A stretch of 64,000 bases of DNA from an uncultured Pseudomonadota bacterium. Lineage in GTDB: Bacteria > Myxococcota_A > Polyangia > Fen-1088. Location of the stretch: the NCBI GenBank assembly GCA_963847705.1, contig CAWKBC010000044.1, positions 1-64,000 on the forward strand. Reading direction: 5' to 3'. Of the stretch, positions 1 through 64,000 are shown piece by piece. The notes below the pieces were generated by a model. It was not told the origin of the DNA and searched no databases. It worked only from the letters and a program-made list of their open reading frames with translations. Numbering within the stretch: position 1 is the first letter of the stretch; each line of letters opens with the position of its first letter. The position numbers were made by a program, and so were the translations under genes.

Positions 1-127
1 GGTGCTCGACCTTCTCGCCGTCGCCGCCGGCGCCCGGCCCGGCGATGTAGTCGACAAGGGCGCGCACGTTTGCCGCCTTGCTCTTGGGCGCTGCGGTCTG
101 CGAGGTGGCGATCTTCTTGACGATCAT
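1..127 (-). CDS. MOBP-type relaxase (MobA/TraI-like), N-terminal part only; runs off the window edge
   Basis: Manual translation from the ATG at 127 gives MIVKKIATSQTAAPKSKAANVRALVDYIAGPG..., resembling the RP4 TraI N-terminus with the catalytic Tyr motif (LVDYI). ATGA overlap with the upstream mobB-like gene. Confidence 0.8.
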   Translation of the reverse strand, partial: MIVKKIATSQTAAPKSKAANVRALVDYIAGPGAGGDGEKVEH

Positions 128-447
128 GACGCCGCTCCCTCACCGCTGGCGAGCCGCCGGATGGTGGCGTGCAGGGCAGCCAGGGCGGCGGCGGTCTCGC
201 GGCTGTAGGCGCCGCGGCTCTCGACGTGAACCATCTTGAGAAGGCCACCGAGGCGCCGCAGCTCGCGGATCGTGGTCGCGTCCGTACGCGACACGACGGG
301 CCGACCGAGCGCCCGCCGCCGCACCAGCTCCGCAACGACGATCCCGGCGGCTTCGGCGATCGCGCGGAGCTGCGCCTTCTCGCCGGGCGCCACGCGCACG
401 TCGAGACGTTCCGTAAGCCCGGTGGCGCCCTTCTTACGGAAGGGCAT
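124..447 (-). CDS. Relaxosome accessory ribbon-helix-helix protein (MobB/TraJ/NikA-like)
   Basis: MPFRKKGATGLTERLDVRVAPGEKAQLRAIAEAAG...ELRRLGGLLK. GGAGG RBS before ATG 447. Lies between oriT and the relaxase. Confidence 0.85.
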   Translation of the reverse strand: MPFRKKGATGLTERLDVRVAPGEKAQLRAIAEAAGIVVAELVRRRALGRPVVSRTDATTIRELRRLGGLLKMVHVESRGAYSRETAAALAALHATIRRLASGEGAAS

Positions 448-556
448 CGTCGGCGCCTCCGTTCTGATGGCTGCGAGAAGCGATAGCGCCGAGCATCTCC
501 GCCTCTGGCGAAGCCTCGCACGAGAGAAGCGGAGCGCCGAGCGGGCGGGGCGAAGC

Positions 557-616
557 GGGCCTTGGGAGGACACGTGCGGCGCCAGCCGCATGTGTCCGGA
601 CAAGGCCCCATCTTGC
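557..616 (+). promoter_or_regulatory. Putative oriT: inverted repeat followed by an RP4-family nick site
   Basis: GGGCCTTG-gga-GGACACGTGCGGC-gcca-GCCGCATGTGTCC-gga-CAAGGCCC (557-608) is followed directly by CATCTTG|C (609-616), one mismatch from YATCCTG|Y. It sits between divergent mob operons. Confidence 0.75.
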
Positions 617-822
617 TACTCCGAGATCCCACCGTGATGAGAGCCGGTTCGCGAGCCCTCGTTCCACATATGGGTTCTCGTCCACATACGGTTGTCGTCC
701 GCGAATGAAAAATGTTGCGGCCAACCAGCAACTTTTCCCGCGCGTGACCGACAACTACTAGCGGGGACCGCTTCACCACCGAACGCGGCCGGCCCGACGC
801 GAGCACCTTTCTGGAGGAGGTC

Positions 823-1299
823 ATGGACTACACGCTCGAAGCGGCCAGACGCTTGGCCGAGGACCTACGCGCCATACCCGCCAAGGACCCATCCAAGCGG
901 CGGCTCGACAAGCAGGGCATGGTGCGGGAGCTGGCGCAGGACCTAATCGCGCTCCAACAGCGCGGGTACACCATTGAGGAGGTCGCTGAGAGCCTGCGCG
1001 GGCGCGGGCTCGACATCACGACCCCCACCCTAAAGAACTATTTGCAGCGCGCCAAGGGCGCGGGCCGCAAGTCCCGGAAAGCGCGGCGGCCGACAGGGCC
1101 GCCGCGCCCGGGAGCCGAGACGGGCCAGGCGACGCGTGCGTCGTCTGTCCCGCGGGTCTCCGAGAGAGCCCCCCACGAACCAGGCCCGGTGCCGCCGTTA
1201 GCCAGAATGAAAGCCGAGACGCCACCGGTCCCGGCGCCGGAGTCTGAGCTCCGCAGCGGCAAGAGCGCGTTCCTCATCAAGGACAAAGAGAGCTACTGA
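823..1299 (+). CDS. MobC-like (TraK-analogous) mobilization accessory protein
   Basis: Strong GGAGGAG RBS. Helical DNA-binding-like region GYTIEEVAESLRGRGLDITTPTLKNYL. First gene of the divergent mobCDE-like operon. Confidence 0.7.
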   Translation: MDYTLEAARRLAEDLRAIPAKDPSKRRLDKQGMVRELAQDLIALQQRGYTIEEVAESLRGRGLDITTPTLKNYLQRAKGAGRKSRKARRPTGPPRPGAETGQATRASSVPRVSERAPHEPGPVPPLARMKAETPPVPAPESELRSGKSAFLIKDKESY

Positions 1300-1315
1300 C
1301 CGAAAGGACGGAACC

Positions 1316-2000
1316 ATGTCGAACACAATCTTTCTCGTTGGCGGCGGCAAGGGCGGCGTGGGCAAGTCGCTGATGTCGATGGCCCTGCTCGACTTCCTGC
1401 ACACCACTGGCCGGCGACCGTATCCTGGTCGAGACTGACACCTCGGTCCCTGACGTCTTCAAGACCTACGGGGAAGCGGTAGGGGGAGAGCTGGTGAACC
1501 TCGACGAGCGCGAGGGGTGGATCGATCTCGTCAACCTGGTCGAGAGCGGTCGCGAGAGCACCTTCGTCATCAACACTGGAGCCCGGAACCAGACCGGCAT
1601 CAGCAACTTTGGCCGCACGCTCTGCAAGGCGCTCCCGGAGCTGAGTCGAAAGCTGGTGGTCCTCTGGATGATCGACCGAAAGCGCGAGAGCCTCGAGCTG
1701 CTCTCCGATTTTCGAGAAGCCATCCCGGAAGCCGAGGTCCACGTCGTCCGGAACATGTACCTCGGCACCGAGAAGAAGTTCGAGCTCTACAACGGCTCGA
1801 AGATGAGAGCAGCAATCGAGTCGCGCGGCGGCAGGTCGCTGAACCTGCCCGAGCTGGCCGACCGCGTGACCGACGCCATGAACAAGGGCCGTCTTACCGT
1901 CGCGAGAGCCGCCGGCGAGCTGTCACTCGGCGATCGCATGGAGCTGGAGCGGTGGCGGGACGACTGCAAGGCGATGCTGTCCGAGGTCGCGGATGAGTGA
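1316..2000 (+). pseudogene. MobD/TraL-like P-loop ATPase with a +1 frameshift near 1421 (possibly a sequencing error)
   Basis: ATG 1316 gives MSNTIFLVGGGKGGVGKS (deviant Walker A) and stops at 1436-1438. Removing one base near 1421 joins it to ILVETDTSVPDVFKTY... and the 1494-2000 ORF. Confidence 0.8.
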
Positions 2001-2649
2001 CCTCGACGACAACTTTACCGCTCTCCTCGGGCGTCAGCCGACCGACAAGGAGAAGCAGTCCCTCTATCGGGTGCGCGACGCGCTGAAGCTCAAAGCGACG
2101 GACGCCGTATGGCTCCTGCTGATGGCGCTCCAGCACTACGAGACGCTCTATGAACGGTTCCCCGCTCGAATCGGGGAAGCAGCCCGGGAGGTCACCAAGA
2201 GCGTTCGAGACATGGCGCTCGCAGAGGCGCAGGCCGCGGCAGCGAAAACCAAGAGAGCGCTCGCGGAGGCGGTCCGAGAAGCCGCGGTGGCCTCCGCCCA
2301 GCGCGCCGCCGGAGCGCAGCTCTGGAAATGGGTGAGCATCGCCGCGACCACCCTCACGTTGTCGCTCGTCATCACCACCTGGTGGCAGTTCCGTCGGGGC
2401 GACCGCGCCGGTTTTGCCAGCGGGTGGACAGAAGCGACGAAGCAGTGCGCGAGCGCCGCAGCGGCGGCATCGTGGGCGAACACGCCCGAAGGGCAGCTCG
2501 CCTATAGGCTCGCCCAAGCGGGCAGCCTCCGCGATCTCGCGACCTGCTCGGGTCGCGGATGGATCGCGAAGGATGGAACCTGCTTCGCGCAACCCGAACA
2601 CGGCCGGGTGCACGGCTGGCGCCTCCCATCCCGTCCGGACGCGGATTAG
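1993..2649 (+). CDS. MobE/TraM-like mobilization protein with one TM helix
   Basis: MSDLDDNFTALLGRQPTDKEKQSLYRVRDALKLKATDAVWLLLMALQHY resembles MobE N-termini. Overlaps the mobD stop codon. Confidence 0.7.
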   Translation: MSDLDDNFTALLGRQPTDKEKQSLYRVRDALKLKATDAVWLLLMALQHYETLYERFPARIGEAAREVTKSVRDMALAEAQAAAAKTKRALAEAVREAAVASAQRAAGAQLWKWVSIAATTLTLSLVITTWWQFRRGDRAGFASGWTEATKQCASAAAAASWANTPEGQLAYRLAQAGSLRDLATCSGRGWIAKDGTCFAQPEHGRVHGWRLPSRPDAD

Positions 2650-2652
2650 CTC

Positions 2653-3363
2653 ATGACGCTCGACGCGCTCTTGCGCGCCCTCATTCGAGAAGCTCTGCAG
2701 GAAGAACTGCGTGGGTTCTCGCAGGCTCGCCTGTCGTCGGCCAACGACAACGCTCACCCCACCGACGCACCGATGACGACCGCCGAGGCCGCCCGGTACT
2801 GCGGCTTCAAGAGCACGGCCGCCATCCGAAAGGCAGTTCGTGACGGCCGGCTCGTCCCGCTCGGGCGGCGCGGCGGAACGGGAACCTATATGTGGTCGCG
2901 GCACGCGTTAGATGCGTTCCTGGCCGGTGCGCGCGGTGCTATCGTTCCGCTCGGACGTCCAGGTGCGCCTCTCAGCAGGATCGGAGGCACGCATGGAAAC
3001 GAAATGGATCAGGAGATGGAACTCGTGGATCGCGGCAAGGCCCGTCAAGCCGGGCGTATTCCGCAGGAAGGAGGGGGGCTTTCTCATCCGGGGAAAATCG
3101 ACCGATCCCCGAACGGGAAGGCGAGTGGAAATCCGCATGAACCTGCCGCACACCGACGCGTCGGCGGCGTACCTCGCGCTTCAACAGGAGATCGCGAACG
3201 TGCGGGAAGGCAGCCGTCCCCAAAAGACGACGAAGATCCGATTCAGCGACTACGTCGTCTCGCTTTTCGAACGAAAGATTCGGAAGCGGAAGATCAAGTC
3301 GATGAAATCGAGAGAGGTCTGGTTCAACGTGATGAAGGTCCACCTTCTCCCCGCGTTCGGTGA
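2653..3363 (+). CDS. Excisionase-like helix-turn-helix protein; ORF tail overlaps the integrase
   Basis: MTTAEAARYCGFKSTAAIRKAVRDGRL is an HTH_17/MerR-like motif. Lies immediately upstream of the integrase. Confidence 0.65.
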   Translation: MTLDALLRALIREALQEELRGFSQARLSSANDNAHPTDAPMTTAEAARYCGFKSTAAIRKAVRDGRLVPLGRRGGTGTYMWSRHALDAFLAGARGAIVPLGRPGAPLSRIGGTHGNEMDQEMELVDRGKARQAGRIPQEGGGLSHPGKIDRSPNGKASGNPHEPAAHRRVGGVPRASTGDRERAGRQPSPKDDEDPIQRLRRLAFRTKDSEAEDQVDEIERGLVQRDEGPPSPRVR

Positions 3364-4309
3364 ATTCTTCATCGACACGATACGCCGCCAAGACGTCGAG
3401 AAGTGGTTCGACGGCGAGGCCAAGCGCGTCGAGTCAGGTGAATATTCGCCGGTCACGGCGAACAATTGGCTGCGCACGCTCAAGGTCATCATGAGCGCCG
3501 CCACCAAGGAATTCGAATGGCAGAGGGATCCCGCCGCTGGCATCGAATATCTCGATACCAGCACGCACGCGACCTACACGGAGGAGCAGCCGAACTCCCT
3601 TTCACCCGGCGAGGTTTCCCGTTTCCTGTCGCTCGTGAGAGAGCGCCACCCGCAGCACTTCGCCATGGTGGCCCTCGGCATCGCAACAGGACTCAGGCCA
3701 TCCAGCCTGCGCCCTCTGCGTCGCCGCGGTCCACAAACCGACGTGCTGTGGAACGAGAACGTGCTCCTCGTTCGCCAATCCCAGACACGCGGACCCGAGA
3801 TCATGGAGTGCACCAAGCAGGGGACCCGGTACCGTCTGACGCTTCCCCAAGAACTAATCGACATCCTTCGATGGCATGTCGATCAGCTACCGGAGGGGCC
3901 GATGAGGGACTCCGATCTCCTGTTCCCTGGCAAGCAGGGCGGGTTCAGAACGGCGTCCGTCTTCGCGAAACCGTTCGACGACGTCTGCGAGGTGATGGGC
4001 CTGAAAAAGAAGATCACGGCGCGTGCCATGCGTCGGACCTTTCAGGACCTCGCCCGTGAGGCCAACATCGACAGCATCGTGAAGCGGAACATCTGCGGAC
4101 ACGCGACGGAGAAGATGTCCGAGCTCTACAGCACCGTGCGCCAGCAGGAAATCGAGGAGGCGGTAGGGAAGGTCATCTCCCTGGCCGGGTATCGCGGGCT
4201 GGCGGCGGGCCAGGGTGGGTATGCATTGGGTATGCATGCCAAAAATGGCCCTTCCGAGGGCTCGGACGAGGCACCAGAAGCAGAGACGAAAATCGGTCTA
4301 ACCCATTGA
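2993..4309 (+). CDS. Tyrosine recombinase / integrase
   Basis: GGAGG RBS then METKWIRR. Catalytic motifs GLRPSSL (R), TKQG (K), ARAMRRTF (RxxR in place of HxxR), CGHAT (H), LYST (Y). Confidence 0.92.
   Translation: METKWIRRWNSWIAARPVKPGVFRRKEGGFLIRGKSTDPRTGRRVEIRMNLPHTDASAAYLALQQEIANVREGSRPQKTTKIRFSDYVVSLFERKIRKRKIKSMKSREVWFNVMKVHLLPAFGEFFIDTIRRQDVEKWFDGEAKRVESGEYSPVTANNWLRTLKVIMSAATKEFEWQRDPAAGIEYLDTSTHATYTEEQPNSLSPGEVSRFLSLVRERHPQHFAMVALGIATGLRPSSLRPLRRRGPQTDVLWNENVLLVRQSQTRGPEIMECTKQGTRYRLTLPQELIDILRWHVDQLPEGPMRDSDLLFPGKQGGFRTASVFAKPFDDVCEVMGLKKKITARAMRRTFQDLAREANIDSIVKRNICGHATEKMSELYSTVRQQEIEEAVGKVISLAGYRGLAAGQGGYALGMHAKNGPSEGSDEAPEAETKIGLTH
4216..4237 (+). repeat. Perfect 11-bp tandem repeat TGGGTATGCAT x2; candidate integrase arm-type sites
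   Basis: Copies at 4216-4226 and 4227-4237, inside the integrase 3' end about 110 bp from the tRNA. Confidence 0.6.
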
Positions 4310-4334
4310 CTTGGAAGGAAAATAAAGACATAAG
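4306..4334 (+). promoter_or_regulatory. Putative sigma70 promoter for tRNA-Gly, overlapping the integrase stop codon
   Basis: TTGACT (4306-4311), 17 bp spacer, CATAAG (4329-4334), ending 10 bp before the tRNA. AT-rich patch in a GC-rich background. Confidence 0.5.
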
Positions 4335-4344
4335 ACGGTCACTC

Positions 4345-4420
4345 GCGGGATTAACTCAGTTGGTAGAGTGTCAGCTTCCCAAGCTGAATGTCGGCGGTTC
4401 GAACCCGCTATCCCGCTCCA
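4345..4420 (+). tRNA. tRNA-Gly (CCC)
   Basis: Acceptor stem GCGGGAT/ATCCCGC, D arm ACTC/GAGT, anticodon loop TTCCCAA, T loop TTCGAAC, discriminator T, encoded CCA; 76 nt. Confidence 0.98.
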
Positions 4421-4612
4421 TCGTAACTGCGCCGGCAGCCAGGGTTTCCAGCGATTCGTGATCGCCGGGTGATCCAGCCTCCCCTCTGGCCAGACACACA
4501 ATAGACACAGGCGGGTCCGCGGCTGCCGCAGGATTGGAGGCGGGCGCCTCGTCCTCGATGGTCGCAGGAGCGCCGAAGGTCAGACGATCGATCTCCTTCC
4601 GGAGATACGAAT

Positions 4613-5075
4613 TCAGCCGCCGGGACCGTCCGCCATCAGCTCACGCTCTAGGTTGTCCACCTTGAGCTCCAGTTCGGCCGCGTCGGCCACGACCATGTTC
4701 GCGTCCCGAATCAGCGCCCACGCGCCGCTCGACTCCCTGCGAAAGATCGACAGTGCTGGACCTTTTTGCACCTTGGCCGCGCTGCCGTCGAGGGGAGTGG
4801 CGGTGACCATCAGAATCGGCCCAGCAGTAGCCGAGATCGCCCGAGACCCTCACCTCGCGCACTCTGCCGCTGGAACGAATCGTGTGAGTCTTCAGAGCTT
4901 CGGCCAGGCTCTGCGCGAAGCTGACGCGTCCGCGGATGGGGGGCCGCTCTGGCGCCAAGAAGGTCGCGTCCTCCGCCATGAGCCGCAGCACCGTCGCCAC
5001 GTCGCTCTCCGTCGTCGCCCGGTGCCAGGTCTCAACGATCTTCCGGATAGCGGCCTCGTCCGCGGTCTCTTCCAT
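4613..5075 (-). pseudogene. SnoaL/NTF2-like (DUF4440, SgcJ/EcaC-like) protein with a +1 frameshift near 4815
   Basis: DEAAIRKIVETWHRAT...GDLGYCWAD continues as LMVTATP...LSIFRRESSGAWALIRDAN once one base is removed. Confidence 0.8.
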
Positions 5076-5157
5076 GGTTGCCTGCCTCCCGATCCTCGAT
5101 GATGTGCATCAGGAGGCCGAACGGATAGGGAAGGAGAGCGTCAGAACCGAGGTGGAC

Positions 5158-5325
5158 TCAGCGTTGGTGTTCGGGAGAGCTGGAACCCCGGGTCGCCTCC
5201 GGTGAGCGCGGACCGATGGCTTGTCGGGGCGCCACACCGCATGCGCGCAGTGCGAGCACCACCAGTGTGAGTAACCACGCTCCGCCAAGGGCCAACCCTT
5301 CCAGAACGGCGTGCGCGAGGGACAT
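5158..5325 (-). CDS. Possible 55-aa membrane peptide
   Basis: Manual translation MSLAHAVLEGLALGGAWLLTLVVLALRACG...; shorter than any ORF in the track. No clear RBS. Confidence 0.25.
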   Translation of the reverse strand: MSLAHAVLEGLALGGAWLLTLVVLALRACGVAPRQAIGPRSPEATRGSSSPEHQR

Positions 5326-5423
5326 GACGCGAGTAACGTGCGCTCACATGGACCCGAGTCAAGCGGTCGGTGTTGCGGCCCGCTCGGCCGCAGCCGAACC
5401 GGCGCTGTGCCCATCCGGACGAC

Positions 5424-6878
5424 CTACTGTGGCGGCGGACCAGCCAGCCGGATCTCATCCGGGTCGCTGCCGACGGGGACTCGTTTGCGACGGAACGGGC
5501 TCACCCGTGCGGTCGCCGCCGGCAGCTCGACGACGAAGGTGCAGCCAGCGTTTCTGGCCGACCGAACGGTCACGCTCCCGCGGTGTGCCTCGGCGATCCG
5601 CTTTACGGTTGCCAGACCGAGGCCAATGCCCGGCTGGGTTCGGTCCCCGCCACGGACGTACGGGTCGAATGCCCTATCGCCCAGATCCGCGGGGAGGCCG
5701 GGGCCATTGTCCTCGACCTCGATCCGAACCCGCCCACAACCGGTCCGATCTTCGATCGCCTGAGCACGAACGACGATGCGTGGCGAGGAGCCTGCGCCCG
5801 CGTATTTGACTGCGTTCTGCAAGAGGTTCGAGACGAGACTTGCGAGAATGCCGGTGTCGCAGGCAACCTCCGCCCCCGCCTCGAGCTCGGAGACGATGGC
5901 GATGTTGCGTTCCGTGGTCCCTTGCGAGAGCTCCTCGATGACGCCGGCAACCACGGCGGCCACGTCGGCATTGGCGCCCGCTTCCGGCTGGGCGCCGGCG
6001 CGCGCGAAGGCCAGCAGACCATCACTTATCAGACGCGAGTGGAGAATCCCCGATCGTCCTGCCTCTATCGCGCGCGCAGCGCGTTCGGGCGAGACGTTCC
6101 CTCGCGCGAGCAGATCGAGCGCCAATCCGGCTGCCGAGAGCGGGCCGAGCACGTCGTGCGCCACTCGCCCGGCGAAGGCTTCCAGTTCTTCGGAGCGCCG
6201 CTCGAGCAGCGCCGTATAGCGTCGCACCAGCCGCCAGGCAAGGAAGCTCGTTGCCAGTGTCAGAGCGAGACTGAGTCCGTCCAGCCCGATCGCGTTGATC
6301 ACCGCCCGACGTCCCAAACGATCAATAGTCCTACCGAGCTCACGCACGCGGCCGGCGTTAAAGTCGATCAGCCGCAACACCGCCGTATCGAGCCGGCTCG
6401 CCATCGGCTGAAGCTCTTTCTCCAGTGCCACCTGCACGCCAGTGTGGTCCCCGGATTGATCGCTCTGCTCGATTCTCCGAATCTCGTGCACGAAGTCATC
6501 CTTGGCCCGCTCCGCGGGCCCGACGAGCTCGCTCTCGCCTGTGAAGGACGGCAGCCCACGATATGCTCTCCAATCCTCCTCCAGTGCGGCAAGGGCGTTG
6601 TCGATCCGATTCTGTTCGAAGTGAGGTCGACCTCTCAGCGCCGCGTCCACGTCGACGTCCCCGAGAAGCGTGATCCGGCGGAGATCGGTTCGCAGCATCG
6701 AGAGATGTTCAACGCTGGGCGCCGCGTCGCCAGCGATCAGCTCAGCGGCCCGCCGTATCGCAATGTCATTTCTGTCGGCGATGGCGGTCGAGACGAGGAA
6801 CGCCGCGGCGACGACGCCGAACGCGACCAGCAACGTACGGCCTGACGAATCGACCTTACATCTGTCGGCGCCCACCAT
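5424..6878 (-). CDS. Membrane sensor histidine kinase
   Basis: Two TM helices around a helical periplasmic domain. H box AHDVLGPL, N box NLLQNAVKY, G boxes DNGPG and GIGLGL. Confidence 0.9.
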   Translation of the reverse strand: MVGADRCKVDSSGRTLLVAFGVVAAAFLVSTAIADRNDIAIRRAAELIAGDAAPSVEHLSMLRTDLRRITLLGDVDVDAALRGRPHFEQNRIDNALAALEEDWRAYRGLPSFTGESELVGPAERAKDDFVHEIRRIEQSDQSGDHTGVQVALEKELQPMASRLDTAVLRLIDFNAGRVRELGRTIDRLGRRAVINAIGLDGLSLALTLATSFLAWRLVRRYTALLERRSEELEAFAGRVAHDVLGPLSAAGLALDLLARGNVSPERAARAIEAGRSGILHSRLISDGLLAFARAGAQPEAGANADVAAVVAGVIEELSQGTTERNIAIVSELEAGAEVACDTGILASLVSNLLQNAVKYAGAGSSPRIVVRAQAIEDRTGCGRVRIEVEDNGPGLPADLGDRAFDPYVRGGDRTQPGIGLGLATVKRIAEAHRGSVTVRSARNAGCTFVVELPAATARVSPFRRKRVPVGSDPDEIRLAGPPPQ

Positions 6879-7140
6879 CTGTTGCTAGCACCATGTCGGT
6901 GGGCGGCAACTCGGGTCGAGCACGGATGGCTGTCTCTATCTTACAGCGCAAAGCCCGGAAGCGCCCCCGACCGAGACCGATCGTCAACGATTTGTCCGCC
7001 TCGAAGGAAGGCCGTCAAATCTCTCCACGCGGTCGTGCGGCTCGCCACATACCTGGAGTCGGACGGCTGTGCTGGACCAGAGTCTGGCATTCCGCCGGGG
7101 ATTTGGACGGCCCGACGAGGCTGCTGAGTACTGGCGATTG

Positions 7141-7154
7141 GGCGCAAGCCTTGC
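7141..7154 (+). promoter_or_regulatory. Putative sigma54 -24/-12 promoter
   Basis: GG-CGCAAGCCTT-GC (GG-N10-GC with TTGC). An ATG 15 nt downstream (7169) opens a 43-aa ORF coupled by ATGA to the ORF at 7297. Confidence 0.45.
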
Positions 7155-7296
7155 TTGCAAGCACCCCGATGCACGAAGAGCTGTTGGAGGTTCTGGACGC
7201 CCCGATGCGAGCGGGAGGGTGGGCCGAGCCGGCGGCGCCTCCAGGTGAATCAATGTCTCCCAGGTCGACTCGCATCGAGCGAGCCCCAGAACCGCG

Positions 7297-7512
7297 ATGA
7301 TCGGATCCGACCAGGACTGCCCGCCCGACAGTCCCTCTGCGGCCTGGCTGGCGCACTACGAGGAGGCGTCGAAGCGGCGGCGCGCGCGCGGTTCGCGAAG
7401 GTCGAGACATTGGTTCAGGAAGACTCGTCGCAGGGAGCGGATGGTGGTCATCACGACACTCGCTATCGTCGTGGCGGCGCTGGCAACGCTCTTCGCCGTG
7501 ATGTTCAAGTGA
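7297..7512 (+). CDS. Small protein with C-terminal TM helix
   Basis: Basic stretch followed by MVVITTLAIVVAALATLFAVMFK. Confidence 0.5.
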   Translation: MIGSDQDCPPDSPSAAWLAHYEEASKRRRARGSRRSRHWFRKTRRRERMVVITTLAIVVAALATLFAVMFK

Positions 7513-8842
7513 TCTGCCAGGGGACATCGATCCCGCGAGGAAGACTCAAGAGAAAAGACGACCCACCGCCGGGGGTGCTTTCAACCGCGACGCGGCCCTG
7601 GTGCGCGACCGCAATCGCCTTGACCAGGCTGAGACCGAGACCGAGGCCCCGTTCGGCGCGGCTCGAATCCACCCGAAACAGCCGGTCCCAGATTCGGGGG
7701 ATCGCCTCGGCGGGGATGCCTCGGCCGGTGTCACGAACGCGGAACTGCGCCTGCCCGTCGGCCGCAACGACCTCGATCTCCACGCGACCGCCGCGCGGCG
7801 TGTACTTGACTGCGTTGTCCACCAAATTCGCCAAGGCCTGGCGTATCCGGGTCCCGTCAGCCGTGATTGTCATCGGGACACCCGGCAGCAAGGACAACGT
7901 CACGCCGGCCTCGTCGGCCACCTGTTCGTACAGATCGACCGTCTCTCGCGCGAGGGCGCGCAGCTCGACGGGACCGAGGCTCAGCTTCATGATTCCGGCC
8001 TCGGCCTCCGAGATATCCATCAAGGTGCGCAGCATGACCAAAGCGCGGTCCGATTCTTCGATGCAGTCGGCCAGCGCCTCCGGTGCCTGAGCGGGATCGT
8101 CGGAGCGCAAGGCGACCTCGGCGATCCCACGCAATCGGGTCAGCGGCGTGCGCAGATCGTGCGCCACGTTGTCCAGCGCCTCGCGCATGCTCCGGACCAG
8201 CGCCTGGTTGCTCTCCAGCATGCGATTGACCAGCGACGTCAGCTCACCGAGCTCGCCGCCGGCACGCACCTCCACGCGGCGGGAGAGATCGCCCGACTGG
8301 ATCACGGCGCGCGCCGTGGATGCCAGGGCCCCGACGGGGCGCAGGGAACGCCTGGTCAGGACGACCCCACCCGCGATCCCGATGAGGAGGCACCCGATCA
8401 GCACTGACAGAACCGCGGAGGTGAGCGGGGGGCCAAGCCGCGTCCACGGATTCACGGCGGAGGCGACCTCGAGACGCAGGTCGCTGCTGACCGAGGTCGA
8501 GACACGGACCGCCGCATCTTCGACGACGCCGTGCTGATAGAGGGTGTGGCCCGTTCCGTCTTGAACGCGCACGGTGTTGTGGTCGCCTTCGAGCTGGGTC
8601 GCGCTTTCGACCGCCTCCTCGAACCTCGGCAATCCGACGCGACCGAGCACCTCGCTGTGGCGCTCGAGCCGCTCATGGACAACGACCTCGTCAGAACGAA
8701 AGACGGCCCGGCGAATCTCGTAGAGCGCAAAAGTGCCCACGAGGGCAAAGCCGATCAGGAGGGTGCCAGCGTACCAAGCGCTGAGGCGGAACGTGATCGA
8801 CCGGAAAGGAGAACGCGAAGATTCACTTTTTCCGAAGGACAT
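7505..8842 (-). CDS. HAMP-domain sensor histidine kinase (CusS/OmpR-family partner)
   Basis: TM-HAMP, VAHDLRTPL, NLVDNAVKY, DTGRG, GLGLGL. Confidence 0.92.
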   Translation of the reverse strand: MSFGKSESSRSPFRSITFRLSAWYAGTLLIGFALVGTFALYEIRRAVFRSDEVVVHERLERHSEVLGRVGLPRFEEAVESATQLEGDHNTVRVQDGTGHTLYQHGVVEDAAVRVSTSVSSDLRLEVASAVNPWTRLGPPLTSAVLSVLIGCLLIGIAGGVVLTRRSLRPVGALASTARAVIQSGDLSRRVEVRAGGELGELTSLVNRMLESNQALVRSMREALDNVAHDLRTPLTRLRGIAEVALRSDDPAQAPEALADCIEESDRALVMLRTLMDISEAEAGIMKLSLGPVELRALARETVDLYEQVADEAGVTLSLLPGVPMTITADGTRIRQALANLVDNAVKYTPRGGRVEIEVVAADGQAQFRVRDTGRGIPAEAIPRIWDRLFRVDSSRAERGLGLGLSLVKAIAVAHQGRVAVESTPGGGSSFLLSLPRGIDVPWQIT

Positions 8843-9500
8843 ATCCGACTCCCCGCAGAGTCTGAATGAGCTTGGCGGGAAAATCGCGATCGATCTTGTT
8901 GCGCAGCCGGCAGACCAGGACGTCGACGACGTTCGTCTGCGGATCGAACGAGTAGTCCCACAGCCGCTGCAGGATCATGGTCTTGCTGAGCACACGCTCC
9001 GGATTGCGCAGGAAGTACTCGAGAAGCGCCAGCTCTTTGGCCTGCAGCGAGAGGGAGGTGCCGTCGCGGGTGACCTGCCGGGTGAGGAGATCCAGGGTGA
9101 CACCGGCATAGGAAAGGCGCGTCTCGCCCGAGTTGGCAGCGGTCGCCCGGCGGGCCAGCGCGTTCAGACGGGCCACCAGCTCGGCGAACGAGAATGGCTT
9201 GGTCAAATAGTCGTCAGCCCCCGCTTCGAGCCCTTCCACGCGGTCAGCCACCGCGTCGCGCGCCGAGAGGATGATGATGGGAGTGGTGATTCGCTCACCG
9301 CGGACGGCCCGAATCAACTCCAGTCCGCTCAGTCCTGGAAGCATGATGTCCACGATCGCCACGTCATAGGCGGCGCTTTTCACGACCGCGGCGGCCTCCC
9401 GGCCATCGCGGACCCAGTCGACGGCGTGCCCTTCTTGCCGGAGCCCCTTTTCGACGAAGGCACCGATCTTTTGATCATCCTCGACCAGGAGCAGCCGCAT
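8823..9500 (-). CDS. OmpR/CusR-family response regulator
   Basis: LLVEDD, DIMLPG, GADDYLTKPF, winged-helix end IQTLRGVGY. Confidence 0.95.
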   Translation of the reverse strand: MRLLLVEDDQKIGAFVEKGLRQEGHAVDWVRDGREAAAVVKSAAYDVAIVDIMLPGLSGLELIRAVRGERITTPIIILSARDAVADRVEGLEAGADDYLTKPFSFAELVARLNALARRATAANSGETRLSYAGVTLDLLTRQVTRDGTSLSLQAKELALLEYFLRNPERVLSKTMILQRLWDYSFDPQTNVVDVLVCRLRNKIDRDFPAKLIQTLRGVGYVLRKK

Positions 9501-9530
9501 GCCAGATCACAGCAAGTGTACTGGCGCGAT

Positions 9531-10280
9531 TCAAGAGTGCTTCCCGTTCGCCGGCAAAATGATCTCCACGCCTCCTTTCGGCACCCAGCCGCGACCCTCC
9601 GGGGCAGCGATGAGCGCGTAGTTGTCGTGGGTCCGTTCGACGGTGACGATCGCGCCCTCGGGCGCCAGGAAGGTCGGTTCTGCCCCCGCGAATGGCGCGA
9701 TCCGCGCGAGGGTGTCCGGTGCGACCACGACCGCCCGATCGGGTGGGGGCGTCACCTGGGCCGCGCTCAGAAGACCGACGCTCGCCATTCCGACGCCCCC
9801 GAGGGCCAATATCAGGGAGCCAAGGCGCCGAATGAACCCCCAAGAAAACGCGATCAGGCCGGCAGCCGCCAGGACGAGCCCGGCCATTCCGATCCAACCC
9901 CATTCATTGGCGTCGAGCCGGCCCACGATCCGGGACGCCACGGAGGCGTCGGTCGGCGGAAGACCGGCGACCGACCGAGCTCGAGCCAGACCGGCCATGA
10001 CGGTCGGGGCGCGCGGCGCCAACAGGCGCGCCCGCTCGTATTGCACGATGGCGGGCCCGGGGCGTCCTGCGGCGAGCTCGGCCTCCGCCGTCGCGACCAG
10101 GGATCTGACCGAGACACCCTGCGCCGGCGGCTCTGCTGGCTTCGGTTTTTGCAGGCTGGCCTGCGCGACGGCCTGTGGAGGGGCTTCGCCGGCGCGAGCG
10201 ACCTCCCCTCCGAGCAGCATCAGGAGGGCGGCGAAGGCAACCGTTCCCAGCGGGAAGGACCTCGAGGATTCGTTGCTCAT
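9531..10280 (-). CDS. BatE-like TPR/SH3 membrane protein
   Basis: Signal peptide, TPR-like AIVQYERARLLAP, two TM helices, SH3-like GRGWVP end. Last gene of the Bat operon. Confidence 0.75.
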   Translation of the reverse strand: MSNESSRSFPLGTVAFAALLMLLGGEVARAGEAPPQAVAQASLQKPKPAEPPAQGVSVRSLVATAEAELAAGRPGPAIVQYERARLLAPRAPTVMAGLARARSVAGLPPTDASVASRIVGRLDANEWGWIGMAGLVLAAAGLIAFSWGFIRRLGSLILALGGVGMASVGLLSAAQVTPPPDRAVVVAPDTLARIAPFAGAEPTFLAPEGAIVTVERTHDNYALIAAPEGRGWVPKGGVEIILPANGKHS

Positions 10281-11953
10281 GTTGTTGTCTCCAGAGCGCG
10301 CAGCTCATCGGTCACCAGGCCCTGCCAGTAATCGAGATCCTCGCTGGCGGCCGCGTTGCCGCCGGCATAGGTCGATCGATCGGCCCGTTCGAACACCTCG
10401 TGAATCCGCTCGCCCGGTGGTCCCAGGCGCGTGGCCACGTCGGCGGCGGCGATGGCGTCGGAAGGAATTCCCCAGCTGGCGCCCAAGCGCACCTGAAACG
10501 CCTTGCGGGCGGCCGCGAACAGTGAGGCGGCGTCGCCGCTGGCGGCCGCGACCTCGATGGTGCGGCGCTGTCGGGCGATCTCTCGGCGGACCCGACCGGC
10601 TGTCACGAGACGGCCCAAGGCTCCGTCACGATACGTTCGGCCGAGAGATGCCAGAGCGAGCGTGACGAGGCCGATCGCGGCCACCAGCCCGCGGTACCAT
10701 CGGGTGCGAAAGTTCGGCGTCAACGTGGCCCGCACGACGTCGGGCACCGAGGCGGTCTTCGCATCCGGCGACGCGGCGTCAATGGCGGCGGCGGGCCCGG
10801 CGGGCGCTGGCTCTCCCGTCGATGGAGCTGTCGACGAAGCCGCGGTGAGATCACCGACGCTTGCAGCGACCGTGATGTGCATGGGCGCCGTCTGACGGGT
10901 CACGTACCTTCGCTCGTGCGGATCGAGATAGGTGAACTTCAAGCCGGGAATCGTCAGGTTCCCCGCCCGGCGCGGCGCGATGGTTTGTGAAAACACCTTC
11001 TCACCTGCCGTCGGCGCCGCCCCTGGCGTGAAGGTCGACGTCACGCCATAGGTGTTTAGCTCGTCGCTCGGCGAAAGGCCGCCGAGGGACAACCGAGAGA
11101 AGCTTCCGCGCCCGCGTACGCTCACCTCGAGCGTGGTCGGCTCACCGGCTCGGAAGCTGCCGTCGGCCAGCGCGGCTTTGACGTCGAAGGTCCCGACGGC
11201 GCCCGTGAACTCCGCCGGCGCTCCCGCCGGGGGGTCGAGGAGCCGCAACGTCCCGCTCTGGTCTCGCAGCGTGACCTCGCGTTGCCGAACGCTCCCGGCG
11301 ACGTCGTCGAGCATCCCCTGAAAGGGATCGCGGCCGTGAAACATCTGAGCGAACAGCGGATCGTTGGCGAAGGGGGTCTGTTTCAAGATCGAGGCGAACG
11401 GATCGGCCGAGCTCTCCTCGTCGCCTTGCGTGCTTCGCTCGTCGCCTTGCTCGTCGCCTTGATCGTCCGCCGGGTCCGCGCTGGCGGTGCGGCGCGGCTG
11501 AGGCGCTTCGCGGTAGGTCAACGAGACGGGCAGCTCGATCCCGATCCTTGATTCGCCCGCCTTGACCGCCGTCAGGACGCCCGTCCAGGTGAGGGACGTG
11601 TACGGCAACCCGTGGGTTTGGATCTGGGTTTGACGCGGCTTTTCGGGCAGGTCGGAAAGCACGAAGGCGTCCGAGGTGACCCGGGGGAGCCCGTTCAGCG
11701 ACACCCCCGTGCCCCCCAGAAAATAGGCACGGATGGTCACCGGAATTGCCTGGCCCACGTAAAGGCCATGCCCGCCCGGATCGGACCGAACGTCCAGCTT
11801 GACGAAGGCCCGGGAGGGATCCCGGGTGCCACCGTTCGCGGCGACTGAGGCCGCGGACGTCATCGGATGGGCCCAGGCCCGAGCCGCGCCGGTCAGGACC
11901 AGCACGCCCGCCAAAGCAATCGAGATACGTCGGACGTTTGTCATGATGTTCAC
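10277..11953 (-). CDS. batD: BatD-family protein
   Basis: Signal peptide, LYVGQ, FTGAVGTF, GEPTTLEVSVRGRG, C-terminal TM; operon context. Confidence 0.8.
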   Translation of the reverse strand: MNIMTNVRRISIALAGVLVLTGAARAWAHPMTSAASVAANGGTRDPSRAFVKLDVRSDPGGHGLYVGQAIPVTIRAYFLGGTGVSLNGLPRVTSDAFVLSDLPEKPRQTQIQTHGLPYTSLTWTGVLTAVKAGESRIGIELPVSLTYREAPQPRRTASADPADDQGDEQGDERSTQGDEESSADPFASILKQTPFANDPLFAQMFHGRDPFQGMLDDVAGSVRQREVTLRDQSGTLRLLDPPAGAPAEFTGAVGTFDVKAALADGSFRAGEPTTLEVSVRGRGSFSRLSLGGLSPSDELNTYGVTSTFTPGAAPTAGEKVFSQTIAPRRAGNLTIPGLKFTYLDPHERRYVTRQTAPMHITVAASVGDLTAASSTAPSTGEPAPAGPAAAIDAASPDAKTASVPDVVRATLTPNFRTRWYRGLVAAIGLVTLALASLGRTYRDGALGRLVTAGRVRREIARQRRTIEVAAASGDAASLFAAARKAFQVRLGASWGIPSDAIAAADVATRLGPPGERIHEVFERADRSTYAGGNAAASEDLDYWQGLVTDELRALETTT

Positions 11954-14169
11954 CAGTCCTTGAGGGGGGGCTCGTCGCTGTTGGAGGATTGCCGGCGACG
12001 GGCGTCGGCAACCGGCAAACGGTGGAGCTCGCCCGACACGGAATCGAGCAACTGGGCTGCCTCGCTCGGGGTCAGCGCGCCCGGATCGCGCCGGGCGCCC
12101 GCCGCCGGCTGATCTTTGCCGCCCGGTTGGCCCGGTTGCCCCGAGACGACCCCAGGGCCTTTGGGCGTTGCCTTCTGGTCCTGGTCGGCCTGCTCCCCGT
12201 TGGCCTGCGACGCCGGAGGGGGGCCCTGGTGCGCTGCGCTCTTTTGCTCACCCTGCCCGTTCGATTGTTCCGCAGAGCCCTGGTTCGAACCGTCTTTCTT
12301 CCCGTCTTCCTTCGGCTCGCCGCTTTCCGGCTCGCCGTTTTCTGCGGTCTTCTGGCCGCCCTGTTCCTGTGGGCCAGTCTGGTTCCGGGCCTCATCGGGT
12401 TTCGCTTGGCTTCCTTGGTTCTGGCCCCCGGTCTGGGCCTGTCCGTGACCCGCCTGCGGGGCCGACGGCGGCTTTCCGCCCGATCCCCGCGCGGAGGGCG
12501 AGCCTTGACCTTGCTGGGGCTGACCATTCCCGCTCTGCGGTGAGCTCTGACCTTTCCCCTGCTGTCCCTGGCCCGACGATGCTTGCGGCTGCTTTCCGGA
12601 GCCCTGCTTCTGGTCCTTCTGGTCTTTTTGACCTTGCTGGTTCTTCTGCTGCTGGTCCTGTCGTTCCTGTTCTTCCAGCGCGGCCAGACGTCGCGCCACC
12701 AGATCCCGGTTGAATCGCGCGTCGGCGTCCTTCGGTTGCAACGCCAGCGCCCCGTCGTAGGAGGCGACCGCGCCTTTCCAGGCCTCGATCGTCGCCGGCC
12801 GATCCTTCGCCAGGGACGCCTGCCCCAACCGATAGCGCGTGTTGCCGAGATCGTAATACGCGTCCTCCTGCATCGAGAGATCCGTCGTGTGCGTGGCCCC
12901 CTGGAACCGATCGCGGGCGGCTGCGAAGTCTTTCTGGCGGTAGGCGGCGGTTCCCTCGTTGTAGGTCGAGGCTGCCGTCGGCGTTCCCGCCGAGCGTGGC
13001 GCTCGCTCGGTGGCGGCCGCCGCCGGACGCGAGGCCCCAGCCGTCAGAAGGATGAGCGCCGCCGCCGCAGCCCCCTTGGTGACCGATCCCAACGCTCGCC
13101 CCGCTCGGGCGTCGCCCGGGATCGATCGTTCGGGCGCGCCGTTCTGCGGCGTGCCGCTGCCTCGGCCCGCGCCGCGCCACCGGCGCTCCCCGAGCGCCAG
13201 CTCCAGCAGCAGGCAGGCGATCGCCACCCCGAGCGGGATCTGAAAGCGCTCGGTATAGACCTTGTGCATCCGCTCCTCGACGGTGCGGCGGGGGAGCTGG
13301 GCCAGGTGCTGGCGGTAGAGCGTCTCCAGGCCTTCTCCGGCCGATCCCAGCGGGGCGTAGGCGCCACCCGTGATCGCGGCAAGCTGTCGCAACGTCTGCT
13401 CGTCGAGGTGCGAGGTCACGAAGTGGCCGTCGGCGTCGCGCAGGAGCGTCCGCTGGCCGTCGTGCTCGACGGGGATGAGATCCCCGGATCTGGTGCCGAC
13501 CCCGACCGTGTAGATGACCAGGCCTGCGTGCGCCGCCTCCTTGGCGGCCGCCAGCGCCTCGCCTTGAAGATCCTCGCCGTCGCTCAGGATCACCAGCAGC
13601 TTCCGCCGGTCGGGCTCGCTGGCCATGGCCTGGACGGCGGCGCGGATGGGGGTCGCGATGTCGGTGCCGCCGCGGGGAATGATGCTGGTGTCGAGCGCGT
13701 CCAGCGCCTCTCCGAACACGGCGTGATCGATCGTCATGGGCGCCTGCACATAGGCTTCGCCGGCGAAGGCGATGAGGCCGACCCGCTCTCCGGGAAACTT
13801 GCGCAACAGATCGCTCACCGCCAGCTTGGCGCGCGTGAGGCGATCGGGGCGCAGGTCAGTGGCCAGCATGCTCTTCGAGGTGTCGACCGCGAACATCAGA
13901 TCGATCCCGTCGCGGCGCTCCTCCTCCCAGCGAAACCCTGCCAGGGGCCGGGCCAGCGCCACGAACGTGGCCGCGATGCCCGTCAGAACCAGAACCTGTT
14001 TGGCCAGACGCCGCCCGCGGCTGAGGGTGGAGAGGGACCGGCTTCCCGCCAGCGCGGCCACGGCCTGCCGCCGCAAGCGCCCGGCCCGGGCGAGCAGGAC
14101 CACCGCGACCGCGCAAGAGAGCGCGCCGATCCAGAGCCAGTGCGGCTGAGCGAATTGAAGGTGTGTCAT
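11950..14169 (-). CDS. BatB-BatC fusion (VWA + TPR + Q/G-rich linker)
   Basis: MIDAS DTSKSM, LSDGED, TPR YNEG...YYDLGN, long Q/G/S low-complexity segment, C-terminal KDW. Confidence 0.85.
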   Translation of the reverse strand: MTHLQFAQPHWLWIGALSCAVAVVLLARAGRLRRQAVAALAGSRSLSTLSRGRRLAKQVLVLTGIAATFVALARPLAGFRWEEERRDGIDLMFAVDTSKSMLATDLRPDRLTRAKLAVSDLLRKFPGERVGLIAFAGEAYVQAPMTIDHAVFGEALDALDTSIIPRGGTDIATPIRAAVQAMASEPDRRKLLVILSDGEDLQGEALAAAKEAAHAGLVIYTVGVGTRSGDLIPVEHDGQRTLLRDADGHFVTSHLDEQTLRQLAAITGGAYAPLGSAGEGLETLYRQHLAQLPRRTVEERMHKVYTERFQIPLGVAIACLLLELALGERRWRGAGRGSGTPQNGAPERSIPGDARAGRALGSVTKGAAAAALILLTAGASRPAAAATERAPRSAGTPTAASTYNEGTAAYRQKDFAAARDRFQGATHTTDLSMQEDAYYDLGNTRYRLGQASLAKDRPATIEAWKGAVASYDGALALQPKDADARFNRDLVARRLAALEEQERQDQQQKNQQGQKDQKDQKQGSGKQPQASSGQGQQGKGQSSPQSGNGQPQQGQGSPSARGSGGKPPSAPQAGHGQAQTGGQNQGSQAKPDEARNQTGPQEQGGQKTAENGEPESGEPKEDGKKDGSNQGSAEQSNGQGEQKSAAHQGPPPASQANGEQADQDQKATPKGPGVVSGQPGQPGGKDQPAAGARRDPGALTPSEAAQLLDSVSGELHRLPVADARRRQSSNSDEPPLKDW

Positions 14170-14190
14170 CGTGTTTGGACTTTCTGGTCC

Positions 14191-15189
14191 TCAGGGGACG
14201 CGGCGGAGGGCGGTGGCGCCGAGGCCCACCTCGGCGAGAAGCAGCGCGACGGCCGGGAACGCTGCCCAGGGAAAGCGCTCCTCGTGCCGCTCGAACCTGT
14301 TCATGGTGCGCACCGTCTTCTCCAGGCTGTCGATGCGCGCGTAGATCGACGTCAGCGACTCGGTGTCGGTGGCGCGAAAGAAGGCTCCCCCGGTGGCGTC
14401 GGCGATTCCACGCAGGGTTTGCTCGTCCACCTCCACCTCGCCCATGACGATCCGCTTGCGGCCGACGTCGTCGACGACGGGAATGGGCGCGCGCCCCTCC
14501 GCGCCGACCGCGATGGTGTAGACCTTGATCCCCAGCGCCGCGGCCGCCTTGGCCGCCAGCGCCGGTTGCACGCTCCCGGCGTTGTTCATGCCGTCGGTCA
14601 GCAACACGACGATCTTCGACTTGGCGTCGCTCTGGCGCAGCCGATTGACCGAAGCGGCCAGCGCAGAGCCGATCGCCGTGCCATCCTCGCCCGTGCCGAC
14701 AGTGACCCGCGAGAGGCTCTTCTCCAGCCAGTCGTGATCGAGCGTGAGCGGGCTGACCAGGAACGGCTGGCCAGCGAAGGCGATGATGCCGATCCGATCG
14801 TTCGGACGGGCGGCGATGAACTTGGAGACGACCGACCGCACCACCGTCAATCGGTCGGCCCGCTGACCGTCCAGCCGGAGGTCCAGCGCCTGCATCGACC
14901 CGGACACGTCCAAGGCCAGCATCATGTCCACGCCGCTCGCTTCGATCTTGTTCTTCGAGTGCGTGATCTGGGGTCTGGCCAACGCCACGATCATGAGGGC
15001 GGCCGCCGGCAACCGCAGGTACGGCAACAGCTGGCCCAGCCGCGCCCTGGTGGTCCGCGCCACGGCCCCGGCGGTGGCGACGCTGGCGTAGCGAACCGCG
15101 GCCCGCGGCCCCCTTCGCGAACGCAGAAACGCGATGGCCGGCAGGGCCAGCAAGAGCCAGAGGAGAGCGGGATGGGCGAACGTGATCAT
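14191..15189 (-). CDS. batA: BatA VWA-domain protein
   Basis: N-terminal FAHPALLWLL, ALARPQ, DVSGSM, LLTDG, VYTIAVG. Confidence 0.88.
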   Translation of the reverse strand: MITFAHPALLWLLLALPAIAFLRSRRGPRAAVRYASVATAGAVARTTRARLGQLLPYLRLPAAALMIVALARPQITHSKNKIEASGVDMMLALDVSGSMQALDLRLDGQRADRLTVVRSVVSKFIAARPNDRIGIIAFAGQPFLVSPLTLDHDWLEKSLSRVTVGTGEDGTAIGSALAASVNRLRQSDAKSKIVVLLTDGMNNAGSVQPALAAKAAAALGIKVYTIAVGAEGRAPIPVVDDVGRKRIVMGEVEVDEQTLRGIADATGGAFFRATDTESLTSIYARIDSLEKTVRTMNRFERHEERFPWAAFPAVALLLAEVGLGATALRRVP

Positions 15190-15893
15190 GCGATTCCCTC
15201 GCCGCGAATCGCGGCTGTGCGGACCTGCTCCGGAGATGGCGGCGTTGCCGTGGCGCGAACGAAGGTCTCGGCGCTGACCAACATCGCCGTCCTGTCGGTG
15301 GGCGAGAGCGACCAGCCGGCAAACTTGGCCAGGTCGCAGTAACGCAAGAATTCACCCAGCGCGGTGCGCTGGAGCGAGACAGGACTCCGATCCAGCATGA
15401 GATCGGCCAGGAGCTCCTCGGTCGTTCGGTGGGAGGCACGGACCTGAAACGCCTCTTCGACGTACTCGCGGACGATCTCCGAGATGGCGAACGAGAACCG
15501 TCGCGGATCGCCTTCGAACATCGTTCCCGCCTCTTCCAGGGCGCGCAGCGCCCGCTGGTGCGGCGGCGCGATCGGTTTGCGGCGCGAATGAAGGACGAGC
15601 GCCACGAGCAGGCCGACGGCGAGGGCCGCCCCGCCGGCGTACCACCAGGGCGAGCGCCTTCCCGGGATGGCGAGCGGACCGTGAATGTCGCGAATGTCCT
15701 GCCCCGAATCGGCGTTGATCGCGCTCGGGGAATTTCCCCTGGGCACGCCGGCCAGCGAGCCGGCCGGCCGGGCCAGCACGGCTGTCGGGACGGGAACCGC
15801 GGCGTCGGCAGTCGAGAGCCCCACGCCGGTCAGGGCCGAGCCCACGACCAGGAAGACGCCCAGCCCGAGCGAGGTCAGTCCGCGGCGGCTCAC
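15186..15893 (-). CDS. DUF4381-like membrane protein of MoxR/Bat operons
   Basis: DIRDIHGP followed by a TM, plus TTEELL and DLAKFA motifs; operon context. Confidence 0.7.
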   Translation of the reverse strand: MSRRGLTSLGLGVFLVVGSALTGVGLSTADAAVPVPTAVLARPAGSLAGVPRGNSPSAINADSGQDIRDIHGPLAIPGRRSPWWYAGGAALAVGLLVALVLHSRRKPIAPPHQRALRALEEAGTMFEGDPRRFSFAISEIVREYVEEAFQVRASHRTTEELLADLMLDRSPVSLQRTALGEFLRYCDLAKFAGWSLSPTDRTAMLVSAETFVRATATPPSPEQVRTAAIRGEGIA

Positions 15894-16831
15894 GCGATCC
15901 TCCTTTCGCGCGATTCAAAGAAGGCAAGCAGCTCCGGCAGATACGGCCGGGCGGTGTCGAGGGGCAGGGTCTCGATGCGCAGGCGCCGCAAGGTCCGTCG
16001 CATCTCGGCGTCGCGCTTGGCGGCCAGCGCCGCGAATCGCTCGCGCACCCCTCGCCGTCCGGTGTCCAGCGTGACGACGGCGCCGCTCTCGGCGTCTTCC
16101 ACGGTCACCAGACCCAAATTCGGCAGGGTGCGCTCGCGCGGATCGCGCACTTCGAAGGCGACGACGTCGTGACGGGCGCCGACCGGACGGGCGGCACGCT
16201 CCAAAGCGGCCAGGGCCGCGCCCCGGTCATCGGGCAGCTCGAAGTCGGAGATCAAAAACACCACCGAGCGCCGGAGGGCCCGCTGACGGACGACATCCAA
16301 CGCCGCGGCGATGTCGGTCCCACGGCCGGTCGGCTTGCAGGTCAGGATCTCGCGCACGACGCGCAGGACGTGGGCGCGGCCCTTGGCGGGCGGCACCTGC
16401 GCCTCGATGCGGTCGCTGAACATGAGCAGGCCCACCTTGTCGTTGTTCCGCACCGCGGAAAGCGCCAGCACGCAGGCCAGCTCCGCCGCCAGCTCCCGTT
16501 TGGTGGTGGAGCCCGATCCGAAGTCGCCGGACGCGGAGACGTCGACCAGGATCCAGACCACCAGCTCGCGCTCCTCGTGGAACTGCTTGACGAACGGGCG
16601 GCCGGCGCGCGCCGTGACGTTCCAGTCGATCGTTCGGACTTCGTCGCCGGCCACGTATTCGCGGACGCTGTCGAAGTCGATCCCGCGTCCGCGGAACACC
16701 GAGTGGTAGTGACCGGCCAGGCTCTCGTCGACCAGGCGGCGCGTCCGAATCTCGATCTGTCGAACCTTCTCCATCACCGACCGGATGCGGTCGGCCTGGG
16801 ACGGTTCGGATGATTTGCCGTGGGTGTTCAT
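15890..16831 (-). CDS. DUF58 family protein
   Basis: FRGRGIDFDSVREYVAGDEVRTIDWNVTAR, DVSASGDFG. Confidence 0.92.
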   Translation of the reverse strand: MNTHGKSSEPSQADRIRSVMEKVRQIEIRTRRLVDESLAGHYHSVFRGRGIDFDSVREYVAGDEVRTIDWNVTARAGRPFVKQFHEERELVVWILVDVSASGDFGSGSTTKRELAAELACVLALSAVRNNDKVGLLMFSDRIEAQVPPAKGRAHVLRVVREILTCKPTGRGTDIAAALDVVRQRALRRSVVFLISDFELPDDRGAALAALERAARPVGARHDVVAFEVRDPRERTLPNLGLVTVEDAESGAVVTLDTGRRGVRERFAALAAKRDAEMRRTLRRLRIETLPLDTARPYLPELLAFFESRERRIA

Positions 16832-16885
16832 CTGTTTTGGCTTTCTGCTGGGCGGACCTCTGGGTTCTCGACGGCGCCGCGGGGA

Positions 16886-17971
<1,086 letters not shown>

Positions 17972-18099
17972 GGGCTGGTTCTCCTCGGGATTGCTTACGG
18001 AGAACAGGATGCGCACCTCTGCCTTCAGAGACCTTTCCCCACCATGTCATCTTTGTAATGTTGGGCGTTCTTACCCACCGACCTGAATCTCGACGCTCT

Positions 18100-18361
18100 C
18101 GAGCTCATCGTGGTCCCCACGGATTTCTCCGGGGCGTCCGCGATCGCTCTGCGCGCCGCCGTACGGCTGGCCCAGGTGTTCGGCGTTCCCATCGAGGTGC
18201 TCCACACGGGCTCAGCCACCTGTTGCGCGGCAGCGTCGCAGAGAGTGGTCGAACACGCACCCTGCGCCGTTCTCGTGGTGCCCGTCACTCCCGAGGTGTT
18301 GACCGACCCGGGCCTCGCTCCCCTGGACAGGTGGCGTCCTGGCCCGACGGCCGTTGATTGA
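18100..18361 (+). pseudogene. Universal stress protein remnant with internal deletion and frameshifts
   Basis: IVVPTDFSGASAIALRAA...IEVLH is joined directly to GLSHLLRGSVA / RVVEHAPCAVLVVP in shifting frames; the middle of the domain is missing. Confidence 0.75.
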
Positions 18362-18645
18362 ATCGGGATGCGCGACCTGTCAACGCGCAGCCGCGTCCCT
18401 GAAGCGCGCAGAGGGAATTCGTCCCGAGGAGTGGGTCCGACGATTGCTTCTTGCGTTGGCTTCCGGAGGTCGCACATTCCGGACAACAGGGAACCCAGAT
18501 GACACCATCTCGAGCGACGGACAGATGCCTCTGCGCGATGGCACGCGGATGGTTTTCGATCCTGCTCGTAGCGAGTATGGACGCAGGCTACCTCCTGCGG
18601 CCCCGTTCGAGTCGTTGCCCGTTCGAGTCGTGAAGGAAGGATCAA

Positions 18646-19767
18646 TTGAAAGCGGTCGCCGTATTCCCAGCCGACAAAACTGTTCGCGTGATCGATCATC
18701 CGGAGACGCCCCTGCGGGGGGAGACCGAGGTTCGCCTGAAGGTGTTGGACATCGGGGTCTGCGGGACCGATCGAGAAATCGCGCACTTCGACTATGGGAC
18801 ACCTCCCCCCGGATCGCCCTACTTGGTCATCGGCCACGAGTCACTGGGCGAGGTCATCGAGGTCGGCTCCGGAGCGGACCGATTCCGTCCAGGCGATCTG
18901 GTCGTGACGATGGTCCGTCGACCTTGCGGTCTGCCAGAGTGCCCTGCGTGCGCTGTCGGTCGACCCGACTTTTGCGTGACCGGAAAGTTCACCGAAAGAG
19001 GAATCGGCGGTCGACATGGATTCATGACCGAACGGGTGGTGGACGATCAGCAATACATGATCGCGGTGCCTCCGATCTTGCGGGAGGTGGGCGTCCTGGT
19101 AGAACCGCTCACCATCGCCGAGAAGGCGTTGATCGAGGTCGGGGAGGTGCAGGACCGACTGCCGTGGCTACAACCCGGCGCGCCGGCGCCGAAGACCGCC
19201 GCGATTCCCCAGGCGGTGGTGCTGGGGGCGGGGCCGGTCGGCCTGCTGGGGGCCATGGCGCTTCTGCGGCGCGGATTCAAGACCTGGGTCTACTCGCTCG
19301 AGCCGGACGATAGCCCGAAGGCCCTCTGGGTGCGATCGGTCGGGGGCTTCTACCTCTCTTCCAAGGATGTTTCGACCGATGAACTGACCGAACACACCGG
19401 GAACATCGACCTCATCTATGAAGCAACGGGGGCCTCTCAGATCGCCTTCAAGGCGATGGAGATCCTGGGCGTGAACGGCGTCTTCATACTCACCGGCGTG
19501 CCCGGGCGCAAAGGCCCCATCGAGATCGACGCAGATCGAATCATGCGGAATCTCGTTCTCAAGAACCAGCTCGTCTATGGGACGGTGAATGCAGGGCGCG
19601 ACGCCTTCGAGGCAGCCGTCTCGGATTTGACGGAGTTTCACCGCAGGTGGCCGAAGCCGCTGGCTGCCTTGATCACCGGTCGCTACCCACCCGAAGCTTG
19701 TCGTGAGCTCTTGCTCGGTCCGCCCGATGGCATCAAGCGCGTGGTCACCTTCGCTCCCAGGAGTTGA
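18646..19767 (+). CDS. Zn-dependent (MDR) glucose 1-dehydrogenase-like protein, copy 1
   Basis: GVCGTD, GHESLG, CxxxxCxxC...C structural Zn site, EPLTIAEKA, GAGPVG, GTVNA. Confidence 0.88.
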   Translation: MKAVAVFPADKTVRVIDHPETPLRGETEVRLKVLDIGVCGTDREIAHFDYGTPPPGSPYLVIGHESLGEVIEVGSGADRFRPGDLVVTMVRRPCGLPECPACAVGRPDFCVTGKFTERGIGGRHGFMTERVVDDQQYMIAVPPILREVGVLVEPLTIAEKALIEVGEVQDRLPWLQPGAPAPKTAAIPQAVVLGAGPVGLLGAMALLRRGFKTWVYSLEPDDSPKALWVRSVGGFYLSSKDVSTDELTEHTGNIDLIYEATGASQIAFKAMEILGVNGVFILTGVPGRKGPIEIDADRIMRNLVLKNQLVYGTVNAGRDAFEAAVSDLTEFHRRWPKPLAALITGRYPPEACRELLLGPPDGIKRVVTFAPRS

Positions 19768-19832
19768 GTGCCCCATGACCGCCGAACGCCAGAAGACAGC
19801 TTGGTCCCGGGTGCCAGCCGTGGGGACCCACC

Positions 19833-21383
19833 GTGGCTGACGCCTACGATGTGATCATCATCGGGACCGGCGCGGGGGGCGGCACCCTGGCGCTCGAGCT
19901 CGCGCCGTTCGGCAAGAAAATTCTCCTGCTGGAACGGGGCGGGTGGCTGCCGCGCGAGAAGCAAAACTGGAGCGCCGAGGACGTCTTCGTCGACAACCGC
20001 TACGTCTCCCAGGAGACTTGGCTCGACAGCGATGGCAAGCCGTTTCAACCCGGTGCCCACTACTTCGTGGGAGGCGCGACCAAGATGTACGGCGCGGCGC
20101 TCTTCCGCTTGCGCGAGCGCGACTTCGGAGAGCTCCGCCACGAAGACGGGATCTCGCCCGCCTGGCCGATCTCCTACGCCGAGATGGAGCCCTACTACAC
20201 GCGAGCGGAGAACCTCTACCAGGTGCACGGCGCGCGCGGCGAAGATCCAACTGAACCGCCGACCAGCGCTCCCTATCCGCACCCGGCCGTTTCCCACGAA
20301 CCGCGGATTCAACAGCTGCACGACGATCTGGCGCGGGCCGGATACCAGCCCTTCCATTCCCCGTGCGGCATCTTGCTCGACGAAGGCAACATGCCATTCA
20401 GTCGCTGCATCCGCTGCGCCGACTGTGACGGCTTCCCTTGCTTGGTGCACGCCAAGTCCGACGCGGAGGTCATCGCGGTCCGACCGGCGTTGCAGTTTCC
20501 CAACCTCACGCTCCTCACGAACGCGCGCGCAACCCAGCTCCAGACGAATCCCGCCGGCACTGCCGTCACCGAGGTCGTCGTCGATCATGACGGTGCCATC
20601 GAGACCTACCGCGGCGGGATCATCGTGGTCTCCTGCGGCGCCGCCAACTCGGCCCGGCTGCTGCTGGCCTCGGCCAACGACCAGCATCCGCGCGGCCTGG
20701 CCAACGGCTCGGACCAGGTCGGGCGCAACTACATGTTCCACAACAGCACGGCCGTGCTCGCAGTCTCGAAGGAGCCGAATCCAACCCGTTATCAGAAGAC
20801 ACTCGGCCTCAACGATTTCTACTTCGAGACGCCGGAGGTCGACTTCCCGCTCGGCGGCATCCAGATGGTAGGCAAGTCGCAAGGGGCGATGTTTCGGGGT
20901 GAAGCCGAGCTCGCCAAGCTCGCGCCGATGTGGTCGCTCGACGTCCTCGCTCGCCACGCGGTCGACTTCTGGTTGACCACGGAAGATCTGCCCCGATCCG
21001 ACAATCGTGTCACTCTCGAAAGTGATGGCGGCATTCGTCTCAGCTACAAAAAGAGCAATCAGGTTCCGACCAAGAAGCTGTACCAAAAACTGAAATCGAT
21101 GCTGGGACAGCTCGGGATGCATCCCGAGCACCTGCTTCCCCGCAAGCTCTATCTGAAAACCGAGATGGACGTCGCGGCGGTCGCCCATCAGGCCGGGACC
21201 TGTCGCTTCGGCGCCGATCCCGCGACGTCAGTTTTGGACGTCAACTGCAAGGCCCACGAGCTGGACAATCTTTACGTCGTCGACACGAGCTTCTTTCCCA
21301 GCATCGGCGCCGTGAATCCGGGGCTCACCGCCATGGCGAACGCATTGCGTGTCGGCGAGCACCTCCGACAGCGCCTCCGATAG
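19833..21383 (+). CDS. GMC-family FAD oxidoreductase, copy 1
   Basis: IIGTGAGGG, CIRCADCDGFPC Cys cluster, AHQAGTCRFG, NLYVVDTSFFPSIGAVNPGLT. Confidence 0.92.
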   Translation: MADAYDVIIIGTGAGGGTLALELAPFGKKILLLERGGWLPREKQNWSAEDVFVDNRYVSQETWLDSDGKPFQPGAHYFVGGATKMYGAALFRLRERDFGELRHEDGISPAWPISYAEMEPYYTRAENLYQVHGARGEDPTEPPTSAPYPHPAVSHEPRIQQLHDDLARAGYQPFHSPCGILLDEGNMPFSRCIRCADCDGFPCLVHAKSDAEVIAVRPALQFPNLTLLTNARATQLQTNPAGTAVTEVVVDHDGAIETYRGGIIVVSCGAANSARLLLASANDQHPRGLANGSDQVGRNYMFHNSTAVLAVSKEPNPTRYQKTLGLNDFYFETPEVDFPLGGIQMVGKSQGAMFRGEAELAKLAPMWSLDVLARHAVDFWLTTEDLPRSDNRVTLESDGGIRLSYKKSNQVPTKKLYQKLKSMLGQLGMHPEHLLPRKLYLKTEMDVAAVAHQAGTCRFGADPATSVLDVNCKAHELDNLYVVDTSFFPSIGAVNPGLTAMANALRVGEHLRQRLR

Positions 21384-22596
21384 TGACCGAGTCAGCGGTG
21401 ATAGGGCGGCAGCAGCCAGGGACGCCTTGAAGAACCGAGCCCAGGTCGGGGCGGTCTACGGGGCAGGGCTGTTGCAGGGTCTTGCCCTCGTCACTTTTCC
21501 CGCGGCCAGCGCCATCCTCACGAGTCCGCATGCCTATGCCCTGTCGAACGCCGAGTATGGCGGACTGTTCGTCCCGCAGACCCTCATGGCGATCGGAGCG
21601 GCGTTGCTGGGCAGCAAGCTCGCCCGGCAATGGGGGGAAAAGCGCGTGCTCCTCCTGGGTCTCGTCGCGGATCTGTGCTCAATGGTCTTGCTCCTCGTGA
21701 GCCGGCTGTTTCTGGCGACGCACGTCGCTGCGCTCTCCCTTCTGCTCGGAGCGACCGCGCTGATGGGGATCGGGTTCGGCCTCACCGTCCCGGCGCTCAA
21801 CACGTTCGCCACCTCGCTGTTTCCCCGACGGGTCGATGCGGGGGTGCTGGCGCTGAACGCGCTGCTTGGCCTTGGAACGGCGCTGGCGCCGCTGCTGGTG
21901 GCTCTGTTCGTCGGCGTGGGGATCTGGTGGGGTCTGCCACTCGCCGTCGCGGCGCTGCTGGCCGCGTCGATTGCCTGGATCCTGTTCCTGCCCCTCACCG
22001 CTGCCAGCTCCTCTCAGAAGGTTCCCTTCCGCCTCTCCCGTCGGTTCTGGCTCTTTTCAGGGTTCGCGTTGCTCTACGGCGTGGTCGAGACGCTGAACGG
22101 GAGCTGGGCGATCCTCTACATGAAGGGTGTGGTAAAGGCCGACGCTGGGTTCGCGTCTCTCGCCCTCGGGCTGTTTTGGGCCGCCGCCACCGCGGGTCGC
22201 GTCGTCTTCGCAGGCCTCGAGCGCTGGGTGCCATCGCGTACGACCTTCCGGCTGCTTCCCTGGACGATCGGGCTTGCGTTCGTGGCCACGGCGCTGATTC
22301 CCCCTTCGGCGGAGGTTCTGGGTACGGCGGTCTTCGCCCTGGCCGGCTTCGGCTGTTCGGCGCTTCTTCCGCTCACGATCAGCCTCGCCAGCGCCGCGGT
22401 GCCCGCGGGTGAGTTGATCGCCTCCTACCAGATCGGCTTCGGACTGGCGGCCTTCGGCGTCGGTCCGCTGCACGACCGCGCGGGTCTGGGTTTGCGGGCG
22501 CTCTTCGGTGGTGCGGCCGTCGTCGCGATCGGCCTGGCCATTCTGTCCCTGTTCATCGTCCGCGCCGGGACGCCGACATCCGAGCGCGTTCGATAG
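21349..22596 (+). CDS. MFS transporter, copy 1 (true start may be TTG 21427)
   Basis: About 12 hydrophobic segments; motif A-like GSKLARQWGEKRVLL. Confidence 0.88.
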   Translation: MSASTSDSASDSDRVSGDRAAAARDALKNRAQVGAVYGAGLLQGLALVTFPAASAILTSPHAYALSNAEYGGLFVPQTLMAIGAALLGSKLARQWGEKRVLLLGLVADLCSMVLLLVSRLFLATHVAALSLLLGATALMGIGFGLTVPALNTFATSLFPRRVDAGVLALNALLGLGTALAPLLVALFVGVGIWWGLPLAVAALLAASIAWILFLPLTAASSSQKVPFRLSRRFWLFSGFALLYGVVETLNGSWAILYMKGVVKADAGFASLALGLFWAAATAGRVVFAGLERWVPSRTTFRLLPWTIGLAFVATALIPPSAEVLGTAVFALAGFGCSALLPLTISLASAAVPAGELIASYQIGFGLAAFGVGPLHDRAGLGLRALFGGAAVVAIGLAILSLFIVRAGTPTSERVR

Positions 22597-22631
22597 CGCC
22601 GGGGTCGGCCACGAGGCCCTGGCGGCACGAT

Positions 22632-22863
22632 CTACGCCCCGTCGTGCGACAGGTGCCGACGCGCTGTCTCTCTGATGGCTTTGCGGCGCCGTCGCTGGCG
22701 GACGATCTTGTCGAGCGCCCGACCGATCGCTTCTTCCGTCACCTCGGAGCCGACCTGGGCTCTGTAGTCGCCGCTGCGGGAATGCACCATGCAACTCACC
22801 AGCCGATCATGCCCCTGCCTCGAGACGTGCCATTCGACGCGGACGATGTCGCGGAACCGGTTG
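22632..22863 (-). pseudogene. Possible truncated HPF/RaiA-like fragment
   Basis: FRDIVRVEWHVSRQG...VSCMVHSRSGDYRAQV..EEAIGRALDKIVRQRRRRK matches the HPF C-terminal pattern. No own start or RBS. Confidence 0.4.
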
Positions 22864-23253
22864 TCAGGCGAGCAACATGATGTCGACGAGGAGGCTTGCC
22901 CGTTGGCAAAACTGCGCGACATCGGGCGTCGCTCGCGTCGCTTCATGATTCAGCTCTGAGAGGGTCGTCATGACGATGGCGAGCTGTCGTTCGCTGAGCC
23001 GAAGCGTCGGACGGAGAATTTCGGAATGAAGAGCGTTCAGCACCTGTTGCATCAGGTGGTCCAGCGCTGGGCCGACGGCCTCGTCGAGCCCGCCGAGGAG
23101 GTCCAGCGCCGCCCAGAGCCGTTCGCGGGACGTTGGCTGTTCTTCTCGCGTGCACGAAGCCCTCGGACGCTCGTCGACGGGGCCAAGATGCGGCTGCCAG
23201 TGAGCCATGATGTCGAGGAAGGCGGGCGCCGTCATCATCCGTTGTTCATCCAC
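22864..23253 (-). CDS. Hypothetical helical protein (likely start GTG 23253)
   Basis: Open frame with plausible composition, downstream of a sigma54-like motif. Confidence 0.5.
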   Translation of the reverse strand: MDEQRMMTAPAFLDIMAHWQPHLGPVDERPRASCTREEQPTSRERLWAALDLLGGLDEAVGPALDHLMQQVLNALHSEILRPTLRLSERQLAIVMTTLSELNHEATRATPDVAQFCQRASLLVDIMLLA

Positions 23254-23267
23254 GAATTCAATAGAGT

Positions 23268-23281
23268 GCATCCGCCGTGCC
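23268..23281 (-). promoter_or_regulatory. Putative sigma54 -24/-12 promoter
   Basis: Minus strand GG-CACGGCGGAT-GC. Upstream dyads CGTCC-AATTC-GGACG and CCGTC-N9-GACGG at about 23333-23369. Confidence 0.5.
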
Positions 23282-23446
23282 GCGTGATCGGTCGACGCGG
23301 CGGGACCGGCGCTTGGGACGGTGTAAGGGAGTCGTCCAATTCGGACGGAACCGTCAAATCTATCGACGGCGATCGGTGAGATCCCGCGCGCCGTGAAGGG
23401 AACGGATGAACACCACGGAGATCAAGGCCAGCCGACGGCGAGGTCG

Positions 23447-24982
23447 CTAAGCACCGGCGCTGCTGGCGGCGCGCGGACGCGTCATATCGAGGGCGCCGTC
23501 GAAGAGGCAGACTCGGTTCCCGCCCAGCCGTTTGGCGCGATAGGCCGCGGCGTCGGCGTTGGCAAGGAGGTCGTCGCCCGACTGCCCATCCCAGCCGTCC
23601 AGCGGGGCGATCCCGATACTCATCGAGATCTCGATCCCCTCCAGCGAAATCTGTCGAACCTTGCTGAGGAAGCGTTCGGCGAACGCGCCGCCTTCGGCAA
23701 CGGTGGTGTGCGCGAGGATGGCCACGAACTCGTCACCCCCATAACGAGCCGCGAGGTCCGTGTCGCGAATCATGCTTCGCAGGAGCTCGCCGATCGCCTG
23801 GAGCATGCGGCTTCCGACGACGTGGCCGTGGAGATCATTGATCGTCTTGAGCTTGTCGACGTCCATCATGACGACCGCCGAGGTCGCGCCGTATCGCAAA
23901 ATGCGGGACTGCTCGACGGTCAGGCATCGGACCAGCGCCCGGGCATTGCTCAGTCCCGTCAGGGCGTCGACTTCGGCCTCCGAACGCAACTGCTTGTACA
24001 GCAGTCCCTGCTTGAGCGCTCTTTCGACACGCGCCAGCAGCTCTGACGGGGCATACGGCTTTCGCAAGAAATCGATCGTTTCAGGGTCGAGACCCTGGAT
24101 GCGGAGCAGGAGGTCTTCGGCGCCGGAAAGAAAGAGAATCGGAACGTGAGACGTTCGGGGATCGGCGTGGAGGTGCTGTGCCGCGTGGAAGCCGTCGAGA
24201 ATCGGCATGTTGCCATCGAGCAAGATCAGCTCGGGTGGTTCGCGTCGCGCCTGGGTCACGAGCTCATGGCCGTTCCGGGTCAGCACCACATCGAAGCCTT
24301 CATCGCTCAGGAGCTCGTCGATGCTGGCCCCCTGATCGATGTCGTCCTCGGCCACCAGTATTCGCCGCCGTCTGCCCGTCGACACGAGCGTGGGCGGATC
24401 GGCTGGTTGAACGGGGCTCCTCGGCGTCTGGGCGGGCAGCTCGATCTCGAGGCTGGGGCCGGCCCCAAACTGGAGCTCGAGCAGCGTCGCCAACAGTCGG
24501 CCCTCGAGGCGCGCCGCCGCGACGTCGGCCTGAAGGAATTCCCTGGGACGGTCCGACCGAACCGTCACGACGCCCAGGCAATGTGGGCCGGCCACCAGCG
24601 GAATCACCACCACTGCGCCCAGCTGACCTGGCAAGAGACTCGCGATCGGCTCCAGCATGGTGGAGCGTCGCACGTCCTCGATGACGACGACCTCACGGCG
24701 CGAGACGGCCGCGTTGATCTCCGGATAACGGGCGAGATCAATGTAGAACTCTGCCGCGTCAGGCGCTTCCGTCGAGAGCACGACGCGCGCACGGCCGTCG
24801 ACCAGGACGCACGACCCACGATCGCCAAAGCGACTCACCAGCGCCCGGGTACCCTCACGAATCAGGGCACGGCGGCCCCGTCCCACCTCGCCGAGGAGAC
24901 GTTCGAGATTGTCGTCCCCTTCGCCCGTCACGTGTGGCTCCCCGCCCCCGACATGGCCACTTGCTGATTTCTCGTACAACAC
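23447..24982 (-). CDS. GAF-REC-GGDEF diguanylate cyclase
   Basis: GAF-like region, receiver ILVAEDD/LLDGNMP, DALTGL, RDTDLAARYGGDEF (RxxD I-site, intact GGDEF). Confidence 0.92.
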   Translation of the reverse strand: MLYEKSASGHVGGGEPHVTGEGDDNLERLLGEVGRGRRALIREGTRALVSRFGDRGSCVLVDGRARVVLSTEAPDAAEFYIDLARYPEINAAVSRREVVVIEDVRRSTMLEPIASLLPGQLGAVVVIPLVAGPHCLGVVTVRSDRPREFLQADVAAARLEGRLLATLLELQFGAGPSLEIELPAQTPRSPVQPADPPTLVSTGRRRRILVAEDDIDQGASIDELLSDEGFDVVLTRNGHELVTQARREPPELILLDGNMPILDGFHAAQHLHADPRTSHVPILFLSGAEDLLLRIQGLDPETIDFLRKPYAPSELLARVERALKQGLLYKQLRSEAEVDALTGLSNARALVRCLTVEQSRILRYGATSAVVMMDVDKLKTINDLHGHVVGSRMLQAIGELLRSMIRDTDLAARYGGDEFVAILAHTTVAEGGAFAERFLSKVRQISLEGIEISMSIGIAPLDGWDGQSGDDLLANADAAAYRAKRLGGNRVCLFDGALDMTRPRAASSAGA

Positions 24983-25510
24983 GTGAGACTTTCGCGATCA
25001 CCAGTCGTCTTTTTACTGCAACTGGCTCAAGGGAGAACGTAGGCATGAACGGATGCTGTGCCAACCTCTTCGATCGGGCCGTGACCTGGGACTGGACCGT
25101 TCGCACGACATGGGGTGACGCGGAGATCGAAAAACGCGGTTCAGGTCTACCGGAGCCCCGGGGCGACCATTAGCTTCTGGGCGCCATGAACGAGGATCAC
25201 GAAGGGCGCGACCGGGACGGTGGCTCGCTTCGGGAGGGATGGACCGAAGCCGTGTCGGACAGGTCGTGCGATGTGTGGGTACGCGCAGCCGAGCAGGCAC
25301 GGCGCGACATGGCCCGGGCCCAGCAGAGGCAGGCGGGCGCGCCTGAACAGAGCCCGGGGAAGTCCGTCCTCCCTTAGTCCGGAACGGCCACGGGACTCGA
25401 CGTCGGATCAGGAAGGCCACCGGCGAGGCCCCCGGCGTTTGGCGTCTCGGCCGCACCAAGGGGGCGCGATGATCGATGAGCCGTGACTCCCGCTGAATGC
25501 TTTTCGCTTC

Positions 25511-25975
25511 CTAAAGACCCAGCTCGGTCAGCGATGGATGGCCGTCGGGCCGACGTCCAAGAGGCCAGTGGTATCGGCGCTCCTGTTCAGTGATCGCCAG
25601 ATCGTTGATGCTGGCGATACGGACCGCCATGAGACCGCTCTCGGCGAACTCCCAATTTTCATTTCCATAGCTGCGAAACCAATCGCCCCTGGCGTCGTGC
25701 CATTCGTAGGCAAATCGCACCGCGATCCGATTCTCCCGAAACGCCCAGACCTCCTTGATGAGGCGATAGTCCAGCTCGCGCTGCCATTTGCGGGTCAAGA
25801 ACCCCTCGATCTCCGCCCGTCCGTGCAAAAACTCCGAACGGTTCCGCCAGCGGCTGTCTTCGGTGTACGCCAGCACGACCCTCGAGGGGTCACGGCTGTT
25901 CCAGGCGTCCTCGGCCAGGCGCGCTCTCTGGGTGGCTGTCTCGAGGGTGAAGGGGGGACGGGGAGTCGCGGACAT
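25511..25975 (-). CDS. DUF1348 / NTF2-like family protein
   Basis: RPPFTLETA...[10 protein letters not shown]...WRNRSEF...LIKEVWAF...[10 protein letters not shown]. Confidence 0.9.
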
Positions 25976-26001
25976 GGAGACCTCCGGCAGGTACCCAATT
26001 C

Positions 26002-26164
26002 CTACGCCGCCCGTTTGGCGACGACCACCGGAAAGTCGACCTCGGTCTCTGCGATCAGGTCGATGTGGTTCGTCCAGGTGTTCAGCGCGACGTGCAGGAC
26101 GATCTCGAGCAGCTGCGCGTCGCGCCAGGCGACGAGGTCGGGCCCGCGACCTGGGCCGACGCCG
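26002..26164 (-). pseudogene. C-terminal remnant of an AhpD/carboxymuconolactone decarboxylase-family peroxidase
   Basis: [33 protein letters not shown]. The N-terminal part is absent and the end of the NHL gene abuts it. Confidence 0.7.
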
Positions 26165-28327
26165 TCACGGCGCGCGGGGTGGGCCGAGCTGCGGCGTGCG
26201 AACGGGCCTGGCCATCCCGTAGAAGACGGTGAGGCCGTTGCCACCGCACCGGGTCGACTCAGCTTCGGGCGGGTTGCCGAAGCAGCTCTCGGAGTTCTGC
26301 CAGTTGTCCGCCACCCAGACGTCGCCTGCGGGATCGATCGCCACGTCGGTCAGCCACTGAATGCCACCGCCGACGTAGCCCCCTGGGGGCGAGATGGGGT
26401 CGCCCGTCTTCATGCCGGAGGGGCAAGTCTCCGGGCTGGCCCCGCACAGCCGCACCAGGTTCGAACCGACCAGCGTGGAGATCCAGACCTGATCGTTGCC
26501 GTCGATGGCCACGCCCCAGGGGGCCCACAACGCTCCCCCGGCGGTGAACGTCGAGCCGCCGGGAGCCTGGCTCCCATCCGGCTGGAGCATGGTGACGTTG
26601 CCCTGGCGATGGCTCTTCGCGTACGCGACGATCGCCTGGTGGATCTCTTGAGACTTGCCGGTGAGCTTCAGCGCCAGCAGCTTCGCTTTCTCTTCGGGCT
26701 TGAGCCCGCTGCCGAGCGTGTCGGCGATCCAGGCGTTGCCCTTGCTGTCGATCGCCATTCCCTTGCCGCTGTGGCCGCCGAGCTTGAAGACCTCGATCTT
26801 GCTCGGGTCGGCGGCCGGAAAGCGGGTCACGGTATCGGTCATCGCGCTGGTGATCCAGATTCGGTCCTGCTGATCGATGGCCAGGTGGAAGGCGCCGTTG
26901 AGCTTGCAGGGGCTGTCCTTGTTCGGCTTGCCGTCGGTGCTGCGACAGAGGAACTGCACGCGCGCGGGGTCGCCTCCGGGGAGGTGGACGACCTGATCCT
27001 TCTCGAAGTCGAGCGCCCAGACGTCGCCGTTCGGCGCGACGATGATCCCCTGCATGAGGCCGAGCTGGCCGCCGAAGCTGTACCCGCCGGGCGGCGACAG
27101 GGGCTTACCGTCCCGGTCGAAGTGCGAGATGGTCCGGCCGATCGTGCTGTCGATCCAGACGGTGCCGTCGGCGGCCACCGCGGTCCCGAACCCTGGACCG
27201 AGCACGCCTCCGCCGGTGAATCCGGTCGTCATGGGAGAGAGAGGCCTTCCGTTGGGCGCGATCTCCGACAGGTTCCCGTCCCACAGGGCGTCGCGGGCCT
27301 GCGACCCGACGATGAAGTTGTCGCCGGTCCACAGGTTCCCCTCGGCGTCGAACGCCAGCTTGCCGGGGCCGCTCAGACCGCCGCCCGTGAACTTGAGCGG
27401 AAGCGTCCAGGCGCTGGGCGCGTTGCTGAGGTAGGGCATGTACGGGGTGCGCCGCAGCGACTGTCCCTTGGCCACGGGGTACAGCTCGTTCAACAAGGCG
27501 AGCAGCTTCCCGGTATCGCGCGACGGGTTCCGGGCGATCGTTTGCGCCGCGGCCAGCGTGTCCTTGGGTGCGTCACCACCGGCGGCCACCGCCGCGAAGA
27601 GCTTCTCGCACGCGCCGTTCGACACCTCGGCCGTGCATCCCGCGAGGAGGCTGCTCAGAGTCGCGAGGTTCGCCATGGTGGGGGTCTCGGTGCTGTTGAG
27701 CGCGTCCTGGATCGCAGCGCCGTAGCCGCCCGTCTCGAGGTTGACGAAATTTGGGACGTTGTCGGCGGCGATGCGGACGCCGAGCGCTGGACCGCTGATC
27801 GCCGCGCCCTCCAGGAACTGCGCCGAGGTCCAGACCGACGCCACGGTCGTGAGCTCGTTGATCGTCATCCGGGCCGGTGGCGTTGCACCCAGCACCGTCA
27901 TCAGAGCGATGGCGTCGTTCGATGCCCCGCCCGCCGAGGACGCGGGGTGGCCCCCCTTGGCCACGACGTAGAGCACCGACGGCGGGCCGCCACGCTGGCC
28001 TGGCGCAGAGAGCTTGAATCGACCAGCGGCGTCCGTGTGGGACTGAGCGAGCCGCGTCGGGCCACCGGTCTCACCGGTCGACCACAGTGTCACCGTCGAA
28101 GCGACGATGGGCGCTCCGCCGCCGAGGACCGTCCCTTCCAGCGCGCGCGCCGCGCCGGCGGGACCGGACCCCTGGCCGACAGCCCGCGTCCGCTGGGCGG
28201 CCTGCGTCCGCTGGATCGCCAGCGCGGCCACGACGACGACGACAAGGACCCCAGCCCCAAGAAGACTCAGCCTCCGCACCTTCAACACCACCTCCCGCGT
28301 TGCTACCGCACCTGCAACCGTAGTCAC
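26165..28327 (-). CDS. Secreted or membrane-anchored NHL-repeat beta-propeller protein (start uncertain)
   Basis: N-terminal TM. Repeated LAFDAEGNLW, MAIDSKGNAW, VAIDGNDQVW and VAIDPAGDVW blades. Confidence 0.85.
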   Translation of the reverse strand: MTTVAGAVATREVVLKVRRLSLLGAGVLVVVVVAALAIQRTQAAQRTRAVGQGSGPAGAARALEGTVLGGGAPIVASTVTLWSTGETGGPTRLAQSHTDAAGRFKLSAPGQRGGPPSVLYVVAKGGHPASSAGGASNDAIALMTVLGATPPARMTINELTTVASVWTSAQFLEGAAISGPALGVRIAADNVPNFVNLETGGYGAAIQDALNSTETPTMANLATLSSLLAGCTAEVSNGACEKLFAAVAAGGDAPKDTLAAAQTIARNPSRDTGKLLALLNELYPVAKGQSLRRTPYMPYLSNAPSAWTLPLKFTGGGLSGPGKLAFDAEGNLWTGDNFIVGSQARDALWDGNLSEIAPNGRPLSPMTTGFTGGGVLGPGFGTAVAADGTVWIDSTIGRTISHFDRDGKPLSPPGGYSFGGQLGLMQGIIVAPNGDVWALDFEKDQVVHLPGGDPARVQFLCRSTDGKPNKDSPCKLNGAFHLAIDQQDRIWITSAMTDTVTRFPAADPSKIEVFKLGGHSGKGMAIDSKGNAWIADTLGSGLKPEEKAKLLALKLTGKSQEIHQAIVAYAKSHRQGNVTMLQPDGSQAPGGSTFTAGGALWAPWGVAIDGNDQVWISTLVGSNLVRLCGASPETCPSGMKTGDPISPPGGYVGGGIQWLTDVAIDPAGDVWVADNWQNSESCFGNPPEAESTRCGGNGLTVFYGMARPVRTPQLGPPRAP

Positions 28328-28659
28328 CCCCGTAAAGACGGTAAGCCCGGCATGGGCCTGAAACCGTTTAGGTTCGAAGGGGCGCCCTTTTGGGCAGAAC
28401 CTCGGCGGCCCGCAGCTTGCCGCTCACTTCGCGCGAATTGGACGGCCGGTGCAGCGGAGAATCGCCCAAGGTGGGGACCTGCGCGTCGTAGAGGAAACGG
28501 TTGCGAGGGGACGGCGCAGGCCAAAACACTCGTCTGAAGCGTCGCCAGAAGCGGCGAGTGGGCTTCGCCGCGTAAACAAATTCCTCGGTTTGACCGCCAA
28601 CCGCACAATCCTTTGCCGGTACAGGCTGTTCGCGGCCGACTGCGAGCGGGAACCAGGGG

Positions 28660-28673
28660 GGCATGTCCCTTGC
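28660..28673 (+). promoter_or_regulatory. Putative sigma54 -24/-12 promoter
   Basis: GG-CATGTCCCTT-GC, upstream of an operon that ends in an NtrC-family activator. Confidence 0.55.
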
Positions 28674-28688
28674 AGCACAGGGCTTCCG

Positions 28689-28961
28689 ATGCGCGTTTTG
28701 CAGGCGCGATTCCACAGCAAGAACAGAGACAGCGGCAGCTTCATCGTCGTCGGCCACGTCGTGTGGGACAGCGAGCGGGCATGGCCGGTCGTTCAACCAT
28801 CGAATGAGCTCCTGATGCGCGACGAACCGGCCACGCTGCTCTCGAAGCTGCAGTACCTGGTGGCGATCAACGGCCAGGAGTCCTTCCAGCGGTTGCAGAT
28901 CTTGCGAAGCCAGTTCTGGTCCTTCGTCGAGGTCGATTTGGTCTCATCTTCGGGAGGTTAG
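28689..28961 (+). CDS. Hypothetical 90-aa protein
   Basis: MRVLQARFHSKNRDSGSFIVVGHVVWD...; ends 2 nt before pal and contains the pal RBS. Confidence 0.6.
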   Translation: MRVLQARFHSKNRDSGSFIVVGHVVWDSERAWPVVQPSNELLMRDEPATLLSKLQYLVAINGQESFQRLQILRSQFWSFVEVDLVSSSGG

Positions 28962-28963
28962 AC

Positions 28964-29503
28964 ATGATCACGGTACGGTCTATCGGTGTTCCGGTCAGTG
29001 TTCCGGTCCTGGGCGTCCTGGCCTCGATCGCGGGGCTCAGCGGTCTTGGCTGCTCCCACGAGCAGAAGGCCCCGCCCGCTCACCCTTCTCAACCGATGGC
29101 GCAGGCGGCGCCTCGCCACCAGGCGCCGACGCAGGGGCAGGCCACGAACGAGGGACAGGACGGCCCCAAGGGCAAGGAGGAGCCGGTCGTCTTCTTCGAT
29201 TTCGATTCGTACACGCTCCGCGGGGAAGCGCATCCGGTGTTGCAAAGCGTCGCCGAGAAATTGCGGGGTCGAGACACCGAGAAGCTTCAGATCGAAGGAA
29301 ACTGCGATGATCAGGGGACCATCGAGTACAACCTGGCGCTCGGAGAGGAGCGGGCCCGCGCGGCCAAGAATTACCTCGTCCACCTGGGTGTCCCAGATTC
29401 ACGGATCGCCACCGTCAGCTACGGCTCCCAGCGGCCCAAATACCAGGGTCACGACGACGCCGCACGCGCCAAGAACCGCCGCGACGACCTGGTGGTGCGC
29501 TAG
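28964..29503 (+). CDS. Pal/OmpA-family peptidoglycan-associated lipoprotein
   Basis: Lipobox LGC. VFFDFDS, IEGNCDDQGTIEYNLALGEERA, TVSYG, KNRR. Confidence 0.9.
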   Translation: MITVRSIGVPVSVPVLGVLASIAGLSGLGCSHEQKAPPAHPSQPMAQAAPRHQAPTQGQATNEGQDGPKGKEEPVVFFDFDSYTLRGEAHPVLQSVAEKLRGRDTEKLQIEGNCDDQGTIEYNLALGEERARAAKNYLVHLGVPDSRIATVSYGSQRPKYQGHDDAARAKNRRDDLVVR

Positions 29504-29529
29504 AGCCCCGTCGCGGTCATACTGCGACC

Positions 29530-31020
29530 ATGCGCAGATCGCGGTCCGCGGCGCTGTCGGCCCGGTTGGCCCTGGCGTCGGTGGGCACCGCGCTGGCGGT
29601 CGGTGTCGTCTGCGCGGTCGGCCTTTTTTCTCTGGGGAACTCCTCGGCGGTCGCGCGGGTGGCGGTCACCCGCCAGCTCGCGCTCATCGACGACGCCGCC
29701 GCGATGAGCGCGTTCCTGTATCAGAAGGGGTTCGTCGCCGAGTACCTGCTGACCGGGAATCGCACCTGGCTCAAGGAGCTGGACGACAGCCGGCCCGCGT
29801 TCGAGTCCTGGCTGGCGCGCATGCATGGCACCGTCGGCGGCGCCAGCTCCGAGCGGTTGCTCTTTCAGATTCAGGCCGAGTACGCTGCCTACGATCGGGC
29901 ACGTCGCGAAGCGGTGTCTCTCTTCGACGCCGGCCATCCCGCTGAAGCAAAAGCCACGCTCTTGCAAACGCACGCGGAGGCCCAGCATCTGCGCGATCTG
30001 TTCGCCGAGTTCGGGCGGGTGGCGCGCGCCGACGCAGAGAGAACGCTGACCGCCGCCGAGCGGTCGGTGCGCCGACTGGCGGGGATCCTGGTGGGAACCA
30101 GCATCGCCGGGGCCGTCGCCAGCCTGCTGGTGGGGTTTCTGTGGGCCCGGCGGATCACGAAGCCGATGTACGAGCTCGAGGTTCAAGTCGAATCGGCCGC
30201 CGAGCGAACGCGCATTCATTTGGCACCCGGACGCGCCGGCCTGGAGACGCTGGGCGATCAGGTGAGCGCGATCGTCGAAAAACTGGAGCAGACGGACGCG
30301 GCGCTGTTCGAGCATCGCCGGCGCCTCGTCCAGAGCGAGAAGCTGTCGGCCATCGGCGAGCTGGCGGCGAAGCTCGCACACGAGATCCTGAATCCGCTGG
30401 CCGGGATGAAGGCAGCCGTTCAGCTGCTCGAACGGCAAGGTGCAGCGGCCCCCGGTGGAGAGCCGGTGGTCGACACCGCTCGGGCCCTCGATCACGAGAT
30501 CACCCGCGTCGAGGGGCTGGTGCGGCGGCTCATGAACTATGCCCGCCCCCTCGCCCCGCGGGTGGAGATCGCCCGGGTCGGAACCTTGGTTGATGCGGCG
30601 GTGGATGCCGCGGCCCCTGCCCTCTCGCGCCGCGGTGTGCGCGTCGAGCGGCGGGAGGGCTCCGATCTGCCGCCCCTGGAGGTCGATCCCCAGCTCATCA
30701 CGCAGGCGCTGGTGAACCTGATCGTCAACGCCGTGGAGGCGAGCGCGCCTGGCGGTTCCATCGAGGTGGAGGCCGCGCGCGCCCCCAGCAACGGTCGAGA
30801 CGAGATCGCCATTCGGGTCTCCGACCGAGGAGGCGGGTTCACGCCGGTCCAGGAGCGCCAGCTGTTCAAGCCATTTTTCACGACGAAGCCCGAAGGACAC
30901 GGCCTCGGTCTCGCCGTCAGCCAGAACATTCTCCTCGAGCACGGCGGGCGAATCGTCGCCGCGAACCGCGTCGACCCCTGTGGCGCCATCTTCGAGATGC
31001 AGATCCCGGTGGTGCGTTGA
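29530..31020 (+). CDS. NtrB-type sensor histidine kinase with a four-helix periplasmic domain
   Basis: QSEKLSAIGELAAKLAHEILNPL, NLIVNA, PFFTTK, GHGLGL. Confidence 0.92.
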   Translation: MRRSRSAALSARLALASVGTALAVGVVCAVGLFSLGNSSAVARVAVTRQLALIDDAAAMSAFLYQKGFVAEYLLTGNRTWLKELDDSRPAFESWLARMHGTVGGASSERLLFQIQAEYAAYDRARREAVSLFDAGHPAEAKATLLQTHAEAQHLRDLFAEFGRVARADAERTLTAAERSVRRLAGILVGTSIAGAVASLLVGFLWARRITKPMYELEVQVESAAERTRIHLAPGRAGLETLGDQVSAIVEKLEQTDAALFEHRRRLVQSEKLSAIGELAAKLAHEILNPLAGMKAAVQLLERQGAAAPGGEPVVDTARALDHEITRVEGLVRRLMNYARPLAPRVEIARVGTLVDAAVDAAAPALSRRGVRVERREGSDLPPLEVDPQLITQALVNLIVNAVEASAPGGSIEVEAARAPSNGRDEIAIRVSDRGGGFTPVQERQLFKPFFTTKPEGHGLGLAVSQNILLEHGGRIVAANRVDPCGAIFEMQIPVVR

Positions 31021-32375
31021 GCGCGGCCGTCCTGGTGGTGGATGACGAGGCTCTGATCCGCCAATCGGTTCAGACGCTGCTCTCCGGCGAGGGATTCGAC
31101 GTCGCTTCCGCTGGTTCGGGCGCCGAGGCATTGGCACGCTTTCAGGAGGCCCGTCCCGACGTGGTGCTGCTCGATCTGGTCCTGGGAGACGCCGACGGTC
31201 TCGACATCTTGCGGCGGATCAAACAGGAGGCACCCGACACCAAGGTCATTCTGATCTCTGCGCATGGCTCGATCGAGAGCGCGGTCACCGCCATGAAGCT
31301 GGGCGGCTACGACTTCATCAAGAAGCCGTTCGAGCTGGAAGAGATCGTGGCCGCGGTCCACAACGCCGTCCGTACCAGCCGGCTGGAACACCGGGTCGCC
31401 TATCTGTCGGCGCAAGAACGGCGCAAGAGCGGCGGCACCTTCGTCCATGCGGCCCCTCGGATGAACAGCCTGCTCGCAGAGGTGGAGATGATCGCCAAGA
31501 GCCCCGTGGCTCTGGTCCTGGTGACCGGTGAGAGCGGCACCGGAAAGCAGGCCATCGCGCGGATGCTCCACGAGGGCTCGCCGCGTTCGGGCGGTCCGTT
31601 CGTGGAGCTGAACTGCTCCGCGATTCCCGAGAACCTGGTGGAGAGCGAGCTCTTCGGCCACGAGCGGGGCGCCTTCTCCGATGCGCGCGAGCGCAAGCTC
31701 GGGCTGGTCGAGATCGCCGACGGCGGGACGCTCTTCCTCGACGAGATCGGAGATCTCTCCAGCGGAGCTCAGGCGAAGCTCCTCACCTTCCTCGAGCAGC
31801 GCACCTTTCGGCGCGTGGGCGCCACGGCCGTGCGGCGCGTCGACGCCCGGGTCGTCGCCGCCACCAATCGAGATCTGCCTGCCGCCGTCGCAGCCCGCAC
31901 CTTCCGCGAGGACCTCTATTACCGGATCAACGCGATCACCGTGCACCTGCCGCCGCTTCGGGATAGACCGCCCGACGTGGCGGCGCTCGCCGAGCACTTC
32001 TTGGCCGAAGCGGCTCGGGAGTTCGGTCGCCGGTTTCAAGGAATCGCCCCCGAAACGATCGGGCTGCTCGAGCGTTACCGGTGGCCAGGAAACGTCCGCG
32101 AGCTACGCGCCGTCATTTCTCGCGCCGCGCTCCTGCACGACGATGATCGGCTGCGTCCGGCTCACCTGCCCTCCGAGCTGGTGGTGGCGGCGCTGGCGGC
32201 GCCGGCCACCTCAGCCCCCGCAAGGGATGGGGCTCCGGCCATCCCGACGCTCGAGGAGGTCGAGCTCAGCCACATCCGACGCGTGCTGGACATTTGTGCC
32301 GGCAATCGCACGCTCGCCGCTCAACATCTCGGCATCACCCGGCAGACGTTGTCCAAGAGAGTCGGCGGCGATTGA
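31017..32375 (+). CDS. Sigma54-dependent (NtrC-family) response regulator
   Basis: REC domain, GESGTGK, ESELFGHERGAFSDA, LFLDEIG, WPGNVREL, Fis-type HTH. Confidence 0.95.
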   Translation: MSAAVLVVDDEALIRQSVQTLLSGEGFDVASAGSGAEALARFQEARPDVVLLDLVLGDADGLDILRRIKQEAPDTKVILISAHGSIESAVTAMKLGGYDFIKKPFELEEIVAAVHNAVRTSRLEHRVAYLSAQERRKSGGTFVHAAPRMNSLLAEVEMIAKSPVALVLVTGESGTGKQAIARMLHEGSPRSGGPFVELNCSAIPENLVESELFGHERGAFSDARERKLGLVEIADGGTLFLDEIGDLSSGAQAKLLTFLEQRTFRRVGATAVRRVDARVVAATNRDLPAAVAARTFREDLYYRINAITVHLPPLRDRPPDVAALAEHFLAEAAREFGRRFQGIAPETIGLLERYRWPGNVRELRAVISRAALLHDDDRLRPAHLPSELVVAALAAPATSAPARDGAPAIPTLEEVELSHIRRVLDICAGNRTLAAQHLGITRQTLSKRVGGD

Positions 32376-32470
32376 TCGCTGGCCCGGGCATGGGGAGACT
32401 CGGGTTCAGAGGATCGACGGCCGAGCGTGGTCGACAGGAAACGGTAGAAGCAGCATCCGCTTCCCTCGCC

Positions 32471-33292
32471 TCAGTTCGACCGGCGCTTTGTGCGTCGTTG
32501 AGATGACGGAGGCTCGATCTCGACGGTCGCCCAAGCAGGAGCATGATCGCTGGCGCCCGGCAGTCCCCGCACCCAGGCATCAACCCCGGTTTCGACCAGG
32601 GTCGCGGCGAGAGAAGCGCTCAGCAGGATGTGATCGAGGCGCATGCCCGCGTTCCTTTCCCACGCCTCCCGCAGGTAGTCCCAGAAGGTGTAGACCGGCT
32701 CGTGGGGGTGGGTCGCCTTGATCGCATCCAACCAACCCTGCCCAAGCAACTGCTGGTAGAGAACGCGCGGCTCAGGCTGCAGCAGCGCGTTCTTCAGCCA
32801 GGACCGCGTGTTGTAGATGTCGAAGTCGGTGGGCACCACGTTGTAATCGCCGACGAGCGCGACGGGATGGCCAGTCTCAAAGAGCGCCTGGGCGTGGGCC
32901 AGGAGGCGGTGCATCCAGGCGAGCTTGTAAGCGAACTTCGGGCCGGGCTGCGGATTCCCGTTTGGGGCGTACAGGCAGCCGACGAGCACGCCATGCGCGG
33001 CGGCCTCCAGGTACCGGCTTTGTGTGTCGTGTGGATCCCCGGGCAGCTGGCGACGCGTCTCCACCGGCGTCATCCCCTTGGCCAGGATCGCGACCCCGTT
33101 CCACGAAGGCTGACCGACCCATCGAGCGCCGTACCCGGCGGCTTCGATCTGGCGGAGCGGAAACCGCGCATCGAGCACCTTGATCTCCTGGAGGCAGACG
33201 ATGTCGGGAGACGCTCTGGTCAGCCACTCCAGCAGGACCGCCAGGCGCTTGGCGATGTTGTTGATGTTGAAGGTCGCGAGCTTGAGAGGCAT
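32471..33292 (-). CDS. xth: Exodeoxyribonuclease III
   Basis: ATFNIN, CLQEIK, NGVAIL, YAPNGNP, GDYN, RLDHILL, SDHAP. Confidence 0.93.
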   Translation of the reverse strand: MPLKLATFNINNIAKRLAVLLEWLTRASPDIVCLQEIKVLDARFPLRQIEAAGYGARWVGQPSWNGVAILAKGMTPVETRRQLPGDPHDTQSRYLEAAAHGVLVGCLYAPNGNPQPGPKFAYKLAWMHRLLAHAQALFETGHPVALVGDYNVVPTDFDIYNTRSWLKNALLQPEPRVLYQQLLGQGWLDAIKATHPHEPVYTFWDYLREAWERNAGMRLDHILLSASLAATLVETGVDAWVRGLPGASDHAPAWATVEIEPPSSQRRTKRRSN

Positions 33293-33399
33293 CAGGATCC
33301 GGCGAACGCGCGACGGGCGGAGCACGGAAGGTGTCGCGCGCGCGGTCGCGTCGGTCCGGAGCGTAGCGAGAATTGGGCCCGTCCGGAACCTGAGAAACG

Positions 33400-34317
33400 C
33401 TAGCCAGACGCGGCAAGCTGGATGACGATCTTGCCGGGCTCGTGGGGTGCGCCCGCGAGCATGGCGTGCGCCTGGCGCACCTCCGAAAGCGGCAGTCGTG
33501 AGCCCACACGCGCGGTGATTCGGCCCGCGTCGAACAATGGCGTGAGCGTCTGCAGGCGCGCGGTGGTGACCTCGGCGTAGAAGAAGATGGCCCCGGCCGG
33601 ACGCGGTGGCGTGGAGACCGAGGTCACCAGCTTGCCTCCGGGTTTCAACGCGCCGATGCAGCGCTGCAAGGTCCTGCCCCCGACCGTGTCGAGGATGACA
33701 TCCACCTGCGGGAGGTCCTGCTCGAATGCGGGCTTGCTGGAGTCGATGATGGCTTTCACGCCCAGGGAACGGAGCAGGTCTTCGTCGTCGAGGCGGGCGA
33801 CGGCCACCACGTGCATCCCGGCGTCCACGGCCAGCTGTACGGCGTAGGCGCCGACGTTCCCGGCAGCTCCGACGACCATCACCGTTTGTCCGCGCGCCGC
33901 CTGCGCATACTGGAAGAGCATCTGCCAGGCGGTCACGGCGATCACAGGCGCCGACGCGGCCTCGACGTGACTGAGCGAACGCGGCTTGGGCGCGATCGTC
34001 CCCCCCGCGGCGAGCGCGAGCTCTGCCTGGGCGCCACAGAACTGCGGGTTGGTGACGCCGTAGACTTCGTCGCCGGCCGCGAAGTCCGTCACGCCCCGGC
34101 CGACCTTCTCGACGACACCGGAGAGATCCGAACCGAGGGTGAGCGGAGGTTGCGGGCTGACCTTGCTCTGCCCCTCACGGATGATCGCGTCCCAGGGGGC
34201 GACGCCAGCGGCCATCACGCGCACCAGAACTTCGCCCGGGCCCGGCGACGGTACCGGCACATCTTCAACCACCACGACCTCGGGCGGCCCGAAGCCATGA
34301 ATCCTGGCTGCTTTCAC
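33400..34317 (-). CDS. NADP-dependent MDR/quinone-oxidoreductase-like protein
   Basis: MKAARIHGFGPP, GSDLSGVV, GAAGNVGAYAVQLA, GKIVI. Confidence 0.9.
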   Translation of the reverse strand: MKAARIHGFGPPEVVVVEDVPVPSPGPGEVLVRVMAAGVAPWDAIIREGQSKVSPQPPLTLGSDLSGVVEKVGRGVTDFAAGDEVYGVTNPQFCGAQAELALAAGGTIAPKPRSLSHVEAASAPVIAVTAWQMLFQYAQAARGQTVMVVGAAGNVGAYAVQLAVDAGMHVVAVARLDDEDLLRSLGVKAIIDSSKPAFEQDLPQVDVILDTVGGRTLQRCIGALKPGGKLVTSVSTPPRPAGAIFFYAEVTTARLQTLTPLFDAGRITARVGSRLPLSEVRQAHAMLAGAPHEPGKIVIQLAASG

Positions 34318-34439
34318 GGCTCACCCCTTCTCACGTGAAGATAACAAGCGGCCCGCCGAGGCAAGGCCTCCAAGGACGCCAAGCGCTGCTCGCTTCCCGA
34401 GCGCGATCGGAGGGCTCCTCCTCCTCGAACCCCTCGGAG

Positions 34440-36086
34440 CTAGAGCTCCTGCAACGCGCGGTGAATCAACTGGACGCAGATCGAGCCCTCGCCGACCGCC
34501 GAGGCCACGCGCTTGACGCTGCCTGAGCGGGCATCTCCCACGCAGAACACGCCCGGGATGCTGGTTTCCATGAGATAGGGCCGGCGTGGCAATGGCCACT
34601 TCGCGACCAGCAGCTCCTCGGCCGTCAGGTCGGCCCCCGTCTTCACGAACTGCTTATCGTCCTGCAGCAAGCAGCCCGCGAGCCATCCGGTGTTCGGATC
34701 TGCGCCGGTCATCAGGAAAAGGCTCCCCACCGGCCGGGTGGTCATGTTCCCGGTGTCGAGGTTCTTCCAGGTCAGCTGCTCCAGCCGGTCCTTTCCCTCC
34801 AGCTCGGTGACCTCGCAGCGGGTGCCGAGGTCGATGTTCGAGCCGTTCTCGATGCGCTGGATCAGGTAGCGCGACATGCTCTCCGCGAGCCCCGGCCCGC
34901 GGACGAGGACCTGCACATGCTTCGCGATCTGGGAGAGGTAGACGGCGGCTTGGCCGGCGGAGTTGCCTCCGCCCACGATGGCGATGTCCTGTCCGGCCGA
35001 GAGCTGTCCTTCGAGCCGCGTCGCGCTGTAGTAGACGCCCACGCCTTCGAATCGATGCAGCGAGGGAAGATCGAGCTTCCTGTACTTCACGCCGCTGGCG
35101 ATCACGACGGACCGCGCCCGCACCTCTTGCCCGTCAGAGAGATGGATCCGGTAAGGCCGGCTGTCGCAATCCAGACGGACCGCCGTGCGGCCGACGGCAA
35201 CCTCCGCGCCGAACTTCTCGGCCTGGGTGAGCGCCCGCCCGGACAACGCCTGTCCCGAGATTCCGGTGGGGAAGCCGAGGTAGTTCTCGATGCGTGAGCT
35301 CGTCCCGGCCTGACCGCCCGGCGCGGTCCCCTCCAGGACCAGGACGTCCAGGCCTTCCGAGGCCCCATACACCGCGGCGGCGAGGCCGGCCGGCCCCGCA
35401 CCCACGACGACGACGTCCCGTACGACCGCCGAGTCCAACTTGGGATCGAGACCGGTCATCTGGGCGAGCACGTCGATCGTGGGGTTGCGGAGAATGTGTC
35501 CGCCCTGGGAGATGACGATCGGGATCTCGTTGATGCCGACCTGGAACCGCTCGAGCAGCGCTTCGACGCCGGGGTCGGTCTCCACGTCCTGATAGCGAAA
35601 CGGCTGAGCGTTGCGGGTCAGAAATTCCTTGATGCGGATCGTGTCCGCCGAGTTGCGTGAACCGACGAGAACCAGATCCCCGGCGCCCACGTCGAGCAGC
35701 TGGATGCGCCTGAGGATGAAGGCGCGCATGAAGATCTCGCTGAGCTCCGCGTCCCGCTGCACGAGCGTGCGCAGGGCATCGTTGTCGACGACGAGGAGCT
35801 CGCTCGGCCCGGTGGTTCGCCCCCGCACGATGCTTCGTCGCGCCGAGAGCATGCCGATGTCGCCCGTGAACTGGCCAGGGCCGTGAACGACGATGGGGGT
35901 CTCGACGCCGCCGACCGGCTGCACCACCTCGATCCCGCCGGAGAGCACCACGTAGAAGCGGCTGTTCTGATCGCCGGGGCTGAACAAGACCTCTCCGGCC
36001 GGCGTGGAGCAACGGCGTCCGACGGCCGCGATGCGCTCGATCTGAGCGGGCGTCAGCACGGGGAAGGTCTGGGCAGCGCGTTCCAT
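34440..36086 (-). CDS. cNMP-binding-domain thioredoxin-reductase-like flavoprotein
   Basis: N-terminal cNMP-like domain, VGAGPAGL, SSRIENYLGFPTGISG, GGGNSAGQ, KRVASAVGEG. Confidence 0.92.
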   Translation of the reverse strand: MERAAQTFPVLTPAQIERIAAVGRRCSTPAGEVLFSPGDQNSRFYVVLSGGIEVVQPVGGVETPIVVHGPGQFTGDIGMLSARRSIVRGRTTGPSELLVVDNDALRTLVQRDAELSEIFMRAFILRRIQLLDVGAGDLVLVGSRNSADTIRIKEFLTRNAQPFRYQDVETDPGVEALLERFQVGINEIPIVISQGGHILRNPTIDVLAQMTGLDPKLDSAVVRDVVVVGAGPAGLAAAVYGASEGLDVLVLEGTAPGGQAGTSSRIENYLGFPTGISGQALSGRALTQAEKFGAEVAVGRTAVRLDCDSRPYRIHLSDGQEVRARSVVIASGVKYRKLDLPSLHRFEGVGVYYSATRLEGQLSAGQDIAIVGGGNSAGQAAVYLSQIAKHVQVLVRGPGLAESMSRYLIQRIENGSNIDLGTRCEVTELEGKDRLEQLTWKNLDTGNMTTRPVGSLFLMTGADPNTGWLAGCLLQDDKQFVKTGADLTAEELLVAKWPLPRRPYLMETSIPGVFCVGDARSGSVKRVASAVGEGSICVQLIHRALQEL

Positions 36087-36152
36087 GGCTCAGTGGACCC
36101 ACACCTCGCCCATCGCCGGGCCTTCCTCGATCATGGCAGGAGCCCGCCGCCC

Positions 36153-36401
36153 TCAGAACTGCTCTGCCTCGTGAGCATGGCCGATCGCTTTTCTGAGCTT
36201 CGGCTCGAGCTTCTTGCAGTCGAACGTCACCTTCTCTGACTGCACAGAAACCACTGCGTCCGCCGGAACAACAAAGTCCCCGGTGTTCTCGACGTAGACG
36301 GTGAGGCGACGCCCGTCGGGCGAGATCTCACGGACTGCCCCGAACTCCTCCTGACCGTCGGAAACGAACGTCTGGAAACCGACCTGGATCTTCTCGTGCA
36401 T
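36153..36401 (-). CDS. Conserved-looking hypothetical small beta-barrel protein
   Basis: GAGGAG RBS; MHEKIQVGFQTFVSDGQEEFGAVRE...YVENTGDF. Confidence 0.7.
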   Translation of the reverse strand: MHEKIQVGFQTFVSDGQEEFGAVREISPDGRRLTVYVENTGDFVVPADAVVSVQSEKVTFDCKKLEPKLRKAIGHAHEAEQF

Positions 36402-36603
36402 GACACCGCTCCTCTCTCCGGTACCCATAGCACGACCGCCGGCTCCACTTCGTGGCCGTCGCGCCGGCGCGCATCGGCGGTGGCACCAGCCCCGCCATTC
36501 CGATTGGTCCCCACTTTATGATCATCTGGCTTTCGACAAGTACGCACGGCCCTGAACGCCTGATCCGCCAAGTCCCCTCTCGGACCGGCTCGAGGTGTTC
36601 GAG

Positions 36604-38980
36604 CTAACCGCGGCGCCGACGACCGGCCAGCAGGAGCCCGAAGAGACCAACCACCAGCACGCCGGGGCCCGGCATCGCTCCGTCGTCGAGGGCGCAGGTG
36701 CATCCAGCGCTGCTCGACGCGGTCACCGGCCCTTGGTCGAGATCGGTGCCGAGGAACGGGGCGGGTTGACCGCCGTCTATCTCGGGTGGGTGCCCACCGC
36801 GGCCCGACCCACCATCGCCCGCCCCGCCGGCGGCGGCGGCCCCCGAGGCGCCACCTTGGCCAGATGTCCCGGCGCCGGTGGTCAATCCCGTACCCGCGCC
36901 CCCCGTCGAATCCTCCCCCGGCAGCTGCACCCGCGGCGCCGCCGCTCATCGAGCCGGCGCCGCCCATCGTCGCTCCCGAACCGCCGGTGCCACCAGCTCC
37001 GGCGCCCGAGCCGCCGGACCCGGTCGCAGCTCCTGATCCCACGAATCCTGGATTGCAACCCGCGAGGGAGAGGGTCACCGACTGCCCGGCGGCGAGCGAG
37101 AGGTAGGAGATGGTCTGTCCGCCGTAGCTCTCGGCGCCGGGCGTACAAAGACCCGTGACCGGGACCGTCGCGGCGTTGGCGACCGAGACGGTCAGGGAGC
37201 TTCCCGGTTGCACCGTGGCGGCGACGCCCGACGCCTCGAACGTCATCCGGCTTTCCACACGTGCAGCCAGCTCGTCCATCGTGAAGCTGACGACCGGAAA
37301 CGTGGCGGCCGCCTCGTACTTGGCGAAGGCGGCGTCGAGCAGATCCGAGAAGAGGCTGTGCCCGGCACCGTCATAGTTGCGGGTGTTGGCCTGATGAAAC
37401 ATCCAGGGATCGTTGTTTCCCTCCAGCAGGTAGCGGAGGAGCCCGTCGCTCACATTGTCGATCACGGTCGGGTAATCGACCGCGGCGCCCTGAGTCTTGG
37501 TCGCCTGGTACTCGGCGATGTACTCGGACGGCTGCGAGACGTCGTAGTCGACGCCGCTCGGGATGCGCGGAATCTCGAGCACGGTCGGTTGGAGAGCGTT
37601 CCACAGACCGAGGTTGGGCGACGGGTTGTCCTCTCCGGCCGCCGAGGTGTCGCTCACGATCTGCCGGATGCCGGCGTCGTGGATGGCCCGCATGGCGTCC
37701 GCGCTGCTGAGCCCCGAGATGCTCGGCGTCACCGCGTTCGCCGTCGCGTAGGGCATGAGGCCAAGGCCGCGGATGAAGGCGTCGTTCTGGGTGAACTCGT
37801 TGAGCGCGTCGGCATAGCTGAGCCCATCCAGGATGGGGTGGTCCCAGCTGTGGCTGATCCAGGAGAACGTCGGCCCGAGCGCGAGCGCCTTGGCGGTGAG
37901 CGGATCACCCGGCTTCGACTGCGACCCCTGCCCGTTCACCGCCCAGGCCAGGCGAAACTCCGCGGTCAGCGGCAGCGCGCGGGTCCGGGTCTGCCAGTCG
38001 GCCAGCGCCTGAAGATCGACGTCCGTGATCCGGTAGGTGCCGCCGGTGTAGATGTCGCTCGCCAGGAAGAAGTCGTCGATCTGGGGGTCGGCGTAGACGT
38101 GCCGTTCGCCGACGAACAGGCCCCGGGTCGCCCAGTTGACCAGACCGTAGGCGAGCTCGAGATAGGGCGCCAGGGTCGGGCTCTGCGCGAAGGTGAGCGC
38201 CAGAGCCTGTCGACCGTCCGGATAGCTGCGCGTCGCGGCGAAGACGTTGCCGCTCGCGTCGGAGAGAAGCGGGACCGTGGCCCCGTCGGTCGCCGCCGCG
38301 GGATAGGCATAGCCCTCGGTCATGACGATCGCGTTGGCGCAGTTCGCGCCCACGAAGATCGTCGCGCCCGCCGAGGTACAGGTCATCGTGATTGGTGTCT
38401 TGGTGGGGTCGATGTCGCCCTTGCCGACGAGGCCGTACGCAGTGCTGGGCGACGTGTAGAGCGACACGCGCCGCACATTGAACTCGGCCTCGTAGGTCGC
38501 GAGCGTGAGCCACTCATCGTCCGTGAAGGCGCTCCCTCCGCTGATCTCGAGTCCCCCGAGGTCCAAGAAGATGGCGTCGTACTTCCCGTGGGTGCCGTCG
38601 GCCAGTGCACTTGCCGTGAGAGCGGGGCCGGTGGTGGCGTTGAGAACATCGAACGGTGAGCCCAGGTACTGCAGGGTGCTCTCGATCGCCTGGAACGCGG
38701 CGTCCGTCCCGTCGGCGGTGATGATGAGCGCGCGCGCGTCGACGGCTGCACCCGCGATCGGCGCCGCGCCGGTGTCGGGCGCGCTGTTGACCGCCGAGGC
38801 GATCTGGAGCGGTTTCGCGAAGAGCTGAGGCTGTGGGACCGGGGAAGGCGTGTGGTGCTCGTGGGCAATCAGCGGCCCATCGTTGGAAGTGGCGTTGGAA
38901 GTGGCGTTGCAACCGAGCCCCCCCCACACGATTCCGCCTGTCGCGACAACCATCACCCATCGACCGAAACGATCCGCCAC
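36604..38980 (-). CDS. Agd3-like (CE18-type) polysaccharide deacetylase with lipobox and MYXO-CTERM-like tail; frameshift near 36900
   Basis: GTG 38980 after GGAGG; lipobox LGC. Motifs QIDDFFL, ISHSWDH, WMFHQAN. Gly-rich linker. The shifted frame ends SSSAGCTCA...VLVVGLFGLLLAGRRRRG. C6 run at 36899-36904. Confidence 0.75.
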
Positions 38981-39036
38981 GCTCGCCTCCCCTGACAAAC
39001 TCGCCCAACCAATGCGCCCGCGAGTCACAAGTGACA

Positions 39037-39050
39037 GCAGATCTCGTGCC
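39037..39050 (-). promoter_or_regulatory. Putative sigma54 promoter for the deacetylase gene
   Basis: Minus strand GG-CACGAGATCT-GC, 57 nt upstream of the GTG start. Confidence 0.55.
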
Positions 39051-39062
39051 GCGCGAGCTCCC

Positions 39063-39120
39063 GGCCAGCCTTGTGGCCAATCTTCGGGCAGCCTTGGGCC
39101 AGTCCCGGGCCAGTCTTGGG
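39063..39120 (+). repeat. Five imperfect 10-12 bp tandem repeats (GGCCAGYCTT-like)
   Basis: ggccagccttgt ggccaatcttcg ggcagccttg ggccagtcccg ggccagtcttg. Confidence 0.6.
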
Positions 39121-39230
39121 CGGAGGCGCTACCGTTTGGTGCCGCGCTCGTCCCGCAACCACCCTCCACGACCGCGCGCCGCCTGGCCGCTCCTCAGAAT
39201 TCTACGTAGAAGTCTGCTCCACCTCGGCCT

Positions 39231-39400
39231 GATGGTCGACTGCAGCTCCCGACCGCGAACCGAGAGCTTGACGGGCGAGCAGCGCAATCCGTCCTCGCGG
39301 TAGATCACCGAAGGGCTCGACTCCGGGGTGAGCGCCGCCAGCGCGCCCAGTGGAATCTGGCTTTCCGTTCGGCGAGGCGACGGTGATCTGACGAATCGCG
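39231..39400 (-). pseudogene. Internal fragment of a CusA/CzcA heavy-metal RND pump
   Basis: Manual translation with one frameshift: IRQITVASPNG/QIPLGALAALTPESSPSVIYREDGLRCSPVKLSVRGRELQSTI. Confidence 0.65.
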
Positions 39401-39451
39401 CGGCGATCTGGTCCGCCGGGTCGATCTCGGCGGTCTCGATCTGGGGCGGAT

Positions 39452-41131
39452 CTACGGCGCGCCGTCGACCAGCACGAGGGTCGGGGTCTCGCTGACGTTC
39501 ACGGTGACGGCGTGGTCGCTCACCGCCGCCGGCGTGGCGGTGCCGCTGGCCGACCCCGCCGTCAGCGTCACCGTGGTCGCCGAGGAGATCGCTCCCGGCA
39601 ACGCCAGCGCGTAACCATTGCTCACCGAGCCGTCGCTCGTCGCCATCCAGAGCACGTACGCGCCCTGGTTGGCGGCCGCGTCGTAAAAGCGCGCGATGCT
39701 GAGGTTCGGCCTTCCCGAGGGAGCGGTCCCGGCGTAGCGCATGGTGCCGAGCCGCGCGCGCACCGTCGCCAGGTAGTACCAGGAGGTCTTGGGCTGCTCG
39801 TCACCTTTTTGCGTGAGCACACCGCTGGTCGAAAACTGCACGTCGTTGTCGGGGCAAGCGGACGCCGAGCCGGTGCAGTTGTCGCGCGAGACGAAGAGAA
39901 ACGCCCGGTCGATGCCCGACCCCATCAACGCCAGGAAGGTCCGCACCAGCCACTGCCCCTGCACCGCCTGCGCGTCGGCGCTGCCGATCGCCGGGGCGCG
40001 CAGGCGCGAGCCCGGATCGGTGTCGTATCCAAATTCGGTCAGCCAGACCTCCTTGCCGGGCAGGTGCTGATCGCGGTAGGCGACCACGCCGGCCAGCGCC
40101 GTGGCGATGCCGCACGGCTCGGGCGCGACGCCGGGGCGCGGGTTGGTGGTCCCGAACGGATCCGGGCCGAAGCAGTAGTCGTGCACGTTGAGGATGTCGG
40201 CGGGGAAGCTGCCGCCGCGGTGGGCGGCCGCCCAGGCCCGCATCCCGTCGAGGTAGGTGGTGACGTTGGTCAGCCAGTCCGACGAGGCGCCTGCCCCGGC
40301 CAGCCCGGCCAGCACCAGCTTGGCGGCCGGGTCGGCGCCCTTGATGCCGAACGTTCCGCCCAGCCGGCCTTGATCGCCGTCGTAGTCGGCGCTGGACATG
40401 GCCGCCGCCGCCGCCGGCGAGAACACCGGCGAGCCATCGGCGTTCACCCAGTTGGCGTCCGGCTCGTTGCCGTCTTCGTAGTAGCGCAGGAGCCCGAGCC
40501 CGGTGCGCGCGGCCTGGCCCGAAGCGAGCTTCAGGTTCGCGGTGGGGACCGCCTGCGCGCCGTAGCGGGCCGCGTACTGGTAGAGGAAGCTGGCGTGGGC
40601 GACGTAGGAGGCGGCCAGGGTCACGTCGGCGCCGGCGGAGACCGGCGGCATCGCGCTGCCGAGGAAGTCGACCGAGCCTTCGATGCAGGGAAACGGCGTC
40701 ACGCCCGCCTGACCGAGGGCCGTGTAGTAGGCGTCGAAATCCCAGGCGCCGGCGACGGCCGTGAATGACAATTGATTGTTGGGGTAGCCCGGATAGCCCG
40801 CCGCACCGTTGCCTTCGTTCCAGCTCCAGTCGTGGTACTCCCGCACGTTCCCCACGGCGGCGAGCTTGGCCGGGTCGTCGTCGATGAAGCCGTTGAGGCC
40901 GAGAAAATCCCCCACCAGCGGCCCTGTCGCCATGCTGCTGCCCGCGGTTCCGCCCGCTGCGGCGCCGCCCGCGCCGCCTACTGGCCCTGGTCCCGCACCC
41001 GCCTGACCGCCGGTGCCCGACGGGTGTCCGCCCGCCCCCCCTGCGCCTGCGCTTCCGTTTTGAGACCCCTGGCTGCAGGCGAGACCGACGACCAGGACCA
41101 GCCCGAGGATCGAAGATCGACAGAGCGCCAC
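39452..41131 (-). CDS. Clan GH-A glycoside hydrolase lipoprotein
   Basis: Lipobox LAC, Gly-rich linker, acid/base GNEPD, NVHDY, nucleophile WLTEFGYD. Confidence 0.8.
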   Translation of the reverse strand: MALCRSSILGLVLVVGLACSQGSQNGSAGAGGAGGHPSGTGGQAGAGPGPVGGAGGAAAGGTAGSSMATGPLVGDFLGLNGFIDDDPAKLAAVGNVREYHDWSWNEGNGAAGYPGYPNNQLSFTAVAGAWDFDAYYTALGQAGVTPFPCIEGSVDFLGSAMPPVSAGADVTLAASYVAHASFLYQYAARYGAQAVPTANLKLASGQAARTGLGLLRYYEDGNEPDANWVNADGSPVFSPAAAAAMSSADYDGDQGRLGGTFGIKGADPAAKLVLAGLAGAGASSDWLTNVTTYLDGMRAWAAAHRGGSFPADILNVHDYCFGPDPFGTTNPRPGVAPEPCGIATALAGVVAYRDQHLPGKEVWLTEFGYDTDPGSRLRAPAIGSADAQAVQGQWLVRTFLALMGSGIDRAFLFVSRDNCTGSASACPDNDVQFSTSGVLTQKGDEQPKTSWYYLATVRARLGTMRYAGTAPSGRPNLSIARFYDAAANQGAYVLWMATSDGSVSNGYALALPGAISSATTVTLTAGSASGTATPAAVSDHAVTVNVSETPTLVLVDGAP

Positions 41132-41135
41132 GCGC

Positions 41136-42383
41136 TCATCGTAACACGTCGGAAGCTTCGGATTTTCGAGCCGCACGCCTGCTCGCCCCGACGATCGCCG
41201 CCGACAGCGCGGCCAGCGCCAAGGCGATCGCGGCGGCGCCACCGAAGAGGGGGCGCAAACCGAGACCGGCGCGATCCCGGAGCGGGGCGATTCCGAACGC
41301 GGCCAGACCGTATCCGGCTTGATAGCAGGCGATGAGATGGCCGGGCGACGCGTCCTGGCGGCCGAGGCTGATGGTGAGGGGGAGCAGTGCCGAGCAGCCG
41401 AGGCCCGCCAGACCGAAGGCCGCCGTCCCCAGCGCCGGCGCCGAGGAGGGGATGAACGCGGTGACGACGAAGGCGAGCGCGATCACCCAGGGGAGCAGAC
41501 GAAAGGTGCTGGGCCCGGAGACCCAACGCTCGATGGCGGCGAAGAACACCCGACCTGCGGTGGCGGCTGCCCAGAACAGGGTGAGCGCGACCGCCGCCAG
41601 TCCGGCCGGGGCGTCGAGCACGCCCTTCATGTAGAGGATCGCCCAGTTTCCGTTGAGCGTCTCGACGATCCCGTAGCAGAGCGCGAAGGCCGCGAAGAGC
41701 CAGAACCGGCGGGAGAGACGGCCCGGTGATTCCGCTCTGCCGGCGTGGCGATCGGAGTCGCGCCTCTCGGCGCCGAGGGGGAGCGAGACGGTCCAGAGGA
41801 TGAGGGCCGCCAGCAAACCCCCGACGGTGAGCGGCAGCCCCCACCAGATCCCGAAACCGACGAAGAGCGCGACGAAGACCGGCGCCAGCGCGGTCCCCAG
41901 CCCGAGCAGGGCGTTGAGCGCCAGCACCGCCACGTCGACCCGGCGCGGGAACAGCGAGCCGGCCAGCGTGTTCACCACCGGGATCGTCAGCCCGAAGCCG
42001 ATCCCCATGAGGGCCGTGGCGCCGAGCAGACAGGCGAACGCCGCCGCATGGTTCCCCAGCACGAACCGACTGGAGACGAGCAGCGCCATCGACGCCACAT
42101 CGGCGCCGAGGCCCAGCAGGAGGACGCGCTTTTCCCCCCACCGACGCGCGAATCGGCCGCCCAGCAGCGCGGCGGTCACCGCCAGGACGGTCTGCGGCGC
42201 GAACATGACTCCGTACTCGCTGTTCGAGAGGCCGTGCGCGTGCGGGTCGGTGAACACACCGCTGGCCGCGGGGAAGGTGACCAGCGCCAGCCCCTGCAGG
42301 AGGCCAGCCGTGTAGACCGCGCCAACCTGCTTCCAGCTCGGGGCGCTCGCCGCGCGGCTGGCGCCGGCCTCCACGATCGTCAC
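41136..42383 (-). CDS. MFS transporter, copy 2
   Basis: Paralog of 21349-22596 (shared QVGAVY..GLLQGLALVTFPAAS and WAILYMKGV). Confidence 0.88.
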   Translation of the reverse strand: MTIVEAGASRAASAPSWKQVGAVYTAGLLQGLALVTFPAASGVFTDPHAHGLSNSEYGVMFAPQTVLAVTAALLGGRFARRWGEKRVLLLGLGADVASMALLVSSRFVLGNHAAAFACLLGATALMGIGFGLTIPVVNTLAGSLFPRRVDVAVLALNALLGLGTALAPVFVALFVGFGIWWGLPLTVGGLLAALILWTVSLPLGAERRDSDRHAGRAESPGRLSRRFWLFAAFALCYGIVETLNGNWAILYMKGVLDAPAGLAAVALTLFWAAATAGRVFFAAIERWVSGPSTFRLLPWVIALAFVVTAFIPSSAPALGTAAFGLAGLGCSALLPLTISLGRQDASPGHLIACYQAGYGLAAFGIAPLRDRAGLGLRPLFGGAAAIALALAALSAAIVGASRRAARKSEASDVLR

Positions 42384-42390
42384 CCGCGCG

Positions 42391-43941
42391 TCACCCCAGG
42401 CGCTGGCGCAGGTGGTCCCCGACGCGCAGCGCGTTCGCCATCGCGGTCAGCCCGGGGTTCACGGCGCCGATGCTGGGGAAGAAGCTGGTGTCGACGACAT
42501 AGAGGTTGTCGAGCTCGTGCGCCTTGCAGTTGACGTCCAGCACCGACGTCCTGGGATCGGTGCCGAAGCGCGCGGTGCCGGCCTGGTGCGCGACCGCCGC
42601 GATCTCCATCTCGTTCTTCAGGTAGAGGTTCCGGGGGACCAGGTGCTCCGGGTGCATGCCGAGGTGCCCCAGCATCGACTTGAGTTGATCGGCGAGCTGC
42701 TTGGTCGGGACCTCGTTGGTCTTGGTGTAGCTGAGGCGGATGCTGCCGTCGCTCTCCAGCGTGACCCGGTTCTCGGGCCGCGGCAGATCCTCGGTGCAGA
42801 GCCAGAAGTCGACCCCGTGCTTGGCCAGCATCTCCAGCGACCACAGTGGCGCCAGCTTGGCGATGTGCTTCTCGCCCCGGAACATCGGCGCCTGTGACTT
42901 GCCGACCATCGAGATGTTGCCCAGCGGGTAATCCGTGTTGGGTCCCTTGAAATAGAAGTCGTTCACGCCCAGCGTCTTCTGATAGCGGGTCGGGTTCGGT
43001 TCCCTCGAGACCGCCATGACGACCTGGTTGTTGTGGCACATGTAGTTGCGGCCCACCTGATCCGATCCGTTGGCGAGGCCGCGCGGGTGCTTGTCGCTCG
43101 CGGAGGCGAGCAGCAGGCGGGCCGAGTTCGAGGCGCCGCACGAGACCACCACGATCTGGCCCCGGTAGCTCTCGACGGCTCCGTCGTGCTCGACCTCCAC
43201 CTCGGTCACCGCGGTGCCGGCCGCGTTGGTCTTGAGCCGCGTCGCGCGCGCGTTGGTGAGCAGCGTGACGTTGGGGAACGTCAGCGCCGGTCGGACCGCG
43301 ATCACCTCGGCGTCGGACTTGGCGTGGACCAGGCAGGGGAACCCGTCGCACTCCGCGCAACGAACGCAGGTCGAGAACGGCATGTTGTTCTCGGTCAGCA
43401 TGATCCCGCAGGGGGCGTGAAACGGCTGGTAGCCGGCCCGCGCCAGATCGTCGTGGAGCTGCTGGATGCGCGGCTCGTGCGAGACCGCCGGGTGCGGATA
43501 GGGGCCGCTGGCGGGCGGATCGATCGGATCCTCGCCGCGCGCGCCATGAACCTGATAGAGGTTCTCCGCCCGCATGTAGTAGGGCTCCATGTCGGAGTAG
43601 GAGATCGGCCAGGCGGGCGAGACGCCGTCCTGGTGCCGGAGCTCCCCGAAGTCGCGCTCGCGCAGGCGGTAAAGCTGGGCGCCGTACATCTTGGTCGCGC
43701 CCCCCACGTGGTAGTAGACGCCGGGCTGAAACGGCTTGCCCTCCTTGGTGTACCAGATGTCCTTCGAGACGTAGCGGTTCTCGACGAACACGTTTTCGGC
43801 GTCCCAGTTTTCCTTCTCGCGTGGCAGCCATCCGCCGCGCTCCAGGATGAGGATACGCTTCCCGAACGGCGCCAGCTCGAGCGCCAGCGTGCCGCCCCCG
43901 GCGCCGGTGCCGATGATGATCACATCGAAGGACTCAGCCAC
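42391..43941 (-). CDS. GMC-family FAD oxidoreductase, copy 2
   Basis: Close paralog of 19833-21383; CVRCAECDGFPC; GTG start at 43941. Confidence 0.92.
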   Translation of the reverse strand: MAESFDVIIIGTGAGGGTLALELAPFGKRILILERGGWLPREKENWDAENVFVENRYVSKDIWYTKEGKPFQPGVYYHVGGATKMYGAQLYRLRERDFGELRHQDGVSPAWPISYSDMEPYYMRAENLYQVHGARGEDPIDPPASGPYPHPAVSHEPRIQQLHDDLARAGYQPFHAPCGIMLTENNMPFSTCVRCAECDGFPCLVHAKSDAEVIAVRPALTFPNVTLLTNARATRLKTNAAGTAVTEVEVEHDGAVESYRGQIVVVSCGASNSARLLLASASDKHPRGLANGSDQVGRNYMCHNNQVVMAVSREPNPTRYQKTLGVNDFYFKGPNTDYPLGNISMVGKSQAPMFRGEKHIAKLAPLWSLEMLAKHGVDFWLCTEDLPRPENRVTLESDGSIRLSYTKTNEVPTKQLADQLKSMLGHLGMHPEHLVPRNLYLKNEMEIAAVAHQAGTARFGTDPRTSVLDVNCKAHELDNLYVVDTSFFPSIGAVNPGLTAMANALRVGDHLRQRLG

Positions 43942-45102
43942 GGGCCCCTGCCCTCGCCGCCGCCGCGGCAGTCCCGGTGCCCGTGGTGGCGCCAATCGGG
44001 GTCCCGAAGCGGATGACGTTCTTGATGCCGCCGTGGCCGGGCGAAAGGATGTCGGTGATCTGCTCGGGGGCGAAGTGCCCGGTGATGAGCTCTCGCACCG
44101 GCCCGGGCCAGCGCGCGTTGAATTTCCCCAGATCGCGGATCGACGCCTCGAACGCCGGCGGTCCGGCGTTGACGGTCCCGTAGAGGAGCTGATTCTCCAG
44201 CACCAGATCGCGCATGATGTGCTCGGCGTCGAGGGAGACGGGGGTCTTGTGGCCCGGAACGCCGGTGAAGATGAAGACGCCGTTCTTGCCGATCGCCGGG
44301 AGGGCGGCGAAGGCCAGGGCCGCCGAGCCGGTGGCCTCGTAGATGAGATCGACGTTGCCGACCTGCTTGCCGAGGTCGCCCACGGGAAGCTTGCCCGACT
44401 CGAGGTAGCGGGCGCCGATCTTGTTGACCCAGGCGGCGCGGGGGCTGCTGGCGCTCTCGCGCGAGTAGATCCAGGTGTCGAACCCCCGCACCAGGAGCGC
44501 CAGCGCGCCCAGCAGGCCGACCGGCCCCGCGCCCAGCACCACCGCGTTCAGTCCCCGTTTCTCTTCTCGGGCAGGGTTGACCCAGGGCATGCGGACCAGC
44601 ACGGACTCCAGCTCGATGAGGGCCTTCTCCGCGATGGTGAGCGGCTCGGTGAGGACCGCGATGTCCGCGATCTCCCGCGGCACGAGGTGCATGTTGTCCG
44701 CCAGGTCGACCACCTCGTCGGTCATGAAGCCGTGCCGCCGCATGATGCCGCGCTCGGTGTAAGCGCCGGTCACGCAGAAGTCCGGCCGGTTGTGCTGGCA
44801 GGGGCGGCACTCCGGTTTGCCGCAGGGGCGGCGCACCGTGGTCACCACCAGATCGCCCGGCTTGAGGTTCGACACCGCGCTGCCGACCTCGACGACCTCG
44901 CCGAGCGACTCGTGGCCCATCACCAGGTACGGCTCACCGGGGGGCGGGGCGCCGTACTCGAAGCGGGCGATCTCGTGGTCGGTCCCGCACACGCCGACCT
45001 CCAGCATGCGGATCCGCGCCTGATCGTCCCCTTCCAGCCGGGGGACGGACGATCGACCAGCCGAATCTTCTTCTCGGTCGGGAACATGGCAATTGCACGC
45101 AT
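43934..45102 (-). pseudogene. Glucose 1-dehydrogenase-like protein, copy 2, with a one-base deletion in a homopolymer near 45040
   Basis: MRAIAMFPTEKKIRLVDRPSP joins RLEGDDQARIRMLEVGVCGTD if the G5 run at 45040-45044 is G6. Confidence 0.85.
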
Positions 45103-45147
45103 GGATCCACCTCGTTGCCGGTTGGGTGTGTGGTTGTGGGAGCTTCG

Positions 45148-47163
45148 TTAAGCGGGGTGAGGCTTGAGACTTCGCCCGGCAACGACCGGGCCGACCACCC
45201 GCTCCTCGCGTTTGTGAAAGGCGGTCTCCTCGTGCGCGGCCAGGGCCACCAGAAAGCGCCCGTCGAGGAGCGCCGGAACGCGCTGGATCGCTTCGCCGAG
45301 CGCCTCCAGCCCCGCGAAGAACGGCAGGTCGGTCTTCTGCAAGTTGCGCTTGAGCCAATCGATGGGATCGCGCGCCTCGATCCAGTCCATCTCTTTCTTG
45401 TCGGCAAACAGCGCCCGCACCGGATCGGCGGTGGCGCTCACCGTCTGGATCAGACGTCCGTGGGCGAATCGTGGCGCGAGCTGCGCCGCCAGCTCCAGGC
45501 TCTGGCGACCGGGGCGCACCAGATTGTCCGGGTGCGCGACGATGAGGACCCGAGCGAAGTTGGCGACGTCGCCGTGCGCGATGACGGTCGGCACCGGCGA
45601 CCGCGCCAGCGCCTCGCTCTCCTCGCTGTCCGGCTGGATCCGGTCGCGCGCGTGCCATTCGTTGATCAGCAGCGTGGCCTTCTCGCCCAGGATCGTCTCC
45701 AGCAGACCCTCCGGAACGGTGGCGGCGACGCGAAACAACGTGCGCGATTCGAGCCCCTCCTTCGCCAGCCACTCCTCCGCCTCGGTGGTGAGACCACGCT
45801 GCGCGGCCTGCTCCGCCGGCGACGCCTCCGTGCGCGCGAAGCTGGCCGCCAGGACGATGCCCCCGTCGCTGGTGGCCAGCTTCCCGGCCAGGGCCAGCGC
45901 TGGTCGGGTCGAATCGCCCCAGACCGGGACCAGGACCGTCTTTCCCAGCGCCGCCGCCTCTTCGGTCACGGCGGTCACCCGCTTGCCGAAGTGGCTCACC
46001 AGCGCGGGGGTCACGACCAGCGACGCCAGGATGACCACCAACACCGCGTTGATCGTCTGCTTGTCGAACAGGCCCAGCTTGGCGCCGACCAGCGTGGTCG
46101 CCAGCGTGGCCGCCGCTTGTGAGCCGGAGAGGCCGGACATGACGCCCACCTCCGGCCAGGTGAAGTGGAAGGTCCGCCCGGCGATGACCGCGGCCAACGA
46201 CTTGCCGCCCAGGACCGCCACGGTGAAGATGAGCGCGATCCCCAGCGTCTTCGGATCGACCATCACCCTGGGCTCGAGCAGGATGCCGACCGAGACCAGG
46301 AAGATGGGGATGAAGAACGTGGAGCCCATGAACTGCAGCCGGTCCATGAGCGGGCTCTCTTCGGGGACCGCGCGATTGAGGCCGAGGCCCGCGAAGAAGG
46401 CGCCCACGATGCCGTCGATGCCGGCGGCCTCCGCCATGACCGCACCGACGAGAAACGCCGCGATGCCCAGGACGAACCGGTACGAGCGATCGGTCCCCAC
46501 GTGCGCGAAGAACCAGCGCGCCACGCGGGGCAAGGCGACCAGCGACCAGACGGCGAGCACCGCGAGACCGACGGCGATCCCCAGCAGCTGCAGGCCGAGC
46601 GCGCCGCCCGGCTTGACCGTCCCCGAGATCACCGACAACACCAGCAGGGCCGAGGTGTCCGTCACCGCGGTGGCGCCGACCACCGTCGCCACGGCGCGGT
46701 TGCGGGCCAGCCCCATCTGCCTGAGCAGCGGATAGGTGACCAGGGTGTGCGAGCCCCAGTTCGATCCCATCAGCACCGCCGCCGCCCAGTGGTAGTGGAG
46801 CAGCCGCGCGCTCACGATCCCGAGCGTGAAGGGGATGGCGAACGACAGCAGCGCGAAGGTGACGGCAGCCTTCTTCATCTTCATGAACAGCTTGAGGTCG
46901 AGCTCGAGGCCCGCGCTGAACATCAGATAGAGCAGGCCGAACTCACCGGTCGCCGAGAGCGCGATCTCCTTGGAGGCGAGGGCCCGCGTGCCATGCGGCC
47001 CCAGCGCCATTCCCGCCAGGACCAGGCCCACCATTGCGGGCAGCCGGAGGACCTCGGCGATCTTGGGCGCCAGAATCAGCGCCAGAACGAGGATCGCGTA
47101 CGCCAGGGTCGGACCGGCCGTGATCCGATGCAGGATGTCTTCGAGCAGGTCGACCGGATGAAT
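45148..47163 (-). CDS. CPA2 cation:proton antiporter with USP-like C-terminal domain (start uncertain)
   Basis: GLLYLMFSAGLELD, GATAVTD, GAFFAGL, GGK, many TM helices. AAGGAGG RBS precedes an in-frame ATT at 47163. Confidence 0.88.
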   Translation of the reverse strand: MHPVDLLEDILHRITAGPTLAYAILVLALILAPKIAEVLRLPAMVGLVLAGMALGPHGTRALASKEIALSATGEFGLLYLMFSAGLELDLKLFMKMKKAAVTFALLSFAIPFTLGIVSARLLHYHWAAAVLMGSNWGSHTLVTYPLLRQMGLARNRAVATVVGATAVTDTSALLVLSVISGTVKPGGALGLQLLGIAVGLAVLAVWSLVALPRVARWFFAHVGTDRSYRFVLGIAAFLVGAVMAEAAGIDGIVGAFFAGLGLNRAVPEESPLMDRLQFMGSTFFIPIFLVSVGILLEPRVMVDPKTLGIALIFTVAVLGGKSLAAVIAGRTFHFTWPEVGVMSGLSGSQAAATLATTLVGAKLGLFDKQTINAVLVVILASLVVTPALVSHFGKRVTAVTEEAAALGKTVLVPVWGDSTRPALALAGKLATSDGGIVLAASFARTEASPAEQAAQRGLTTEAEEWLAKEGLESRTLFRVAATVPEGLLETILGEKATLLINEWHARDRIQPDSEESEALARSPVPTVIAHGDVANFARVLIVAHPDNLVRPGRQSLELAAQLAPRFAHGRLIQTVSATADPVRALFADKKEMDWIEARDPIDWLKRNLQKTDLPFFAGLEALGEAIQRVPALLDGRFLVALAAHEETAFHKREERVVGPVVAGRSLKPHPA

Positions 47164-47325
47164 GACGGACCTCCTTGAGGGGGCTAGGCGTTCTGCAGTT
47201 TGTGGCCGGTCGGCCCAACTGCCATTCGCGCGATCTGGAATCAGTCGTCGCCGTACCGGTCGCCCCTTCGATTGCTGGCCATGTTGAGGCCTGACCGGCG
47301 CGACGCGGTCGAAGGAGAGATGTGC

Positions 47326-48750
47326 ATGCAGGCAGGCGCGGGCGACCTTTTGATCGGGGCGAGCAATCTGATCGCGGCGCGAAGTCAGATGGCCTTCACG
47401 CTGGGGTTCCACATCTTGCTGGTGCCGTTCGGCGTCTGCCTGCCGCTGTTCGCGCTCATCGCCAACGCTTACGGCCTCCGCCGCCAGGACGCGGCGGCGC
47501 TCCGGCTGGCGCGGCGCTGGTCCCACGCCATGGGGGTGACCTTCGCCGTCGGCGCGGTCACCGGGACGGTCCTCTCGTTCGAGCTCGGGGTCCTCTGGCC
47601 CGGGATGCTCGGTCGCTTCGGCGACGTGTTCGGGCTCCCCTTCGCCATCGAGGGGCTGGCCTTCTTTCTGGAGGCGATCTTCGTGGCGATCTACATCTTC
47701 GGGTGGGATCGGCTCCCGCCGCGCCTGCACCTCTGGCTCGGCGCTCCCCTCCCGCTGTTCGCGGCGCTGGGCGCCTTCTCCATCATCTCGGCGAACTCCT
47801 GGATGAACACGCCCCGCGGGTTTCAGCTCGACGCCGCGGGGAGACCCTTCGCCGTCGATCCCTGGGCCGCCATCTTCAACCCGGCGCTCCCGCACGAGCT
47901 CGCTCACTTCCTGCTGGCGGCGCTGCTCTGCGCCGGATTCGTCGTGGCCTCGATCTACGCGGTCGGCATGCTGAAGGGCCGTCGCGATCGCCTGCACCGG
48001 CTGGGGTTCCTCATCCCGTTCACGGTCGCCGCCGTCGCCACGCCGATGCAGATGATGGTGGGTGACCGCGCGGTCCGCGAGGTGGTCAAGCTGCAGCCGG
48101 TCAAGTTCGCCGCGATGGAGCTGCTCTCCCGGACCGCCACCCACGTCCCTGAGCGCCTGGGCGGACACATGAAGGACGGCGTTCCGACCGGCGGCCTGAA
48201 GGTGCCGGACCTGGCCTCGTTCCTCACTGGATTCCACGCCGACACCAGGATCGTCGGCCTCGACAGCGTGGCGCCCGCCGATCGCCCGCCCGCCACCATC
48301 GTCCACCTCTCCTTCGACGTGATGATCGCCGCCGCCAGCGGGCTGGCGCTGCTCTCGGTCTGGTTCGTCTTCGCCTGGTGGCGGCGGCGCGATCTCCCGG
48401 CGACGCCCTGGTTTCTGCGCGCCTGCGCGCTCGCGGGCGCGCTGTCGCTGGTGGCGATGGAGGCAGGGTGGATCACCACGGAGGTGGGACGCCAGCCCTG
48501 GGTGGTCTACGGTTTCCTGCGCACCGCGCAGGCGGTCACGCACGCCCGCGGCATCTGGGGGTCGTTCGCGGCCGTGGTCGCGATCTACGCGGTGGTCGGC
48601 ACCGGCCTGGTGCTGGTGCTGCGCGCCATGTCACGCCGCTGGCGCAAAGGGGAAGGCGACGCCCTGCCGGGGCCCTACGCGCCACGCGGTCCCATCGTTC
48701 TTCCCGCACAGGGCGCGGCCTCGGCGCTCGCCGCCAGGAGGTCGGCGTGA
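47326..48750 (+). CDS. cydA: Cytochrome bd quinol oxidase subunit I
   Basis: GFHILL (His), SFELG/AIEG/FFLE, ANSWMNTP, QPVKFAAME Q-loop motif, GWITTEVGRQPW. Confidence 0.95.
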   Translation: MQAGAGDLLIGASNLIAARSQMAFTLGFHILLVPFGVCLPLFALIANAYGLRRQDAAALRLARRWSHAMGVTFAVGAVTGTVLSFELGVLWPGMLGRFGDVFGLPFAIEGLAFFLEAIFVAIYIFGWDRLPPRLHLWLGAPLPLFAALGAFSIISANSWMNTPRGFQLDAAGRPFAVDPWAAIFNPALPHELAHFLLAALLCAGFVVASIYAVGMLKGRRDRLHRLGFLIPFTVAAVATPMQMMVGDRAVREVVKLQPVKFAAMELLSRTATHVPERLGGHMKDGVPTGGLKVPDLASFLTGFHADTRIVGLDSVAPADRPPATIVHLSFDVMIAAASGLALLSVWFVFAWWRRRDLPATPWFLRACALAGALSLVAMEAGWITTEVGRQPWVVYGFLRTAQAVTHARGIWGSFAAVVAIYAVVGTGLVLVLRAMSRRWRKGEGDALPGPYAPRGPIVLPAQGAASALAARRSA

Positions 48751-51068
48751 GCACCGTCGTCGCCTTGATTCTCTGGTTCGCCGTCACCAGCTACGCGGTC
48801 TTCGGCGGCGCCGACTACGGCGCCGGTTTCTGGGATCTGACGGCGGGCGGCGCCCGGCGCGGCGCCCCGGCGCGGGCACTCATCGATCACGCGATGGCGC
48901 CGGTCTGGGAGGCCAACAACGTCTGGCTGATCCTCGCGCTGGTGGTGCTCTGGACCGCGTTCCCCCGGGCCTTCGCCGCGATCATGTCGACGCTCTACCT
49001 GCCGATGGCCCTGGCGGCGGCCGGGATCGTGCTGCGCGGCTCGGGCTTCGTGTTTCGCGAGGCGACGCGCGCGCTGACCGGACGCCGCCTCTTCGGCGCC
49101 ACCTTCGCGCTGTCGTCGGTCGTCACGCCCTTCTTCCTCGGCGCGAGCTTCGGCGCGATCGCCTCGGGGCGGGTGCACGCCGCCGATGCGGTGGTCGATC
49201 CGATGGCGCGAATCGCCGGCTGGTGCGGCCCAACCTCGATCCTGGTCGGCGTGCTGGCGGTGTCGAGCGCGGCTTTTCTCGCAGCGGTCTTTCTCGTCTT
49301 CGACGCGCGGCGGGTGGACGAGACGCTGGACCGCGCCTTCAGGTGGCGGGCGGTGGGAAGCGGCCTCGTGACCGGCCTCATCGCCATCGTCGGGCTGTTC
49401 GTCATCCGCGGCGACGCGCCGTTTCTGTTTCATGGCCTGGTGCACGAGGGGCTCCCCTTCGTGCTGCTCTCCGGGGCTTGCGGCGGCGCGGTCGTCGTCC
49501 TGCTCACCCAGGGGATCACGCGCGGCACGCGGGCGCTGGCCGTCATGGCGGTGGTGAGCGTGCTGGCCGGGTGGGGCGTGGCGCAGTACCCCTACCTGCT
49601 GCCGACCTCTCTCACCCTGGAGGCGGCGGCGGGCGCGACCCGCTCGCTCGGCTGGCTGGTGGCCGTGTTCCTGCTCGCCTGCGTCACCGCCGTCCCGGCC
49701 CTGGCGCTGCTCTACGTTCTCGACCAGCGCAGCCGGCTGCAGCGTGGCTCGGCGGTCGAGGGAGAGAAACCCGGGAGCCGCCACCGGGTGGTGATCGTGG
49801 GCGGCGGCTTCGGCGGACTCTTCGCCACCCGCGCGCTCGGCTGGTCGCCGGTGGACGTCACCCTGGTCGACCGCGAGCCCCACCATCTGTTCCAGCCGCT
49901 GCTCTACCAGGTCGCGACCGGCATCCTCTCCGAGGGGGAGGTCGCCCCCTCGCTGCGGCACATCCTGCGCTTTCAAGAGAACGCCGCGGTGCTGCTGGCC
50001 GAGGTCACCGGCTTCGATCTCGAGCGTCGCGAGGTTCAAGCCCGTCGCCCCGACGGCGTCGCGATGGTGCTCCCCTACGACAGCCTGATCGTCGCGGCCG
50101 GCGCCGGGATGTCGTACTTCGGCCGCGACGAGCTGGCCGAGCACGCCCCCGGGATGAAGACGCTGGACGACGCGCTCCGGCTGCGGCGGCGCCTGCTGCA
50201 GTCGCTGGAGATGGCGGAGCTCAGCGAAGATCCCCACAGGCAAGAGGGGTGGCTGACGGTGGCCATCGTCGGCGCCGGCCCCACCGGCGTCGAGATCGCC
50301 GGCCAGGTCCGCGCGCTGGCCATGCGCGCCCTCGGCACCAGCTTCCGACGAATCGATCCCGCGCGGGTTCGCGTCCTGCTGCTCGACGCCGGTCACGAGC
50401 CGCTCAGTCAGTTCGGCGATCGGCTGTCGGAGATCGCCACGCGCGAGCTCGACACGATGGGCGTGGAGCTGCGGATGGGCGTCAGGGTCACGGCGGTCGA
50501 CGACGAGTCGGTCACCTTCGAGGGGCCAGGCGGTCCCGAGCGGATCGAGGCGCGCACCGTCATCTGGGCGGCCGGCGTCCAGGCCTCGCCGCTGGCGCGT
50601 CTGCTCGCGGAGGCGTCGGGCGCCGTCTGCGATCGGGCGGGCCGGGTGGAGACCCGGCCCGACTGCACCCTGCCGAAGCATCCAGAGGTCTTCGCCATCG
50701 GTGACATGACCAGCCTCGATCGGCTCCCCGGCGTCGCCGAGGTCGCCATGCAGGAGGGCCTTCACGCCGCCAGAGCCATCCGCCTGCGGGTGGCCGGAAA
50801 GCCGACCCACACGCCGTTCCGGTACCGGGACCTCGGCAGCATGGCGACGGTGGGGCGCTTTCGCGCGGTGGTCAGCCTCAAGGGCCTTCGGGTGGGCGGC
50901 CTGCTCGGCTGGCTGACCTGGGCGGTCATTCACCTCACCTTCCTCACCGGCTTCGCCAACCGCTTCGCCACCCTCTTCCACTGGGTACGCACCTTCCTCG
51001 GTCGCAGCCGCAGCCAGATCGCCTACAGCGCAAGGTTCACGAAGACGCGGCCGTCGGCTCCGCGCTGA
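48747..51068 (+). CDS. Fusion of cytochrome bd subunit II (CydB) and type II NADH dehydrogenase (NDH-2), 773 aa
   Basis: GTGA overlap with cydA and AGGAGG RBS. CydB motifs GGADYGAG, PVWEANNVWL, LRGSGF. Then in frame VVIVGGGFGG, FQPLLYQVATG, VGAGPTGVEIAG, WAAG, FAIGD, AEVAMQEG, YRDLGSMA. Confidence 0.92.
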   Translation: MSTVVALILWFAVTSYAVFGGADYGAGFWDLTAGGARRGAPARALIDHAMAPVWEANNVWLILALVVLWTAFPRAFAAIMSTLYLPMALAAAGIVLRGSGFVFREATRALTGRRLFGATFALSSVVTPFFLGASFGAIASGRVHAADAVVDPMARIAGWCGPTSILVGVLAVSSAAFLAAVFLVFDARRVDETLDRAFRWRAVGSGLVTGLIAIVGLFVIRGDAPFLFHGLVHEGLPFVLLSGACGGAVVVLLTQGITRGTRALAVMAVVSVLAGWGVAQYPYLLPTSLTLEAAAGATRSLGWLVAVFLLACVTAVPALALLYVLDQRSRLQRGSAVEGEKPGSRHRVVIVGGGFGGLFATRALGWSPVDVTLVDREPHHLFQPLLYQVATGILSEGEVAPSLRHILRFQENAAVLLAEVTGFDLERREVQARRPDGVAMVLPYDSLIVAAGAGMSYFGRDELAEHAPGMKTLDDALRLRRRLLQSLEMAELSEDPHRQEGWLTVAIVGAGPTGVEIAGQVRALAMRALGTSFRRIDPARVRVLLLDAGHEPLSQFGDRLSEIATRELDTMGVELRMGVRVTAVDDESVTFEGPGGPERIEARTVIWAAGVQASPLARLLAEASGAVCDRAGRVETRPDCTLPKHPEVFAIGDMTSLDRLPGVAEVAMQEGLHAARAIRLRVAGKPTHTPFRYRDLGSMATVGRFRAVVSLKGLRVGGLLGWLTWAVIHLTFLTGFANRFATLFHWVRTFLGRSRSQIAYSARFTKTRPSAPR

Positions 51069-51094
51069 TGCGCGGAGGCGCCCGCGAAGCGGCG

Positions 51095-52120
51095 CTACTC
51101 CGAGGAGCGGCGGGGACTGGCGGCCGGGGGAGCGAGCTCGGGCTTGTCGAGCACGACGGCCGATGCTGGCCGGCGACGATCACCGCCGGCCAGGCGCAAA
51201 TACTCGCGCGGGGTCGCCTGCAGGCGCGCGCGGAACACCCGGTGGAACTGCGCGTAGCTGCCGAACCCCGAATCCAGCGCCGCCTCGAGCAGGTTGGTGT
51301 AGCCGCGATCCATCAGCGCCACGAACCGCTCCAGCCGGAGCCCGTTTCGGTATTCCACCAGCGACGTCCCCTTGAGGGTCTTGAAGACGCGCGCCAGGCG
51401 CGAAAGGCTGATGTTCAACGCCGCCGCGATCTCCTTTCCGCCCATGCGCGGATCCCGGTTGAGCATCTCCACCGTCGCCGAGACCAGCGACTGGCTGGGC
51501 GACTCCCCCGAGGGGCCGGCGCGGCGGCCCAGGAGGCCCCGGACAGGATCGAGCATCGACCCGAGCATCGAGCAGAGGATGGCCGCGTGGGCCTGCTTCG
51601 CCTCGTCGACCGGAGCCCCGGTCAGCCCGGCGTCGTTGAACAGCATCCCGATCGCCCCGTTCGTCGACCGGATGGGCGTCTTTGCCACCCAGCCGCGCCC
51701 CGCCACCCGGGTCTCGCCGCGCTGGTGCTCGATGATCGGGCAGTTCTCGAACACCGTGAAGTGCACCCCTTCGTCGGTGGAGCGACGAAGCGCTTCCTGA
51801 TCGGTCTCGCAGAGATCGTAGATGACGTGGTGCTCGTCGACGACGGCGCAGGAGAGGTCCATCCCCCAGGTCCCCAGCATCACGTTGCGTGAGGGATCGA
51901 GCACGAAGATGCCGGCGCGTTTGAGCCCGATGCGATCACGCGCGAGCTCGATGGCGCGCCGCAGGAGGAGATCCGTATCCTCGATGGTGCGAATCTCGTC
52001 CAGCGCCATCAACAGCGAGGTCAGTCCCCCCCGCGCAGAGCCCGCCACCACCTTGGGCGCGGGCGCGCCAGGCCACAGGAGGCTCGGCCAGTTCGCACGC
52101 CGCCCAGTCGTCCTCACCAC
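51095..52120 (-). CDS. AraC-family regulator with N-terminal GAF-like domain (start uncertain)
   Basis: IAAALNISLSRLARVFK...AALDSGFGSYAQFHRVFR. Confidence 0.85.
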   Translation of the reverse strand: MVRTTGRRANWPSLLWPGAPAPKVVAGSARGGLTSLLMALDEIRTIEDTDLLLRRAIELARDRIGLKRAGIFVLDPSRNVMLGTWGMDLSCAVVDEHHVIYDLCETDQEALRRSTDEGVHFTVFENCPIIEHQRGETRVAGRGWVAKTPIRSTNGAIGMLFNDAGLTGAPVDEAKQAHAAILCSMLGSMLDPVRGLLGRRAGPSGESPSQSLVSATVEMLNRDPRMGGKEIAAALNISLSRLARVFKTLKGTSLVEYRNGLRLERFVALMDRGYTNLLEAALDSGFGSYAQFHRVFRARLQATPREYLRLAGGDRRRPASAVVLDKPELAPPAASPRRSSE

Positions 52121-52389
52121 AATCCAATATTCCCAGAACTTCCGTTTTGAGCCAACTCCCAGCATGAAAATGACGCCCAAATGCGTCTCAGGATGAGCTC
52201 CGGGGGCGGCGTTGCGGGCAAGCCTCGCCCGTTCTGGCCCTGTTTTCATGGCCCAGCTCGGCAAGGGCCCCGCGAGAACCCTGGGCCTTCCCCCTGGGGG
52301 ACCGGACTGTCGCCCGCCGGCGACCCCGCCCCGATGCGCCTGGTCAAACGGGGCTCTGCGACGCCGGCGATCTACGATGGGCGCAGTCG

Positions 52390-53154
52390 ATGAGCCTCGG
52401 ACGTCGCAAGGTCGGTCTGGAAGAACAGTCGCGGTGGGTCTTCAACCGGATGGCGGCCTTCTACGCGGCCCGCCCGGCCTACCCCACTCCGCTGATCGAC
52501 GCGCTCGCCGAGCTGGCGGGTCCCGTCGGCAGCCGGATCGGCGATCTCGGCGCGGGGGTTGGCCACCTGGCGCTGCCGCTGGCGGAGCGGGGCCACCAGG
52601 TGGTGGCGATCGAGCCGGCCCAGGAGATGCTCGACCAGCTGCGGGCCGCGGCGGCGGAGAAGCGGCTCGCGCTGCGCGCGCTTCACGCCGCCGCCGAGGC
52701 GTTGCCGCTCGAGTCCGCCTCCCTCGATCTGGTGGTCATCGCGGACGCGCTTCACTTCCTGGACACCGAGCTCACCGCGCGGCAGATCGCGCGTGTGCTG
52801 GCGCCGGGGGGCGCGCTGGCGCTCGTCACCTGCGGGTTCGGGCAGACGCCGTTCATGCGCGGCGTGGTCCGGCTGATGGAGGAGGCTGCCCCGCGCCGAC
52901 CGCGCGCGCTGACCCAGTCGATCGTTCACCTCTCCGCGCTGTCGGGCGTGCCGCTGACGGACGAGCGCCGCTTTCACGACGAGACGCCGATCGACCACCC
53001 GACCCTGGAACGGATCCTGCGCTCGATCTCGTTCATCGGACCGGCGATGAACGTGGCGCGCTTCGCCGCCCTGCGCGAGCGCGTCCACGCGCTGCCGGAG
53101 GCGCCGTCCTGGGCGCGCACGTTCGTCCTCCGATCGGGGCGTCGCCGTGGCTAG
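52390..53154 (+). CDS. Class I SAM-dependent methyltransferase
   Basis: YAARPAYP, DLGAGVG, AIEP, AEALPL. Confidence 0.88.
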   Translation: MSLGRRKVGLEEQSRWVFNRMAAFYAARPAYPTPLIDALAELAGPVGSRIGDLGAGVGHLALPLAERGHQVVAIEPAQEMLDQLRAAAAEKRLALRALHAAAEALPLESASLDLVVIADALHFLDTELTARQIARVLAPGGALALVTCGFGQTPFMRGVVRLMEEAAPRRPRALTQSIVHLSALSGVPLTDERRFHDETPIDHPTLERILRSISFIGPAMNVARFAALRERVHALPEAPSWARTFVLRSGRRRG

Positions 53155-54455
53155 GTGGCGCTCGGGACAGCGTCCTTGGTGCCCGCTTCGCTTCGCAGGT
53201 GCTGGCGAGGCAGCGTGACCGTGAAGGTCGTGCCGTCCGCTTCGGACGACTGGCAGTCGACGGTCCCCTGGTGGGCGGCCACGATCTGGCCGACGATGAA
53301 GAGGCCCAGACCCAGTCCTTGACGCCCCCTCTCCGCCTGCTCACTCCCGCGCCGCATCGGCTGAAACAACACCGCGGCCGTCTCGGGTGGGATGGCCGGT
53401 CCCTGGTTGTGGACCTCGAGAAGGAGCGAGTCAGGGGTGCCGCCCGAGGAGACCCGGACCGATGTTCCCGGCGGACTGTAGCTGCTGGCGTTGCGCACCA
53501 GATTGGTGAGGACCTGGGCGAGACGGTCCGCGTCCCCCTCGCCCCGCCCATCGCCGGACTGCTCGAGCTGAATCTCGCGTCCGAGATGCGCCGCCTGGAG
53601 CTCGTCGACGATCTGCCGCGTCAAGGCGTGGAGATCGAGCGATTTCCTGTGGACCGGAATTCCACCTCCGATGCGGGCCTGGGTGAAATCGAGCAGGTCC
53701 CGAATCATCCGCTCGGCGCGACGGCCGGAGGAGACGATCCGAGCGGCCGTCTTGGTCTGCTTGTCGTTGAGGTCCCCGCGTTGGATGAGGACGGCGGCCG
53801 AGATGAGCATGGCGCTCAACGGATTGCGCAGGTCATGACTGACGATGCCGACGAGGTATTGCTCGAACTCGATCCGCTCCCGAAGGCTCCGATTCACCCG
53901 CGCCAGCTGCGCCTGATGGTCCTTGAGCTCGGCCAGCGCGCGAATCAACTCCTGGTTCTGCCGCCGAACCTCCTCGAACGGGCTCTCGAATCCGGGCCGG
54001 GAGAGCTCGGTTTCAATCAGGGTGAGCAGCTCGGGTGTGACTCTCGGCGCCTGCTCCGGCAGGAGCTTTCTCATCTCGACCGTCGTCCCGCGACCCATGG
54101 CGGTGTCGACCTGCAGGCCATCCATCAGTTTTTTCGAGCCGACCAGCCCCACGCCCAGGCCGGTCCGCGATCTGACCTGTCCGCCGAGGATGGCCGGCAG
54201 ATTGCCGATCCCGGGACCGCTGTCGCTCACCCGAACGAAGAACGCCGCGGGCGCCTCCGCCTCGACGCTGAACTGCACCCGCCCGCCGTGCGCATACTGA
54301 AAGGCATTGCGCGCCACCTCGGAGGCCGCGGTGGCGATGCGCGTTTGGTCCTGCAGGTCGAAGCCGAACAGCGTGGCCAGCTGCCGCGCCCGCTGGCGCA
54401 CCCGCACCACGTCCGGTTCGGCGCGAATCTCCAGACTGAGAAGCACCGGGCTCAT
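53151..54455 (-). CDS. Histidine kinase with N-terminal RsbT-like HATPase domain (stressosome output)
   Basis: ATAASEVARNAFQYA N-domain, coiled coil, VSHDLRNPL, NLVRNA, GLGLGL. Confidence 0.9.
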   Translation of the reverse strand: MSPVLLSLEIRAEPDVVRVRQRARQLATLFGFDLQDQTRIATAASEVARNAFQYAHGGRVQFSVEAEAPAAFFVRVSDSGPGIGNLPAILGGQVRSRTGLGVGLVGSKKLMDGLQVDTAMGRGTTVEMRKLLPEQAPRVTPELLTLIETELSRPGFESPFEEVRRQNQELIRALAELKDHQAQLARVNRSLRERIEFEQYLVGIVSHDLRNPLSAMLISAAVLIQRGDLNDKQTKTAARIVSSGRRAERMIRDLLDFTQARIGGGIPVHRKSLDLHALTRQIVDELQAAHLGREIQLEQSGDGRGEGDADRLAQVLTNLVRNASSYSPPGTSVRVSSGGTPDSLLLEVHNQGPAIPPETAAVLFQPMRRGSEQAERGRQGLGLGLFIVGQIVAAHQGTVDCQSSEADGTTFTVTLPRQHLRSEAGTKDAVPSAT

Positions 54456-55483
54456 CGCGCGCGCTCTCGGGCGACCACCACGACCACATCGTCCCGGCGC
54501 CGGACGAAGTCTCGGTAGAGAACGCCGGCGATCAGACTGGGGGTCTTTTGACTCAACCCCGGGTAGGAATCGAGCTCCCAGCTGTTCGAGAGCCCATCCG
54601 AATGCATCACCACGATCCCCCCGTCCGGCCAAGGATGGCCGAACTGCTGGATGTGCTCGATGGACTGCCCCGCGGTGCCGTTGTGAGAGACCAGGCTTCT
54701 GGAGCGCGCATGTGACGAGATCAGGGTCCCGGCGATGTTGCCGACTCCGGCGAAGTGGAGCTCCCGCCTTGCCCACTCGATCTCGGCGACGGCCGCCGCC
54801 GCGCCTCGCGTGCCCTGCAGAGCCACGTCGAGCGTGCGAAGAAGCGACTCCGGCCCTCCCCCCGCTTGCTCCCCGAAGGCCAGAAGGGCCTTGCCCGCGG
54901 CGGCAAAAGCGTGAGGGCCGTGCCCGAGCCCGTCCACCACCAGGATCGTGGAGAGGCCTCGACCGTCGCGCACCGCCCAGGCGTCGCCGCTCACCTCTTC
55001 CCCCTGCTTGGCCACGCAAACGGCGCCCCACTCGAGGACCGAGCCGGTCGAGCCCGCGGCGCCGTCGCCAATGCGCGCCAGGATCGCCGTGCCCTTTCCC
55101 GGCGCCGAGAAGACGTCGAAGGTCGTCGACAATCGCGCGATGGCACCGAGCCCCACGCCCCGCGAGCCTCCGGTGGAGAAGCCGTCCCGCATGCAGGCAC
55201 TAACGTTCGCCATACCGGGGCCCTGGTCGAGGGCCAGGAGCTCCAGACAACAAGCCGGGGACCTCGCCCCCCACGTGCGGAGGAGCAACTCGCCGCCGCC
55301 CCCATGCTGGACCAGGTTGGTCGAGGCCTCGGTGACGACCAGCGCCACGCGTTCCGCGTCTGTCTGACTGAAACCGATCGCCTCCGCGCGGGCGGTTGCC
55401 AGCCGACGGGCGGCGCCCACCCCGCTCAGCTCGAGAACGGGGATGGACGTGGAGAGGTAACTGGCCGGCAAGGTCACGCCCAT
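54452..55483 (-). CDS. HATPase + PPM/SpoIIE phosphatase (RsbX-like)
   Basis: EASTNLVQH, DQGPG, SGD, DGLGHG, HSDGL, DD. Confidence 0.88.
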   Translation of the reverse strand: MGVTLPASYLSTSIPVLELSGVGAARRLATARAEAIGFSQTDAERVALVVTEASTNLVQHGGGGELLLRTWGARSPACCLELLALDQGPGMANVSACMRDGFSTGGSRGVGLGAIARLSTTFDVFSAPGKGTAILARIGDGAAGSTGSVLEWGAVCVAKQGEEVSGDAWAVRDGRGLSTILVVDGLGHGPHAFAAAGKALLAFGEQAGGGPESLLRTLDVALQGTRGAAAAVAEIEWARRELHFAGVGNIAGTLISSHARSRSLVSHNGTAGQSIEHIQQFGHPWPDGGIVVMHSDGLSNSWELDSYPGLSQKTPSLIAGVLYRDFVRRRDDVVVVVARERAR

Positions 55484-55869
55484 TGCGTCACCACCACGCG
55501 CGTGCCCTCGCCGGGGCGCGAGTCGACCTCGAACTCGTTCACCAGGCGCCGGGCTCCACCAAACCCCAGGCCCAGGCCGCCCCCGGTGGTAAAGCCGTTC
55601 GTCAGCGCCTGCTCGACGTCGGCAATGCCAGGGCCCTCGTCTTCGAAGGTCAGCCGAAGCCCGCGCCGCTGGCGGTCGACCAGCGTCTCCATCCGGACAC
55701 TTCCGCCGCCGCCGTGGGTGAGAGCGTTGCGACCGAGCTCGCTGGCCGCCGTGACGAGCTTCGTCTGGTTCAAGCTGGAAAAGCCCAGCTCGGCCGCCCA
55801 CTCCCGCACCATCTGGCGAACGAGAAGGAGATCCTTCTCCTCGCGAATGGGCAACGTTTCACGCATCAC
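55474..55869 (-). CDS. rsbT: Stressosome kinase RsbT
   Basis: TAASELGRNAL, DEGPGI, GFTTGGGLGLG. Confidence 0.92.
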   Translation of the reverse strand: MMRETLPIREEKDLLLVRQMVREWAAELGFSSLNQTKLVTAASELGRNALTHGGGGSVRMETLVDRQRRGLRLTFEDEGPGIADVEQALTNGFTTGGGLGLGFGGARRLVNEFEVDSRPGEGTRVVVTQWA

Positions 55870-56245
55870 CTGACGCGTCCGGGCCTTCTCCCGACCTGGC
55901 GGCGCTCAGGAGCGCCATCCCTCGCTCCGCGTTGAGCGCTGTTCGGATGCCGGGCAGCGCGACCCCCATCTCCACCAGGGTCATGGCGACGGTGGGCCGC
56001 ATCCCGACCAGCACCGTGTCGGCGTCGAGGACCTGCGACATCTGCGCGATGTCTCCCATCACCCGGGCAATGTAGGAATCCACCGTGTCCAGCGCCGAGA
56101 TGTCGATGAGAACCCCGCGCGCTTTCGTCTCGGCCACGCGCTGGCAAACGTCGTCCTGGAGCGCGGTGGCGAGCCTGTCGTACATGTCCACCTGAATGGT
56201 GACCAGCAAGAACTCGCCCATGTGCAGGATGGGGATGCGTTCCAT
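55859..56245 (-). CDS. rsbS: Stressosome STAS protein RsbS
   Basis: IPIL, GVLIDISALDTVDSY (phosphoacceptor Ser), GMRPTVAMTLVEMG. Confidence 0.92.
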   Translation of the reverse strand: MERIPILHMGEFLLVTIQVDMYDRLATALQDDVCQRVAETKARGVLIDISALDTVDSYIARVMGDIAQMSQVLDADTVLVGMRPTVAMTLVEMGVALPGIRTALNAERGMALLSAARSGEGPDASGDA

Positions 56246-56254
56246 GCGGAGCCT

Positions 56255-57130
56255 CTACCCGTTGCCGCTCGGGCCCGAGATCGGTTTCACCGCCAGGGCT
56301 CGCTGCTTGAAGGCCACCGCCAGGGCGCCGGCCAGGGTGGATTTCGTGATGACGCCGGCCAGGTTCACGCCGAGGTGGACCATCGTCTGGGCGATTTGAG
56401 GGCGCACCCCAGAAATGATGCATTCGGCGCCCATCAAGCGCGTGGCGTTCACGGTCTTGAGAAGATTCTGGGCCGTCTGCGTGTCGACGGTGGGAACCCC
56501 GGTGATGTCGATGATGGCGAATTGCGCCTGCGTGTGGGCGATCCGCTCGAGCAGCGTCTCCATGACCAGCTGGGTGCGCTTGGAGTCGAGCGTGCCGATG
56601 ATGGGGAGGCCCAGAATGCCTTGCCACAGCTCCACCACCGGGGTCGACAGCTCGAACATCTCCTTCGCCTGCCGGCCGATGATGTCTTCGCGCGACTTGA
56701 TGAAGGCCTCGGTGGTGTAGAGGCCGAGCTTGTCGAGCAGCGCGGTGGCGCGCCACAGGTCCTCGGCGAGGCCGTCCAGGTCGTCGTGGCTCTGCCGCAG
56801 CCGCGTGAACAGCGGCTGTTTGAAGGAGAGGACGAAGGTGGCGGTCTCGGAGGAGGTGAAGCCCTGAATGGCCCGCGATCGACTCAGCTCATCGAGCATC
56901 TCGCGCAGAGGGGCCCACTGCGGCCCCTGGATGTGCATGAGGTCGTTGCCGCGCGCCGCGAGGCGAAGCAGCTCGAGGAACCGTCCAGACTGCTCGCGCA
57001 GGTCCCCCTCCTTCAAGAGGTCCGGCCGCGCCGTCGTGGCGGTCACCTGTTCTTCCATCCAGTCCGCCAGGATGCCGGCTTCCTGTTTCTCCAGGACCTC
57101 CGGAATCTTCGTCTTCACCTCAGTGGCCAT
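56255..57130 (-). CDS. rsbR: Stressosome protein RsbR (RsbRD_N-like + STAS)
   Basis: SRSRAIQGFTSSETA, ELSTPVV, GTLDS, DITGVPTVDT. Confidence 0.92.
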   Translation of the reverse strand: MATEVKTKIPEVLEKQEAGILADWMEEQVTATTARPDLLKEGDLREQSGRFLELLRLAARGNDLMHIQGPQWAPLREMLDELSRSRAIQGFTSSETATFVLSFKQPLFTRLRQSHDDLDGLAEDLWRATALLDKLGLYTTEAFIKSREDIIGRQAKEMFELSTPVVELWQGILGLPIIGTLDSKRTQLVMETLLERIAHTQAQFAIIDITGVPTVDTQTAQNLLKTVNATRLMGAECIISGVRPQIAQTMVHLGVNLAGVITKSTLAGALAVAFKQRALAVKPISGPSGNG

Positions 57131-57635
57131 TTCCCGTCTCCTGGTTTGAACTTCTGACCGGCCTCTCGACGGTGAAGACGTGGCGCTCGTCAGCTGGATT
57201 CTTCACCGGACCGCTCTCCGCGCCGCCGACGCCCGTGGCGCGGCCGCAGAACCGAGCGATCTCAGGCGCGGCTCGCATCGCTTCCTGCTTCTCGATGCGC
57301 GACCAGGGTATCCATCGAAGCGCGCCGAGACCACGCAGGATCACCCGAGTGGCCTGTAAGGTTTTCCCGCCGGTCAAGCGGCGGGCCCTCAGCCCCACCT
57401 CCAGCTAGGGCCGCTCTGCGCTCGGTGAAGACCACCACAGGAGATTGCCGCTTCGATCCACGCCGCCGACGATTCCGACTCGCACGCTGTCTATCATAAC
57501 GGATGAATGTCTTGACCCGCGGCAAGGCAGGTGGCAAATAGAGCCCATGCGCTGCGAGGACGCCTCCTCCTCCTGTCCCTGGGCAGGGCGCCCACTCCCG
57601 GGTGCTCTGCCCGCGACGTCAACAGGAGGAATCGC

Positions 57636-59117
57636 ATGTCCATCCCATCTCGTTCGTGGAGAGCCCGTTCACCCTATTTCCTGAGCGGGGGCCTCGCCGT
57701 GCTGTTCGGCGCGGCCCTGACCCGAGCTGCCTCCGGCACGGAGGCGGCCGCCCCGCCGCCTCTGGTGCCGCCGCCGATCACCGTACTGACATCCAAGCCA
57801 GGCGTGGAGCCCGGCCTGATCTTCGTGGCGCCCAAGCAGACCCCGCCCGGCGCGACCCAGCAAGGACCGGAGATCATCGACAACCAGGGACGACCGGTCT
57901 GGTTCCAGGCGGTGGGGGCCAACCAGCAGGCAGCGAACTTCCGTGTCCAGCAGTACCGGGGCGAGTCGGTTGTGACCTGGTGGCAGGGGATTACGGTCCC
58001 GAACAGCCCTGGCGAAGGACAGGGGGTCAATTACGTTTACGACCACGCGTACCACCAGATCGCGGTGGTGGCCGCGGGGAACGGCTATCAGGCCGACCTG
58101 CACGAGTTCCGCATCACGCCGCGCGGGACGGCGTTCCTCACGATCTACAACCACATCCCGTATGACCTCTCGTCCGCGGGCGGGCCGGCGAACGGAATCG
58201 TGATCGACGGCGTCGCGCAGGAGGTGGACGTCGCCAGCGGCAAGGTGGTCTGGGAGTGGCACAGCATCGATCACGTTCCGCTGTCGGAGAGCCAGGTGGC
58301 GGCGCCGACCTCGGCCACCACGCCCTATGACTACTTCCACATCAACGCCATCAACTGGGACGACGACGGGAACGTCTTGATCGACTCCCGCAACGCCTGG
58401 ACGGCCTACAAGATCGACCGCCGCACGAAGGAGATCATCTGGCGCCAGGGGGGCAAGAGCTCGACGTTCGCGCTCACCACCGGCGACAACGGCACGCAGA
58501 CCGCCTGGCAGCACGATCCCGAGTTCGTGGACAACCGCACGCTGCGCTTCTTCGACAACGAGGCGGCACCCAGCGTGCTGCCGTATTCGCGCGTGGTCTG
58601 GATCCGGCAGAACCCGCACGACAAGACCTCGACGGTGGTGAAGCAGATCGTCCACCCCGACAGGATCCAGGCCGTATCGCAGGGGAACGCGCAGGCTCTG
58701 GACCGCGGTCACACCTTCGTGGGCTGGGGCGCCACCGGCCGCTTCTCGGAGTTCGACGCCGACGGCAACCTGCTGTTCGACGCCGCCGTCCCGGCGACCG
58801 GCGGCTGGGACGACTACCGCGCTTACCGCTTCGTCTGGCACGGGACGCCCGACTCCAGGCCGACCGCCACCGCCCAGAAGAACGCCGACGGCAGCATCAC
58901 CGTGCACGCCATCTGGAACGGCGCCACCGAGGTCGCGCGCTGGATCGTGATCGGCGGCGAGCGCGCCTCGGCCCTCTGGCCGCTCGGCTCGGGTGACTGG
59001 AACGGGCTCGACACCGCCATCACCTTGCAGAGCGACGCTCAGCATGTCGCCGTGGTGGCCGAGGACGCCCACGGGCGGCTGATCGGGCGTTCCACGTCGA
59101 TCGTCGTCACCCCCTGA
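57636..59117 (+). CDS. Arylsulfotransferase (ASST)-family secreted protein
   Basis: AGGAGG RBS, signal peptide, DLHEF, DYFHINAI, SRN, WQHD, FDN, SQGN, YRAYR. Confidence 0.85.
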   Translation: MSIPSRSWRARSPYFLSGGLAVLFGAALTRAASGTEAAAPPPLVPPPITVLTSKPGVEPGLIFVAPKQTPPGATQQGPEIIDNQGRPVWFQAVGANQQAANFRVQQYRGESVVTWWQGITVPNSPGEGQGVNYVYDHAYHQIAVVAAGNGYQADLHEFRITPRGTAFLTIYNHIPYDLSSAGGPANGIVIDGVAQEVDVASGKVVWEWHSIDHVPLSESQVAAPTSATTPYDYFHINAINWDDDGNVLIDSRNAWTAYKIDRRTKEIIWRQGGKSSTFALTTGDNGTQTAWQHDPEFVDNRTLRFFDNEAAPSVLPYSRVVWIRQNPHDKTSTVVKQIVHPDRIQAVSQGNAQALDRGHTFVGWGATGRFSEFDADGNLLFDAAVPATGGWDDYRAYRFVWHGTPDSRPTATAQKNADGSITVHAIWNGATEVARWIVIGGERASALWPLGSGDWNGLDTAITLQSDAQHVAVVAEDAHGRLIGRSTSIVVTP

Positions 59118-59132
59118 CGGGCGGCCGACCGG

Positions 59133-59168
59133 GCACCGCACGCGCGAAGGGCCTCTCGCGTGCGGTGC
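59133..59168. terminator. 12-bp perfect hairpin after the ASST gene
   Basis: GCACCGCACGCG-N12-CGCGTGCGGTGC; no U-tract. Confidence 0.4.
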
Positions 59169-59269
59169 GCCGGCTTCACGACGAGCCGGCGATCGTCGGC
59201 GATAATGAGGCGTGTCTGACCCAAAAACGTGGCGTCTCGAAACCTGTTCGCAACAAGCGGAGCGATAGC

Positions 59270-60490
59270 GTGGCCGAGGACGGAGGCCCCATCGGTTCCT
59301 GGCAGACACTGGTCATCAACTCGGGCAGCTCGTCGCTGAAGTTCGCGCTCATCGAGGCGGGCTCGGGACGGGTCAGCCAGCAGGGGTTGGCGGAGCGACT
59401 CGGCACGCAGATGGCCCGTCTCCGCACGCACGGTCGCGACGGCGAGGGCGGTGAAACCGACGCGGAGAAGGCGCTCCCCGGGGCCGGGCACGCCGAGGCG
59501 CTGGAGGAGATCCTGGCGCAGCTCGGCAGCCGGCGACCGGACGCCGTCGGCCACCGGGTGGTCCACGGAGGGGAGACCTTCTCGCAGAGCGTGGTGCTCG
59601 ACGACGAGGTCGTGGAACGAATTCGCGCCTGCAACGATCTGGCGCCGCTGCACAACCCCGCCAACCTGCTGGGGATCGAGATCGCGCGCCGCCGATTTCC
59701 CACGCTGAAGCAGGTGGCGGTCTTCGACACCGCGTTTCACCAGACGTTGCCGCCCAGGGCCTTCATGTACGCCGTCCCCTACGAGCTGTACGAGCGCCAT
59801 CGCGTCCGCCGCTACGGATTCCACGGGACCAGCCACGCCTTCGTGGCGGGGGAGGCGGCGCAGCGGCTCGGCAAGCCGCTCGAGGAGCTCCAGCTGGTCA
59901 CCGCGCACCTGGGCAACGGCTGCAGCGCCTGCGCGATCAAGGGCGGACGCAGCGTCGACACCACCATGGGGCTCACGCCGCTGGAAGGGCTGGTGATGGG
60001 CAGCCGCAGCGGCGACGTCGACCCGAACCTGCATCAGTTCCTGGCCGACCAGACCGGCCAATCGCTCGCTCAGATCACCGATCTGCTCAACCGGGAGAGC
60101 GGCCTCTTGGGGCTCTCCGGGACCAGCAACGACATGCGCACCCTGCTGGACGCGCGCGGCCGCGGCGACGCGCGCGCCGCCCTGGCCATCGACGTCTTCT
60201 GTTATCGGCTGGCCAAGTCGCTGCTCGGGCTCTGCGCGGCGCTCGAACGGATCGACGCGCTGGTGTTCACGGGCGGCATCGGCGAGCACGCGGCGGCGAT
60301 CCGCGCCGAGACGCTGGCGCAGCTGCGCCTCCTCGGCCCGCTCGTCGACCCCGCGCGCAACGCCGCGCACGGCGCGGCGACCGCCGGCCGCATCACCGCC
60401 GATGGCTCGCCGCTGCTCTCGCTGGTGATTCCCACCAACGAAGAGCTGGTGATCGCCCGCGAGACCGCCCGCCTCCTCGATCACCCCTGA
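59270..60490 (+). CDS. ackA: Acetate kinase
   Basis: LVINSGSSSLK, GHRVVHGG, APLHN, FDTAFH, HLGNG, FTGGIGE, IPTNEE. Confidence 0.96.
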   Translation: MAEDGGPIGSWQTLVINSGSSSLKFALIEAGSGRVSQQGLAERLGTQMARLRTHGRDGEGGETDAEKALPGAGHAEALEEILAQLGSRRPDAVGHRVVHGGETFSQSVVLDDEVVERIRACNDLAPLHNPANLLGIEIARRRFPTLKQVAVFDTAFHQTLPPRAFMYAVPYELYERHRVRRYGFHGTSHAFVAGEAAQRLGKPLEELQLVTAHLGNGCSACAIKGGRSVDTTMGLTPLEGLVMGSRSGDVDPNLHQFLADQTGQSLAQITDLLNRESGLLGLSGTSNDMRTLLDARGRGDARAALAIDVFCYRLAKSLLGLCAALERIDALVFTGGIGEHAAAIRAETLAQLRLLGPLVDPARNAAHGAATAGRITADGSPLLSLVIPTNEELVIARETARLLDHP

Positions 60491-60511
60491 TTGCGCCCAG
60501 GAGCCTTCGCC

Positions 60512-62626
60512 ATGCCACACACGTTCTATCTGGTCCCGAGCGGAGGCGGCGTGGGCCTCACCTCACTGGCGCTGGGGTTGGTGCGGGCCCTCGACAACCG
60601 GGGAATCCGGGTGGCCTTCTTCAAACCGATCGGTCAGCCGGTCGGGCACGACACCGGCCCCGAGCGATCGACCTACTTCATCCGACGGCTCAGCCCGCTG
60701 ACGCCCGCCACCCCCATCTCGCTCGAAGAGGCCGGGCGGATGATCTTGGCCCGCCGCACCGACGACCTGCTGGAACGGGTCATGCGCGACTTTCACGTCT
60801 CGGCCGGCAACGCCGACGTGGTGGTGGTCGAAGGGCTGGTGGAGATGCGAGACAGCCTGAGCGCCTCCGACCTGAACCTGCAGCTGGTCCAGACCCTGAG
60901 CGCGCAGGTCATCATGGCCGGCTCGCTGGGGCAGACGCCGGTGGCGGAGTTCGAGGCGCGGCTGGAGCTGTCGGCCAACCCCTACGGAGGCTTCGGCGGC
61001 GCACGGGTGATCGGCTGCCTGGTGAACCGGGTCCCGATCCCGCTCGCCAAGGACGGTCCAATGCGAACCGCCCTGGTGCCCGAGGTGAGCCGCGCTTCCC
61101 TGCTCAGCAAGCCCGGGCTGAACGTGATCGGGGCCGTGCCGGAGAACCCCGAGCTCAACGCCTGTCGCACCATCGACCTGGCCGAGCATCTGCAGGCGGA
61201 GACGGTCCACGAAGGGGAGATGACCACCCGGCGGGTGAAGAAGGTGACGGTGCTGGCCAACACCGTGCCCAACCTGCTGGGAGCGCTGACCCCTGGGTCG
61301 GTGCTGATCACGCCCGGCGACCGCAGCGACGTGATCCTCGCGGTGGCGATGGCCGCCGCCAACAAGATTCCCGTCTCGGGTCTCATCCTCACCGGCGGGC
61401 TCGACCCGCCGCCCGCGCTCCTCGAGCTCTGCCGGCCGGCGCTGCAGACGGGATTGCCGATCCTGAAGGTCAAGTGGTCCACGCTGGAGATCGCCACCCG
61501 CCTCGGCCAGATGAGCACCGAGGTCCCGGTCGACGATCTCGAACGGGTTCAGCGGGCGATGGACTTCGTGGCCCAGCACATCGACGCCGATTGGCTGGCG
61601 CGGCACGCGCAGGTGCCGGTGGAGACCCGGATGTCGCCGGCCGCGTTCTGCTTCCGGCTGACCGAGCTGGCGCGCGCCGCCCACAAGCGGATCGTGCTGC
61701 CCGAGGGGACCGAACCGCGCACGGTGCGGGCCGCGGCCATCTGCGCCGAGCGCGGGATCGCCCGCTGCGTGCTGCTGGGAAACCCCGAGGAGGTGAGGCG
61801 GGTGGCCGCCGCGCAGGAGATCGAGCTGCCCGACGGCCTGGAGATCCTCGATCCCGCTGTGCTGCGGGCCAACTACGTCAATCCGCTGGTCGAGCTGCGC
61901 AAGCACAAGGGGCTGACCCCGCACGCCGCGGCCGACTACCTGGAGGACAGCGTCTGGCTGGGGACGGTGATGCTGGCCCTCGGCGAGGTGGACGGCTTGG
62001 TCTCCGGCGCCACCCATTCCACGGCCAACACCATCCGCCCCGCGCTGCAGATCATCAAGACCCGGCCGGGGGCCAAGGTGGTCTCGTCGATCTTCTTCAT
62101 GTGCCTGCCGGAGCAGGTGCTGGTCTACGGCGACTGCGCCGTGATCCCCGATCCCGACGCCGAGACGCTGGCCGACATCGCCATCCAGAGCGCCGACAGC
62201 GCCGCGCAGTTCGGGATCACGCCCCGGGTGGCGATGATCAGCTACTCCACCGGCGAGTCGGGCTCGGGCTCGGACGTCGACAAGGTGCGCGAGGCGACCC
62301 GGCTGGCGCACCTGCAGCGACCCGACCTGCTGGTCGACGGCCCGCTGCAGTACGACGCCGCCGCCATCGCCGAGGTCGCCGCCAGCAAGGCGCCCGGCAG
62401 CGCGGTCGCCGGGCGCGCCACCGTCTTCGTGTTCCCCGATCTGAACACCGGCAACACCACCTACAAGGCGGTGCAGCGCAGCGCCCACGTCATCAGCATC
62501 GGTCCCATGCTGCAGGGGATGCGCCGACCGGTGAACGATCTTTCGCGCGGCGCCCTGGTCGAGGACATCGTCTACACCATCGCGCTGACCGCCATCCAGG
62601 CCGACCAACCCGCGAGCGGTGTGTAG
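60512..62626 (+). CDS. pta: Phosphate acetyltransferase, long form
   Basis: FFKPI, TPGDRSD, RIVLPEG, DGPLQYDAA, FPDLNTGN, NDLSRG. Confidence 0.96.
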   Translation: MPHTFYLVPSGGGVGLTSLALGLVRALDNRGIRVAFFKPIGQPVGHDTGPERSTYFIRRLSPLTPATPISLEEAGRMILARRTDDLLERVMRDFHVSAGNADVVVVEGLVEMRDSLSASDLNLQLVQTLSAQVIMAGSLGQTPVAEFEARLELSANPYGGFGGARVIGCLVNRVPIPLAKDGPMRTALVPEVSRASLLSKPGLNVIGAVPENPELNACRTIDLAEHLQAETVHEGEMTTRRVKKVTVLANTVPNLLGALTPGSVLITPGDRSDVILAVAMAAANKIPVSGLILTGGLDPPPALLELCRPALQTGLPILKVKWSTLEIATRLGQMSTEVPVDDLERVQRAMDFVAQHIDADWLARHAQVPVETRMSPAAFCFRLTELARAAHKRIVLPEGTEPRTVRAAAICAERGIARCVLLGNPEEVRRVAAAQEIELPDGLEILDPAVLRANYVNPLVELRKHKGLTPHAAADYLEDSVWLGTVMLALGEVDGLVSGATHSTANTIRPALQIIKTRPGAKVVSSIFFMCLPEQVLVYGDCAVIPDPDAETLADIAIQSADSAAQFGITPRVAMISYSTGESGSGSDVDKVREATRLAHLQRPDLLVDGPLQYDAAAIAEVAASKAPGSAVAGRATVFVFPDLNTGNTTYKAVQRSAHVISIGPMLQGMRRPVNDLSRGALVEDIVYTIALTAIQADQPASGV

Positions 62627-62636
62627 GGGCGGCTGC

Positions 62637-63470
62637 ATGCGATTCTCCGTGCGCCACGAGACCCTCTACCAATACAGCGTCCCGGTCGTGCTCGCGCCGC
62701 ATCTCCTGCGCTTGACGCCGCGAGCGGAGCACCTGATCCGGTCACGGACGTTGGTGGTGCGGCCAGAGCCCCTCGAACGTCACGAGGAATACGACGCCTA
62801 CGGCAATCAGGTCGCGCGTCTGACGTTCTCGAACCAGGCCACGCAGGAGCTCAGCATCGAGAGCCGCTTCGAGCTGGAGACGTTGCCGCCACGCCCCGCC
62901 TCCGGAACCTCCGAGCGACTGCCCTGGCCCCGGCCTCCGGCCGGGGAGCTGGCGGTGTACCGACCGGGAGATGCCAGCGTCGATCCGGCCGTGCGCGCCT
63001 TTGCCTGGGAGATGGCCGCGGAGGTCGGACACCAGCCGCTGGCGTTCCTCGATCACCTCTGCCGAACCATCCATGCCCGCGCCGACAAGCAGATCCGGAC
63101 GGCGGGCGACGCGCAAGCGTCCGCGGACACGCTGGCCAGCTGGCAGGGCGCCTGCCGCGATTTCACGGTTCTGTTCCTGGAGGCGGCGCGCAGCCTGGGG
63201 ATGCCCGCTCGCTTCTGCAGCGGCTATCAGGCGGCCGCCGAGACGCCGGACGGCCGTCGCTATCTGCATGCGTGGCCCGAGGTGTTCCTGCCGGGCCTTG
63301 GGTGGCGCGGCTGGGATCCCACCCACGGCGTCCCCGCGGGCGAGGGGCACGTGGCGCTGTGCGCAGCCCCCGACCAGGCGGAGACCATGCCGGTGGTCGG
63401 CGGCTTCTACTTTTCTGGTTCTTCCCTCACGTCGACCCTCGACTTCGACCTGCGCATCACCACGACGTGA
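62637..63470 (+). CDS. Transglutaminase-like protein
   Basis: GACRDF (Cys), LHAWPEV (His), WDPT (Asp). Confidence 0.9.
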   Translation: MRFSVRHETLYQYSVPVVLAPHLLRLTPRAEHLIRSRTLVVRPEPLERHEEYDAYGNQVARLTFSNQATQELSIESRFELETLPPRPASGTSERLPWPRPPAGELAVYRPGDASVDPAVRAFAWEMAAEVGHQPLAFLDHLCRTIHARADKQIRTAGDAQASADTLASWQGACRDFTVLFLEAARSLGMPARFCSGYQAAAETPDGRRYLHAWPEVFLPGLGWRGWDPTHGVPAGEGHVALCAAPDQAETMPVVGGFYFSGSSLTSTLDFDLRITTT

Positions 63471-63626
63471 ACGCGGCCTGACTTGACCGTGATGGTGACC
63501 GCGATTCGCCAGGCCCTGGGCCTGCAGGTGCGGTCCGCCGCATCTCTCGAGACGGCCACCCCGCGGCCTGCGCCGACCTCAGTCCTTCATTGATATCGCC
63601 GGCCTGATCCCCGAAGGTGGACGCGG

Positions 63627-63830
63627 ATGCCGCGCAAAGGAAGTCACGCCGACGACGGTGCCGCCAAGACGCCTGCTGCGCCAAAGCGACACAGCCGCCC
63701 TGCGACCGGAGTCTCGTTTTTCGTGATGATTGCCCTCGCCTGTCTGGCGACGCTCCTGGTGATTCTCTGGACGGTCCGCACCTCCCAGGAGAAGAGAGGG
63801 CACGTGGGTCCCTCCGGCTTCCGCATGTGA
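63627..63830 (+). CDS. Small single-TM hypothetical protein
   Basis: Hydrophobic segment VSFFVMIALACLATLLVILW. Confidence 0.4.
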   Translation: MPRKGSHADDGAAKTPAAPKRHSRPATGVSFFVMIALACLATLLVILWTVRTSQEKRGHVGPSGFRM

Positions 63831-63842
63831 GAGCGGGCCGGT

Positions 63843-64000
63843 CTAGAGCTTGAGCTGGCGGAGGTCCGGCAGCGCCGTCAGCTCGGTTCTCGTCGCTTCG
63901 AGCTCGACCAGCAGGCGCTCCAGCTGGCCGGCCAGCAGCTCGATCCGGAAATCACCGGGAGGACCTTTCCGACAGGTCGAGACCTTCTCCAGTCCCTTGC
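63843..64000 (-). CDS. C-terminal end of a hypothetical gene entering from the window edge
   Basis: Open frame ...ELLAGQLERLLVELEATRTELTALPDLRQLKL*. Confidence 0.45.
   Translation of the reverse strand, partial: KGLEKVSTCRKGPPGDFRIELLAGQLERLLVELEATRTELTALPDLRQLKL

Follow-up and report, generated by a model that had tools for sequence, protein, structure and literature searches.

The locus and its fusion gene

On the forward strand of the 64,000-nucleotide stretch of DNA that was analyzed (hereafter, the window), a gene of 474 codons that appears to encode subunit I of a qOR-2 type cytochrome bd oxidase (cydA, 47326..48750; PF01654) is followed by a 773-codon gene (cydB-ndh, 48747..51068), the start of which overlaps the cydA stop in a GTGA at positions 48747-48750. 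The frame of that second gene runs free of stops from a GTG at 48747 to a TGA at 51068, and its translation matches, in order, the Pfam families Cyt_bd_oxida_II (residues 1-324, profile positions 1-300 of 302), Pyr_redox_2 (residues 347-671) and NDH2_C (residues 696-751). The product thus comprises a complete CydB (residues 1-324; domain at 48747..49730), a linker of approximately 20 residues (49731..49781) and a complete NDH-2 (residues 346-751; domain at 49782..51068).

Downstream of position 49600, the only in-frame starts found are GTG codons, five in number (49659, 49665, 49788, 49791 and 49797), with no ATG among them; the three furthest downstream fall within the first strand of the NDH-2 fold, and inspection by eye found no clear AGGAG 5-10 nucleotides upstream of any of the five. 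Third-position GC content is 0.93 in the CydB portion, 0.87 in the linker and 0.91 in the NDH-2 portion. The fusion is thereby confirmed as a genuine single polypeptide frame, and the corresponding elements of an earlier, sequence-only reading (translational coupling to cydA, a complete CydB followed by a complete NDH-2, and a junction with neither a stop nor an obvious ribosome-binding site and ATG) are borne out. Across 77 aligned fusions the linker (measured from D326 to V348) varies from 19 to 32 residues, and its second half displays no sequence common to the fused groups; in the structure model, it is predicted to be flexible, with pLDDT values below 50 at residues 329-342 and a pTM of 0.54 for the whole fusion chain.

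The oxidase subunits

CydA aligns over its full length to 9R2G_A, its best solved match (427 bits), and contains the expected ligands and catalytic residues (H29, E109, F113, E116, H194, K260, E265, M333, W382 and E386), including all of the ligands for hemes b558, b595 and d (H194/M333, E386 and H29/E109). The heme ligands are kept in every CydA of the fused loci that covers them (13 or 14 of 14), and the Q-loop residues K260 and E265 (K252 and E257 in Escherichia coli) in 14 of 14. Six residues separate the channel glutamates E109 and E116, a methionine (M22) occupies the position of M26, and the Q-loop is short, all of which are marks of the qOR-2 class. From the tyrosine pair of qOR-2 and qOR-3 enzymes Y123 is kept, while position 125 is a phenylalanine in the window. 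The same is true of 12 of the 15 fused-locus rows, among which the window figures twice, and of 20 of the 34 others, so the position is variable within this sub-branch.

The CydB (AppB-like) portion contains nine predicted transmembrane helices, matches 9R2G_D with 271 bits and superimposes in the model on 9r2g_D with a TM-score of 0.92; D23, E55, W60, R189 and W276 are found in 77 of 77 aligned fusions. Of the AppB residues described as unique to qOR-2 enzymes (D32, H60, D184 and W275; PMC12994193), the equivalents D30, D186 and W276 are kept, and the H60 position is an asparagine, as in 66 of 77 fusions and 24 of 142 unfused CydBs. CydA and CydB are classed as qOR-2 type, with the bd-II oxidase of Mycobacterium smegmatis as the closest solved structure.

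The AppB residues H50, D184 and R187, which were placed at the cytoplasmic face (PMC12994193), map to H48, D186 and R189 in the fusion; these follow helices 1 and 5, so that helix 9 should end on the cytoplasmic side, and arginine is abundant in the loops that follow odd-numbered helices. A nine-helix CydB with a cytoplasmic C-terminus is thus supported, in agreement with the earlier proposal that the topology is compatible with the fusion. The Q-loop site of CydA is periplasmic (PMC12994193). A search of the 85%-complete host genome for CydD, which bears on the supply of heme d, found none over the cut-off (best score 289 of 435 bits).

The NADH dehydrogenase portion

The NDH-2 portion, which consists of two Rossmann folds, C-terminal membrane helices and a short tail, is most similar to mycobacterial NDH-2 (9MQY, 441 bits; 9MQY/9MQZ in the fold match, with 52% identity and a model TM-score of 0.85). 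Both Rossmann folds carry a GxGxxG motif (at G352 and G509) and are accompanied by an NDH2_C domain, as is characteristic of NDH-2 enzymes; these motifs, together with WAAG at W607 and AxxAxQ at residues 664-669, had all been recognized in the sequence-only reading and are present in 77 of 77 aligned fusions. In the NAD(P)H fold, the second strand ends with D547 (aspartate in 66 and glutamate in 11 of the 77 fusions). By the established rule that an acidic residue at this position marks a preference for NADH, the enzyme is predicted to be of the NADH type. The second place of the quinone motif is a glutamate, for which a role as an adaptation to fusion was considered and rejected, as the same motif is found in 43 of 74 unfused NDH-2 proteins.

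The model places the C-terminal membrane helices at residues 718-733 and 736-750, the second with low confidence. The mycobacterial NDH-2 dimer is stabilized by a helix spanning residues 430-457 (bioRxiv 10.1101/2025.01.08.631920), most of which is absent here: the match ends at residue 763, versus 431 in the mycobacterial protein, and is followed by 10 residues. More generally, fused NDH-2 proteins have shorter tails than unfused ones (median 22 versus 45 residues), and the absence of most of that helix weakens an earlier suggestion that NDH-2 dimerization might also dimerize the oxidase. In other fusions, NDH-2 follows membrane domains of the DoxX, Na/Ca-exchanger and FTR1 families, and the CydB partner may therefore not be special.

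Conservation and origins of the fusion

Among the listed homologs of the fusion (the best 120 of 265 hits), 111 contain both halves and 101 are near full length, and the fusion is kept over a range of 53-93% CydB identity. Three listed contig pieces (two from run X2 and one from X3, both metagenomes other than the source) cross the junction without gaps, while the listed pieces from runs X1 and X6 do not cross it; the junction is also open in 10 of the 10 Acidimicrobiia loci that were read. Within the host's own order, the fusion is intact in 9 of 89 genomes and frameshifted in two more. Both halves yield dN/dS values of 0.13-0.30 against five relatives, which supports the view that they are intact and under purifying selection. 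While frameshifts elsewhere in these genes in the related assemblies L005, L007 and L010 indicate that indel errors do occur in such data, the joining of two genes by an assembly or sequencing error has next to no chance of being correct and is already refuted, because the architecture recurs in so many homologs and contigs from other metagenomes bridge a conserved junction. No indel or stop was found at that junction, relatives do not always encode separate genes, and the CydB C-terminus is not predicted to be periplasmic, any of which would have spoken against the earlier reading.

Tree comparisons rejected a single origin for the fusion (AU test, p=0.0013), with the fused CydBs falling into two CydB clades. 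These trees indicate at least two fusion events, one in proteins named as Chloroflexota and one common to the Acidimicrobiia and Polyangia-like genomes; a count of three was discarded, since a single origin of the latter two was not rejected (p=0.143). The Polyangia-like fusion was likely acquired from Actinomycetota, a direction read from a tree that was rooted at its midpoint and built from a biased sample. Because some CydBs within the main fused clade are unfused, the tether is dispensable; their tails (32 examined) gave no support to the idea that they are remnants of the linker or of the NDH-2 C-terminus, the best profile E-values being 0.065 and 0.068. A protein considered as a further origin (P0328) was set aside, being aligned over most of the query but lacking a CydB Pfam match, and a metagenome scan for the Chloroflexota form returned only fragments, none of which contained the junction.

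The sugar-oxidation neighborhood and the host

On the reverse strand, divergent from cydA, lie four genes: a CPA2-type cation/H+ antiporter (45148..47154; PF00999, with TIGR00932 below its cut-off and an uncertain start), a gene resembling zinc-dependent glucose dehydrogenases of the archaeal MDR type (43934..45076; Glu_dehyd_C and ADH_N, start uncertain), a GMC oxidoreductase resembling the catalytic subunit of FAD-dependent glucose and fructose dehydrogenases (42391..43941; Pfam), and an MFS transporter (41136..42383; Pfam). All six solved matches of the MDR gene are glucose dehydrogenases, and those of the GMC gene comprise 6A2U_B, 8HDD and fructose dehydrogenase. Among eleven fused loci, the GMC gene is found in 10, a glucose dehydrogenase in nine, the MDR gene in six, and the antiporter and transporter in five each; among 68 unfused loci, 29 have a separate ndh gene no more than 6 kb from qOR-2 cyd genes. 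In a set of 79 loci that were selected by similarity, are related to one another and were truncated at 6 kb, dehydrogenases of the SDR (19), Zwf (29) and MDR (6) types never co-occur, and together they fill 54.

This NDH-2 clade, whether fused or not, sits in a sugar-oxidation cluster made up of a GH15 protein, a GMC oxidoreductase and one of three glucose or glucose-6-phosphate dehydrogenases; GH15 is absent from the window's own cluster. The substrates of the glucose dehydrogenase, GMC and GH15 proteins are predicted from their families. Zwf usually produces NADPH, and an NADH-type NDH-2 therefore fits less well with it. The adjoining cluster did not figure in the sequence-only reading. A MalT region of Actinoplanes was considered but appears not to be the same cluster, since the main text of the paper on it makes no mention of cytochrome, NADH or glucose-6-phosphate.

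The host also encodes complex I, three heme-copper oxidase subunits, two more cydAB pairs, two more NDH-2 proteins and two Mqn-type (futalosine) menaquinone genes; a search of its genome for MenA found none over the cut-off. Searches of the locus identified neither a sigma-70 promoter nor a convincing terminator, no RNA data set was listed as containing it, a SigF/SigB-like pattern was found upstream of neither cydA nor the glucose dehydrogenase gene, and no MalT-like box is present in the window or the host genome. In M. smegmatis, the bd-II genes are up at low oxygen and down in a sigF mutant.

A probable tethered dehydrogenase and its alternatives

We consider it probable that the fusion and CydA constitute a qOR-2 bd oxidase to which an NADH dehydrogenase of its own is flexibly tethered on the cytoplasmic side, within a sugar-to-oxygen branch likely acquired from Actinomycetota. 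The fusion product would likely assemble with CydA; its NDH-2 portion would oxidize NADH via FAD and reduce menaquinone at the cytoplasmic leaflet, the quinol would enter the membrane pool and reach CydA at its periplasmic Q-loop site, and electrons would then pass from b558 to b595 to d to oxygen. As is established for bd oxidase with NDH-2, such a route would separate approximately two charges per electron pair, compared with approximately 10 along the main chain of the host. By virtue of the tether, the two enzymes would be co-expressed at 1:1 and co-localized, with NDH-2 anchored to the membrane. NADH would likely be supplied by the neighboring glucose dehydrogenase, and the cluster would thereby form a fast, low-yield sugar-to-oxygen branch with high oxygen affinity, for use under stress, at low oxygen or in stationary phase.

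Exchange through the menaquinone pool by a flexible tether appears the most likely arrangement: quinone would be reduced and quinol oxidized at opposite faces of the membrane, fusions differ in their linkers, and little of the mycobacterial dimer helix remains. An earlier proposal of a hard-wired supercomplex is not supported, given the opposed quinone sites, the fully kept Q-loop site and a linker of variable length and low model confidence. The description of the two genes as a self-contained chain holds for the proteins, but the quinone pool and hemes are still needed, and the host has complex I, other oxidases and further copies of cydAB and NDH-2.

Docking of NDH-2 on CydB with direct transfer of quinol, possibly via the bound menaquinone MQ3, has a slim chance of being correct. 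In the M. smegmatis enzyme MQ3 lies between AppB helices 1, 2 and 9 and AppC helix 4, with its tail wrapped around helix 9 and its head 7.3 Å from heme d; helix 9 is also the point of fusion, the residues lining MQ3 are largely kept, and the three fused groups all retain W303 and R330, versus 22% and 32% of unfused CydBs. However, MQ3 is described as structural and is present in an unfused enzyme, its residues are not specific to fusions, the periplasmic Q-loop site is intact, and the linker is variable and modeled with low confidence, the pTM for the whole chain being 0.54. A bolder version, in which the tethered NDH-2 reduces the helix-9 menaquinone near heme d, so that a private quinone bypasses the pool and possibly the Q-loop, and the resulting single-complex NADH oxidase would join the glucose dehydrogenase in a dedicated scavenger of oxygen, fueled by sugar and evolved on at least two occasions, is slightly less credible still.

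A plainer account, in which co-transcribed cydB and ndh genes lost a stop codon and the product acts as two free enzymes with no gain beyond that of a single operon, is unlikely but carries some weight. The linker resembles a native CydB tail joined to a native NDH-2 N-terminus; at the protein level, the unfused Chloroflexota-type CydBs P0077, P0081 and P0182 end where fused ones continue into a methionine; unfused CydBs nest among fused ones; just three of 330 CydB columns are common to all three fused groups and below 60% in unfused proteins; and NDH-2 accepts many N-terminal partners. Such tolerated read-through sits poorly with at least two independent origins having the same partner and order, with retention over 53-93% CydB identity, with linker dN/dS values of 0.22-0.58 (that is, below one), and with the shorter tails of fused NDH-2 proteins, as if the anchor had replaced the dimer helix. 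Processing into two ordinary proteins, by cleavage of the linker or from an internal NDH-2 start, is very improbable: a linker predicted to be disordered would be exposed to proteases, but the junction offers no ATG or clear ribosome-binding site, and the second half of the linker has no sequence common across groups. The tethered, pool-coupled enzyme remains the preferred reading.

Comparison with known systems

The closest solved relative of both oxidase subunits, M. smegmatis bd-II (AppCB, qOR-2; PDB 9R2G; PMC12994193), shares the heme ligands, the six-residue glutamate spacing, Met22, F113, the short Q-loop and most proton-path residues, whereas its AppB is unfused and ends after helix 9; here, furthermore, H60B is replaced by Asn, K107B by Glu and Y129C by Phe, and CydD was not found over the cut-off in the host. 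Mycobacterial NDH-2 (PDB 9MQY/9MQZ; bioRxiv 10.1101/2025.01.08.631920) matches the fusion in its Rossmann motifs and in the acidic residue of the NADH site, but is a free protein that is active as a dimer, and the first glutamine of its quinone motif is a glutamate in the fusion and in unfused relatives of the clade. The Ndh-Ncp/YjlC complexes of Bacillota (PMC13524794, PMC13433803) similarly tie NDH-2 to a partner that shapes quinone access, although those are separate gene products that form filaments, with a partner other than a terminal oxidase; neither a fusion nor cytochrome bd or cydB is mentioned in the main text of PMC13524794.

A literature search found no earlier description of a CydB-NDH-2 fusion. 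It would represent a naturally occurring covalent connection of the first enzyme of a respiratory chain to the last, and a two-gene NADH-to-oxygen module of use for minimal respiratory chains and oxygen scavenging. Because close relatives include both fused and split versions, it offers a clean natural test of whether tethering a quinone-reducing to a quinol-oxidizing enzyme alters flux or creates a private quinone pool, and the surrounding cluster points to a widespread link in soil bacteria between the release and oxidation of glucose and an oxidase of the qOR-2 class, the physiology of which is barely known. The actinobacterial CIII2CIV2 supercomplex unites complexes III and IV with protein-bound carriers, and an engineered bc1-cbb3 fusion reportedly joins complexes III and IV covalently; in all of these systems two consecutive respiratory enzymes are kept together, but the pair described here consists of a primary dehydrogenase and a quinol oxidase with quinone sites on opposite sides of the membrane.

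A single gene joining CydB and NDH-2

The cydB-ndh fusion (positions 48747-51068, forward strand) runs from a GTG start to a TGA stop as a stop-free frame of 773 residues, and its start overlaps the stop codon of the upstream cydA (47326-48750, forward strand) as GTGA, in agreement with the coupling described in the sequence-only reading. Pfam assigned a CydB domain to residues 1-324, a Pyr_redox_2 domain to residues 347-671 and an NDH2_C domain to residues 696-751. Inspection of the junction DNA revealed neither an ATG nor a clear ribosome-binding site, and codon bias was uniform from one side of the junction to the other. Among four metagenome runs compared, at least three pieces (two in run X2 and one in run X3) bridged the junction without gaps. 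A search with the CydB half against proteins of 425-1353 residues returned 265 matches, 120 of them listed; both halves were present in 111 of the 120 listed, 101 of these being near full length in both, with CydB identities of 53-93% across the fused homologues among the matches listed, and the other nine were lone CydB proteins or CydA-CydB joins. The fusion is real, and the proposed in-frame gene and its recurrence in independent genomes were both borne out. In a single case, which could be an artefact, a qOR-2 CydB was joined to a TspO/MBR domain (P0365).

Conservation and topology of the encoded proteins

The closest solved relative of both CydA (9R2G_A, 427 bits) and the CydB half (9R2G_D, 271 bits) is cytochrome bd-II of Mycobacterium smegmatis, and that of the second half is mycobacterial NDH-2 (9MQY, 441 bits). 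CydA residues H29, E109, F113, E116, H194, K260, E265, M333, W382 and E386, together with the qOR-2 Met22, are kept in every fused-locus CydA that covers them (13 or 14 of 14), and the channel glutamates are spaced by six residues, matching the definition of Murali et al. (10.1101/2021.01.16.426971). CydB D23, E55, W60, R189 and W276, and all glycine motifs of NDH-2, are invariant in 77 of 77 aligned fusions. An AlphaFold2 model built from that alignment (mean pLDDT 79.8, pTM 0.54, linker pLDDT below 50) gave TM-scores of 0.92 against 9r2g_D and 0.85 against 9mqy_A. Measured against five relatives, dN/dS was 0.13-0.30 for both halves and 0.22-0.58 for the linker; a distant pair, the sixth, had values of 0.57, 0.33 and 0.43 and was close to saturation. 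Judged from their sequences, both halves look working.

NDH-2 acts on the cytoplasmic side. In AppB of M. smegmatis bd-II, H50, D184 and R187 sit at the cytoplasmic face (PMC12994193); they correspond to H48, D186 and R189 of the fusion, behind helices 1 and 5, which places the end of CydB helix 9 in the cytoplasm, so that the topology, as previously suggested, is compatible with a C-terminal NDH-2.

Distribution and origins

Of the 89 genomes in the host's order, 9 hold an intact fusion; all 9 belong to the host's genus (26 genomes), one of them with two copies, and two further genomes hold the fusion as frameshifted pieces. It was not found in 400 additional genomes sampled from the phylum, and its nearest named homologues carry a Polyangia label. 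A junction-spanning query matched 10 of 26 genomes in one Acidimicrobiia family (9 of 25 without the unpublished genome G766), and the junction was crossed in only 2 of 401 genomes of a sample of that class (1 without G766); these counts are not additive, because the searches overlap with the scan that yielded the 79 loci considered below.

A CydB tree, calculated by a quick method from 98 representatives at 80% identity with one short row left out, placed the fused sequences in two clades, the main one with support 99 and the other, of Chloroflexota-named proteins, with support 100; unfused members lie inside each. The NDH-2 tree (58 representatives) requires three changes. In AU tests, a single clade of all fused rows was rejected for NDH-2 (p=0.0013), and a single clade for the main fused group was not rejected (p=0.143). 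The two CydB clades and the rejection of a single NDH-2 clade argue that the fusion arose at least twice. On starred branches, the NDH-2 of the main group is placed inside the actinobacterial NDH-2, with the host's two other NDH-2 falling outside, and we infer that this fusion was probably transferred from Actinomycetota, on a midpoint-rooted tree with similarity-biased sampling and 35 of 64 collection parts scanned.

Those unfused CydBs that sit inside the main clade of fusions (P0123, P0127, P0130, P0134-P0136, P0139 and P0141-P0147) have tails of 30-45 residues with a Trp-Trp end; a test of these tails as fusion remnants was not significant. Chloroflexota-type unfused CydBs P0077, P0081 and P0182 end one residue past the point where fused P0083 continues with Met, as would be expected had the fusion been produced by a small frameshift where a stop and a start codon overlap.

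Gene neighbourhood and regulation

Upstream of cydA and divergent from it are genes that Pfam assigns to an antiporter of the CPA2 type, a glucose dehydrogenase-like enzyme of the Zn type, a GMC oxidoreductase and a transporter of the MFS class. Every solved match of the Zn-type enzyme is a glucose dehydrogenase, and those of the GMC oxidoreductase are FAD glucose or fructose dehydrogenase subunits. Of 79 related NDH-2-clade loci, 11 were counted as fused (three with frameshifts, L010 having one break near the junction); GMC genes occur in 10 of these 11, glucose dehydrogenases in 9 (6 MDR, 3 SDR) and a GH15 trehalase-like hydrolase in 3. The other 68 loci are unfused, and in 29 of them qOR-2 cyd genes lie no more than 6 kb away, arranged as ndh-cydA-cydB, divergently, or separated by a few genes. 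Across the 79 loci, an SDR-type dehydrogenase is present in 19, Zwf in 29 and the MDR type in 6, never together, and this filling of one slot by three different NAD(P)H makers argues for a pathway. An unfused run, cydA-cydB-ndh (L117:101-4006), has the same gene order with a different CydA (33% identical) of another bd type.

A second glucose dehydrogenase-GMC-MFS trio (18688-22593, forward strand), its two enzymes 55% and 81% identical, is without cyd genes. The same contig carries, on the reverse strand, a stressosome-like operon 2 kb from the fusion (53154-57130; RsbRD/STAS, STAS, RsbT-like kinase, HATPase-SpoIIE protein and histidine kinase), a cNMP-binding domain joined to a thioredoxin-reductase-like domain (34443-36086) and a MoxR-DUF58-vWA Bat operon of aerotolerance type (9534-18016), and on the forward strand an acetate kinase and phosphotransacetylase pair (59165-62623). 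At the contig start, a NikA-like mobilisation protein (127-603, reverse strand), followed by genes without a Pfam match, possibly marks a mobile element edge.

A palindromic box resembling the published Actinoplanes MalT site (PMC7567727) occurred 37 times in 22 of the 79 loci, whereas 20 simulated sets had it 0-2 times; this tight pattern had been picked after looser matches had been seen. In actinobacterial loci the boxes, often paired, lie upstream of the operons of the cluster (L005:2059-2107, L006:2076-2121 and 20 further loci); they are absent from the six Polyangia-like loci and the host genome. The M. smegmatis bd-II genes are raised at low O2 (PMC12994193) and lowered in a sigF mutant (PMC4694148); by analogy only, a stress or stationary-phase role would fit the fusion cluster.

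Proposed tethering and its alternatives

On the most likely reading, the fusion provides a sugar-oxidation cluster with a tethered accessory branch, in which sugar would be oxidised by the cluster's dehydrogenase, the NDH-2 half would hand electrons from NADH to menaquinone, menaquinol would travel through the pool to the periplasmic Q-loop, and cytochrome bd would then reduce O2. By established bioenergetics, an NDH-2-to-bd branch of this kind would conserve little energy while having a high affinity for O2. Besides the fusion locus, the host encodes complex I, three heme-copper oxidase subunits and two additional copies each of cydAB and NDH-2, so that the fusion branch would be accessory. 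It holds two Mqn-type menaquinone genes; no MenA scored over the cut-off in its genome, and, with a bearing on heme d supply, no CydD did in that 85%-complete assembly.

A hard-wired dehydrogenase-oxidase supercomplex, as originally proposed, is disfavoured: the quinone sites lie on opposite faces, the Q-loop is kept, the linker varies from 19 to 32 residues across the 77 fusions, and G100, W303 and R330 are the only residues that mark all fused CydBs. A bold reading can be drawn by analogy with the MQ3 quinone, which wraps helix 9 of AppB 7.3 A from heme d (PMC12994193): the NDH-2 half might reduce an MQ3-type quinone at helix 9 near heme d. Quinone channelling between NDH-2 half and oxidase we consider quite improbable. 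Caution as to any specificity for CydB comes from a set of 31 proteins picked for their unusual length, in which NDH-2 is placed behind other membrane domains, namely DoxX in 11 (P0259, P0266, P0269, P0280, P0285, P0291, P0293, P0305, P0315, P0340 and P0349), a Na/Ca exchanger in two (P0274 and P0308) and FTR1 in one (P0364); these fall into different 50% clusters, the DoxX form has the look of a separate family, and NDH-2 thus rides readily on membrane proteins.

Comparison with known systems

Full-text literature searches, with most subscription journals outside their scope, found no description of a CydB-NDH-2 fusion, and the words 'fused' and 'fusion' are absent from the main text of 10.1101/2021.01.16.426971; the architecture may be listed in supplements to surveys of qORs and of NDH-2, and is already on database record because JGI labels some matches with both functions. 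The fusion joins two known enzymes, and it is real, conserved and has evolved repeatedly. Mycobacterial NDH-2 has a dimer helix at residues 430-457 (10.1101/2025.01.08.631920), most of which is missing from the fusion NDH-2, and the median NDH-2 tail is 22 residues in fused rows (108) versus 45 in unfused rows (74), which argues against the earlier suggestion that NDH-2 dimerises the oxidase, at least in the mycobacterial way. Relative to M. smegmatis bd-II, the fusion locus differs in carrying Asn at AppB H60, Glu at AppB K107 and Phe at AppC Y129.
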